A DNA stretch of 64,000 bases from Moniliella sp. 'wahieum' (GCA_003971905.1 RSEE01000041.1:1-64000), one strand, 5' to 3'; positions 1-64,000 are shown, counted from the stretch's first letter. A program made the numbers and translations. The notes: a model not told the origin generated them from the sequence alone.

Positions 1-21
1 ACCCTAACCCTAACCAACCCT
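1..21. repeat. Probable telomeric repeat remnant, (CCCTAA)n, marking a left chromosome end
   Basis: Window begins ACCCTAACCCTAACC, followed by degenerate AACCCT. Only about 2.5 units are visible, but position and orientation (C-rich strand at the 5' end) fit a TTAGGG telomere. Confidence 0.7.
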
Positions 22-1666
22 GTGGGTTTTCAAATGCGGGGGGGCGCGGGCTCTGGCAGCTCTGCCGCACGCTATCGACATGGAATATGGACCGGGGACC
101 AGAGGGTCGAGGTCCTCTTCTTCTTATCCTTTGATTTGATCGACGATCGACGCTCTGCAAGCTTCAATGCCTGCAATGGTCGCTGTCTGCCACGGTGTCC
201 ACCGTCCACCTGTCTGCACCCATCATGCATCATGCATCAAGAGATATATGGTGGTGGTTGGCAGTGAGTTTTGCCCAGTATAATATACCTCAGGGTCTCC
301 TCGGTCCGTTTCCCTCCCCGCTGGCACATTCCTAGTCACTTACAGGCCAAAACCAATGAAATGAATAACCCCACCGGGCGCGCGGCGCTTGTCCCCCGTC
401 CCACCACCGCGCTACACACACGGTTGTGCATGGTGGCTGATGCAGATGTGCCAGTGCGGTGCATACTTGAAGCTTGAAGAGCAAAAACGATTTCTTGCGG
501 TTCGATGGCTGTGGGTCTGCGACGTGTGACCACCGTTGGGCATTAGTATATCAGTCTGAATGCATGGTGGCCCCATCGGTTACGTGGTGTGATCATGTGA
601 TGCTCAGTGGGGGGAATGCAGGGCACACGATACGTCGGGCGTGTGGGAGGGTGTGGACACGTTGCGGGTTGAGTACGTTGAGTACTGAGTACGTGTGCTG
701 ATGCAATGCAACTGATGAGGCGGACTGGGTACTAGTGCGGAAGCTTGAAGGTTGCCACGTTGGCGATAGAGTGTTATAACCATGTTACGTTGATCAGGTC
801 GATCAGGTCCATACAGGGGAGCACAGATCACATGATCTGTCACATGTCCCACCAGCGATCCGCTTAGATCAACACCAGTGAACGAATGCTTCTACGCGCC
901 GGTGCCTGTGGTGCCGGCGGACACCCACACATCCTCGTGCGGTCGAACGCCGATGAAACGATGGACAGATGTCGCCGAAGTCACTAGGCCACTAGTCACT
1001 AGTTCACTGGTCGCTGTGGCACTAACGTTGCACACTGGTGTGTGGCTAGGCCCTGTGGCCGGTGGCGACGGAGAGACCGCGACGGACATGGGGGCTGTCC
1101 CTCCCTCTATCCTAACCGGTAGCCGTTCCTGCCCCATCCTCAGGGGCTATTAGCTAGTGTGGGTGTGGGTGGGCCTCGGGGGTTTCCTGTTGCTAGGCTG
1201 TCGTCTGGCGTCTGGGCTGGCCGCTGTGATCTGACGTCTGACGTGTGACATTGCCCACGAGTGACGAGGGACATGTGACATGTGACGCCGACGCTGCCCA
1301 GCCAAACTTACCCCCTGCGACACTGTCCCCGCGCCAAAGCGGGGCTTGGCATGCCGCACACCGGCGCTGTGCGGTCCAGCCGCCCCATAGGCACGGCGCC
1401 TGTGGCCCCCAGCCCCTGCCCCCCCCAGTGGGCGCAGCGGCGCGCACGGGCGCAGTGCTGTGGCGCGAGTATAATACACCCACTCTGGCCAGACCAGCCT
1501 GCGACTGGTCCATCCCTTCTTACCTCTTAACCCCCTCCCCTCCCCCCACCTTCTTTTGCTCTGCTGCGTGTCCTCTCTCACTCCGCCCGCACCCTCTCTC
1601 CTTCTCCACCTCCACCTCCTCCTTCCCACTCGCCCCGTCCGTCTTTTGCCCACCTTCGTTTCCGCC

Positions 1667-4017
1667 ATGCGCGCCGCAGTCTACGCGACCATCGCTGCGC
1701 TCTGCGCCTGCCGCTCGCCTCTGCCAACCAGGCCCATTCCTCTCCCCACTTTGAGCGCCGAAACAAGCTTCACCCACGCGCTTCCGTCCCGCCCGGCATC
1801 AGCTCGTCCGGCCAAGCCTTTGACGGTCAATCCTTTGACTATGGTGCGTCTCTTTCTTTATCCTTGGTCTTCCTCCAACCGTTTAGGAGCCCCCCCTCCC
1901 CCACGGTGTATATTCCGTATACTGACGACGGTTGGATGGGTTTGCAGTGATCGTCGGTGGTGGTACTGCCGGTTTGACGGTTGCCAGCCGCTTGGCCCAG
2001 AACAGTTCCGTCACCGTGGCTGTGATTGAAGCTGGTATCAGTGGCGAAGGCGACACGACGCTTACCACTCCCAGTGGAATGGTATGTTTTCTCCTCTTGC
2101 ACTCTGCCGTTGTAATCGGAAGAATCAAATGCTGACTGTTCATTGTCTTGCCTCCAAACAACAGCTGTACAACTCGTCCGAACACACCAACAAGGATTGG
2201 GCCGATACTACGGTCAACCAGACTGGTCTGGGCGGACGCGCTATCTACTACCCCCCGGCAAGGTTCTTGGTACGTTGTCTTTCCTCTGATTCATGTCATA
2301 CAGCTTTGACTGACATGCGTGCCTCGGACTTTCTTTTGACTCAGGCGGTTCGAGTGCCATCAATGGTATGTACCTTGTGCGTCAACCTGCCGTGGAGCAA
2401 GAGAGCTGGGCGAACATTGTATCCAGCATCAGTCCGACGGCCAAGACGACCTGGGGATGGGACAATATGTTCGCAGCGATGAAGAAGTCCGAGACGTTTG
2501 ATCCTCCGACAGACGATGTGGTTTCCACCGTGCAGTCTGGTGCGAAAGCCAATGTGCTTCAGTGGAACGCCTCTTCGCACGGTACATCGGGTGGGATCCA
2601 TGCAAGTTGGCCCGCCGTGTCGTTCCCGTCCATTGGAGGGTTTTTGCAAGGTGCTTCTGCCACGCTCAACTTGCCCATCAACAACGACCCTGACAGCGGT
2701 AACAATACCGGACCTTTCCTCAGTACCTCGGCTATCAACCCGTCTAACTGGACCCGCTCCTTCTCTCGCTCGGGCTACGTCGACCCCTACGCGTACCCCA
2801 ACTTGTACATCCTCGTCGGTTACCAGGCTACCAAGATCGTGTTTGACAACTCGTCGCCGCCGCGTGCGACGGGTGTGCAGTTTGCCAGCTCGAGCAAGGA
2901 CAAGGTGCGCCAAGTGAATGCCAAGAAGGAAATTGTCTTGTCGGCTGGTGTGGTGGGCTCGCCGCAGCTGCTGCAACTTTCAGGTGTCGGAGACTCGTCG
3001 GTACTTTCGCCCGTGGGCATCAAGCAGGTGGCCAACGTTCCCGGTGTCGGGTTCCACATGCAAGACCACCTTAGTGGCGCTATCAACTACACTCCTGCTC
3101 CGGGTACCAGTTTGCCAGCTACGTCGATGACGGGTGATGCCAAGACGGACAGTTATGCGAATGCTGCGGTTGCGTATGTGCCAGTTGGTACGGTGACGAA
3201 CAAGGATGAGCTCATTGCCAACATTTCCTCGTCGATTGACCAGTGGGTCGCGGCCTACAAGGCCCCGGCCACGGTGCAGGAAGGCTACCGTGCCGCTCTG
3301 AAGGAACTTACCACCAACATTTACCCCAATGATGCGCCTGCGATTGAGATTCTGTGGTTCATGGCGTTTGGCGGGATCACGGTGCAGTGTGGGTTGCAAC
3401 ACCCTACCTCTCAGGGCTCTGTCAAGATTACCTCGAGCAATGCGTTTGATTTGCCGGCTGTGGACCCTGCCTACCTGTTGAACAAGGTGGATCTGCAAGT
3501 CCTCCGTAACGGGTGCAAGTTGGCGCGGCAGATTGGCGAGTCGGATGCGGTCAAGCCGTATGTGGCTAACGAGACGTCTCCGGGAACGGCGGTGCAGAGC
3601 AACAAGCAATGGAACGCGTTTATCCAGCAAAGCTTTGCGACTGAGTACCATCCCAGCAGTTCGTGCGCTATGATGCCGCTCGAACAGGGTGGCGTGGTGG
3701 ACGACCGACTGCGCGTGTACAACACCCAGGGATTGCGTGTCATCGACGCCTCCGTCCCACCCATCACGTTCTCCCAGCACTTGCTTACGGTTACCTATGG
3801 CATTGCTGAGATTGGAGCCGACTTGATTGCGCAGGACAATGGCGCATCGCCTTCCTCCACTTCGCTCGCTGCACCCACTAGCTCATCTGCCTCTGCCGCC
3901 GCTCACTCCACCGCCGCTTCCTCGTCCAAGAAGGGCAGCCACAGTGGAGCTGGCACTTTGTCCGTCGGCATGCTCTTGCCCCTTGTGCTTGCCGCTGCCA
4001 CGTACCACTTGGCTTAA
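1667..4017 (+). CDS. Secreted GMC oxidoreductase (AA3; glucose oxidase / aryl-alcohol oxidase-like) with Ser/Thr-rich tail and probable GPI signal
   Basis: Signal-peptide-like start MRAAVYATIAALCA. FAD-binding FDY|VIVGGGTAG spans intron 1844-1947; further introns at 2082-2164 and 2270-2344. Motifs GGSSAINGM, EIVLSAGVVGSPQLLQLSGVG and GLRVIDAS; catalytic His pair in EYHPSSSC and SQHL; hydrophobic C-terminus. Single-base frameshifts near 1708 and 2255. Confidence 0.93.
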
Positions 4018-5137
4018 TTCCCTCCCTCCCTCGTCTCTGGCCGCGGCCCCTCTTACTCTTCCGTACACGGTGTGACCGTTCCATTTCCTCCCTCCTCTCA
4101 CTGTCACCCCTCCTCCCCCGTTTGGTCTCTCTTTTTTCTTGCCCTTCTGGCCGGTTCGGGCCTTACTTCTTATCTGTGCCTGGGTGGGGGGATTTAGGAT
4201 TGGTCTCTTGGTTTGACGTTTGCGGGGGCTGATCCTCAATCCCCACCCTAATAACCAGTTTGATCTCGTCCCCCTCCCCTTCCCCAGCCCAAATTTTCGG
4301 TATGCCAGATGTGACGCATGTGACGGTGTGTTGCCAGCCACGGGCCGCTGTGTACTTCAAACCTCTTACTTTCTCCGCTTACCGCTCACGCCCTTTTGTG
4401 TTTGTTCCTGGCCTTTGTCCTTTGAGCGCTTCAGCTTTGGAGGCCATTAGGCCATGGATGAACGACTCTTTTGATGACTGGGATGATTGATGTCGATGAC
4501 CTCGCTCTCCCTCGCCTCCCTTCCCGCCTCTACTGCCCCCACCTCCTCCCCCTTTACTTTGATGGTAGCGACGATTGAAACGACTTTAACTCTCTTTGGG
4601 GTGCGTACAGAGGTACGTGCACCACCGTCCGGGTGCGTGATGCGGTGGTGCCAAGGGCAGAAGATATGCAGGTTGCGGGTGAGAAGTGACTAGTAGTGAG
4701 ATGTGAGATGTGAGATGGCCAGGTGGGCGTCAAGCTTCAAGCCTTCAAATTCAAGCTTCAAGCGTGCAAATTGAAAGTTGAATATGACGTGCGCCCCCGT
4801 GCAGCTGAAGGCTGGCCCCGCACCAACCATTAATCACGAGCGGTGGCTGCGAACCGGGATTGCCACCACCCGAAGCCGGCTGTCGATGCGAGCTGGCACT
4901 CGCCACTACCACTGTGCGCATCCTCTTGTTCGCCCTCGCCCTCGCCCTCACGGTCACCCTCACGGTCACTTGGGCATCCCTCCGCTCCGACTAAGTTTCG
5001 TGCGCGCCCGCTTCCTCGCTGGTTCTGCGCATCGCCTCGTGTCTGTGCCTCGGTTTCCGTTTCCGTTTCCGTTTCGGTGTCGGATCGCTTTCGCTTGCGC
5101 TCCGCTGCTTGCTCCCTGCGTGCACCTTGTCCCCATT

Positions 5138-6622
5138 ATGAGCACGAGCACGAACACAAGCACCAGTCAGCCACCGGCTCGAGCGCGAGATACGCCTCGA
5201 CCTACACGCCCCCGCCACCGTTGGCCGACGTGGCCCTCGTGGCTCCCGGTATCGTGCGTGTCCTGGGTCAGAACCCAGGTAAGTTTACTCTCGAAGGCAC
5301 CAACACTTACCTGCTCTACCCGCCTTCCACCACCACCCCTACCTCCACAACCTCTACCACTCCTGCCTCTTCTCCTGTGCCTGCCGTGCTCATCGATACG
5401 GGCGAGGGGAAAGAGGCCTACACAGCCCTCCTGCAGCGTGTGCTATTGGGGCTGGATACAGCGGATGGACAACCGATTGCACCTGCCTACTTAAGCGACA
5501 TGTACGTTTCCTTCCATTCTCTCCTCCCTCCCCCCTGCGCGCTTGCCTTGCTTGCCCTGCTTGCCCTTGGTGAGGGTGAGGGTGCAGGTGTATGCGTTTA
5601 GGCATGCGGACATGGCATGTGGGAATGGCATGAGGGCTAAGGGCTAAGGATCCCGGAACAGTATCTTGACGCACTGGCACCACGACCACGTGAATGGTTT
5701 GGCGGCCGTGTTGCAGCTCAACCGTGCGCTGCACCCAAGCACGCCCGCGCCCGGATCCATAAACTGCGCAACCCACACACCGATCCTAGCTTGGTCCAAA
5801 GGCAGCTTGCGTCCCTCCCTCCCGGGCTCTTTTCCCGCCTACCGAGTCTGGGTCGGGGGCTGGGTCGGGGTCGGGGTCTCTGCTCGGGACCCAGTCCGAG
5901 CCCGAGTCCTCGTCCCAAGTCACAGTGGAAACGGCGATTCACCCGCTGGTGCACCAGACCAACGTAACGTTGTCCCCTTACTTTTCACAGCGGGGCAGCG
6001 GGCCGATTCAGGTACTGCACACGCCCGGCCACACAGTGGACCATACCTGTCTGCTATGGGAGAGCAGCGGGTCGAGGTACATGTTCTCGGGCGACCATGT
6101 TCTGGGAGCCGGGACGAGTGTGTTTGAGGATCTGGGGGCGTACATGGTGAGTCTGGAGGTATGCGAGCGAGCGCTGGCCAAGCAGGAGCAGAAGCAGGAG
6201 ACGGAGCAAGGGCGGGGGGGGACGCAGCTGTTGCCAGGCCATGGGCCGGTGGTGCAAGATGGACTGGGGCTGGTGCGGGAGTACCACGCCCACCGGCTGG
6301 CGCGGGAGAAGGAGGTGGTCTCGGCGCTGCGTGCTCAGGGGGAAATGACGCTGGAGGAGCTGGTGCAGACGCTGTATGCGGCGTACCCGCCGAGCCGTGG
6401 GCGGCGGCAGGGCGTGGGCTGTGGCTGCACCTGCGCAAGCTGGCGGATGGGCCGGCGGCGACGCGTGCGGCGTATGGCGGCACAGTGGCGGCTGTGGGCG
6501 GCGGGCTGGGGCGCGAGGCGAGCGAGGCGCTGGAGACGCCCGAGACGCTGTCCAGGGCCGTGGCGGAGCGCATGGCGGCGCAGCTGGGCCGCTCCCGCTG
6601 GCGGGGAGGCGTAGACTGCTGA
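5138..6622 (+). CDS. Metallo-beta-lactamase fold hydrolase, LACTB2-like
   Basis: VRVLGQNPGKFTLEGTNTYL, VLIDTGEG, intron about 5502-5661, THWHHDH (HxHxDH), HTPGHTVDH, FSGDHVLG, LLPGHG. Several frameshifts; ends approximate. Confidence 0.88.
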
Positions 6623-6825
6623 AATCCATCCTGCATCTGCATCTTATCTATCGGCGGGGGGGCAGTCTCCCGTGCGTCCACCCCACTTGGGCCGCGGCAG
6701 CACCAGCCAGCAGGGGGGCACTGTTGGCCCGCAATCAGCAATCAATTAATCAGTCACGCGTTAGTCACGAGCCATCCACAATCAGTAGCCACACCACCTG
6801 CCAGGGGGTGGGTTGGGTTGGGTAG

Positions 6826-6903
6826 CCCACCACCACTACCACCACCACTACCACCACCCCACCACACCACCACCACCACCACCACCACCACACACACCAC
6901 CAC
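6826..6903 (+). repeat. (CCA/CAC)n microsatellite immediately upstream of the transporter ATG
   Basis: Directly visible CACCACCACTACC... tract ending 18 nt before ATG 6921. Confidence 0.9.
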
Positions 6904-6920
6904 TCTCTCCACCCCACGCC

Positions 6921-8973
6921 ATGGCCGAGCAGCAGCCGCTCAAGCCCAGCCGCCCCCCCGCCTACGGCGCCACCTCCGCCTCCACCTCCACCTCCACCCC
7001 GCCAAGCGCCCCCCCCCGCACCCGCTACGCCGCCTACGCCTCCTCCATCACCCTCCGCCAGGGCTACTCCCAGCCCCCCGGCGGCCAAGCCAGCCTCTTC
7101 TCCTCCATTGCCAACCTGTGCAACACCATTGTCGGCAGTGGCATTGTTGCCACCCCCCACGCCTGCGCTGCCGTTGGCATCGTGCCTGGTGTCCTGCTCA
7201 TTGCTCTGTGCGGCGCCACCTCCCTCTTGGGTCTCTACCTTCTCACCCGCTGTGCCGCCCGGATCGGCGGCACACGTACCAGTTTCTTTGCTGTGGCTAG
7301 CGCGACGATGGCGCCTGGCAGCTGGGACGTGCGTCGGTTGATCGACGGGGCGATTGCGATCAAGTGCTTTGGTGTGTCGATTAGTTACCTTCTCATCTCG
7401 GGCCAGCTTATGCCTCAGGTCGTGCTTGGTCTCGTACGTATCTGGGGCACTGTACCGCCCGAGTCGGTGCCGGCTGCGCTGTACATGCGCCAATTCTGGA
7501 TCTTGTTCTGGCTGCTCCTCCTTGCCCCACTCACCTTTCTCCGCCGCCTCGACTCGCTGCGCCACACCTCCTATCTCAGGTACGTACCCCCCCTCTCCCC
7601 CCTGCCCCTGCCCCTGTCTCTATGCCTGCACTGCACTTCGCCCTTATACGGCACCCTTGCTGACCTTGTTTTCGAACGTAGTTTCATGGCGGTGTGTTAC
7701 CTGGTGGTCATTGTGGTCTACTACTTCTTTTCGCCGCCTGTCTTCTGTCCAGGCGCCGGGGCACGTGCAGACGTTGATTCAGCAGCTCTCCACCCCACCG
7801 GTCAAGCAGGACTGGAAATGGTTCAACATGGACCGCCATTTCCTGAATGTGTTCCCTGTGTACGTCTCCTTCCTGTTGGACCCGCTGAGCACCTGCCAGG
7901 TGATGGGTGGGAGCTTGGGATGGAATTGGGATTGGGGTTGCGGTTGCGGTGGGGTTGGGTCGCCAGTTGGTGCGATTGATCTGGGCAATTGGGCTAACGT
8001 GTAAGATCAGGTTCGTGTTGCGGTTTACATGTGGGCAAAATGTGTTTGCGGTGTACAATGAGTTGCAGCAGCCTACAGAGGCGCGGGCTCAACACGGTAT
8101 TGGGCACATCGATTGGTGTTGTAGGGGGGGACTGTACCAGTTGGTCGCCGTACTGGGTTACATGACATTTGGTTCGGCCGTCAGTACCAACATCATTGCT
8201 TCTTACCCTTCCAATTCGCTATTCGTCTGTGGTGGTCGTCTGGCTATTGTCGCTCTCACCCTCATGGGGTACCCTTTACAAGTGCACCCTTGCCGCGCGT
8301 CGTTGGATAAGATCCTTTCGCGTCACCCTGGCACGCCTCCCCCTCCCTCCCCCTCTACTTCTGCTTCCTCACCGGGGCCGACCGATGCTGAAGCGCAAGC
8401 GGCCGGCGCTACGTCCGGCTCGGTCCTGCGCGGGGACTGGGCCGCGGGCGAATCGGGGCTGGGCATGGCCACGCCTACACTGAGCATGGTGACAACTGCT
8501 TCGGTGGCTGTTGTGCATGAGGAGATGGGTTTGGGGAAATGGGTAGTGCTTACCTCCTCATCCTCCTTGGTGGCGGTAGCATCGCATTGGTAGTAGAAGA
8601 CTTGTCTACGATCTTGTCCTATGTCGGCGCTGTGGGATCGACCAGTGTCTCGTTCATCTTGCCTGGTCTACTGTACTGGCGGTTGTTCCGGTTTGCTGAC
8701 CCGGTGGACGAGACGCTGGATGGTGCGGTCAAAGTGTTGGAGGACGAGGAGGACGACGACGATCAACAAGTTCAAGATCAAGTGCAAGACCAAGAGGAAG
8801 ACCAAGAGGAAGATACAGAGGAAGAGAGCGAGGAGAAGGCGAAAGAGTTACAGGCGCGTCGGGTGACCCGACGTCGTACGGTAACTTCAGCTTTGATCTT
8901 GAGTGGGTGGGGCGTGTTGGTCCTGTGCGTCTGCTTGACAGCCAACATCCACAAAGCCTTGTCCCAATCCTAA
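6921..8973 (+). CDS. Vacuolar amino acid transporter, AVT5/6/7-like (Aa_trans family)
   Basis: SSIANLCNTIVGSGI, AIAIKCFGVSISYL, LRRLDSLRHTSY, FTCGQNVFAVYNEL, GYPLQVHPCRASLDKI, VGAVGSTSVSFILPGL. Multiple hydrophobic segments, introns and frameshifts. Confidence 0.9.
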
Positions 8974-9309
8974 TCCTAATCCCAATCGTACTCCCCCCAT
9001 CATAACCGGTACCCGAGAACCGGTAGCCCCACCTGTCCCTCTCGTGCTTTTTCCGTGCCTTTTCTTTTCTTGGGGGTTTTCGTTTGCCTCCTTGGTCAAA
9101 CTCATTCTTGCCTTGTCTTGTTACCTTGCCTTACCTTGGTCCCTGCATTTCTTCCCCCTTGCTTCCCTAGAAAGGGTAACCGGTAACCGGGTAACCCTTT
9201 TCCGGCCTCCCCTTTCTTCCCTTTTTTTCCCTCCCCTTCCTCCCTTTGGCCCTTCCTCCCTCCCACCCATCCACTTGCGCTTTATTTTTCCCACCCCCCG
9301 GGCCCTGGC

Positions 9310-9850
9310 TCCTATTCGGTTCCTATTCGGTTCCTATTCGGTTCGGATGCTGTCGCTTGCATTGTCTGCCTCTTCAGACCTCGGTCTCACGTGCAAAGAC
9401 AAGACGGTGAGCCGGACTGGACTGGACTGGACTGGACAGCTGTGGGTAACACCCTTCTCCCCCCCCCCCCTCGAACGCGCCCTCGAACGCCCCCTCGAAC
9501 GCCTGCAATGACACGTCACACTGCCCGACTCTACCTCCTGACCGGCTGACCTCTGCTCCTTGACCGGTACCGATGACCCAAGCGAGCGACGGACCATAGA
9601 TAGGCGCATAGGGCAGCTACAACCCAACGCCTCAACCCGACACGACACAATACAACACAAAATAGGACACGACACAATCACTGCAAACCAAGCCAAGCAA
9701 GCCAAAAAGAGCAATAGCAAGCGAGTGTCTAGGAGGATAAGAAGGGTACAAAACCTGGTACAACTGGTACAACCAACCTGGTACAACCTGGTACAACCTG
9801 GTACAACCTGGTACTGCCTGGCAGTACAACCCGGTACAGTCTGGTACAGG
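9310..9850. repeat. Cluster of short tandem repeats between convergent genes
   Basis: (TCCTATTCGGT)x3 at 9310-9342, (ACTGG)n at about 9416-9436, 12-bp CCCTCGAACGC-containing units x3 at about 9468-9503, (AACCTGGTAC)n at about 9752-9850. Confidence 0.85.
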
Positions 9851-9859
9851 ACACGCAGC

Positions 9860-11527
9860 ATTCAAAGCGAACGCGCCAGGGGCACAGCGCACCTGGCGCA
9901 CCAGCGGAACCGAACCGCGTAACCGGATCAAACTGGAGCGGTGGAGATGGGGAACTCCCGCTGGACGCTAACTAGGTGGCGTTGCGCGGCCAAAAGATCT
10001 GCGACGGAGTCAGACTGGTGGGATGGTGGGACTGGGGAGGCCAGTGGTAAGACCAGTGGTAAGACCCGTGGTAAGACCCGTGGTAAGACCAGTGGTAATA
10101 CCAGTGAACTGACCAGAGGGGTGATCGACAGTGGTAAGACCAGTAGTAAGGCCAGTGGGGAAGCTGGTGGGAGGGGGCAACTGGGGAGCTGGGCGTAACC
10201 CCTGTGGAGCCAAATAAGCGTACGTGGACAACCACGTTTGGACATTAGCGTGGTGAGCGCGTTGCAAATCCAGTTCCAAAACGCGTGCGCGGAGGGAAGC
10301 TTGCACGACCGCCAGTCTAGTGCTCGGCATATCTTGTTCGACCACCGCAATGTGCTGTGCAATACGGTCGCGCGTCACTTTGCTCAGTGGCGCAGCTAGG
10401 CCCAAGAGCTGGCCACGGCGGTACAGCGTATCCAATGCTGCGTGTGCGCGGGAACATGCGTCCCGCGAAAGTGTCGTACGCGCTACCAGGCCGCTACGTA
10501 GCTCGTCACGTGGGTGTAGAGCGTAGGACCGAGCGGCGCGTTGGTCCAGTCGGTACTGGTGGACGTACCGGTCGTGTGGGTGGAGTTGGTACCGGAAGTA
10601 GCGGGAAAGGTGTCAAGGGTAGAGTGCGAGTCTACCTGTTCGTCCGTGCGTTGGGAACGAATACGAGCGAGGAGTTGGTCCTGGGTGCTGAGGAGGTGGT
10701 CCACGTGCCGCACCCCAGCCCAGCGGTAGGAAGCGACCAAGTTGATCAGGTGAACCCAGCTGTCCCGCTCGTGTGTTGGCGCAGAAGAGAAACGAGTAGC
10801 GTGCGACGACCATCGTACAACTGGAACGTATGTGGCGCATCGGACGCTTGCACATACGCCACTCCCGACGCCAAGTTGGTCACTTCGTCCGGCACGGGCA
10901 TCGCCGTCGGCGTCGGGGCCGTACCGGACGCACCAGCCGTACCGGACGCACCAGACGAACCGGACGCACCAGACGAACCGGGGGAATGGAAGAGCGGAGG
11001 AAAGACTGGAGCAAATCAGGATCGCGGTACCAGAGCAACTGGGACGCAGTCAAGACTGCACCCCAAGCACCCCAAGCACCCCAAGCACGTTGTTTTTATC
11101 TTTATCTTCCTTTCTTTGCGTCGTACAGGACCGAGCTTGACCAGTCGCACCCACTCTTCGTCGACGTGCAACGCGCTGCCCGCGACGCCGACTTGTGACG
11201 GACCAGGTACCGGCCCACCAGACCCACCTACTGTACCTTGCATCCGGCACGTCGGGGCCGTGAGGACCGCGGTGCGAAGCACTTCCTCGTCGTACCCTGT
11301 AGGGAGGGAAGGTGCTTCCCCCCATGTCACAGAGAGTTGGAGTGAAGTCAGGTCGGCTTTGTGGTTGTGTTTGGGCAGGAGAAGCGGGTACGGGTCGACG
11401 CATTTGCGTCCTGGTCCGGTCTTGTCCCGCCGCGGCGCACGCGTACTGTCCGCATAGACAAATTCACATGCCGTCGTGTTGTCGTAAAAGTACTAGAGAA
11501 GAAACAAAGAAACAAAGAGAGAAACAA

Positions 11528-11559
<32 letters not shown>

Positions 11560-14500
11560 GAGAGAGAAAGAGAGATCCAAGCAGTGTGTTAGTGGGCTGC
11601 TTGCCTTTGTAACCCAAACCAAACCAAACGAGGCCAGTGGGGAAACGTGCGTGAGGGGGGGGGGGGACGTACCTCCAACACTTCGTTCGGGATTGAACAG
11701 GTAACCTTAGTATTCCTGACATAATCTGGGCGGAGCATACGCGAGCGGTTATTGGAGTTAAAGTGGTCGGTGTGAAGCATGAGGAGGAAAAAGCCAGGAC
11801 ATAAGCTTCGTCCTGATTTACCACTGTGGGGTTGCACGAAGTGTACCGATGAGCAAAGGCCTGAAGTACCCGATCAATCTGCTGCGTCTCCTTGGGCAAC
11901 GTGCACTGCATCAGCACAGCGCGGAGGGCGAGATCTAAGGGGTACCCGGCCCAGTCCCACTGCGCCAACTCCCTCTGCATCGCTGTGAGACATACGGGTT
12001 CAGCACGTGAAGCGAGCATCATCAGCACTTCGCGCGGGGGGACCGAGGCGTGTACCCGCACAAGAACTGTTCGGCCGATTCCTCTGGGCGCGGGGAAAGT
12101 GTCGACGTCGACTGGTGCATGTTGCGCACGGATACCCCATTCCCTTCCTCTACCACCTCTTCCACAGGCGAGGAAACGGGACTGAGACTAAGGGTCCGAG
12201 GGCTGGCGCGAGGATTAGCACGCGAAGAGGTAGAGGACAGTGCGCGACTGGCCCGAGGAGAACGGAAGAAGGAATTGGTCTTCTTCTTGCTCCGTCGTCC
12301 GCTTTCCAGCACCCCAGTACCACTGCCACTACCAGTACCAGTACCACCACTAGGCGAGACTGCCTGCAACTGCAACTGCGACTGGGACAGGGACGGACTG
12401 GGACTCAGACCACCACCACTGGGACGCGAGAGTCCCTGCACCTGGGTCTGAGCCTGGGAGTGGGACGGAGTGGGACTGAGACTCGAGAAGCTGGAGGGTA
12501 CTCCGCTGCCACTGGGCACGAGCGAAGCCGAGGCTGAAACCGATGCTGAAACGGACGCAGAGGTGGAAACTGAGGTCGTCACACCGGTGTATCGGACAAG
12601 TCAAGGGACATCGTACGGTCCAATGCGATTCACATTCACATGCACCTGGACCGTGCTGGTGAGAGTGGATCGGGGTGGCAGCAGGTGTGGGCAAGTGAGC
12701 ATGGGTAGGAGCAAATGGAGCAGTAGCTGTAGGGCTCAGACCGGATGCAAAACCAGATCCGAACCAGGATGGGAACTGGGAAGCGAGATGGGACCTTCGA
12801 CGCCCATTGGGCCCAGCACCGTGGATTCCGCCAAAGACGTGCGCGATGGGCAGCACATGATTCCGCCAAGGACGTGTGCGAAGGTGAACGTGACCGCGAA
12901 TGTGAGTGTGAGTGCGAACCCGAATGTGAACTGACCTCGATCCCGTTCGCGACGGCGAGGCAGACGGCGACGGCGTGGGGAAAGTAAAAGAGGCCATGGG
13001 AGTGGCCAGGGCGGGGGCGTTACCGCGTCTCCATCTCCCCCTCCACCAGGGCCTCCGCCTACGCCCACACTAACGCTGGGAGACGCCGCGTCGTCCGAGG
13101 CGATCACGCTGGGTCGGGGGAGGGGGAGAGGGGAGGGGGAGGCTAGAGCGTACCCCAAGTGGCGCGGGTGACGTTTGACGTCGTGCTGGACCTGGACCGA
13201 GACGACGCACGAGAGCGCTGGCCCAGCTGAGATCTTCCCGTGCTGCACCCGTTCCCGTCCCCGTTCCAGTGCCTGTGCCTGTTCCCGTTCCGGCGCGCCG
13301 CGACGTCCCTGTGCTCGTGGTGGTACGTGTACTACCAGAGGTACTCGGTGTTGTACTAGTGGTGGCAGTTGGTGGGGGGGGTAAGCGTACCAGCGGTGGT
13401 GGGGGAGGTAATCGTAGTAGTCGGACTAGTGGTACCCAACGCAGTGCTCGACACCGGCATGGGTGTAGGGGGTGGCGTTGCGGTCCTAGTGCGAGGAGTA
13501 GTAAGTTTCTTGCGACGGAAAAGGAACGTTTATCCCCCCGCTCACGGTCACGATCACGTTCCCCCCCACCACCAGCGCCAGCACCAGGGGTGGCAGCTTT
13601 ACGTTCCGAGCGCGAAAGGGTACTTGTTTTGACCAATCCCAATCCGACCCTGACCTGACCCTGACCCTGACCCTGATCCTGATGCGGACGAAGAAGATTT
13701 TCTCCCCCCGACGCGGATGACGAAGGGGGGGAGAAAGGGCGCATCGATGCCCATGGCAATCCCAATGTCCACGCCGAGACGGGTACGCCAATGCTGGTAG
13801 CTGGCCCTGCATCGTTGCATCCATACTGTGCGCGGCGTGAGACCGGACCGGAACCAAGCGTGGAACCAGGACCAAGTGTGGAACCAGTGGATCCAGTGGA
13901 ACCGGAACCAACGGTTAGAACGGGACGATACCCTGTCCGTACGCGCAGGAGGCTCACCTTCCCTTTAGCATTTCCCTTCCCCTTCCATTTCCTTGGTCTT
14001 GGTCTTAGCCTGACCCGATCGGCATCGGCATCCAAATCAAAAAACAACGACGCCAACGCGGCTGAAGACGAGGGAGGAGCGCCTTCCCGACCTACGCGGT
14101 TACGCCAGTGCTTGTTCAGCTCCGATACCAACGCCGTGGGAGGTGTGCACCACTACTGCCACTGTGGTGCGCGTGACGGTGTGGGTGCTGCTGCTGCTGC
14201 GGGTTCCCGTGCCGGGGGGGTGGGGGTGCATGTGCTCCCACTCCTGCGGATACCGGTTCGGTGAGGGTGGGGGTAAATGTACTCCCACTGCTGCGGGGAC
14301 AAGAGGTAGGAGGGGCGCAGACCGACCCCAACCCCGACCCCGGACCCGAGCGCGACACGTCCCGCCCACCTGCACCTGCATTCCCAGCTCCCACTCCCAC
14401 ACCCATACCGTCTGCTCCCCAACTCCCCTGCAGCTACTGCTGCGGGTCCTTCAGGAGTGGGGGGGGTGATCACGCGTATCATCCACGAGCCGCTGGTCAT

Positions 14501-15966
14501 CCACGAGCCGCTGGTCATCCACGGGTCGCGAATCAGACCCCCACTCCCACTCGGCACCCCGGGCGGAACGTAAGGAGTAGTAGCACCACCTGAACGTCCC
14601 AGGGGCGTCACGGTAGCTTGCGAACTCGATTGGATACGATGCTCGCTCCGGACGACATGGTAGGTCCACCTGCGTTTGTGTCGGCGGGTAATGTGGCGGG
14701 TACGGTTGTGGGTACGGTTGTGGTGTGGTTGCGGATACAGTGTGGTTGCGGTACCCCCGGGGAGGGGTGGGGTGCGAGACGGGGTCACAGGTACGTCGGG
14801 TGGGCGATGTGCTCGACGCTAGATTGGAGCGGGGTGGGATTCGTCTGTTGGGTATGCGTGTGAGGGGGAGGAAACAGAGCCACAAACAAACCCAAAACCA
14901 AAACCAGAACCAGAAACCAGGGAAGAGTTAGCCGGTGAGATCCAAGCAAGCACAGAGCAAGTACCAGGAGACGAAGCACGTCTCGAGCCGCTCGCGGTGG
15001 GGCACGGAGGGGGGGGGGGGGGGGAGACATCGAACGGCAAAAGGCTGGGGGGGTAAACGGAAAGTAAACTGATCCTCGGCTGGTCAATTGGTCAGCATGG
15101 TCAACTCAGGTTCCTCGGTTTCGGCCAGGTCGTACGTGAGGGGCGAGCGGGTCGATGGCGGTGGCGAGCGCGGAGAACGGGAACAGGACCGAGACCCGAA
15201 CGGGACCGGGACCGGGACTGGGGACCAGCTGCGTACCCCGGGGGGAGGAGGTACCCTCTCCCCCGCTGCGCCAGGCTCATGTCCAAGTTCATGTTCATGC
15301 TCATGTCCAGATCAATGTCCTGGTCCTGGTCCAGGTCAACGTACGGCCATAGTCGGGTGCGCGCCAGCGATGGGGAGGGGGGGGGGTAGGGTAATAAACC
15401 TGGGGGGCACGCGGGGGGTACGCCGGGGGGTACGCCGGGGGGCACGCCGGGGGGCAAACCGGGGGGTAAACCTGGGGATGAACTTGGGGGCAAGACGGTG
15501 GGGGAGACGCGACGGGTGGATGTGTAGGTGTAGGTGTGAGAGAGGGAGATAGCAGGGGAGGTAGAGGAGTAGAGGGGGAGGTGAGGGAGGAAGGGCAGGT
15601 AGGGTGTGTGGAGCTGGAGCTTGCGCTAGGACGACGGGAGGAGGAGCTGTAGCGTGTATGTGTGTGTGTGTGTGTGTGGTGGGGGGGGTGAGTGTAGGGG
15701 GAAGAAGGTGGAAGGGCAGGGAGGGGCGAGGTAGGTGCCGGTGGGCGGGGGGGGGATGCTAGGGCGCGAAGGCGTGGGGAGGCACGGAAGGAGAGTGGGG
15801 ACGTGTAGAGGACGCAGAGGGAGAGGAGGGAGGGAGAGGGGGAGGGGAGGGGTGCGGGTGCCAGGTGCGGGAGCGAGACGGGGACGATGGGCCGCAGCCG
15901 ACGCGGGGGACGGCGGGGCGAGGCGAGGAGTGCGGTGGTGGGGGCGGCGGCCTGGGGGGACGACAT
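9860..15966 (-). CDS. Sec7-domain plus PH-domain ARF guanine nucleotide exchange factor (Syt1-like) with long low-complexity N-terminus
   Basis: Sec7 motifs [33 protein letters not shown] and [16 protein letters not shown] (about 11700-11960), intron, then YFYDNTT. PH-like start [11 protein letters not shown] near 11130; C-terminal [11 protein letters not shown]. The 5' extent (ATG 15966 or 15030, or a separate upstream gene) and the stop are uncertain because of many frameshifts. Confidence 0.72.
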
Positions 15967-16017
15967 GGCCAGCAGCAGCAGCCCAGGGGGGAGGGGTGGA
16001 GGGGTGGAGAGAGGGGC

Positions 16018-16120
16018 AGATGGATGGAGATGGAGGGATGGATGGTTGGACGGATGGACGGATGGACGGATGGATGGTTGGACGGATGGATGGTTGGACG
16101 GATGGATGGACAGATGGATG
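16018..16120. repeat. (GGAT/GGAC)n tetranucleotide microsatellite
   Basis: Directly visible GATGGATGGTTGGACGGATGGACGG... tract. Confidence 0.9.
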
Positions 16121-16661
16121 GAGGGAGACAGGCCAGGTACGTTACATGATACTACGGCGTGGATGGTGCGAGACGCATGTGGGTCCCAACGTACCCATCC
16201 ATCCTGTGTGCTTCGGCTGAGGCAGGAGGAGGGCGCAGGACAGAACAGAACAGGTACGTGGGTTAGGCGTTGCTTGCTCGGGTGGAGGAAGCACGGGGGC
16301 TGTCGCTCCGTGGCCATGCAACATGCACCCAGCAAGTATGTATTTTCCTCTGTGGACTTGTGTGCACGTGCGCATCCCCTCGTCTGCCACACACGCACCA
16401 ACCCTAGCGTGCGCCTACTCTCACACGTCACATGTCACACGTGATATTGGGTCTGTGACATGCAAGGCCAGTGGCAACGATGCGTGCCATGGCCTCATCC
16501 ATCCCTCGTCCACCGGCCACCACCATCGAGGGGGTGTTGCAGCGTGCGCCTCCCGACGCCCTTCGCCAGCCTACATACCGTCGCAGTGGACGTGCGTGCT
16601 GGCCCTGATGGCCCTAGGCGCCCACATGGTGCTGGCCCATGTGGAGCGAGCACATCGACGC

Positions 16662-16662
<1 letters not shown>

Positions 16663-16714
<52 letters not shown>

Positions 16715-16722
16715 GGGCAGAC
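16663..16722. repeat. (GACA)n microsatellite
   Basis: Directly visible AGACAGACAGAC... run. Confidence 0.95.
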
Positions 16723-17182
16723 AGGACCGCACAGAAGAGGCGGATAGAGGATGGAGGATGCATGATGGATGAGTTGGCGCTGCCAGGCACGCAGGTAGGG
16801 TTGCGGTTGTGCATGTGCATTGCCCATTGTGCACGCTGAGCCTGCCATGCCTCGACAGAGATCAACACACGCCGGTGACGCGCGCTGTGCCTGCCGCGTC
16901 TGCCGGCGGGCGGGAGAGTGGGCTGGTGCCAGGGCAGCTGCGCACGGGTGTCTCAGGCAGCGCCACACGCCGCGCAGGCCAGCACTGCCCCCGTGCCATC
17001 CCTGCCCTGCCGCAGTAGGGTTGTTGCCTTGCCTTGCCGTTCGCCCACCACGTCCCACCCACCTGTGCGCTGGCAGCTGCCACCCCAGCGCAGCACCTCC
17101 TCCATCTCCCATCTCCCATTCATCCTCCCTCCTCCTCCTCCTTCTGCTTCTGCTTCTCCTTCCCCCCCACCGTTCGCTCCCC

Positions 17183-19469
17183 ATGTCGGCGCCCCCCGCC
17201 CGCACAGCGCGTTCGGCCTGCGCGACATGCCCGCCAACACCTCCAGCCTCGCCGAGCGCATTGCCGCTCTCCAGCGCGCCAACTCGGCCCAAACCTTCAC
17301 CCCCAAACCCCATGCCCGCGCCCTCTCTCCCCGCCACCATCCCCTCTGGCCCTTCCTCTGGCTCTGGCTCTGCCTCTGCCCCCGGCTCTGGTTCTGCCTC
17401 TGGTTCTGCCTCTGGCTCCGGCCCCACCTCCGGCCCCACCTCAAAAACGGGACGACGGGTGGTATCTGACCCCACCGAGCTCGCTGCAGGACCGAATTGC
17501 GCGACTACAAGCGCATTCGCATTCCGCGTCGGCCTCTCCGCCCAGTGCATTGACGCTCGGGCGTGACCGACCGGTCGCGCGCCGCTTCTCTCTCGACCCT
17601 TTGCCTTTGCCTACCACTACGCCCTCTACGCCTGCACCTGCGTCTGCGTCTGCGTTGCGTCTGCGGCTGCACCTGCGTCTGCGCATGCGGCTGCACTTGC
17701 GGCTGCGCCTACGCCTACGGCTTTCCCGTGTCGCATGGTGCGCTGCGCAGCCGTCGCCGCTCGAAGGTCCTTCGCCCCCCTCGGACGTGTCGCACGACGC
17801 GAGCGAGTCGGCACCCAGCGTGGTCGTATCGTGCGACGGCGATTCGGTCTCTACGACCGCTACGGCCGCTACGGCCGGTACGGAACATGGGTTCCATAGT
17901 CCTTTGTCTTTACCTTTGCCTTCGCCTACGGCCACAGGCGCAGGTACACCCGCGCCACAGCCACAGGTACACCCTCGGCCACAGGTACACTCTCGGCCAC
18001 AGGTACAGGTTCGGCCACAAGTACAAATACAAGTACAAGTACAAGTACAGTTCAACCGTTGGACCTGGTGCGCGTGCGGCACAGGAAGCTATCCTGCACG
18101 GCGGCGGAACGGAGCGCTAAGCCCATCCGAGGGCACGATATGCTCACGGAACTCCACACGCGTCTGTTACGTGGCGAGCCAGCAACCAGCAAAAGGCCTG
18201 CAAAAGGTCGTGTGCTGAGCATCACAAAGGACCAAGTTCCTGACCACCAACTTGCCCTTGCCCGCGCACGACGTCGTAGGCAACGTGAACGTGAACGTGA
18301 ACGTGATGTGTCCAAATCACCCCGACTACTACCCCACCGTATCGCGTCAAACTTCCTTCCGCTCAGACACTTCGGCTTCCGGGTCTCACCTGCTCCCCTT
18401 CGTCCCCTCCACCCACTTCGCTCACTCCTCCTCCTCCTGCGCCCGCGTCTGCGTCTGCGTCTGCGTCGGATTCTGTCTCCCCCCGAGGAGGCCGAGGCTG
18501 AGGCGGCGGCTGCGTCGGATTCTGTCTCCCCCGAACTGTGGCTGCGGCTGCGGCTGAGGCTGAAGCTGGGGTTGACCACGAGGCTCACCCCGAGGTTACA
18601 GCTACGGCTACGGCTAACCACGAGGCCGAAGCTGGCCCCTCTTCTGACCCCTCTTCTGACCCCGCTTCTGACCCACGGCGGACCCCACGGCGGACCCCAC
18701 GGCGGACCCCGCGGGGGAGGTACCCTCCCCCCCGAGAGAGCAGGACGACACCAAGCACACCACGACCGACCACGCCACAGACCCCACGAAAGACGACCCC
18801 AGGAGGCACGGCACCAAAGACGCCACAAGGGAACTGGGTCCCACGCTACCCCTATCCCGACCCGTATCCGTATCGCGTACATCGTCCCGCACATCGTCCG
18901 CCGCCGATCTCACCCATTCCCTTCGCCTGTGGCTGTGGCTGTCCCTGTGCATGTGCCTTCCCTCCGCGTGACCCGCGTCACGGACACCCACGCACCCCCT
19001 CACCTGCACCAGCACCTGCACCCACTGCAGCACGGGAAGTGGTACATGCACCGCTCCAGCACGCGACGCGGGTCAGGCACCGATCCCAACACGGTACGCG
19101 GTACCTGTACCGACCGCGCCAGCCTCCAGCTCCGGCTCCGGCTCGGGGTTGGGGTTGGGGTCAGGTTGGGTGGGTGATGATGGCCACGTCGTCCCTGCGC
19201 GCCAGTGTGTCCCCATCGGTAGTTCCAGTGGGTGCACCGGTCACTCCAGTGAGTAGTGCATCGGGACCTGAAAACCGAGGCAGTGACTAAGCCGGTGTCT
19301 GGATCGGGAGCTGGTCCTGTTCGCGCGCCTGAGCGAGTGCGAAGGTCGGGACTACGTCGACCGCCGGTGGGCGCGTTCGTCTCCCTTGCAGACCTCGAGG
19401 CGAGCGACGATGAGTCCGACGAGCCCGGTTGGGCTACTGTCGTGTCCGGTCCTAGGGCGGGGGGCGTGA
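17183..19469 (+). CDS. Hypothetical low-complexity, probably disordered protein
   Basis: ATG after a pyrimidine-rich leader. Protein-like islands SSLAERIAALQR, SSLQDRIARLQ, PIRGHDMLTELHTRLLRGE and a C-terminal FVSLADLEASDDESDEPGWATVV, joined by repeat-rich frameshifted segments. No family recognised. Confidence 0.5.
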
Positions 19470-19869
19470 GGGGTGGGGGGCGTGGGGGGCGTGAGGGGCG
19501 GAGGGCGACCTGTCTTGATGCTCAACTCGATCTCCTTCTTTCCTTGTTTTGTTTGTTTTGTTTTTCGTTCTCGTGCTTCTGCCCCCCCCCCCCCCCCCCC
19601 TCGGACACCACCCCTCCCCTCCTTCCCTCATTCACCCACATTCACAGTCACACCCCCTCACCCACATTCACCATTACACAACCTCAACCACAGCCTCAAC
19701 CACACCCTCACCACAGCCTCACTACTACACCTCAACCCACAACCACCCGCTCATTTTTTCTTCTTCTTCTTTCTTCTTTTTTCCTTCCGTACCACGGCGC
19801 TACCCCCCTTCCTACCATTGTCACTACCCCCCTTTCCGTACCACTATCACTAATCGCTACCCCCCCCCT

Positions 19870-19953
19870 CCCATCCCACTGTCCCTACCTCTCCCCTTCC
19901 CATCCCACTGTCCCTACCTCTCCCCCTCCCATCCCACTGTCCCTACCCCCCCC
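19870..19953. repeat. 29-bp tandem repeat x3 in a C-rich tract
   Basis: CCCATCCCACTGTCCCTACC... copies start at 19870, 19899 and 19928. Confidence 0.85.
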
Positions 19954-20387
19954 CACTACCCCCTCGATGGATTGGATGGGTTCGGGACGGTTTGTGCTTG
20001 GGCACTGGATCGGAAGTTTCTTGGTTCCCTGCCCCTCCCCACTACACTACACTACACTACACCACACCACCCTGCCACGTCTCACCACCCCTACCACCCG
20101 CACCACACCTTACAACCCACACACCTCTCTCTCTTTCTCTCTTCTTCTGTCCCTTGTCTCTTGTCCCATGTTCCATGTCACCAGTCACCAGTTCGTTCAC
20201 ACCAACTACCCCCCCCTCAAGCCTCAGGCTGAGTCTTACTCGTCCGTCGCTCTTTCTTCGTCGCATACCCCTCTCCCCGCCGTATCTCCATCTCCATCTC
20301 GACCCCAATTGCATTCCTTTGGCCTTGCCCAATTAGACAATGACACAATGAACAGCTGAACAGCGGAACAGCGGAACAGGTGCTACG

Positions 20388-21713
20388 TTAGCGTGCCGGG
20401 GCCTCGCCGTACTCGACCAGGCGCTACCGTATCCCACAAACCAAAGACCAAACACAAACACAAACACGGTACAAACAAAGTGTCAGTTGCTCCACCCCAT
20501 CCACCACCCAGTACCCACCCGTACCCAGTACCCAGTACCCAGTACCCAGTACCCAGTACCCAACACCCAACACCAATACAGAGTACCCCGGAAAGAAAAA
20601 CGTACGAGCAAGTTACGTTGGAGCATGGCGATGTCAACTTGCCAATGGCAGGCAAGTACTGGCTTGCGCGGGAGCGGCACCTTATCGAAATTCTTTTCGG
20701 AGGAAAAGTTGATGCAGGTAGCGCCAGGTTTGATGAGCGCGGTGGGATCTTGAAATCGGCCGAGGCACACCGCCAATGACCACGTCGGAGAGGGGCACGA
20801 CCTGGTCCAAGGTCAACTCAGTAGCTTGGACTGATGGTGAGCGCGCAGCCGGCGTGCAGCATTCTGTGCGCGAGCAGCCTGGACACGAGCAGAGCCCGAA
20901 CGTTCCGTATCGGTTCCCACGGACGCATCTTTTTCTTTTCGGAACAGGAGCACACCATCCAAGTCGACTCTGTACACTGTGGCGCCATCGTTGGCCAGCA
21001 GCGCAGCCAATGGCCGCCCGACCACTTCAACCGATTGACAATCGTCACTGTCTGCCCTGCAGCCGATCGCCGTAGGCCAACTTGCTATCGTACACGCCCA
21101 TCGCTTCCAGACACTTGACCACGGCCAAAGGCGTGCAGGGTAAGATCGACTTGGCGAATCCCATGGGCGTTCGCACCGTTTGCGTCGCCGATGTGGCAGC
21201 GACTTCCGTTGCTGTGCCCGGAGCGCGCCGACGTCAGCAGGCTTGGCCACGCACGTTGTGGTACATGTTCAGCAATAGGAAAAGTGTAGGCCTCAACATC
21301 TTTGCGGGGATCAACAATTTGCTGAAGATACGTGTCCCTTCTTCCGCCAAAGATGGGGTAGTACACCATGACGCCATCGACGCCAGCATCGGCATTGGCT
21401 GCGATGATCAAGTCTTCCACGTCGGCCTCGAGGGTGGAAGGGCATCGGACGCAGGTGTGCTCTCGTCCCACGTATGCCAAATCTCAAAATCGATGCCGAC
21501 TGCATCGCATGCCTTCTTGGTCCACTCGGCATACGCAATGCTCGGAGCCGATCGGGTAGCCAGGATGCCCACCAGACGCGGCGCCGACTGCCGCGCGCAA
21601 TGCGCGCAGCAATCTCCGCGGCGGTGGCGGCGGTGAAAGGGTCGCTGATCGAGGACGCCTTCCACAGCTTTGCCGCTCAGGACGGGCGCATCGGCAGGAC
21701 GGCTGGTGCTCAT
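20388..21713 (-). CDS. MTD1: NAD-dependent methylenetetrahydrofolate dehydrogenase
   Basis: PRLVGILAT, YAEWTKKACDAVGIDFE, GVDGVMVYYPIFGGRRDTYLQQIVDPRKDVE, TIVNRSEVVGRPLAALLANDGATVY, CINFSSEKNF, YLPAIGKLTIAMLQRNLL, then an intron and RLVEYGEAPAR-stop. Frameshifts present. Confidence 0.88.
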
Positions 21714-21969
21714 GGCGACGCGGCACGACGAGGGGGAGGAGGAGGAGGAGGAGGTCGAGGCGAGAAAGTCACACACCAGCCACTTTTTGCTGCTTCTTAG
21801 TTTTTAGTTTTTAGTCGAGCGCACGTGGTTGTGTGGCTGCCCTAAGCCTAACCCCAGCCCAAAAAAAAAACCACCTCTTCCGCCCGTTCCGCTGCGGCTG
21901 ACGTAACGCCGCCCCCTGGGGCGGAAAGCCGCAGCAGACCAAAGCGGAGCCCAGCTGAGCGCCGCCTGA

Positions 21970-24607
21970 ATGCGGCTTTTGGGGGGCGGAGCTCCACTCA
22001 ACTCCTCAGCTGATCGCCCGGCCGTCGCCAACGCCATCCCCCAGCACCGTCCCCAACACCATCCTTCTCCACGCGCAGCCCAATCCCACGCGCAGTCAGC
22101 ATGCGCGGACCCGCTCCGCTCGCTGCCCATCGAAATCGGGCACGACATCTTGACGCGGGGCGTGCTGGATCCGGTGGACCTGTACCGCGTCTCGCTCGTG
22201 TCGCATCACTGGCAACCGGCTCGTTAGCAACGAAGCGGTTTGCGTGCGGTCGCGTTCCAGTGGAGACTCGTTTCGACGCGTGAAGTTCAGTTGGACGAAG
22301 CACGTACCTCACCACGTGCTAATGCCGATCGTACCCTGCGCGACCTGTTGTCTGTCGTGCGCACTGGCGCGAACTCGTGTTGGTGTACGACCTGCTTGCG
22401 CGTCAACTGGGACGAACGTTAAGTGTGATCCGGTGCCCATCCCGGTCTACGGTGCACCATATCTTTTCCACGTTGAGTCATCGCTCAGGTGGCGAAAGTG
22501 CTGAGATTCGGTTACGACGAGCGTTTATCCAAGACCGCTTTTGGCCGCCGAGTTTCTAGCGTGGTGCCACAAGATAACCGGGCGATATTTGCGAGTAACT
22601 ACCACGATATGGACATGTGGACCGCTGGGCACTGTGGGTTGTGGATCTGCAAAACTCTACGCTGCTATGGGCATATTCAAGCGAAGAAGATGCGGATGTA
22701 CTGAGCATCGCGGCAGAAGAGGAACGTTGATTGTTCACCATCGATCGTACCTTGCTGATGCGGTACGCGAGTACCTCGATATCTTCAAACTTGATTCTCA
22801 CTTGGGTCGCAAGGCACCCAAACGAGGCTATTTTCCGTCGCAAGAGTCGTTTGGACCCAAGTCAAATGGGCGTCCAAATGTCCATTGCATTGCAGGCCGT
22901 GTAGTGGTAGGGTAAGTGGCTCGTGGTTCGTGGTTCGTGGCTTATGGCTCGTGGTTCGGGTTTTGCTTTGCTTTGGTTGCTTTGCTTTGGTTTGCTTTGC
23001 TTTGGTTTGCTTTATGCGATTCCATACTCTGACCCTCCCTCCCTTCCCCTGTCTTATCTTGTTTTCTCTCCGACAATCCGAGTCGACGCCTCGCAGCTTT
23101 ACATTTTGGGACCTGGCCACCGACGCAACCACTCCCACACGCACTATCAGCATCCAACGCGCCAACATGGAAATGTTCCCTCTGGCCACAATTTGGTTGT
23201 ACGTCCGTGCTTTCCCTCCCTCCCCCTTCTCTTCACCCCCCCCCCCCCCTCCCCTTTTTCTTCACCCCCCCCACCCCCCCTCTCCCCCCCCCCCCCCCCA
23301 CCAGCAAGGAGCATGTTGGACTGACACATGTCGCGCTAGGCACCCCCTTTTGCATGGGCGTGGGACGGGAGTACTTGGTGGTCACTGGGCCAGCCGGGAA
23401 GGTCATGCGTGTTCCACGTGTACCATTACCCTACCGACACGCACCTGGACTAGGCGTGTCGGGCGAGACGGAGCGAAACCCCCAACCAACCCCGAATCCA
23501 AACCCAAAGCCAACCTCGAAATCGATAAGCGGATGCTGCACGAAGGAATGGTGGACATCACAAGGTACGATGTGCACCCCACTACGTTTTCAGACGAGTG
23601 TGCAATGCAAGGCACGCTAGTTGCGATCCCCAGTACCGGTCCAGGACAAGTGCAGGACCCAGCGACGGTGATCGCGCCGCCGCATCGGCTTTCGGAGCGA
23701 CACCCTGAGATGCACTTAGCGCTCGACGCGGCCACGGCACCGCTGTGCTGACCCTGCATGATACCATGATCCTGGTACGGGATTACCGGCAAATGGGCCA
23801 AACGGGGCGCCCGCAACGCTGTCTCGTGCTCAACTTGCATCGGTTCCCCAGTGGCCTAGACGTGATGGACGACGTGACGGACCGCGGGCCGTTAGCTGCG
23901 CAGCACGGTCGTGCGATTTGGGGCCCACTCACGCTGGTGGACTACCAAGGTTGGGATGAGGACGGTGGTGTACGAGTATGCTTTCTAGGTAACGAGGAGG
24001 ACACGAAAGTGCGTTCTCCGCCTTCCCAAGATCCGCGGAGCGACTTGGTCCAGCACGGCCCGCACAGTGGAGCACGGAACTTTCACACTGCAACGGGGAC
24101 CCCGGTATCCCTCGGTGATGCAGCGACGTACTTGGTGGAAGAAGCTGAGTTGGCACGTATGCTCCGGTACGAGCAGTACGAGTACCGCGCGGTACAGCTC
24201 ACTGCTACGGGGGTGTACTTTCTCGTGGTCGCAGTTGGGGACCGAACGGCCCTGTCGTTGTTCAATGACGATAAGCGGGCGTCAGTGGTACATGGACTGG
24301 ACTTTGCTGGTGCAGCTATGCTACGACTGAACCGACGTGTGTGTGGTGCGGCGTTGGCCAAACGCGCACGACTGGACTTGTACAAACGTATTCGTCATGC
24401 GCTCCCTGAGCAGGGGGGGCAGCACCGGGCGACGAGGAGGATGGATGGGTGGACGCCGAGGACGACGCGGAGGACGATGCGGAGGAGCAGATGGGGCACC
24501 ACAGCTACCTCGTCGACGATATGGTCGACTATCCCTTTGTGGATAGCGATAGGCTCCCCGAATTTGTCGAGTGGGACTCGGGAATCAGCCATCCACGGGA
24601 TTATTAG
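21970..24607 (+). CDS. F-box domain protein, divergent, with acidic C-terminus
   Basis: N-terminal DPLRSLPIEIGHDILTRGVLDPVDLYRVSLVSHHW matches the F-box pattern. Introns at about 22912-23096 and 23199-23339. Acidic tail EDDAEDDAEE...PRDY-stop. Start codon uncertain (21970 or 22101). Confidence 0.65.
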
Positions 24608-24699
24608 CCCAGCGCGCGGCCGAGGGGGACCGGTTACGTGTACGCTTAAGTTTACCGGTTATTAGATGGCTTGTTTGTGGTCGAGTGGCCTCCACCAGG

Positions 24700-27600
24700 G
24701 GTACATTGGTTTAGCGTTTACCCCACACTACCCTACCTTCCACCCTGGGTTGAAGCCTGAAGCTTGAAGCTTGAAGTTGCACCGGCTCCAGGCTCTGCTG
24801 CGACAGCGATGGCACGGAGGTAACGGGGTTCAGCAAAATAAAGTAGGGTCTGTTGGAACCACATCTCGTTCAACAATCTTGAAGCTTGAGGCCTTGAGGC
24901 CTTGGGGCCCGAGAGGGAACAAAAGATTCTCTGACGGCTGGTTTGCTTGTGCTCCTACACTGTTATAGCCCTTGTGGGGTTTATTATTATTCCTTTCTCT
25001 TACCCTGCACAGCCATGTGGAGGTCGCAAGCCAACCCACCCGCCACTGCTAAGGCGCTGAGTCTCTGCTCAGCTGAGCGCTACGATTCAATATTTACATG
25101 TCAGATGCCACGCTGCCGCTCCAGCCATAGACACTTAAGTGGTTGTCCACGGAAGAACCCTTGAATCAAGCTAATCAAGCCATCAAGGAGGGGTCTATGT
25201 ACACTATATACGTAGCCCGTTGCACTGCAGGACCCATGTACTCATACCTCTTCGGTCTCTGTGCATGAGTAGTAAGACTGAATCTCAGTACTCAGAACTC
25301 AGAACTCAGGACTCAGGCCTCAGGCCTCAACAGTCTGTGATCAACTCTGATCGAAACACTCGCGCTCTCGTACTCCGACTTGAAGCTTAAGGACATACGA
25401 AAGACGCAGTACGGTTGGGGGCCTCTCGCATAGTGTAAAACATGTATCGGCTTTCCTTTGGATAAATGGTTACCGATTACCCGGTTACCGGTTACTGGTT
25501 ACCGGGTAAGGTTGACCCTCCGCGGTGAAGGTGAAGCTTGAAGCTTGAAGCTTGAATAAAAGCTAGAAGCTTGAAGCTGTGACATGTGGTGGTTGGTCCC
25601 CCAGTCCCAACAACATGGAACCCCAACCCGCGAGAGTCGAAATCTCAATCTCAATCTGAATTTGAGTCTGAATCTGAATCTGGTGGAGCCAATCAATAAG
25701 CGACCCAACAAATAGGAACGGCATTGGTCAAATCCAATGAAGCCATCTTCGTATATTTCCACTCGAAAAACAACAGAGGCCGAGGTCGAGGCCAGAAGGG
25801 AACCGAGGGAAGTGACCTAGTGACCTAGTGACATGGGACACCTGAAACCGAGTTTCCATGTCGCCTATTTGGCACCCACAAGCGGGTATGGGTATTGCGG
25901 CGTTGGTGGTCGGTGGATCGGATACATGCACCCTCTGACTCCGGTTCCCAAGCCTCAAGCTTGAAGCTTCAAGCTTAAAAAGAGGAGCTTGCAGACAGGA
26001 ACTCAGCGAAGCCCTTCCATGCGCTATTATATAACAAGATTGGCGCTACCCTTCGCTAAGAGTGTCAACGCTAAAGCCGCACAGGGCACAGCACTCCCAG
26101 GATTGAAATCGGGTGCAACAGGTCGTACAGGGACAAACGGGCGTCGCCCCCCGTCCATCTGCTGCACTGGGCTCAAATTCAAATGAGAGTGGTGCATGGT
26201 GGCTCTGGGTCAAAAAAGGGTGTAATTGTGGATCTGTTGGGCGTCAGGCGTGAGGCATAATGCATCAGGTGGATGCCTTCGGCTTTTTCCCTTGCTTCTT
26301 ACCGTCCGGTGCATGGAATCGATGGGACGGATAGAATCCCTGCTGCCACGTAAATCAATCTCTACGTATGTAGTATTGGATCGAAGAGTATATCGCAGGG
26401 TGTAGGATGTAGTGACTAGTGCCTAGTGCCAATCCACTCTAGTGACTCCTATTGTAATGTTGCAGTTCCCGGAAACAATTGCAGTAAGATAGAAGGAAAG
26501 GGGGAACCGGTGGCAAAAAGCTTTTGAAGCTTGAAGTTGTTAAAGCGTGAAGCAAGTTAGAGGCTGAAGCTCTGAAACTCTTGTTGCTTTTGAAGCGTGA
26601 AAAACTTGAAGCTTGAAGCTTGTAGAGGATCCACCCTGCAAGCTCGAGAGCCACATCCGTCGCAGCCTACAGGGAAAGGGAAAAGGGTGCTGGCCGGACG
26701 CAATACGTTTATGATAGATGTTACCTTTCGGTATCATTCGGTAAATAACCAACTCGGTTCAGTATATTCATCGGGGTTTTCGGGAGCTCAGCGCCTCAGA
26801 CCCTAGTACCCTATTAGCACCAGGCTCAGGCCTCAGGGCCTGAGCCTCAGGAGGCTTCAAGCTTCAAGCAGCTACCTTCAAGCTTCAGTCTTCAGCGCCG
26901 TCAACTTTCAACCTTCCAGACACACCATACATGAAAGATCTGAGATCTGAGATTTCATGATACCCTAGAACTCCCACCAGGGGGACGCGCGATATGCTGC
27001 GCAATGGGATCTGTACTTAATGACCCCCACGGCTTTGCAAGAACCATCTGACATGTGATGCATTTCGTCGACCGTCGTCGGAGTCATGATGCGCATTATG
27101 CATCAAGGAACAAGGTCCGGTCAACCGGATCACTGAAGTTGGTACCGAGTACTACTCCGAGCGGTGAGTAGTGAGCTACCCTGATGGCGGAGAGCCTGGC
27201 CGGAGATACGGAAAACGGGATATGGGCGGTGGAGCGGAGCACGTCCAGACGACGCGCAAGGCCTAATGTCTGAGGTCAAGCGTAAGTAAGGCGTAAGGAA
27301 CTAGGACCTAGGAACTTGGAACAAGTAATAACCGGACTATCCAGTCTAAGAAGGGCTAGGGTTCTAAGAATGGATATATGAATGGGCGTCATAGTGATGT
27401 CGCGCGTAGTAACAGAGAGAGACAAGTGCGTTGGTCGGAATTGCCAATTGGACGGGACCGTTGGCGGGCGTCTGGATAAATTACGAAACACAAAAGAGGT
27501 GGAGTGAGAAAAACGCTTGCATTATATGATGGCGTAATGCATAACTGGAAATTGGCGTTCCGCTGACTAAGTTGGGTCACGCGATCACGATCAGGCCTCA

Positions 27601-30600
27601 GGCCCTCAGGGCTTAGTTCCCCGGTCGCCTGAGTGCGGCGCTGGGAAGATATAGAAGCTGAATTTGAAAAACGAGTGGCGCTTGAAGAGCTTGACGCGCT
27701 TGAAGAGCTGGACGCGCTTGAACCTTCACTTGAAGACTTGAAGCTTGAAGAGTAACTGAGTTTCCAGTGGCTGTCCAGAAAGCGACGCTGGGGACGCAAG
27801 AAGAGATGACGAGATGAACCGATCCGTGGTCGATGAGAGTGACTTTATATGAGAGGCCTGAGGGCGGACGGTGATGGTCTCTCGTCGATACCATGACGAT
27901 CATGCATCATGGCAGGAACATCTATCTGCAATGCATGGTCGAAAGATGGATGACTACATGAGTCAAGCTCGAGGCTTTTGATGTTGTGTATAATATGCCC
28001 CCCCCAAAAACGCACACTTCCAGGTCAAGCTTCAAAAACTTAAGAGTTTCAGGGCTGCAGAGGAGGGGAGATGAAGGAGCTCTGGGAACTTATAGGCCTT
28101 GGTAGAGGCATTATAGATCGACCTTATCTGTCGTACGTTTACGTTTTGCTGGTACAGAGCGTATCGGGACAGTAGCAGTGCCTTTGCGCGAGACCCACAA
28201 TAGACACTCCTGAGGCCCTGAGGCTGAACGTTCCCCGAACACTCCTCTTTGGCGTAGACATCATTGACTTGGAGATTGACATTGACATCAGGTCTCAGGG
28301 CCTCAACAGGGCCCCCCAGGGTCTCACCAATCACCGATCATGTGGGCTAGTTGATACGCACCCAGTGTCACTATGTCACCATGTCACCGCTCACCACATC
28401 TGTTGATTACCAGCGTCACTATCCCCCTCCCCGCCTTCCGTCGTGCTGTTATTGTCGCCACAATTGCTATAGGATCTAGCCTCTGCCCACCTACAATTTT
28501 TTCCAAGCGTGCAGGAGCGTAGGTTGGTGTGGCCAAAAGTAGTGACCGGGGTGACCGGTGGCACCGGTGCCATGACGCGGGACGTGATGCACAAAAGACG
28601 TTCCCTTCAAGCTTTACATGTCTATTATACACTTATCTATGGCGCCTACGTTCTGTGAATCGTGATCAGAAGACTGATTCGAGGCCTATAGAGCTAGAGG
28701 GACTAGAATATCCAACAGTACATATTGCGCTAGAATGCGCTTTGGTCTTCCTAATCGAATGCGCAAACGCGTCTTAAACACGTACGATTCCATCCATTAA
28801 AGCTTCTCGGTTTCTCTGACTTTGTACGACCGAAGGAAACCACGGATTCGCGTGGAGAACCTCTGGAAATTGTAGGGCAAATGCAATCGCGATGGGGGTG
28901 TGGTTAAGGCCAAAGGTCTAACCCTTTTAGCAAGAGGCGATGGGGGGTCGAACAATAAGCCGGAGTATTAGACACGTGGAGGCTTCGGAGGTCAAATAAT
29001 TAAAGGCCTAAGGATTAGGAGCTTAAGGGGAAAAGGGTGATAACCGATAACGCGCGCTGGCCTATACAGTGTACGGGGCCACGGGTCCCAACAGTTTTGT
29101 ATGCACTAAGTCGCGGTGCGATCCGTCGAGCAATTAAACCATTGCATCATGCTTCAAGCTACTCAATCTATAATGCTCTACCGGGCTCTCTATTATCTGC
29201 TCTACCATATACCACGCCAGACCACGATTGACTAGGACTAGTGACTAGTGACTAGTGATTGGCTGGCTGCCTGGTCACATGTCACATGGTCACAGTGACT
29301 ATAGGGACCATATGATCGACTTGCTGACACTGTGTGACACATCACATGTCACGAGGTCCATCGTGCATGTCAGACGTGTCACATACGATGTCACACGCCA
29401 ATTCACATTTGGTTTGTTCAGACGTTCAACGTTCGTATAACGTCCATCGATCGATCATCGACCATCCCGCTCTCCAATGCACGATAGAGGCAATGCTTGC
29501 ATAGCGTTGGGAGCTAAGCTTGCTCTCGACTTCGGCGAGCTTGATCGAGATTCCCTTTCGCTCGCACTAAGGTCACGATATCTTCCTCACTGGAACCACT
29601 TCGGTCATTAGCGCATCAGTTAGTACCTGCATTAGCGCGTAGCGCTTAGCAGTAATATCTTTGTCCCTGCAGTAGGACGCGATCGCCTTTACCGCTTCTT
29701 TTCCTAGCCACACCCGATCGGCGGCATCGCGAAAGATTGGGTGACATGTGCCATGTGACATGTGACAGTCTTCGGTTTGAAAAAACGTGCAGTCAGTCGC
29801 ATGTTGACACTTTAAGCTTTACTTTTAACGTTAGCCAGGAAAAACGTTTGTACTGAGCAATGCACATGTCGCAGAGTGCGAGTGCCTCAGGCCTCAGTAC
29901 TGATGGTTGGTTCGTGCCTGACCACTTGGGGCGAGGGGCGGGGGGGAGAGAGAAAACGATCAAGAAAAACATGTGTGTAACAAACGTAAACATTAAGCAT
30001 GGTATCGAATGCATGATGTGTGTGCTGCTGAATACTTTTTTGATGGTGGCACTGTTGGACAGAGGAGTGGCTAGTAGTCCGCTGTGGGATTGAACAACGG
30101 TGACCGATTTGATCGATTTGATCGATGGTCTCTCCTATGTAGGCCCCGTGTCGGAGCTTGTGCCTGCTCGCGCGCGATCGAAGATCTTAGATCACTAGAT
30201 CAATTCCTTCTCTCTTTCAAAGGATTTACAGGCTCACGAGATCTCTTCCGATATATGATAGGCAATAGATCCGGAGCGCAGAATGATGCTAGAGCCCAAT
30301 TCCATCCACATTCTCCTCTGCGCCTCTGCAACGCGCCTCTGCAGCCCTCGCTCGTCTCTCCTCAGGCCTCATTAATCGTTCGCCTCACCACCCCCCCCCT
30401 CAGGCCTCCGAACGACTCTAGACTTGAGAGGTCTTCTGGCCTCCTCTAAGGCCCAGCTGGGGCCCTGAAGCGAGTGAAAAGCGCGAGTAACCATTTTACA
30501 AGAATTGCAAGTCGTGTGTAGTGTATGTGAACGTATTACCATACACACCTGCAAGCCCAGCGCAGGGCCCGCCAAGCCATCTGTCACGTGCGGCGTCCCA

Positions 30601-33500
30601 GCTGGGACCGATCGAGCGAGAGTGAGACTTGCATGAGAAGCGCATTGCCAAGAGTACAACACAAATTATACCCAAGGCCCAATGGTCACTGTAGTTGGCC
30701 TACAATGCATAATGGCCAATTGTGTATTGGCCAATCATCTACAATCTCACTGTGGCCCAGTGGCCCGGGTTGCTGTGGCATGTGACGGTGCGTGTTGATA
30801 GTGACGGTTCGATGGCCAATCCTAGTCAATATTCAATCGAGAGTGGAGCCGAGGTGGAGGATGGCGGAGGTAAGGGCCAGATGATGAAGGAGTAGGGAAA
30901 TAGGGAGTAGGGGAGCATGGCGCTTGGAACAGGAGATCTGAGAGGTCGTGGTCCAACATCAAAACACGTTCGACGTTTTTTGCGACTAGACTACGAGATA
31001 CAAAGACACCGCCAAACCAAATTCAATCACAACCAATTGATCGTTGGATCATGCATCCATCCTGAATCATTAATCACATCTCCGACTTCTAGGGCGTCCT
31101 CAGGCCTCAGGCCGGTTAGGCCGATCATCGATCAACCAGGGCCAGTAACTAGTAACTCGTCTACTCCGTACGTCGGTGAAATACTCAGGACTACTGACCT
31201 ATATTCAGTTCTCACAACATGTGCGCCATGGTTCTCTCTCTGTTTTCATTAAACTCTTGCGCTACAACGTCCCAGCTTGGCGCCCCGATCGATCACGTGC
31301 GTCGTGTGCTGATGGAGGGGACTGTGTGCGGAGTCCCACTTGTGATTTGTGATGCATGCTTCAACCAGCTCATTAATCTTTTGCATCATATATGCATCAC
31401 AAAAGCTGATAAAGTCGCTCACTATTCACATGATTCACACATCCACCCAGCCCATCCTCGCCTGCATCTCCGATCATCGATCAGCGCTTAGCGCGCGATC
31501 AGCTCAAGCACCCAGCCTGATCTCAGTGTAAGAGAGGGGGAGCCTCCGACACACGAGTAAGGTCCGTTGGTGGCTCTTGGGGGATGCAAGATGGACGACA
31601 GGCAAGTCAGAGTTGAGCGTTTGAAACACGGTGAGCATTACTGTGGCTACTATTATATTACTGAGTAGCAGCGCCAAGCCCTCTGCGGGATGCTGAGGCT
31701 TGCTCAGCCTAGAATGTAATGCAGCCTGGGGCCTGGGACGTCTCCAGACTGAGTTGTGCCTTGTTGTTCCGCGGTCCAGCGCTCAGCTGAGCTCAGCTCC
31801 GAGGGGCAGCGTGGGGGGGTCTGGGTTTGAGGGCCTGAGATCTGGGAACAACCGTGGGGGCACCGTCACGCGTTAAACCTGAGGCCCTAAGGCCTTCTGA
31901 TGGTGAGCCTGTGATGAGAGAGCCCACAGGAGTCTCTCTTCGCCCCTTGTCTACATGTCACCGCACGAGGATCACCCATTGACTAACTGCATTACATGGT
32001 ACGTTTGCTAGTTATTCGTTACTAGTTACTAGTTACCACCAGTTACTAGCAGTTACTCTAGTGGCCAGGTACTCCATAACTCAATCAATACTCAGTACCT
32101 CAGTATACTCAGTCTGAGTACACATTGTATTCAGTCTGTGTGCTCACAGTACTCGCGTGCAGTCTGAGTATTCTCGCCATCAGTCACTAGCCACTCGTCC
32201 CTTCAAGCTTCAAGCTTCACTAGCTCCACTAGGGACTAGTAGCAGGCACCCTAGTCCTTGAAGCTTGAAGCTTGAAGCTTGAGAGCTTGAGCGCTTGAGC
32301 GCTTGAGCGATGATCGATGGTCAGTGACTAGGTGGCTAGTAATTAATGGTGACTTGTAGCCAAAGCCACTAAGGCACAGGCTACGTCACTAGTCACTCAC
32401 CGCGTCACAGGCGTCACCGCGTCACCGTGACCACTCAAGTCACTCACTAGTTACTCGTCAGCAGTCACGTATACAGTCACGAGACGCAAGTGCTGATTTA
32501 GCCGCCCAACATGCTTTGTGGGGAGAAGGACTTGGGCAGCCGCAAGGACCAAACCCTGGGACGATTGCCAATTGCCAATGTTGGACTGGGCTTTGCGCAC
32601 CGTCCCACTCGTTGCTGCCTCGGCCTTTCCCCCGTCTCGTGCGCTCCCACGGCCTCTCAGGCCGCACCCTGCACAAGGCTGGAATTTGTTATGCCACACC
32701 GCCCTGCCACACTCTGCCCACAAACTCTGCAGCCCGGCGTTACGGTTCCAGTGGCGCTCAGCCCTTGGTGCTCATGCACCAACGCTGTCTGCCCTCGTCA
32801 AAGTACGCGATGCCTATCGGTATTGAACATTGACGATGGCCATCACCCGCCTCATCGTCCCGATCCCATCCCCTCCCAGGGTGCCGCTAATCATTTGCTG
32901 TGTTTTTCTCGTGTGTCCAACGTCCAACAGTTGTCTCGCAACACGCACCTGCCAATGTCCGGGTCAGGAACCCGATGGCGTTGGCAGCCAGCAGGCAGTA
33001 GTTAGCTGTGCGCTCGGTTCTCGAAGCTATCTGAGATCGGGTCTGGGAGCGGCCGTAGCAGTTGCTCGTTCTTACACATTGCGTTATATCGATTGCGACT
33101 GCGCCCTCCCCCCCCCCACTCTTTTTCTTTTCATCTTTGTGCGTGGAACTTGTAGCTCGGAACAGAGACACAGAGCCTATAGTCCCCCCTCCCCCCTTAC
33201 CCGATTCAGGTCCCCGTGTTGGGCTCAGTCGCGCTCACCGTTCAATATTCAATGCTCAACACGATTCACCGTTGACATGCAGTCGGACCGAGGGCCAAAC
33301 TCAGACCAGACTTGGACTTAAGGGCACTTTGACCGGTTGACTTTAACACACCCAGATTCAGTACTCAGTCTCAGACGCGGGCTCCGCATGGGTTGCAAGC
33401 CCCCCGCCCTTTTCTTAGCTCCACCACCATTGCTTTCGCCACTGTCATACGCTGCGCTACACGTTGGGTACTTTAGCGTGCAGATCTGACGTGTGTCGTG
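24700..33500. other. Roughly 8.8-kb region without a recognisable gene, rich in tandem palindromic motifs
   Basis: Only short ORFs. Dense (GAAGCTT)n, (GACTAGT)n, (CAGGCCT)n, (GAGATCT)n, (GACATGT)n and (TACCGGT)n runs. Confidence 0.75.
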
Positions 33501-33556
33501 CGCTGCCTGTGTTTGCTGTTTGCTTGCAGCGGCCCCCTTGTCTGCGAAACGTCTCC

Positions 33557-36500
33557 ATGCTCGCCAACGTTCGCCCCCCGTTCTCGGCGCCACCACGCCT
33601 ACCGCTTTGCTACCGGCCTCCGCATCACCTACATCCCCGCCCCATCCCCTACGCCAGCATTCTCTCCGCCATCCCACTCTCATGCCAGAACCATCAGGTC
33701 TTGCCACAGAGCAGCAGACCCTACCCCACCCACTCCATTCCCACTCCCAATCGCCGTCCCAGGCCCCATCCAAATCCCCATCCCAGGCCAGGTCCAGGCC
33801 CAGACCAGGCCCCATCCAAATCATCTTCTCAGTCCCAGTCCCACCCTCAACATTCTCCCCGCCCATCCCCCCACTCCAGCTCTGGCGAGCCCAGCGAGTC
33901 GCCCGGCGCATCGACCAACCGAGTCCGTACTCGGCGAGCTTGCGATTCGTGCCGGAGCAAGAAGACACGTTGCTTGATGCGCGATGACGAATCGTATGCG
34001 AGCAATGCAAACTCTACTCGTGCGGTACGTTTTCTGCCCTCGTATATCCTTTTATCCTCCTCAGAGGGGGAGAGGGTTGGGGACCTAATACAGTGTGGCT
34101 GACCCTTGTGTGCCGGTTACGTTGCTCTGCGTACTGCGTAGATTGCACCTTTTACCTCCCCATTTCCGAGACGCGCTTCAAACGCAAGCGCGATCGTCGC
34201 CCCGAGCCGGGCGAGGACCTGTACCACGACTGGCGAGCGAGCCAGGGCAACCCACTGAGCCTGCTGGGCCCGGAATGCTCGCCAGGGAATTTGATCCCAT
34301 CCCCGAAATCCCCGCTCCACCTGGACATCAGGATGGCAGTATGCCCCGCCAGTCACTCCCCTGCCCAGGGCGCGCTTCCCTCCCCCTTCCGCCTGCCCCG
34401 GCCAGGCATCCCCCCCCACTTCTGCCAGCTTGCCCCGACCCACATCGCCATCCCCACGCCCCTACCCCAGCCCCCTGTCCAGCCTCGGTCCATGCCCTCG
34501 GTCCAGGCCCAACCCAGACCCCGACCCCTCTCCAGCCCTCGGCTCCTGCCTCGGGCGCGCTCCTTGGCTTTCCCAGTATCGGCCCCGTCAGTGACGAGCA
34601 GGCAGACGTGGCAACGAAGGAGACTGCCGTGCTTGGCCCACGTCGATGGCATTCCTGTTGCACTCGTCGGCCTATGTACCGGAAGAAGCACTGTGTACGC
34701 TAGACCAGCAAAACGCACCAACAATTCGACTCGAACGCCCAAGGTGATGGACATGTGCGCATTGACCCCATCCCACGCCAGGTAGGGACAAGACAGGGGA
34801 AGAAGCGCGGTACGCTGTGGCTACACCTCATGTGGTGCAGAGCCAACTCTCACACGATGTGCGAGAACACTTGATCGCCTCGTACTTTGACTCGGTCGTG
34901 CCCCTGCACCCCGTCCTGAGCAAACATGATTTTGTCCAGATCCAACCTTCGCACCTGTCTTGCTCGTCTCGAGTGTCATGGCCGCCGCGGCACTGCGACG
35001 TGACGTCCCTTCTCTGTCCTCTCGGCCGCACGGACGACGGTGAATGCCTTGCTGCGCGACTCGGACGTGTTATCCAGCTGTACGTTTGAGACGCTGTACG
35101 CTATGCTCATTCTCTCGGCGCACCAGACCTACATGGCTCGTTTGCTGTGCAATGCAATACCCGGTGCTGGAACCGGGCTGGACTGGCCATCCGACTTGCC
35201 CAGGGATTGGACTGCAACCGCCACGCAGTCGACGTGCGCTGACGCGGGCCGAAGCGGCGGTACAGGCGCGCAAACGACGCTTGTGGGGCCAGGTGGTCAT
35301 GTACGATCGATGGATCTCCATCCAACTCGGTCGACCATTTGGTGTGGACTTGACTGAGTGCGATGCGCCCTTGCCTGGGCCGAGGAGGAGGCCGACGACC
35401 CCACCCTATTGCACCAAGCAAACGACGATACACTCGTGTTTGCACGGGCGCTGGTGCAAGTGACGCTGCTCCTGGGCCGGGTGCCAAGATGATCTACGGC
35501 CCGACGGGACTGATGAAGGTGACGGATGACATGGTGCGTCAGTTAGTGAGCGACTGGACCAATGGACGACGCGTTGCCCATTGGGTTGGTATGGAGAGCA
35601 CGCCCACCGCCGCGCGGGCATGCTCCACGTCTTTCATGCCGCAGCACAGATCTTACTCCACCGCGTCTTCTTCCGCTCGTCCTACGTCTGTCCCGCTCAC
35701 ATTGGCTTTACCGTCAGCCCCGACGACTGGCGCTGCTCGTGCACGGGCCAAGCTGAGCGTGCTCTTTGCAGAGACGAACGACGTGCCGCTCGACGTGTCG
35801 GGGGCGTGACTTACTCGCTTGTGGTCTGTGCGACGATGCTCTACCACAGCTGCATCACCACGCGCGACGCGGACGCCCCCACGCGCTGGTTCGTCTGCGC
35901 GAGACGCTGCACCGCATGCGCCGGCCCGAATCCCAGTGGCAAACGGTGCGCGACAGGACGGTGCAGATCGTGGGTTGCTGTGCGACCTGGCCAGACAGGC
36001 TGGCCAGCGGACCAGCACGGCCGCCTTCCTGGCCCACTCAATCCCACCTACGGCGTACGTGCCAACAACGCCATGCCGCCACCGCTGCCACTGCCGCCAC
36101 TGCCGCCAATGTCGCTACTGTGCCCGGCGGCCTCCCTGTCCCCATCAGCGACGAGACGTCAACCTTGGCTCACCCCGCTTTTCTTCGGCATCACCCTTGT
36201 CGCCCTTGCCGCCCAGCTGGCCGATGTTGTCCGTCAGCATGCCTTTCCCCGTCGTCGTGGACCCAGCGTACCAAGCACGACTCCCGCCCGCCTGGCTTCC
36301 TCCGCTTCCTCTTCTTCCACGCTACCCCACCACCCCCCGCCCCCGACGTACCCGCCCCCGCACCCACCACGACCGAATTTGCTTCCCTCGTCACGCCCGG
36401 TCCGCTCGACGCTGGTCACCCACCCCACCCCCGAGTTTGGATGCGGGTCCGACGATACGACACGCTGCGACGCCGGCTGGACCGCCCGTTCCCGTGCCCG

Positions 36501-37066
36501 TCCCCACGCCTGGCGCCCATACCTTCCCCCCTCATACGCAGGAACCGTGGACGACTGCCCTCCGCTACAGATGGACGCTTCGGGCGACTTGAACCCGTTC
36601 CTTGTTGGTACGTGCTTTCCCCTCACCCACTTTTTTTTTCTTTGGCCGTTAGACTTGAGATGGCGACCAACGTGCCACGTACGAAAGAGAATGCTAACTC
36701 CTGCTTCTCGTTCTTCTCGTTCTGCTCGTTCTTCTCGTTGAAGAAACGATGCCCAATGTGGTGGAGTATGCGCCTTGGCAGGACTGGGAGCCCAGGGTGT
36801 CCACTTCACTTGCCCCTCCTACTGCTTCTACAGCCGGACCAACCTCGTTATTGCTTGCCCATCCGCATTTGCCACACCAGGTCCCAATTTCCAATAGGAT
36901 GCACTCTCAAATTTGCTTTTCTTTCTGCTTCTGCTTCTGCTTCTACTTTCTACTTTCTGCTTTCTGCTTCCTTGGTCCTGTGTCGCACAGGAGGTACGGC
37001 GAGGGTCAGCCTCCTGATCGGTTGAACCTATCGCTAGTCCCTATAGCTTGTAGATGCACAACATGA
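33557..37066 (+). CDS. Zn(II)2Cys6 fungal transcription factor with fungal_trans middle homology region
   Basis: RTRRACDSCRSKKTRC...CEQC...(intron)DCTF; HLIASYFDSVVPLHPVL; RKRRLWGQVVMYDRWISIQLGRPFGVDLTECDAPLP; last intron from about 36609. Many frameshifts; 3' end uncertain (about 36900-37066). Confidence 0.88.
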
Positions 37067-37592
37067 TAGAGGTGAGCCATCTGTTGAAGTATTTATAGGT
37101 GTAGGGACGATGGCACCATGTAGGGTTTACCCAGCTGCCTCTTTTGCCTGTTCTCTATAAACGGTGGGATTCCTGCCCTTGTACCACCCCGGTCCTAGTC
37201 CACCTCAGCCAAAGACGCTCCACTTCCCACTTCTGCATGGTGGCGCTCGCGCCGTGCAGCCCATGCAGACGGACTGTAAGCTCGTGGCCACAGTGGAAAT
37301 ATTGTTGACAGTCTCATCTCTCAGATCTCATCTCATCGTATTGATCATCATCCATCAACTGCTTTCTTTCTTCTCCTAGTATGCACACCACACTACGACT
37401 GCACAAAATCTCTTTCTGATCCAGAATGTGCCTATAGGCTCAGAGAGAACAAAATGCGCCGAGCATTGACATTGGAGTGGCAGTGGCAGCCAGTGACATT
37501 GGCATCAAACGGGGCAGATAGAGGGGTGAATTCGGGTCCCAGATCAAATGTCAAAGCAAGAAGGACATTCTACCGGAGAACCAGAGACACAA

Positions 37593-39016
37593 TTACAGTT
37601 CGGCCTCCTGCTCATACTCCCCCTCCTCGTCCTCGAGGTACTCTTCTTCGCCATCGTCGATGCCAGCCTCGGCGTACTGCTGGTACTCGGCCACGAGGTC
37701 TTGCAAGTTGGATTCGGCCTCGGTGAACTCGAGTTCGTCCATGCCTTCCGAAGTGTACCAATGCAAAAACGCTTTGCGACGGAACATGGCCGAAATGGTC
37801 CGACACGCGCTTGAACAAATCTTGAATCGCCGTGGAATTGCCAATAAACGTCACTGCCATCTTCATCCCGCGCGGCGCAATGTCACAATGGGCGGTTTGG
37901 ACATTGTTCGGGATCCACTCGACAAAGTAGGACGCATTCTTGGCTTGTGTCGCTTGCATTTGATCTTCCACCTCTTTCATCGACACTTGCCACGGAAGTA
38001 CGCTGCCACAGTGAGGTACCGTCCCTGCCGCGGGTCCGCCGCGGCCATCATGTTTTTGCTTTCAAACATTTGCTGCGTAAGCTCAGGCACCGTCACTGCG
38101 CGGTACTGTTGACTACCACGAGCGGTGAGCGGAGCAAAGCCCACCATGAAAAAGTGCAGACGCGGGAAGGGAACCATATTGACCGCGAGCTTGCGCAGGT
38201 CCGAGTTCAGTTGGCCTGGGAAACGAAGACAGGTGGTAATGCCCGACATGACCATCGAGACCAGATGGTTCAAGTCGTCGTACCCGGGCGCGGGGAGCTT
38301 GAGCGTCCGGAAACAAATGTCATACAACGCCTCATTGTCAATGCAGAACGTCTCGTCCGAGTTCTCGACCAACTGGTGCACGGACAAGGTCGCATTGTAC
38401 GGCTCGACCACCGTGTCGGATACCTTGGGCGAAGGCAGAACCGAAACGTAGCCATCATACGGTCGGGGAACTCTTCCCGGATCTTGGAGATGAGCAGGTG
38501 CCCATCCCGGACCCCGTACCTCCACCGAGAGAGTGGGTGATTTGGAAGCCCTGCAACATGTCGCATGCCTCGGCCTCTTTGCGCACCACATCCAGCACCG
38601 AATCCACAAGCTCAGCACCCTCCGTGTAGTGGCCCTTGGCCCAATTGTTGCCAGCACCCGACTGGCCAAACACAAAGTTGTCGGGCCGGAACAGACCACC
38701 CATCTGGCCCGACCGAATCGAGTCCATCGTACCGGGCTCCAGGTCGACCAGCACGGCGCGGCACATAACGCGCGTTGCTGGCCTCGTTGCTGGGGTAGGC
38801 GGACACCAGAGTGACACGTGTCAGTGCGCGAGATGGAGGAAGGGTGGGGAGAGGGGACAACATACTAGTACACATCGATCCGCTCCAGCTGGAGGGGCGA
38901 GGTGCCGACGTAGGCGCCGGTGCCGTCGATGCCGTGTTCGTCGGAGAGGACCTCCCAGAACTTGGTGCCGATCTGGTTGCGCACTGGCCGGTCTGAACGT
39001 GGACGATCTCGCGCAT
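37593..39016 (-). CDS. TUB2: Beta-tubulin
   Basis: [12 protein letters not shown], intron 38790-38865, [54 protein letters not shown], acidic tail [15 protein letters not shown]. Several 1-nt deletions. Confidence 0.98.
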
Positions 39017-39550
39017 GGGTTCGAGGAGGCGGAGGAAGAGGAGAGGAGGAGGAGGAGGAGGAGGAGGTGGTGGTGGTGGTGGTGGCGGGGAGAAGAGAGA
39101 AGAGACCGCACACGGATCGCGGCAGGACTGGCGAACCAAAAGCCTTCGAGAAGATTGGAAGCGACGCGTGTTGGGGAGGGACGATCAGCGATCCCCACGT
39201 CACCCATCACCCCCACGCGTCCCGCCCGCCTTTTTGCCAACAGGAACAACTTCAGGGCGGACGCGTGAAACGGACGGGTGCGCCTCCTCGGCGGCCCATT
39301 CGCCTCCGTCCACCGCTCTCTGTCGAACACCACCGCCTCCGCACGGCCTCCGCCACCACCTCGCCGGCCCCCGTGCCCACCTTCCGTCCCTTGCGCGCCG
39401 TCGCGACCCCCCTCTCTCGCCTTTCTTTCGAGTATGGGTCGTGCCCCATCGGGAGCGCGGCGGCACAGCGGGGGGGCGCTGACGTAAGCCAGCGGCTAGT
39501 GGCGGCAGCGGATCGCCAGTGTTCTCGCTTCCATCTTCCGTCGGGCGGCG

Positions 39551-40110
39551 ATGGTGTTTGTGCGCGCTGGGCTCGCCGTGCTGGGCGCAGGGCGGCGTCC
39601 CCTCTGCGCGACGCGCTCGCTGCTCGCCATCCCGGTCGCCGTGCCGGTCGCCTTCCCGGTCGCCTTCCCGGTCGCCTTCCCGGTCGCCTTCCCGGTCGCC
39701 GTGCCGGTTGCTCGCCGCGCTGTGCACAGCAGTGCCCCGCGCGCCTCGGCGTTGCAGGCCCTGCCGCACATGATCACCCAGAAACCATGGAGCGCCAAGG
39801 TGATCATCCTCATGTGCCTCGCTAGCTTTGTGGGCTCGTTTCTGATGGGCTACCGCGCGAGCGAACAGTGGGTCCAAGATAATCCCACCTACGTCTTTGA
39901 GCGTCTGGTCCGCCGGGCCAGCCGTGGCCGAAGTTGCTGAGCGTCTCGCCTACGGGGACCGAGGCTGGTGCTTCCTCGGATGCTACTGCTTCGGCCGGGG
40001 AGGAACTGGACGAGGTCCAGCGCGCCAAAGCCCAATTGGCTGCGCGCAAGAAGGATTTGGGCGATCAGCTGTTGCTCGAGGCGTTGGGACCGCAGCATGG
40101 CGCGCGGTGA
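39551..40110 (+). CDS. Small hypothetical protein, probably mitochondrial single-pass membrane protein
   Basis: Arg-rich, acid-free presequence-like N-terminus ending RRAVHSSAPR, one hydrophobic segment (VIILMCLASFVGSFLMGY) and a short coiled-coil-like tail after a frameshift near 39907. Divergent from beta-tubulin. Confidence 0.55.
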
Positions 40111-40758
40111 GCTTCGTCGCTCACCATGGAGAACGTGCTCAACGTTTAGCACGCTAGGCGGATCCAACCCGCCATTCGGAAACGAAGAATACCAAGCTCG
40201 CGTTGTGCGGAATGGACAACAAGCGCGCCCGTTTGGAGCAGTGGATTGATTGGCTTTCTTTGGTCTGGGATTGGCTGGGCATTGTGAACAACCAAGGTCT
40301 AGCCGTGGCTCTCCTCTTCTCATCTCTTCCCTCTCTCTTCTCTCATCCTCTCTCTTCGTATCTACATCTGTATCCTGCTATCCTACCACATTTGTGTCCA
40401 TGAAACGTGTGTGTAATGCAGAGCCAACGCATAGGATAGGAGAAATGCCAGGAAAACAAGCAGTAGCAAAACAGGAAAGAGCAGAAAGGAAAGGGAAAGG
40501 GAAGGGCAAGGGCAAGGGAAAGGGAAAGGGCAAGGGAAACCAGAGGGAAAGAGAATGTAGGCAGGAGAAAGCAGCAAGAGCAAAGGGGAAGAAAAGTCCA
40601 GACCTGCAGGGGAGCACCAATAAGTTCGTTGGTTCGTTGGTTAATTGGATGGTTGGTGAGGTAGGATGGAGGGCCAATCAGGTGACAATCCGGCCCGCAA
40701 TGCGGACTCAGACTCGGATTGTGGGCGCACGCGCTCACATGCTCACATGCTCACATGC

Positions 40759-43700
40759 TCACATGCCCTCGGTCAAGACACGTTCGATCAAATGATTCAG
40801 GACCTCCTTCTTGGCCACCAGGGAAGTCGCGTACTTCTTCTCGAGCTGCAACCGAATTTGCTTTTTGGTTACTTGGGACAATCGGCCGTGGCCAAGATAG
40901 CGCGTACATCCGCTTCCAACATGGCGTCCGTGGGAAGTCCCGATGGAACCCCATATGCACTCTCTCGCATCGCACCGGGCGCCGCTCCCCACCCAGCTCC
41001 GGGCGTAGCGTAGCCCCCGTACCCACTGCCGTACCCGCCCGTACCCGCCGTACCCGGGCCCACCAGGCGTCATGCTCCCCGCCCCAGGCCCTGCACTCGC
41101 CAACTGGTGCACCGATCCCGTACCGTACATCGAAGCCATCTGCGCCGGCGTCGTGTACCCAGACCCGGGACCGTACCCCGCCGGACGCACGTGGCCCGAA
41201 AGGTGCGATGGAGTGTAGACAGAAGCATCGGGATCTTTCAGGTCGTTGCCGCCGTACTGCGAATGCATGTCCCACTGCGACCCGTACATGCTTCCGCCCC
41301 GCTTTTCGCGCAAAGAAGGTGCCGAAGGCGCATAGAGAGTAGGTTGCTGTGAAGCCGACGCATCGGGGTGCGTACCGCCCTGCACAATCGAGCCAATCGA
41401 ATGGTTCGACCCACGCTCCCACAGCTCATTTTCGTAATCGCTCCATGTCTTGAGCGGAATCTCAGCCGGGTCAAACGCACCTTCTTCGTGGATGACGACT
41501 TTTGACCGTCTCCCAGTCACGACACGCGTATTGCCCCATGAGAAGTCGTCCATGTGCCAAAAGGAGTAGAGGGGCAAGAAGAGCGACCAGACGGGGATAC
41601 CGACAATGTACACCGCCATCCACCCAATCATCTCAAACTTGCGGTGCAGCAGGAAAATGATCGCTTGCAGACCATAAATCGCGCACAACAGAATGATCGA
41701 GGTAAGGGGGATCGTGCCCAGGTGAGCGGCCACCTCGACAATCAGGTACACAATGTACGCCACCGTCACGGGCGCAATCACCGTTGACAGCAATCAATCA
41801 TGACAATAAAACGCATCGAGAACTGCGTCGGAGCACCCAGACAGTAAGTCAGTCACTTCGTCTGCGGAGAGCAATAACACAACAAAAGAGAATAAAAAGA
41901 AAAAAGAAGGGAACCAGAAGAATGCAATAACGTACACAGCAAAATCCGCACAAGCCCGGTGTCCAAATCAGCTCAAACAAGTTGTGTACCGTAGAGTTGA
42001 TCCAGCGACGACGTTGGGACAGCAAGACCCCCCAAGCATCGGGTGCCGTCGTCTTGCACTTGGCCGCACCGATGAATGGGTCTTGTATTGAGGGAAGTGT
42101 TTGAGAACAAGTGTGGTCAGGTACCGGTCCTCGCCCAAGTGGAGCAAGTTTTTGGTGTGCAACGTGTCCACCCGGTTCTCGCTGTACTCGTCCACCACCA
42201 CTGACGCAATGAAGAGCGGGCGGTGGGTGTCAGGCGTGCGAAGACGGAACATGGAGAAACATCCGGGCAGACAGGTAACACTGGCAAAGAGCGACTCGAA
42301 CGCTTTGGTCAGGTAATGCGAAATGTAGTATTCGTATACTTGCAGCATGGTGATAAAGCTTTGTTTGGCATTGCTCAGTGCCGTCTCGCCACAGAGCCCA
42401 ATCACCTTCTTGTCCTTGGTAAAGAAGGAAATAAAGTGAGCTAGACACATCGTATCCACCTCCGTATCGGCATCCACTTGCAACAAGTACTCGTAAAACG
42501 CGGGTTAACCCCAATCACGTTCTTGATCTGGTGGTACATTTCCAACTCCATCGGCGTCATCGGCAGACCAAAGTGGACCTTGTTAAAGAAGCGCATCAGA
42601 ATCAATTGCGAATCCCGCTTGCCTCGGTTGCCTGGGCGTGCCCGCTCAGTCGGCTTGCCACACTTGGCCACCACCAAGTAGGGCACACGTGGCCAGATGC
42701 TCGTACAGCCCGAATAGATTTTGGCCATGTTGTGTTGCTTGCTCCCTTCGCCAAGCGAAAAGTAGGAAAGCGGCTCCGGATCCACATTAGGGTTGGCCCC
42801 CAAAATGTCAAGCACGATGCGCGGCGTAGGACGGTCGTTGCCATGCCCACAATCATACCGTCACAAATGATCAGCAGCAATTTTCTCTTATCGTCATACC
42901 GCATCGCAGCAATCGAGTTGAGCGTCTTGCGAATCTCCTCGTCGCCTTCAGTGTAACAGGGTACTTGGCAAATCACAAACTTGTCCGATTCCGGCGGCGT
43001 ACGCGTCGTAGTGAACTGCAGCGCCGACAAGAACTTGAACCCAATGATCGAGACCATAAAGATGGACAGAGCAAGAAGGATGTAGTTGGCAAACTTGCAC
43101 GCCGTGTCGTTCCGATGGTCCACCTCTCCAATCAAAAAGAGGTTGCGTAGGCACACACGCTGCCGTTCCTTGATGGCCGGATCAATCTTGAGGGCATTCA
43201 GTTTCTTCGTAATGTCACCGCCCTGTGCCGACTTGAACAGAGCAACAACCGAACCATCGAGGAACGCAGCGTCCACCCATCCGGTACCTGTTGGCCCTCG
43301 GGGGCTTGGAGAACGCCTTGGTCGCCTTGGTTAACATAATCCGTAATCTCATACACCTTGTCTTCGTAAATCGCCACAATCCGCCATCGCCAACAAAGTC
43401 CTTGACGGCCGACTTGGTGTAGCCCATGAATCCAACACGCGCTTGCGACCGCATCACCCACATCTGCTCATAGTACCAATCGGGACGAGCGTCATTGGTG
43501 TGGATAGTGCGGAAGTCGTGGTACTGCATGTTGGTGTCCGTCTCATTTGTCGACGAGAGCTGGACCCAGGGGGACACGGTGCCGTCACACCGTTGCACAG
43601 CGCATTAACCTGGACAGGGAAGATAGGGGTGGCATCTTGCCCGGCGTAGCGCATCAGTTGCTTGGTCGGCACGACCGGGATCGTAGCCCGATGGTTGGTC

Positions 43701-46700
43701 GCAATTTTGGTCAGGTCAAACACTTCCCCGCGGATAGAGGTGAAGGCATGAGCCGGATTCTTGTGGCTGGCAAACTCTTGGGCATTGTACACGTGCTGCG
43801 TGGGGCAAATGACGCGACCGAGCACAGCAATAACAAACACAGCACACCCGCACGTAAACCAAATCATCAGGTTGATCGCCAACTTTTCCCGCCAGGCCAT
43901 CCGAATGTCGGGCCGTTTCATCCCGCACCAATTCAGCACAAAGCTCGGGATCCAGAACGTCAAGGCCCACGTGATAGCAACCCATTGCTTGCGCGCCGAC
44001 GTCGTCGGCACTTCCTCTGCCACGGCCCCTTCGTCCAATTTGCGCGCTACTTCGTCTCCGCCCACTGACGTCATGGGCTTTCTCCACCGGCTGCCAGGCC
44101 AGCAAACATATTGTGCGACGGCGCGTACACGTCCGACCCCATCACCGATGCGGGCGCAGCAGAGCCCGAACGGAGACTGCGAGCGTCCTCGCCAAACTGG
44201 TCTTGGGGAACAAGAAGTGTTTCGCCGTCGTGTGCATGCGCTCCGTCGCCCGGCAAGCTCCGCGGCTCCGTGTCCTGCATCTCGTGGTCGCAAACATGTC
44301 GCGTATCGTCGTTGTTGAACCGGGTCGATTCGTCCAGCAGGCCATTGGGCGAATACGGATCGACATACTCTTGTCGAGCCAGCCCTTGCTCGTCAGCCAA
44401 CACACGTTTCTCATGCGCGCGCATCTCGTCCGGATCATTAGCACGGATCTCATCCTCCAGCTCGCGGAACGCAGAAAAGGTAAGGAAGGCCTTGACACGC
44501 CCAGCGGCAGCGTGGTACTCGTCCCAATCCATCACCTCCTTGGCCGACATGAACTTCTGCTTGGCTTCACCGCCGATCGCGCCGGCCAAGTTGAGCGCGC
44601 GCAACGACGGAACATCGGCGTACCGCTCGCAAAATTCCGCATAGGTCATGCTCACGCTAAAGTCGGCCACCAATTTGCGTGCCATCTCGGCCAAGCCAAG
44701 TGAAGCCACCTGTTCCTTGAGAACCCGGCCATCGACCTGATTCGGCAGCTGACTCTCGTTGGGACGGAGACAGAACACAAACCAAGGCTTGGTTTCATTA
44801 AACGTCTCAAACAGGGTCTTGAACGCGGAGCTAAATTCGCCCAACACGCCACAGATGGCACCAGGAGCTTTGCTGTCTTTACCCGCGTTCGGCGCCTCGT
44901 AATCATCTTCCTCCTTCCTCTTCGCCCGCCCGACGCACCGTCCCACCCCGGCGCAGCGTCGCGCCGCGATTGGGACGGCGCACTGAAGGCGCCCGCGTGG
45001 GCTCAATGGACTGCTGGGCCGCCACAACGGCACGTTGGTTGCGCGGGTCGGTTTGGGTTTTGAGTACGTTGGAAGCAAACAAGGACCGAATGAACGGAGA
45101 GTTGGAACCGGGGCTGCCGCCCGAAGCGGGGGACGACTCGCTGATGCTCCGCAATGGCGCTTCGCCCGCCGAACTGCCCTTGAGCAAGCTAACAAAGTCG
45201 GGGTTGACAGCCTCGTCGTTCTTTTCCAACAGGCCCTCCGAGGTGTAGGTCACCGGGCCTGCATAGTGCGAGACGGTAAACGTAGCAAAGCCAGAGCGAC
45301 CTACGGGACCCACCTTGAAGGCCGGATGGTTGCCCCAGCGCTTGCCAAACGCATCGACCATAGTGTGGTCGTTCTTTTTGGGCATGCGCCGGGTCTGATC
45401 GTCAATAATGTGGATCAGACCGCCGGGCTGGTTGAGGAAGAGACGAAGGGATTCCGAGTTGTCAAAGTAGCTCACTTCGGGAGCAAGGTGGGCAATGCCC
45501 TCGTCAATGTACTCGTCGCGCTTGCTTTCAAAGATGGAGTTGAGGCACCAGTGGTGCAGGTACTCGTTAGCAAAGTTGACCACCAGTTGGTCGAGCGAAT
45601 TGGCGTTGCGCGCGGGCAAGTTGACAAAGCCAGGAATGTCGACCAATCCCACGTAGCAATCAAAGTTGTCGCGACTGAGTTTGGAATTGAGCTGTTCGCA
45701 CAGCCACGAAGACAACAGTCCATACAAGTTCTTGGCCAAATCGTCCCGGTTCGCCGTTGCGCCATCAGCGTCGCAGAGGATGGTGCAGACTTCATGGCGG
45801 ATCAACTTGGTTTTGTACGTCAGTGCTTCTTGCAGCGCGAGGGTCGTCACACCGAGGAAGCGAGCGGCCAAGCCAAGGGCCGCTGGTTGCGCACCGACGC
45901 AGCGTCGGCAGTACGGGAGGATTCCTGGTAAAACTCCACGTTACCCATGGAGGATGGCGGCGAGGACCTGGCAAATGTTGGCGACTTGCTTCTTGGTCAA
46001 ACCCACATTCTTAAAAGCCTGCTTGAGTTTGGCAAACTTGATCGCGTCAGCACGGAGCGTTTCGGGGTGCAAGCCGCGGCCGCCAGCCTCAAGGTAGCGG
46101 AAGGGCGCGCCCTGTTCAAATGCCATAAACTCTTCTCCTCCCCAGAGGCACCGGCAAAGAGGTAGTGCAGCACATGGAACGTCCGTTCGCCCGCCGCATG
46201 GTTGACACCAAGTTCTTCTGGAGGAAATATTCGAGCATCTTGCACCCTAGCAACTTGCCCGACTCGTGGAACTGCATCTCGCTGTACCGCGCCACCGCCG
46301 AAGCATCCGAATTGTCCGGGGTATAGTGCTTGCTGAAACTATCGAGGATGAACTCGGCGGCAGGGATCTGGAAGGCGAGCTTGCTGCCCCGCTTTCCGGG
46401 CGGGGGACGCCGAGCTCGAGGAGGGCCTTGATGGCGAGGCGGCGGATCTCTGACTTGCCGGACGCCGTCTCACCGCTGAGAAGGAGGGAAGGGGGGGAAG
46501 GTCAGTCAGTAGGGGTGCCATGCGCAACGGGGGAGTGGGGCATGGGGGGGGGGGGGGACGTACTCGATGAGCAGGCCCTGGTCCTGGCCGGTGCGGAGCA
46601 TGTAGTAGTAGGCGCGGCCGACGAGCTGGAAGATGTGGGGGGGGAGGATGCGCATGCGGCGCTCCTTGCGGGGCTCGCGGGTGTCGGCGACATACTCGCG

Positions 46701-46910
46701 GAGCGTCTCGAGGGCGTTGACGGAGGCAGAGGCGGTGGGGGCGGCAAAGGAGGCGGAGGCAGGGGCGGCGCTAAAGGGGTTGAGGGCGACGAGGACCGAG
46801 TCGCTGATGTCGGTGTAGACGAAGCCAGAGAGGAAGCGTTCGCGGACGGCGGCAGCGAGAGCGTCGCTGCTGAGGCTGGGCAGCTCGGAGAGCCGCTCGA
46901 ACGAGGCCAT
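40759..46910 (-). CDS. mcs1: Class V chitin synthase with N-terminal myosin motor domain, cytochrome b5-like domain and DEK-C tail
   Basis: Myosin: [16 protein letters not shown]-loop [41 protein letters not shown]. Chitin synthase: [84 protein letters not shown]. Confidence 0.95.
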
Positions 46911-46937
46911 GGCCAGCGGACGGGAGGGCGGGAAGGA

Positions 46938-47147
46938 GTGGTGGTGGTGGTGGTGGTGGTGTGGTGGTGGTGGTGGTGGTGGTGGTGGTGGTGGTGGTGG
47001 TGGTGGTGTGGTGGTGGGGTGGTGGTGGTGGTGGTGGTGGTGGTGGTGTGGTGGTGGTGGTGGTGGTGTGGTGGTGGTGGTGGTGGTGGTGGTGGTGGTG
47101 GTGGTGGTGGTGGTGGTGGTGGTGGTGGTGGTGGTGGGTGGTGGTGG
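46938..47147. repeat. About 210-bp (GGT)n / (ACC)n microsatellite
   Basis: Near-pure GGT run with few interruptions, starting 28 nt upstream of the chitin synthase ATG. Confidence 0.97.
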
Positions 47148-47669
47148 CGGGTTAGAAGACGCTGGTGGCGGCGGCGAAGTCAGCGGCGGAGGGGATGGGA
47201 TTGAATGCAAGGCGCAGGCGGAGCATCCAGCCGTGGCGATCGCCGCCGCCGCTTGCCACCGCCAGCGTGCACACTGGCCCCGTGCCGCGTGGCGCCGGGG
47301 CTCCGGTGGTGGGTGGTGGGTGGGCTGCTGCGCACGGGGGCAGTGTGTCCTGCGCCAACCCTACGGGGTGCTTCTACGATCCAACCCTAGGTCTGCGCCA
47401 CTGCGCCACGGCGCCACTGCGCCACCCACCGCGCTCTGGTCCCCGCCCCCGCCCCGGCGATCCAGCCAACCCTAGCTGCGCGCACGCCACGCGGCTGGAA
47501 AGCAATGCGCTCTGACAAATGTTCAATCCTCCACGTGAGGCGTTCCACCAGCAGAACTAAGCACTACGCGCTAAGCACTAAGCCTAAGCGCTAAGCCCTC
47601 GTTTCCATCCCACACCCCGTCTTTCCACGCCATTCCAATTCAAATCCATTCGCCAGTCCCTCGCCGCCA

Positions 47670-48915
47670 TCAAAAGTCCTCGTCGAGGGTAAAGGTGTGC
47701 GTGTCCTTGGCCACGCCGTCGCCATCGTCATTCTCATTGTGGTTCACGCCGCAATCGTATACTCCGCCACCTTCTTCTCGAAAAAGTTCGTCTTGCCCTG
47801 CAGCGAAATGTTCTCCATAAAGTCAAACGGATTGGCCGCATGGTAGATCTTGTCGTTGCCCAGCGCCACCAGCAACCGGTCCGCCACAAACTCAATGTAC
47901 TGGCACATCAGCTTCGCGTTCATCCCAATCAACGCCACCGGCAACGCATCCGTCAGGAACGACTGCTCAATCGCCACCGCTTCCGAGATGATCAGCCGAA
48001 TCGTATCCGGGTGCGCACGTTTGCGCAGATGCGCAAACAGCAAGCAGGCAAAGTCGGTATGCAACCCTTCGTCCCGCGTGATGAGCTCGTTGGAAAACGT
48101 CAGGCCGGGCATCAACCCACGCTTTTTCATCCAAAGATCGAGGCAAACGAGCCCGAGAAAAAGATGCCTTCGACCGCGGCAAACGCAACCAAGCGTTCCG
48201 AGTACGACGCGCGTTTGTCCTCGATCCACCGCAGCGCCCATTCCGCTTTTTGCTTCACCACCGGAATCGTCTCAATCGCATCAAACAGGTACTCTCGTTG
48301 CGCCGGATCACGGATGTACGTGTCAATCAACAACGAGTAGGTTTCCGAATGGATGTTCTCCATCATGATCTGGAACCCATAAAAGCACCGTGCCTCGGCT
48401 GATTGCACCTCCTGCGAAAAGTTCGCAACCAAATTCTCATTCACAATCCCATCCGACGCAGCAAAAAAGGCCAACACGTGCGAAATAAAGTGCCGCTCAT
48501 TGTCGTTGAGCTTGGTGTCCCAGTCGTGCAAGTCTTTCGACAAGTCCATCTCCTCAGCCGTCCAGAAGGAGGCTTCGGCTTTCTTGTAGAACTGCCAGAT
48601 CTGCGCTCGTGCGTCAGCAAGGCTAATAAACCAGGGCAAAAGGACAAGGGGGGTTACAGAGAAAGAGAGAGAGAGAAAACTGACCTCGTTGAATTGGATA
48701 GGGAAAAGAACAAAGCGCCGCGGGTTGACCTTCAGCAGCGGTTCCTCTGACTCGGGCAAGTCCACCTCGCCTACGAACCGATGTTCAATCGAGTCGAGCG
48801 GGTGCGGGCCGAGGGGCGCCTGGGCCGTGGCTCGCTTGGCCCGGTCCACCGCGTCCATGTTGAGCTTGGCAAACTCGGGGTGAGCATCGTCGTGCGGGAT
48901 GGAGGGCGCAGACAT
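47670..48915 (-). CDS. RNR2: Ribonucleotide reductase small subunit (class Ia R2)
   Basis: RFVLFPI, intron 48601-48684, [61 protein letters not shown], conserved C-terminus FTLDEDF-stop. Two frameshifts. Confidence 0.97.
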
Positions 48916-49250
48916 GTGGTGTAAGGGGAGGGGGAGGAGGAGGAGGCGTCTCAAGGGAGGGGGGGGTAGGGTGGTGGGGGTGGTGGTGATGAGGAGCGAG
49001 TTGGGCTGAGATGGAAAGAAAGAAGAGAAGGGGGGCTGCGAAACCATTCAACTGAGGCTTAATCATCGATCGTCCAATTCCCTCGGCCGCGTGGAGCGGC
49101 CGTGGCAAGGAAAAAAGCAACCCTAGTATGCTGAGGGACTGGGCCGCACTGCGCAGTTCTGAGCTCTGGTACCAACCCTACCGCCGCCCGCACGACGATC
49201 GGCCCCTGGCCGCGGACGCCCGTGCACACACAGCGCCAGTGCCGCACTTT

Positions 49251-49277
49251 GACGCGACGCGACGCGGCGCGACGCGT
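49251..49277. promoter_or_regulatory. Cluster of MCB-like (ACGCG/ACGCGT) elements upstream of RNR2
   Basis: GACGCGACGCGACGCGGCGCGACGCGT about 340-360 bp upstream of the ATG. MCB/MBF control of RNR genes is established in yeasts. Confidence 0.6.
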
Positions 49278-50143
49278 TTGGTCGCCGCCATCGCGCACTC
49301 AATTCTTCGTGCAAAATCAGCGCATGGCCGCACCCGCTCGTACTACTATGGTAGGACCTTGTACTGGGCGCGTGTGGTGGTGTGGTGTGGTTCGGATCTG
49401 GTGTGGTCCCACTGTGGTACTTGAAGCTTGAAGCTTGAAGCTTGACCCTTCGCCGAGTTTTCTCCCCCCTTCCTCCCTTCTTCCCGTTCTTCTCTTCTTC
49501 CCTCCGGCCTCCGTGCCGCTTTGGCGGTGGGTATGTTAGGATGGGTGACCTGCTATAGGCCAGCGTGTGCGAGAATGGGTTGATTCAACCACCGTATATG
49601 GGTGTTGGTCGACTTTGCTGTTTGGACCCTTTAGGCCTGTTAGTAGTTTAACAAGCTTCAAGGTAAACTTATCGCTTAAAGCGTAACGCGTAACGCGTAA
49701 CGCATAACGTCTTGTTCCGGTACGTTGAACGCGTCGGTGTCAAACTCAAAGAAGAGAGGTGGGAAGTAAAGCCTAACTAAGGCATTTTTGCAGTGCTGGA
49801 TTAACGCGTAACATTTAACGTTTAACGTTTAACCTCCCCCTGAGGACCTGAGATCTGAGATCCGGGTTGTGAGAGATCGGACGATTCCATCCCGCCCCGC
49901 CCCGCTTCGCCTCCTTTTCTGTCGAACTAGTACGGCAAGTACATACTTCTAGCAGCGCAATCAATATTCAGGCACATGCAGTTCTTTGTTCTTTTGTACC
50001 AGAACTATAATCTCCGACTTCCCTACTCCCAGGTGCACGTCGCACTATATAGTAGTCATTTTGTGCGCCCTCTGCTCCCAGATCCCATTTTGTTCTTGCC
50101 TACATTGGCGCACTTGTACGTGGGCAGGGATACATGAAGTTTC

Positions 50144-50203
50144 ATGCGACAAGCTTCAAGCGACAATGCGACAAGCTTCAAGCGACAATGCGACAAGCTT
50201 CAA
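50144..50203. repeat. 22-bp tandem repeat, about 2.7 copies
   Basis: ATGCGACAAGCTTCAAGCGACA at 50144 and 50166, partial copy at 50188. Confidence 0.9.
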
Positions 50204-51014
50204 CAGCTTTCTTCGATATGGCACCACATCCTACGTCGAACGCCGAATGTATAACGTCTAAGATCTAATGTCGAACACAACCGGTGAACTCGGTGAACGT
50301 TATGTACGCGTTATTTATGAACAACAAAAGGGAAACACGATCCCAGCATCCAGTGTCCAGCTTCCAGCTTCCAGTGTCCAGCTTCCAACGTGCGTGTGCA
50401 TCCGTGACAAGGGGGAAAAATATACATACGGCACCTGTAGTACCCAATCCGACTCCGACAAGAACGAGGGGCCACGGGCAGCAGCGTCCAACGCCATCGG
50501 GCGCGAAACGTTCCTTCCCAAAGCGAGGAGAGTCGGGAAGCGACCAGAGAGACAAAGAAAGTGGGGAAACAAGAGGGGGGACGGAGCGCGGGGGAGGGGG
50601 GCAAAAGCAGTGACACGTGAGGGGAGGGGGAAGGGGCGCAAGAGTGGTGCAACAGCGAGGGGGACAGGAAGAAAGGGAAAGAGAGATAGATGAGAGGTCG
50701 TAGCAGAGGGGGAGAGGAGGGGGAGAGAGAAGGACGGATCGAGTAGGGGAAGGGAGTATAATGTACCCCCCCACACCTTCTCGTGGCTTGGTGATCCCCC
50801 CATGTGCAATGATGAGTGTTGTGGTTGCCTGACCGCCGCCAGAAAACTACCAACCAACAGCGCATCCAATACCGCCTCGAGCGCACCCGCACCCACACCC
50901 ATTCACCCGCATGCACCCACCGCTCCACCCGCCCCCCCTCCACACAGAGAGAACCCTCGAGCGTAGAGATGCAAGACCAGTCGTGCAGCTGCGAGGGTTC
51001 TGGACCGGCTTGCC

Positions 51015-53678
51015 TCACGTCCAAAGCACCGTCACGGCGCGGTACCACCATGGCCGATGGGGCGGCTCGGGTTCGGGGTTATTGTGTGCCTGGGTGATCC
51101 AGGGTCGGATGGGCACGTCGGCAGACGCGACCCATTTGGTACGTTTGTACAGTTTCCAACCGAAAAAGATGAGCAGGTTGATAACAGGACTGGCATATGC
51201 CGACACATGTTCTGCGCTGAAAATTCGTGCTTGACAAAAATACTAAATCCGTTCGTTAGCAGTACAAAGATGCACATGCCCAACCCGATCCAGCCAATGT
51301 ACGGTTGCCCGCGCGGACACCACGGTAGTTCCGAACCTTGGATGCCTTGCGCTTTCATCCCATAGTGCAAGCACAGCGCGTTGATGCAGATCGTGCCCCC
51401 TGTACCATCGGAATCCCATCCAAGTAATCACCCACAACCGAACCCAGCGAAATCAAAACAAACCAAAAAACAACAAACCAACAAAGGGGGAAAGGCAAAA
51501 CGTCAGTTATCTCGTCCCAGATCCCGATCACCACACAACATCTCGATGCAAGACTTACACCCCACAAAGCACACGATGAAACAATGGCCGACAACCATCC
51601 AAACACTTTGGTCGAGCTATCGGACACAGTCGTGTACGCCAACGGGATCCAAATGCAAGCAAACGTGACCCCGACCCAAGGCACCCCCACCGATGCGTCT
51701 TGAGGAAAAATTTGGGTGCTTTGCCCATGCGCGCCATGGCCATCGCCGTACGCGACGCGGCCAAGATGGACGAGTTGCCAGAACTCCATGCACTGGTAAT
51801 CACCACCGCATCTGCACAAAGTAAACGTGTACAGGGTTAGTACAACCTGGGGACTTGGTGCGACATCCCACATCGTTCCACAAGCAAATAATGGGGACCG
51901 CCGAAGAATCTGAGCGGATGGGGAACGGGCAAGGGCACAGACATGACTGTGGACAATCAAATCACGTACTAATGATACTGGGCAACACCTTGATCCCTGC
52001 GCGCTGGGCTGCAATGACAAATGGTGAGGCGGACGACCCGCCCGACTTGCTCAACAACAACGGATCCGTGCACCGCACCACGAGCGTGACCATGAAAATT
52101 GCCAAAATGTAAAACAGTCCGATCCGAACAAAGATTCGCCGCGTGGCCTTCTTCATTGACCGACGCGGACTCACCGTCTCTGCGCAGCAATGCTGATGGA
52201 TTCTACCCCGGAAAAGGAGAACACACCACCGTCAGAACACTCCAAAATCCGTACCAACGACCTGCCGCCCCCGTACGCAGGTAGTGCCCGGCAAATGCGC
52301 CGCCGTGCCGCCAGTACTCAAACCCAACTGATCCCACCGACAAACCGACGATCACCAAATGAAAATGGGCAAGCAAAGAGAGGAGAGGGGAGAGGAGAGA
52401 GGGTCAATTATTATGCTCGCTTGCTTGTTGCGTCGAGGAAGAAACGGGGCGGAAGATGTGGGAACAAGGAGAAAGAAAGGAGAGCAAGGAACGTACTGCG
52501 ATGTCCTTTCGGTCCGGCACCGAGGTCAATGCACAGAGAAAGGAGGATGACACCGACAATCAACAGGATCTTGATGATTGCCATCCAAACTCCACTTCGG
52601 CATAAATGCGGACCTGTTTCCCATGATCACCATTAGCACCAAACCCAAACCCAAACCCAAACCCAATGTCAATCCCAATCCCGATCCCAATTCCAATCCC
52701 AGGGTCAGCCCATCTGCATCGTAAGAGAAGGAAAGGGGAGGTGATCCCAAAACGTACAAGGAACATGTTGGACGCAATGATGGCCACACCAAAGATGGTG
52801 ACGAAAATGGCGGAGACAAATCGGTCCACCAGGATACCAATACGCACGCTGCGACCAATTCGGGAACCGAGATGGCATGCGAGTAAATCACGTTCCATCC
52901 GGCCGACATGGCCAGCGCATCGTCCGACACCCATTGGGCGTGACGCACCCACGCACCCGTAACAGGCATCAAGGTGGATACCCAGCCAACGGACCACATG
53001 ACACAAAATACCAAGGTCGATACCAGTAGGTACCCCAGTAGCAAAAACACGGACCCGCATGCACCAAACTCTTGCCAATTCCAAGAAACAGACCGGTACC
53101 AATCGCACTGTTGGATCATCCAAAGGGAAGAACAACAAAAAATGAAAAGAGAGTGAGTGAGCCGGCGACAGAATGTAGGGAGAACAGGTTAGGCAAGGTG
53201 AAAATAACGTACCCAGCAAGTGCAATCATTTGGATGCTACCCACAAGCAACGGGGAAAAAAGAGTACCCACACACACACACCATTCGTCAGTACCACAAC
53301 TACTGGCCCCGAAAAAAAAAGGCAAAGAGCAAAGGAGAAGAAAAAGGGGGACGTACTGCCGTTGCTCCATGCCGACGGAAACCCTCATCAGGAAAGTACC
53401 GAGCCTGGTCCGCAGGGCTAATGTCGGTCAGGTCGCCCCACGTCTTGCACTCGCCTGCGAGATATCTTCGGCCGTCGGTGAATAATCCGCGACGGCGGTC
53501 ACGGGTTTGAACTGCTGCTCGACATCGTACTTGTCGCCGAGACTTGCCTCCTTCTCGCTGGCGCCGGGGGTGGGGTGGAGGCGTCGGCGCCGTAGCTGCC
53601 GCTGGTCTGCGGGAGCTCGGGCACGGGCGGCGGGTAGGAGGGCGTGCTGGACGGGCGGCGTCCCGAGAGGCCAAACAT
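51015..53678 (-). CDS. Amino acid permease (APC superfamily, yeast amino acid transporter family)
   Basis: RxMEQRH|IQMIALAG|TIGTGLFLG across introns, YAEVEF, KKATRRIFVRIGLFYI, SASPFVIAAQRAGIKVLPSII, TSAWSSGNS, GKAPKFF, QPYIGWIG, FFGWKLYKRTKWV. Multiple introns and frameshifts. Confidence 0.92.
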
Positions 53679-56600
53679 GGTGGTGGTGGCAAAGGGAGGG
53701 AGATCGGAGAGGCGGAGGGCGGGGTCGAAGCAAGTGCACCGGCAGAGGGCGGCAACTACTGGGATATATACTGGGCAAAGCAAGCGTACGTGGGTATGTA
53801 TGTGTACGTTCCTAGCCGTGCCGATTGAATATGGATTGCTGGGTGCCGGTGCTGGGTGGTATGCGACGGGACGATGGATCGGGTGCTGGCTGTGCTGGCT
53901 GTGCTGGCTGTGCTGGCTCGAGTGCAGCGGCTATGCGCTATGGCGAATTGATAGTGATCCTCTGAATCAGCGCCGTCTTGGCATGTACATGCCCGTGTGC
54001 CCGTGCCTGACGATCTGGGAGAAGGGCAGTGTGCATGCGGGAGTGCCTAGGCCGCAGCCTGGCACCACGTTCTTATCAGCGGAGGGCGAGGCACAGGGGC
54101 AGTGGGGTGCTGCGGGGTCGCGGGCAGCGGGGGGGGGAGCGCGGGGGGCAGCAGCAGGCGGCTCTCAGCTGCTCTCGGCAGCCAAATGGCCGAGGCCGCT
54201 GCGTTGCCGCCGCGCCCCGCTCCGCACCAGTGTGCCTCTGCCCCGCACGAGGGGGGTGGATGATCACCGACATTTGATTGTCGATAGGCCAGAAATATAA
54301 CCGCCAGTCCTAGGCGTTGCAAGGGGCAACGCGTGGCACGTGACGAGGGCACCAGCACCAGCGCAGTGTGGAGACAGCTGAAAGGAGCACGCCACTGGTG
54401 TGTGCGCGAGCCGTCCTCCCTCCCGAGTGCTCCCCGAGCATCGCCGCTGCGTTGTTGGGCGTTGGGCGTGCGTTGGGCACGGCAATCCCACGCGTGGGCA
54501 AGCGAAGAGAGTGGACCTCGCTACGGTAGGCAGGCAGAAGCACGGGGCACGGGCAAGGGGCAAGTGTGTGCGCTGTTGGAGTAGCCCACTGTCGTTCTTC
54601 TCTGATTGCTGTCGCTTCCTCCCCGCTGCGGCCCAGCCAGCGCTACTGGGTGTTGGTACATATGATGGGCCAGCGCACGGGTGGCGTGGTGGCGGCAGAG
54701 CGCTCATAGCAAGTAGTACCTAGTACCTAGTACCTAGTCCCCAAGCACCGCATCCCACTGCACACTACTCTACTCCCGCCCGCATCCACATCCGCTCTCG
54801 GCTGAAAAGGACATTGGATCTAGACCCTCCTCCCCTGGCCGTTGCCATCCATTCTTCTCCGCGCCAGATGGACCAACGCGTGGCACATTCCTCCCCCACA
54901 ACACTCCTCTCCCATACATGGCCTGCCCCCCACCCGGTATACTTCTGGCCACACTCTCTTCGCTATCATATTCTTCCCAATTCCCGTTGGCATATCTATA
55001 CCCCCCCCCCCACCTCGGGCTCTCTTCGTGGTCACAGTCGCTTGTCTGTATCCCCAAACTCTCGTGCCAGCCCATTTGGTTCCGAAGGCCTACTACCATC
55101 AATTGAATCAATAATCAAGCTTCAAAACGTATCAACAACGTATCCGCACGTATCAACGTTCAACGTTCAACGTTCAACGTCCTATATCTATCAGAGGCCA
55201 CAGGCCTAAGGCCTACTAAGACTGGAAGCTGGATCGGTAATCGATAATCGCCGATCATCTTCAACCCCTCCCCCGGCCTACCGATGATACGGGGCTCACA
55301 TATGTGTGTGAACATGTGTGGGCAGGTGTGGGCCCGTTGTTGGGCCAGGGACCAACTGTGGTCCTAAGGCCTAACCCGAGAGCCTGGCCCCCGACTGCTC
55401 ATTAATCATTAGCTTCACTGCAAGCTTTTCAAGCTTCAAGCTGCAAGGCGCTCAAGCAAAAGGACTGAGTTGGCTCAGTGGGTTACTGAGTACAGAGTAA
55501 GTAACACAGAGTTCTTAGTCAGTTAGATAGGTTTTGCCAGTTACTTGGGTAACTGTGATGCGTAGTACGTGATGGCCGATCATCGATCATGAATGATTCC
55601 CACCATGGACAGAGCTGAAAGATAAGTGGTTCGTGAAGCTAGCTCGTGAAGCGTTACAGAGCTCAGCTGAGGAAGAGGAAGCCCACACCCCATCGTCCCA
55701 CAAACAAGCCGCTCAAACATAAAGGAAGACGCAGACACCCGAGAGAGGACGAGAGCACGAGAGCACGAGAAGACTTATAGCCTCAGTAGTGCCACACCAC
55801 TGTGCGTCCCAGAACCTAGGGTGTCGGTAATAGCTGGAAGCGATCATTAAGAGCATTGAAAATTGAGCTTCTGAAGCTTGATCTCCTGAGAGCCTGGAGA
55901 TCTCATCATTGATCCTCTCTATGTGCCCTTCAAGCTACAATGTCACAAAACCGTCCCTAATCCTCATACAGTTCCTAGATGTTGCATGCCATTATCAGTC
56001 TACTGACTCGTTTAACGTCATCGCGTCATCGATCACCTGCCACATGCGTGTCACAACAAAATGATTGAAGACTGTCTCTGTATGGGGACAGCATGCACGC
56101 CCATGAAGCTCTCGGACTTAGACTGACGCGATGCCTGATGCCTGAGAGATGTGAGTCCCACAAAGTTAGATCTACCAGGCACAGGGAACGTGTGGGGATG
56201 GGTACTCTAACGCCCGGTAAAAGTATTCCCTCTAAGATCTAACGCTCGGTAAAAGTATATGCGCCGATGGGCTGTTGTATACCGCGTATACATGGCTCTC
56301 CTACGAACCATACTAGTCAAAACACCCTATATGCGCGATTGCGAATCAGGTACATGACACGCACCAAAGTCCCTATCGCGCTTCAAGTTCCTGGTACGTT
56401 CTGATTGCCACTGAGTACTGACCGGTTATCGATTATCCGTCCTTAGCATTATAGTAACTGCTCACAGAGTCACAGAGTCACTTAGTCACTAGCTTCGCAA
56501 GAGGTACCACAGGTATCCCCCTGGTACCTTCCCGTCGGTTAAAAGCTGATGTACACACAGGAACCCCCCACGTCCATTGAATTCCTCATCCTCCAACACT

Positions 56601-58476
56601 TGTGTGGCGCCAATCCCATACCATATACTCCTGTAAATGTGTGCTCTGGACGAGCTTTTCTTATACGCACCCCTGCTGTCCTGCACGCCATACGGGATGG
56701 CCATTTTCCGTGGGTCTCTGTTTGTTACAGTAGCTGTGCTGCGTTCCTTGGCGCGGACCATTCTAAGCGACTGTGTGCGTGGCGTGGATGGTGCCCTTCG
56801 TGATACTCCGTCACCATCGCTGGCAACTCACCCCCCCCTCTCCCCCGCACTCGAGATCACTATAACCACAGAACCAGGCGACTCTCTGGAAGGAAAACTG
56901 GAATCCCAGAAACCCGCCCCGTCACACTGAGGCAATCATGAGGGCCACGCTGGGTTGCGGAAGCTTCCCGAGTCGCTCGCCTTCACAGTTAGACGAAACG
57001 AATCGCCAACTCCAAAGATGACGGGGTACCTGGAGACATTCCCAGTGAATGCAGTTGATGTATGTTAATGGGTCGTATGAGGGCCATATAAGAATGCTTC
57101 GGTGTCAGTGAGAAGCTGCGCAACCGGAACGGTTCTACGGGTGCAAAATGGCACACGGAGAGGAAACCTATATGTTCCTGCGCGCGTCAATAACTCAGCA
57201 TCACTCATCCACTTGCATTGCGTTACGTTGGCTCTGTATTGATCCGACTGGTAAGGAGATAGGGGGAGGTGTGCCACGGTTCATCTCACGTTCATCTCGA
57301 CCTTGCAAAAGCGCCCTTGCCGTCACCGCTGTCGCCGCAATTGCCGCCGCGTCTATCGTCGAGACCGTCAAAGGAATCGATTTTCAAAATCCCGACTCTT
57401 TGATTCTTGCCCTTGATTGCCTTGACCTCCTTCTCCTTGGCGGGCTGCATGCGTACGGTGTAGCACACCCCCTCACGTCCACATTTCCTTGGGAACCTGA
57501 AGGATATCTTGGGAAATCAAATTGCACCGCAGGATGACGCCAAAGAAGGTGAGACAGATGGCCAAGACCTCTTGCCTGAGCGCAGAAGGATCGGATATTC
57601 AAACTACTCTCCCTCATCGTTAACAGTTGACCGTATATGTATGCCAACACTACGTCCCCATACTCCACTAGTTTTGCTCTGATGCATAATGCATTCCATT
57701 TGGAGCGGGGAGGCTGGAGTTGGGCGCTGATACGGTCTCTCGTCCCCGCCTCCCAATGTGACACGTGAGGCCAGGAGCAGTCCAGCCCAACGGTTCTGGA
57801 TTCACGATCGTCCTGAAGAAAAAGGTTCTATTCTAGCTTCATTGATTTTTTCATCACTGAACTCTTGGATTGGCGATCCTTTCCCCTCTCTCCCCCGCTC
57901 TGGTTCACTTCCACCACGCCATGTGTGCGTGCTCTCTATACACACAGTATAGAGTAGCGCGTCTACGTTGACGACGCTGTTCATCACAGCGACGCCAAAC
58001 TCATTTGCTGGGGGTTGGGGGTGGGGATTGCAGAGTAATATTTTTGCAGCATAACACACTGCAGTCGTACGAGCTCACAGTCTGTGCGCGGTCCAGCCGC
58101 ATACACAATCGGATTAAGCGGATGCAGCGCACTTTGACACTGAGTTTTTCACCAGCAAGACAAAGTGGACGAATGCGGGGCGGGGAGGGGGGAAGCGTTG
58201 TCACTCAAGCGGCTGTTGGCTTCTGACGATAAAGAGGGATTGAAGGAGTACGACTGATGGGCCAGACGCGAGATAAGGGCGCCGAGAGGAAGGACATGAA
58301 ATCGAGGTGATGCGGGCAAGGAACGGAAGGAGGGGTAGCACAATATAGATATCGAGTGAGGTGGAAGAATGTATCGAGAGCAGCGCACCGGCCCGGGCGC
58401 CGAGCACGGAGCGCAAGAACATGAGAGTGCGAAATGTCGATGGGCCTGCATGGGCATGGCCACACCATACACAGAT

Positions 58477-60216
58477 TTACGCTGAAGGCCGCGCGTTGTG
58501 GGCCATCTTGTCAAACGCAGCATAAATGTTCTTGACCCGGTTTGCATTGATGTGCGCCGAGACGGAAGCCACACTGGCAGACGAAGCTCTTGCCGCCCTT
58601 GCCACACTGGCCACACTGGCCACACTTGCCACACTTGCCGCACTTACGACAGACGCGAGGGACACACTCGACACACTCGACGCACTGGCTGCCGACACAC
58701 GTGCCACCGACGAGGCAGAAGCTATCTTAGCGCTGGCTAGAGAAGCATGCCGTGCCGATTGCGATTCTGCCTTGATGCTAGCTTGCGATGCCGAGGCCAT
58801 TTTGGCACTAGCGACCGAAGCATGAGACGCCAAGGCCAACTTGGCACTGATCTGCGAAGCTTTCGACGCCTCAGACGCCTCGGACGATTCCGACACTTCC
58901 GATGCTCGGGACGCAGCGGCAAGAGAAGAAACGATGACCGGTGCTGTTGGTTGCAAACTGCCCCCACTGCTCGCCTGTACATCCGAGTGCTCGGTGGGAC
59001 GGGTGCTAGATACGTGGCTGAGGGAGTGGGAGGAGGAAGGGGCGGAGGAGGCAGAAGCAGCGGCCTTACTCGCGTGGGCAAGGTGCGAAGCAAGGTGCAT
59101 AGAGGAAGCAGAGGCAGAGGCAAGGGCAAGAGAGGAACGTGACGCCGCAGCAGCAGCTGCGGCAGAGGCCGATGCTGAAGCTGCTGCCTTGGAGGCAGAG
59201 TAGGACGAAGCGTGCGCGAGCCAGGCCTGGACCGATGCGTCAGACGAAGCAACCGACGCAGCCGACGCAGCCGACGCAGCGGAAACACGAGAGTGCTGGG
59301 CCTTGAGCTGAGCTGCTTTTGCATGCACGGCAGAGGCAGCAGAACGGGAGGCCTCGGCGGATTGCGCCGCTGCCTCGCTGGCAGATGAGACGGAGGCTAC
59401 AGACGCAGCCGAGGCAGCTGAGCGAGAGGAGGCGAGGGAGAGGTGACGGGATTTCGAGGCTTGGGCAGCAGCAGCAGCGGACTTGGATTTGGATTGCGAG
59501 TCAACCGAGCTGGGGGAAGGCCTGGAGGGATGAGTGGGGTGGGCTGAGCCCCCGCCACGGCCGCAGGGGGAGGGTGTGCCATCGTCAAAAGTCCATTGGA
59601 CAGGGAAGATGCCGATCGAGTGTTGAGCCAGCTCGCCAAACAGGTCGTAGGTCAAGTCATGTCACACTATGGTCAGAAAAGAGAGCAGGTCAGTACATCC
59701 GCCCCAACAAAGATAGCACGAGAGGGGACAGAGGGAGATAGATACAATGGTGCCGCAGGTGTTGCCCGTTTGCGGACACTGGTCCATAATTTGCGCTTGG
59801 GCCGTCGTGCCGTCGGGGCCGGTGATGGTGATGGGCTTGTAGCACAGGTCGGACGCGCTGATCCCTTGGTTGGCAAAGTGGGCCCAGCCCACTTGGGACA
59901 AAGCAACGGCAGGCGTGGCGTCGGACAAGGTGCGCCCGCAGCTCGAGATGGCGCCGCCCTCGGTGACGGGTGGTACCACGTCGCCTCGCCGGACCGTTTG
60001 TCGAGACTGCTGCGCTGGGCAAGTGTGTGGTTGGCAAGGTAGGCGTGCCGCCCAACAGCTGGTGGTGCAGACGCCTGGGCGCGGGCATGGGCAGCGTGAG
60101 CAAGAGCGGCGTGGTGGTGGGCACGTGGCAAGTGCACGTCCTCGCCAGCGAAGGCGGAGGCGGAGGCGACCGCGGCCAGCACACCGGCCACGGTGGAAAG
60201 GCGGAGGGAGATGCAC
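58477..60216 (-). CDS. Secreted RlpA-like double-psi beta-barrel (expansin/loosenin-related) protein with long Ala/Ser-rich tail
   Basis: Signal peptide (TVAGVLAAVASASA), His-rich pro-region ending LDKR, GEATWY...SSCG...AVALS...CYKPITIT...AQIMDQCP, intron, LTYDLFGELA...GIFPVQWTF, then a long Ala/Ser-rich stretch. Confidence 0.82.
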
Positions 60217-62551
60217 ATGGTGCGAAAGAGGGTGGGGCTGGGCGGGACGAAGGAACGTGGAGGAGGCGGTAGGAGGGGAAAAGGGAACGGGAAAGGAGAA
60301 GGAGAAGGGGGGAGAGGGTGGGCAAGCGGAGGGAAAAGAGAGGATGTGTTTGCGGACGCACTGACGGATGCACTAATGGCTAACTTTTGCTGCTTCGGGC
60401 AGCCACTGCCTGAGAAGTAACACTGTTGATACATGATCGATGCATGATCCGTGGCGGATTGGTGCCTCGCCTGTGACACCTACCCCACACAAGCAGCACA
60501 GGCCGACTCACACGCTGTCTGCATCTTGGCGTCTGTGCCTGGCGGGGCGTGGCGGCTGTGTTGCGTGCTGGTCGTTTCCGCTCATCGGTCGTCGATCCTC
60601 CGGCCGTGCCGGCTGGGCGTTGTGGCGGCCCAAGCGAACACAACAACCAAGCACTCACCGGACGGCGCCCACCCGATCGACACGACACGTACCGGCAGCC
60701 GCCCACACGGCCGCTGTACTGCGCTTCCTGTGGTGAGGCACATCATGCTCATGCATCACCGGTATCCATCGCCACTGCCTCTGTCCCGCCGGCCTGTACC
60801 ACCCACGTGCGTAGCACAAATTTTGCCCCGTCCCAGATTCTGCAGCCTCCTCGTGGCAGATCTCTCGTAGATCCCATCAATGCATCACACTGCTTAATGA
60901 ACAACATTCTCACTTGCAACCCTCCAGCATGGCCTCGCTTGCAATACATTGATGGCGGGGGTGCTTGATGGCGATGAGTGGATATGAAAACGTGGCCGTG
61001 AAGCGAGTTATGTGTCGGTACTGTCGGCTATTTCCACACCGGACGCGTGAGCGCCAGCACACCTGAGGAACTTCATTTTAGTCGGCCTATAAGAAGCTTC
61101 TGTGACTGAGAGTCGTCCTGCAGACTGGTGCCAACTGAAAATGAAAGTAGGCTGGCTCACTCGCCGAATTGATCCCAGTAGGACGAAAGTCACGTGGACG
61201 TGGCGGAGTGAACAATAACGATGCAACGTGCTGTCCCGCGGCCCTAGCCCTTTTGGATTGGCGCAAGATCGAGGTCGGGGCCCGTCCAACCATCTAACGG
61301 AAGGTCAAAACGGCAGGAGGGGGGGGGGGGGTCGATGTTGATGGCACCCGTGCTCCACTAATTCTGGACAAATCCGAGATGGGTTATAGTTCCGAATTGG
61401 AGTCCAGAATGAAGGCTTACAGGGGAGATGGTCCGCTTCTGGATTGGTCCAGGAATGAGGTCACGCCGCTTCCCAAGAGCTTAGGCCGCCTTCAGACGGC
61501 GCAATGTTCGAACCAACAGCGTCGGCGCACCATCAGAGATGGGTGGATTTGAGAATAAATGGTAGCGCATGGTTCTCAGGTGACTCTCTTTCAGAAGCGC
61601 ACAGCGGGAGGGACAGGCGGGGCACACCGATGGTGAACTTGCAAGACACCTAGTCTCTCAACCACAGACGATCTTCGAGTAGTAATCATACAAGTAACGG
61701 GGTGAGGGAGAAGAAGGGGAAGCCGGGGAAGGAGAGGTGGTGGCGATGAGAGGCGGAACACGCAGTGGGACAGGGGTGAACACGTGGTCTAGCTGCTGAA
61801 GGAGGACTGCAATGGAGGATGAGCTTCTAAGGAGAGGAACAGAGGCTATGAAAGGGTAGGGCCTTACTATATACTGAGACGAGGGTACCGCAGAGCTGAG
61901 GGAGCGTCCGGGGGATAAGAAGCGTGATGACTATCACGCAGGATGCGTAATTGGGGCATCGCCCAGCCCCACCACGACCGGATGTGGACGAGGCGATGAA
62001 GAACGGGCACGGCAGAGGTGCCGTGGTCGAACAGCCCCACCAGCCTCGTGTGGAGAAGAGGCGTGGTCGTAGGATGAAGGGGAAACATCTTCTTCCATGA
62101 CGGCCTCTCCCCCCTCACCCCTCATCAGGGGTGACGTCGGGCGGGCCGGGAGAAGAGCGTGAAAGGGTGGCCTTGTTTGCGAGGCGTGTACCGAGCTTTG
62201 CTGGCCCAAAGGGCGGCGTTGGCGAGTCTGGAGGCCAGAGCACGTCTTGCCGCAGGGGAGGAGCGACGAGCTCCTGGGAGGGTGGGTTGAGTGACCGCGC
62301 TGATAGCGAAACGCTGCCGCTCGGGAGCAGCTAGCAGCAAGCCGCCGCCCCCACGCGTGTGGGCTTCATAACCACACGCCCAATCTGCCTCTTGGCCACT
62401 CTCTCTCGCTAGTCTTAGCGTTTAACAGGACTCAGACGTGTGTTGGGCTGAGAAGTCTTGTTCAGCGGCTTGGGGCACGCGTGGGTGTGGGCGTGTGGAT
62501 GCGCCGCCCCGTGCGGGTGTGGCGCGTAGTGTCAATCATCGATCATCGAAC

Positions 62552-64000
62552 ATGAATCGCATCTCCCTTTGCCCGACGCGACGCGACACACCGCCGCTCT
62601 TGCCGTCTCCACCGTCTGGGAGGCCGTCGATCGCCCTGTCTGCGTCGGGCACCATGTCCAGCGCCGCGCTGCCCACCCTCTCCGGCCCGCCCCCCCCCGC
62701 CGGCGTGCCCGCGCACCCGCGCCGCGCTCGACGCGCCCCACGCGTTGCTCTACCGCCCCCATCGCGCTCGATCCCGCCCAGGCGCGCCATCCGTTTGTGC
62801 TGCTCCCGCCTGTGCCTCTCCGTTCTGGCTCCTCCTCGTGCCTCCTCCCCCTCCTCTCCCGTCGTGTTGAGCATGGGCCCGCAGGGCTTCCGCTCGGCCT
62901 CTCCCTCCCCGCCTGCCTCCTCCCCCGCCGCCCGCGCCCCTCCTCGGAGCCCCCACGGCCACCGTCAAGCACAACACCTTCAAAGCGCTTCTCACCTCCT
63001 CGGGCACCATTCTCGCTGTCGGCGCCCTGTCCTCTGCGCTCTGTTCCTCGCCCCTCGCTTGGCTTCGCGATCCTACCCTCTTGGCCTTCCCCTCCCAGCT
63101 GGGCCGAGCACACCCTGTCGATCCACACCGCGCTGGCCGCGTCACTGCCCATCAGATCGCCGCTGGCAACACTTCCTCTTGGCCCTCGTCCACACCGCCG
63201 ACGGCCGCCGCACGTTGTCCAATGCGCGGCGGGGTGGAATCCTACCGTGCTGCCCTATGCTGGGCCTTGCACACCGCAGTCCCACACACCGCCCGCCGCC
63301 CTCTTCCTCGCTGCCAGTCACGCCATCCTCCTCCTCTGCATTCTCCTGCTCCCCCCCGCTTTCTGTTACGTCCACGATTTCTCCTTCTATTTCCTTCTCT
63401 TTCGTCTTCTCCCTCGGCGTCTCCTTCTCCTTCTCCTCTCCTTCTCCTTCCCCTCCTCCTTCTCCTTCCGTCACTCCTCCGCCGCCTCCGCTTCCGCGCG
63501 CCAGATCCTGCAGATTGAGGCCGGCTACGACTTTGGCCTCACCCTCGTCTCGGTTCGCACCTCGGCCTCGTCTCTGTCTCTGTCTCCGTCTCCCGATCCA
63601 CCCTCCGAGCACGACACGTCGGAGCGCCAAGTATGGTTTTGGCGCCCCGAGTGGACCGAGGACAAGTCTGGTGCTCAGTGTACGTCTTCTTCCGTCGGTT
63701 CTCTCCTTGGTACTAACCTCTCATCACACACACCATTCTTCTCTTCTCTCCTTTCGTCTCGATTCGTTCATTTTTTCTCCGTCTCTTGGCGCATCTAGCC
63801 CGTTCCGGAGACACCTGTTGCCGAGGCTCCTCGTTGACGGCAGAGCAAGCGTACCGACTGCCTCCGATCCCCGATCTGGAGGATGACAAACAAAACAAGG
63901 AAGTGGTCGTACAAGTAGCCGGCGGGGGCACGTTTGTCGTCGCGCTCACCTCGGCCGGACGCTTGTTCCAACTGAACATCAAGGACGTGCGCACGCCCTC
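62552..64000 (+). CDS. RCC1/BLIP-II repeat protein (possibly Saf1-like), partial
   Basis: Repeat-like motifs RHTAALAVS..VW, VVQCAAGW, QILQIEAGYDFGLTL..QVWFW and VVQVAGGGTFVVALTSAGRLF. Runs off the window end; the true start may lie upstream of 62552. Confidence 0.6.

Follow-up and report, generated by a model that had tools for sequence, protein, structure and literature searches.

Non-coding DNA of a smut-related fungus is biased toward palindromic heptamers centred on T-N-A

Non-coding DNA of a basidiomycete of the Ustilaginomycotina (a smut-related fungus) carries a bias toward T-N-A palindromic heptamers that is far beyond chance. In the window, by which we mean the whole stretch of 64,000 nucleotides that was analysed, the primary word is an odd palindrome of exactly 7 bp, xyT-N-Ay'x', and the palindromic hexamers of the form A....T (the A class) are the joints of two abutting words. 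The words occur singly and in tandem arrays that obey a class rule, are specific to a period of 7 bp, lie in non-coding DNA and recur in independent fungal contigs. The earlier note on this DNA knew of no description of the rule, and our literature search likewise found none for a T-N-A palindromic heptamer rule.

The class rule emerges from a census of the whole window, in which an array was defined as an exact period-7 repeat of at least two copies. The window holds 78 such arrays, 26 of them inside 24700-33500, where about 0.5 would be expected by chance in 8.8 kb (8800/4^7). Their tracts are 14-28 nt long, with 2-4 copies. In 37 of the 78 arrays, the unit is a palindromic hexamer plus one base, and these hexamers comprise 34 A....T, 2 C....G, 1 G....C and no T....A, an A-class excess with a binomial P of 1.9e-35, the share of the A class in the background being 0.0218. 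Within 24700-33500, the 26 arrays divide into 18 of the A class, 1 of the C class and 7 others. The claim that tandems of G-, C- or T-initiated palindromes are lacking is nearly right, with three exceptions in the window (CGATCG-A at 138 and CAATTG-C at 32564, both C class, and GACGTC-T at 1230, G class), one of which lies within the region. The A....T tandems with a one-base spacer cited in the earlier note are all present where it placed them, among them AAGCTT-G x3 at 25534-25553 and 32261-32280, AGGCCT-C at 25315-25327, AGATCT-G at 26936-26948, ACTAGT-G x3 at 29237-29256 and ACTAGT-T at 32021-32033. Two of the examples contain imperfect units: ACCGGT at 25487 is exact only once and is followed by ACTGGT and ACCGGG, the middle unit at 29744-29763 is CCATGT, and the second unit at 29277 is ACATGG.

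The exact pattern P-N-P, a 13-mer composed of a palindromic hexamer, one base and the same hexamer, occurs 25 times in the window, always within 8 A-class hexamers; its count is zero for the other 56 palindromic hexamers, 48 of which are not A class. Markov backgrounds of order 1, 3 and 5 (60 simulations per order) gave means of 0.017, 0.017 and 0.5, respectively, so the proposed enrichment of A-initiated palindromes over such a background holds within the window. The symmetry excess is confined to period 7 (37 observed vs 12.3 expected) and is absent from the window at periods 4, 5, 6, 8 and 9. Neither ordinary composition nor unspecific slippage accounts for the pattern. The arrays use 11 of the 16 A-class cores that are possible, and usage is skewed, with AAGCTT accounting for 11 of the 34. 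As for location, open frames of at least 200 aa occupy 55% of the window, and 33 of the 34 A-class arrays fall outside them.

Table 1. Positions of the island and of individual arrays in the window.
Feature	Coordinates	Remarks
Subtelomere-side intergenic stretch	138-1286	Several A-class arrays: ATGCAT-C (221), AAGCTT-G (466), AGTACT-G (679), ACTAGT-C (990), ACATGT-G (1270); two of the three exceptions: CGATCG-A (138), GACGTC-T (1230)
AAGCTT-C array between two genes	4750-4763	
ACCGGT-A array, intergenic	9175-9190	
ORF-free, GC-poorer island saturated with T-N-A 7-bp words and A....T hexamers	24700-33300	8601 bases
AAGCTT-G array	24758-24776	2.7 copies
AGGCCT-TG array, period 8	24885-24904	After the AAGCTT-G array of 24758-24776
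Gradient array with constant CT-C-AG joints	25284-25330	AGTACT, AGAACT x2, AGGACT, AGGCCT x2
AGGCCT-C arrays	25312-25329, 27591-27604, 29884-29897, 31098-31113	
ACCGGT-T array	25481-25495	Adjoining units imperfect
AAGCTT-G array	25532-25556	3.6 copies (x3 at 25534-25553)
Three AAGCTT hexamers	25957-25976	Mixed spacers G, C, then A
AAGCTT-G array	26605-26622	Inverted partner AAGCTT-C at 26854-26869
AGATCT-G array	26936-26953	
ACTAGT-G array	29236-29258	3.3 copies; period-6 GACTAG x2 just before
ACATGT-C array; ACATGT-G array	29274-29288; 29752-29767	Both within GTCAC/CATGTG word clusters
ATCGAT-TTG, period-9 version	30105-30126	
ACTAGT-A array; ACTAGT-T array	31144-31157; 32018-32036	
AGCGCT-C-AGCT-G-AGCT-C-AGCT, 5-bp version	31778-31798	
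AAGCTT-C and AAGCTT-G inverted pair	32201-32282	AAGCTT-C 32201-32219; AAGCTT-G 32257-32282
AGCGCT-TG array, period 8	32285-32309	After the inverted AAGCTT pair
Region upstream of the ribonucleotide reductase small-subunit gene (RNR2)	49420-49862	ORF 48127-49047, minus strand; arrays AAGCTT-G x3.7 (49420), ACGCGT-A x3.3 (49681), AACGTT-T (49814), AGATCT-G (49848)
Intergenic arrays	55153-55590	AACGTT-C x4 (55153), AGGCCT-A (55202), AAGCTT-C (55428), ATCGAT-C (55577)
ATCGAT-C array	62535-62549	Sole A-class array within an open frame of at least 200 aa

Within the window, the words are densest in the 8.6-kb island listed in Table 1, which lies approximately 25-33 kb from a telomere-type repeat and has a GC content of 0.516 vs 0.594 in the rest of the window. 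Words cover 1387 of its 8601 bases, and autocorrelation reaches +0.084 at lag 7 but at most 0.027 at all other lags up to 30. None of the 38 island ORFs of at least 70 aa reached the Pfam cut-off, and the island therefore shows no transposase or reverse transcriptase. Between 24 and 34 kb, there are no dispersed or diverged repeats, all 11 BLAST matches being arrays of 24-32 nt, and the whole window yielded no Rfam match at gathering score and no tRNA. No RNA family, coding signal, transposon or long repeat was found behind the palindromic words.

The A....T hexamers from which the rule was originally read are real, but the T-N-A heptamer is the primary unit; it is also enriched singly, and its palindromy ends at 7 bp. 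In the island, T-N-A-centred 7-mers number 132 vs 35.7 expected, and T-N-A is the sole odd-palindrome centre in excess; the tie to a T-N-A joint proposed in the earlier note is supported. Even palindromic 8-mers are at expectation in the island count (31 vs about 30). Outside all arrays, there are 59 single words, compared to 21.5-31 expected under Markov models of order 1-4. In these single words, the ratio of extension from arm 3 to arm 4 is 0.24, which equals the baseline, and 43 of the 59 have no adjoining palindromic hexamer. Array decay should have left longer arms, and the single words are therefore not just remnants of arrays. Of the 16 arm dinucleotides, 15 are represented among the single words, and 19 of 74 single words have self-complementary arms, no more than the 25% expected by chance. 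The share of T-N-A sites that are single words is 17% in the island, compared with 6-7% for coding DNA and 6.9% for fungal-like metagenome loci.

Tentatively, we regard the pattern as a lineage-typical class of short tandem repeats built from the 7-bp odd palindrome. Replication slippage and local duplication, aided by inter-strand template switching, would favour units that are nearly their own reverse complement, as a misaligned or strand-switched copy of a near-palindromic unit would restore the same sequence. Arrays would grow, mutate, swap their core by paired changes, shift their period by 1-2 bp and decay; they would accumulate in weakly constrained DNA, such as the island and other intergenic stretches, and be kept out of coding DNA. 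The strict need for T-N-A may reflect the sequence preference of some step, for example, a nick, an unstacking event or an enzyme. We infer a mutational rather than a selected generator, with strand switching involved.

Abutting arrays differ by paired changes that keep the palindrome, as in the passage from AGTACT to AGGCCT via AGAACT and AGGACT, and AAGCTT adjoins AGGCCT and AGCGCT arrays in the island. Such paired core switches between neighbours argue against each core being the conserved site of its own factor. The 14-nt arrays begin in differing frames, with no constant duplication frame, which fits slippage and would not be predicted by a fixed staggered cut. The mixed G/C spacers in the perfect hexamer run at 25957-25976 fit strand switching, and the island's arrays of period 6, 8 and 9 share the same T-S-A cores. 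The island carries 256 word marks in 76 clusters, with a median gap of 98 bp; a word falls about every 34 bp, which is too dense for ordinary regulatory sites.

As in microsatellites, the units of all 78 arrays stand head to tail, in few copies and short tracts; the location is non-coding, and there are unit variants nearby and period shifts of 1-2 bp. The arrays differ from microsatellites in that 34 of the 78 follow one symmetry rule, with T and A fixed on either side of a free base, and in that the word is in excess as a single copy, too. Common SSR surveys cover units of 1-6 bp, and 7 bp falls outside this range. Structured repeats are reported, in the available text of PMC7441554, to stall polymerases and to be constrained, whereas here self-complementary units dominate.

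Several observations count against the mutational reading. DNA energetics gives no reason for T-N-A over A-N-T. The enrichment of single words is local to the island, whereas a genome-wide bias should show in all neutral DNA, and the end of their palindromy at 7 bp weighs in the same direction, as do the skewed core usage and the putative ACGCGT-A site at RNR2.

Hairpin stability does not appear to be the driver, as single arrays fold weakly (-2.6 to -10 kcal/mol) and the mini-hairpins published in the accessible part of PMC13037366 form, among 64 GCNNNGC loops tested, with G-N-A only. A 2-bp stem with a 3-nt loop (7 nt) is the smallest self-folding DNA, and the GNA mini-hairpin d(GCGNAGC) has the same 2+3+2 layout as xy-TNA-y'x'. 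It requires a G-N-A loop and two closing G-C pairs, whereas our words have T 5' of the centre; because T-N-A is not such a loop, GNA mini-hairpins as described there do not explain the rule. The inverted array pair at 32201-32282, whose surroundings (32190-32330) fold as single-stranded DNA at -36.7 kcal/mol (z -6.2), can be compared with bacterial heptamer hairpin repeats (cyanobacterial STRR and Xanthomonas GGGAATC pairs; PMC4692102), which also consist of tandem 7-nt units, sometimes in inverted array pairs. However, the bacterial repeats are dispersed, prokaryotic and built of family-specific non-palindromic units with long arms (PMC4692102), whereas the fungal repeats have a palindromic unit, many cores and short arrays.

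The main rival explanation, possible but less probable than the mutational one, is that the words are read by protein or chromatin. The xyT-N-Ay'x' words and A....T hexamers would then be sites of dimeric factors and the arrays selected homotypic clusters arising from local duplication; alternatively, short dyads would be read by a chromatin- or kinetochore-type factor or as non-B DNA, and the island would be a specialised domain (centromere-like or boundary). The exact 7-bp size, the invariant T and A and the free centre are the usual shape of a dimer site, and the single words are enriched in their own right. Their enrichment is concentrated in one ORF-free, GC-poorer island, in which A-class palindromes take the first six places among over-represented hexamers; ATGCAT is one of them, although it is rarely arrayed. 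Nevertheless, a duplex-binding protein cannot require complementary arms of any sequence, paired core changes between abutting arrays would swap the factor, and site clusters need no strict 7-bp spacing. In addition, ordinary intergenic DNA carries the same arrays, and the island words show no periodicity of 100-400 bp, the range of nucleosome spacing included (gap-shuffle P 0.23).

The region upstream of RNR2 also counts for the protein reading. MBF recognises the MCB element, ACGCGT, and its classical targets include ribonucleotide reductase genes. Here, (ACGCGT-A)x3 is accompanied by a (GACGC)n/ACGCGT cluster at 49250-49280, and the 1-kb bin upstream of the gene holds 5 of the 30 ACGCGT and 15 of the 194 ACGCG/CGCGT occurrences in the window. 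Judged from sequence, the array is plausibly a functional, MCB-type site, and as in MCB/MBF promoter clusters, several putative ACGCGT cores lie upstream of a DNA-synthesis gene. However, this concerns one array only; such clusters account for 1 of the 34 arrays and leave the class rule and the other 10 cores unexplained.

With regard to a centromere-like domain, the available text of PMC5889037 reports an enrichment of dyad symmetries below 10 bp in centromeric DNA. The T-N-A excess makes the island, too, dense in short dyads, in ORF-free, GC-poorer DNA. As a candidate centromere, the island differs from the dyad-rich DNA described there in that its words also occur in ordinary intergenic DNA and in that it has no satellite. 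It does not resemble a short regional centromere of the Malassezia type, with an AT-rich core of 0.2-1.2 kb and approximately 13-23% GC at the chromosome GC minimum, since a strongly AT-rich core is absent and GC over 400 bp reaches a minimum of 0.45 in the window. For Malassezia sympodialis, centromere cores of 164-1152 bp with 13-18% GC are given (13.2-18.4% in Table 1 of PMC7025860).

It is unlikely that mobile DNA left the words and arrays behind as scars, whether PIF/Harbinger-type T-N-A targets or footprints, traces of 7-bp-duplicating elements or P-nucleotide-type additions from hairpin opening. Elements of the IS5/PIF-Harbinger group duplicate T-N-A at their target, and a 9-bp palindrome around it is preferred by PIF; mariner-type excision footprints are 7-bp odd palindromes, TA-T(C/G)A-TA. 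The words thus share a T-N-A centre in a short palindrome with PIF/Harbinger targets and their 7-bp odd palindromy with Tc1/mariner footprints, and TATGATA is found twice among the single words. However, a scan for target duplications of 7 bp found no credible inverted-end element bounded by 7-bp direct repeats; among its 11 candidates (at most 2 mismatches), 5 were arrays matching each other, 1 was a homopolymer run and 5 others are known from the scan alone. With no such element, no dispersed repeat and no transposase family among the island ORFs, the suggestion of transposon footprints in the earlier note is not upheld. Direct target duplications would yield direct arms, whereas the arms here are inverted and of any sequence, with self-complementary dinucleotides only at chance; the tandem arrays would be left unexplained, and those of 14 nt share no common duplication frame. 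Hairpin opening would yield even palindromes with arbitrary centres, which are not enriched beyond hexamers, and the restriction of the excess to T-N-A-centred odd palindromes rules against P-nucleotide repair scars.

It is highly improbable that base composition, or an error of assembly, amplification or base-calling, created the pattern, as Markov models fall far short of both the P-N-P count (up to order 5) and the single-word count (order 1-4), the arrays stop at gene borders, and independently assembled metagenome contigs carry the same multi-core arrays, which excludes a fault of one assembly. These contigs, which also speak for the mutational reading, are L011, L047, L079, L087, L090 and L118; the kinase of L047 marks it as agaricomycete (27 of 28 named matches). 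Neighbouring cores recur in them as well, with AACGTT adjoining AAGCTT in L011 and AAGCTT adjoining ATCGAT in L047. In favour of the mutational reading, too, viral contigs show a weaker bias of A class over T class (68 vs 32, 13 vs 9 and 35 vs 13 loci).

Based on the results presented here, the bias toward T-N-A heptamers may best be read as the product of a lineage-typical mutational class of self-complementary heptamer repeats, an account of its cause that we prefer to the others but hold with less than firm confidence.

The window contains 25 exact 13-mers in which two copies of one palindromic hexamer flank a single base (P-N-P), and all of them are built from hexamers that begin with A and end with T (A-class; the C-, G- and T-classes are likewise named by the first base). 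They use eight A....T hexamers; of the 56 palindromic hexamers left, 48 belong to classes other than A, and none of the 56 forms such a 13-mer. The mean P-N-P count in simulated sequence is 0.017 for Markov orders 1 and 3 and 0.5 for order 5, so that the excess of A-initiated over other palindromic tandems proposed in the earlier note is borne out. The examples listed there are all in place, though in two the repeat is less perfect than the note gives. Counting exact period-7 arrays with two or more copies yields 78 in the window, and in 37 of them the unit is a palindromic hexamer plus one spacer base. The claim that G-, C- and T-initiated tandems are missing holds for the T-class (no array) and fails for the C-class (two) and the G-class (one), compared to 34 arrays of the A-class. 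The chance that a random 7-mer of the window is A-class is 2.18%, which gives P = 1.9e-35. The A-class allows 16 cores, of which 11 are in use, and 27 of its arrays have a G or C spacer vs 7 with A or T. Relative to unit shuffles, symmetry is in excess at period 7 only (37 arrays vs 12.3 expected), and periods 4, 5, 6, 8 and 9 are all at expectation. Open frames of 200 aa or more make up 55% of the window and contain one of the 34 A-class arrays, the other 33 lying outside; the non-palindromic period-7 arrays are divided into 16 inside and 25 outside such frames. Within arrays, the T-N-A positions vary least (mismatch 0.14-0.24 vs 0.27-0.33 in the core), the spacer position shows no mismatch excess, and the mismatches come mostly from the array edges, which makes this a weak pattern. 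The data basis is this one 64-kb window and approximately 0.6 Mb of metagenome stretches.

In a run of hexamer plus N, one dyad centre lies mid-hexamer and another at the spacer; the spacer is the informative one because the excess of odd palindromes is restricted to the T-N-A centre. In the island, an 8.6-kb ORF-free stretch at 24700-33300, 7-mers of the form xyT-N-Ay'x' (hereafter words; an A....T hexamer is the joint of two abutting words) occur 132 times vs 35.7 expected, and the other odd-palindrome centres are at expectation (A-N-T, 30 vs 31.5; C-N-G, 28 vs 32.8; G-N-C, 42 vs 36.8). The T-N-A trinucleotide itself is not in excess in the island. Once tracts of period 6-9 are masked, 59 single words are left, vs 21.5-31 expected under Markov orders 1-4, a number matched in 0, 0, 0 and 1 of 200 simulations, respectively; 43 of the 59 have no adjoining palindromic hexamer. 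Composition as the cause is ruled out by the Markov comparisons of both P-N-P and single words. The chance that the next pair outwards is complementary is 0.35 at arm 2, 0.47 at arm 3 and 0.24 at arm 4, and since the last value is back at the baseline of approximately 0.24, the word is exactly 7 bp long. Among the 74 words seen when period-7 tracts alone are masked, the centre is G in 29, C in 23, A in 14 and T in 8, 15 of the 16 arm dinucleotides are present, and self-complementary arm pairs (19 of 74) are at their chance share. The same T-S-A cores (S, G or C) recur in island arrays of period 6, 8 and 9, namely CCTGAGGC x2, AGTGACCT x2.7, AGGCCT-TG, AGCGCT-TG and ATCGAT-TTG. Single words occupy 59 of 340 T-N-A sites in the island, 19 of 158 at 54.3-58.45 kb, 8 of 60 at 0-2.3 kb and 6-7% in coding stretches; their enrichment is local.

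The longest open frame at 24.7-33.3 kb has 167 aa. None of the 38 island frames of at least 70 aa matches Pfam at cut-off, one weak DUF5999 match reaching 18.9 bits vs a cut-off of 27.5, and the island has no Rfam or tRNA match. Its GC is 0.516 vs 0.594 in the remaining window, with no clear signal of RIP-like composition (TpA odds 0.80, CpG odds 0.81). Words take up 1387 of its 8601 bases and are grouped into 76 clusters, the median gap being 98 bp; phasing of these clusters at 100-400 bp is not significant, 0.228 of gap shuffles matching the observed power. The six most over-represented island hexamers are all A-class palindromes, and identity at lag 7 is 0.084 above the chance level, followed by lags 14 (0.027) and 8 (0.025). 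A search for long direct, inverted and diverged repeats in 24-34 kb returned the arrays themselves and nothing else, which rules out a dispersed element. Irregularly spaced clusters of one word each are also present, and they look like arrays disrupted by small insertions or deletions.

The window begins with telomere-type repeats, on account of which its start is probably a chromosome end, and the island would lie approximately 25-33 kb from it. The best named relatives of the chitin synthase (44-49% identity) all belong to Ustilaginomycotina (Tilletiaria, Moesziomyces, Parajaminaea, Kalmanozyma, Thecaphora, Ustilago and Pseudozyma), and the ribonucleotide reductase (RNR) small subunit is 89-90% identical to homologues of Malassezia, Ceraceosorus, Pseudozyma flocculosa and Tilletia. 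Judged by these relatives, the host is placed as a basidiomycete of Ustilaginomycotina, without a close named relative among the sequences compared. The chitin synthase (class V/VII-type) is spread over at least three long frames. In the RNR frame the N-terminal part is non-homologous and of low complexity, and an intron is likely; Pfam matches residues 149-305 only, and as the frame stops at profile position 170 of 281, the gene would go on in further exons. Short tandem repeats of all periods are abundant (352 TRF rows in 64 kb), and many of those with a period of 6, 9, 12 or 18 bp sit within open frames, where they probably encode repetitive protein segments.

Features of the window and metagenome loci with multi-core arrays (locus coordinates are those of the locus itself)
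Feature	Coordinates	Content
Telomere-type repeat	1-20	ACCCTAACCCTAACC, 2.5 copies of CCCTAA
Tandem repeat, one example	20521-20562	(GTACCCA)x6
Gradient array	25284-25330	AGTACT, AGAACT x2, AGGACT, AGGCCT x2
Array with mixed spacers	25957-25976	mixed G/C spacers between perfect hexamers
One-word clusters	29270-29400, 32080-32160, 32380-32480, 27640-27760	GTCAC/GTGAC, ACTCAGT/ACTGAGT, CTTGAAG
Inverted array pair	32190-32330	-36.7 kcal/mol, z -6.2
Myosin-motor chitin synthase	40759-45249, minus strand	Myosin_head, Cyt-b5, Chitin_synth_2, DEK_C domains
RNR small-subunit ORF	48127-49047, minus strand	
Dense ACGCG/ACGCGT (MCB-type) cluster	49250-49280, 49681-49735	(GACGC)x4 and (ACGCGTA)x3, upstream of the RNR small-subunit gene
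22-bp tandem unit	50148-50205	GCGACAAGCTTCAAGCGACAAT, ~2.6 copies, AAGCTT-C in every unit
Second long stretch without a frame of at least 200 aa	54300-58450 (4.1 kb)	moderate word excess; four A-class arrays at 55.15-55.6 kb
Locus L079		AAGCTT-G several times, AGATCT-G x2.9, ACCGGT-A x2.9
Locus L047	7699-7743 (abutting arrays)	AACGTT-C; AAGCTT-C x3 directly into ATCGAT-T x2.7, then ATCAAT-T
Locus L011	5784-5819	AACGTT-A x2 directly into AAGCTT-G x3.4
Loci L087, L090, L118		AAGCTT paired with ACGCGT-T, AGCGCT-G, ATCGAT-C

A metagenome scan for (AAGCTT-S)x3 gave at least 121 loci, with GC of 0.30-0.66. Most of the 121 listed loci hold no other palindromic period-7 array, and their period-7 arrays are for the most part non-palindromic; the palindromic ones other than AAGCTT comprise 9 A-class, 2 C-class, 2 G-class and 4 T-class arrays. 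At the fungal-like loci there is no single-word excess (6.9% of T-N-A sites). Thus, the AAGCTT array alone is widespread and the full grammar is not, only a few of the listed loci carrying it with multiple cores. Two of these, L047 and L011, contain split kinase and M35-peptidase frames, and 27 of the 28 named relatives of the L047 kinase are Agaricomycetes. Going by this affiliation, the array grammar is present in at least one further basidiomycete subphylum; its occurrence in independent metagenome assemblies rules out a quirk of a single assembly. As a rough test of universality, three-copy arrays were compared in viral contigs, where AAGCTT has 68 loci, TAGCTA 32, GAGCTC 3 and CAGCTG 7; similarly, ACATGT has 13 loci vs 9 for TCATGA, and AACGTT has 35 vs 13 for TACGTA. 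The A-class leads the T-class mildly and generally, 1.4-2.7 times, far below the 34 vs 0 in the window. Viral contigs contain unexpectedly many (AAGCTT-N)x3 and (AACGTT-N)x3 arrays (loci L122-L189 and L254-L288). Six AACGTT loci share one viral contig and six TAGCTA loci share another, a pattern suggestive of dispersed heptamer elements in these contigs.

Based on these results, a mutational origin of words and arrays is favoured, if tentatively and at somewhat less than an even chance. Near-self-complementary units could misalign in register, and copying from the opposite strand would leave their sequence unchanged, save for a G/C flip of the spacer. Because such units nearly equal their own reverse complement, duplication, slippage and strand switching would be tolerated on them and even self-reinforcing. 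This origin fits the low copy numbers, the periods shifted by 1-2 bp, the mixing of G and C among spacers, the gradient array and the paired changes by which abutting arrays differ while keeping their symmetry. It also fits the wide range of arms in use, the very dense packing and the confinement to non-coding DNA. On the other hand, it plainly leaves three things unaccounted for: why T-N-A is so strict, why there are single words of exactly 7 bp that are not relics of arrays, and why single words are concentrated in one island.

These same three points give weight to a rival explanation, only somewhat less likely, in which one or a few proteins read the words. The sequence ACGCGT corresponds to the MCB cell-cycle element, which has ribonucleotide reductase genes among its classical targets. 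The clearest hint of such reading lies upstream of RNR2, the RNR small-subunit gene, where (ACGCGT-A)x3.3 at 49681 is accompanied by a (GACGC)n/ACGCGT run; the 1-kb bin upstream of the gene holds 5 of the window's 30 ACGCGT, more than any other bin, and 15 of its 194 ACGCG/CGCGT. However, a protein binding the duplex would be unable to require complementary arms of any sequence, and the core switching within arrays speaks against site-specific selection. The reading may instead proceed via DNA shape or non-B structure, as put forward for centromeric dyad symmetries in the accessible text of one study (PMC5889037). A more elaborate form, quite improbable at present, is a so far undescribed, sequence-specific and dyad-symmetric DNA process in Basidiomycota, in which a protein reads or cuts xyT-N-Ay'x' and writes, copies and maintains the 7-bp words; the island would then be a domain so coded, for example centromere-like or a boundary, set by short dyads and not by AT-richness or satellites.

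Hairpin strength as the driver does not hold: single arrays as single strands do fold with the expected three-base T-N-A loop, at only -2.6 to -10 kcal/mol, strong folding is confined to inverted array pairs, and, in the available part of a survey of all 64 GCNNNGC fragments, G-N-A loops alone form mini-hairpins (PMC13037366). A TSD-like duplication of an exact odd palindrome by a staggered cut finds a fitting frame in only 3 of 10 A-class 14-nt tracts, and a fixed staggered cut is ruled out since exact 14-nt tracts start in differing frames. The proposed origin as transposon scars is rejected because direct target duplications would not yield inverted arms of any sequence; in addition, no credible 7-bp duplication bounds inverted ends, and the island has no transposon proteins. 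A Malassezia-type centromere core is ruled out, the lowest 400-bp GC in the window being 0.45 vs the 13-18% given for M. sympodialis cores in the accessible text of PMC7025860.

The earlier impression that the rule lacks a known description agrees with full-text searches on the motif strings and on palindromic heptamer repeats in fungi, which gave no relevant result; a paper on 'palindromic microsatellites' deals, in its accessible part, with Fusarium mitochondria. The known frame is that of short tandem repeats and dyad-symmetry-rich DNA, on which the 7-bp rule is a new variation. Common repeat surveys usually go no further than units of 6 bp, and for this reason a 7-bp repeat rule could have escaped notice in hundreds of sequenced basidiomycetes. 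Under either cause, the arrays provide an inexpensive marker across the genome, countable in assemblies that already exist. Should the cause be mutational, the strict T-N-A would mark a replication or repair step with a new sequence preference, with the arrays as its natural read-out. If the words are read by protein, they would form a concise sequence code specifying a chromatin domain, in a group of fungi for which centromere and boundary signals are still poorly known.
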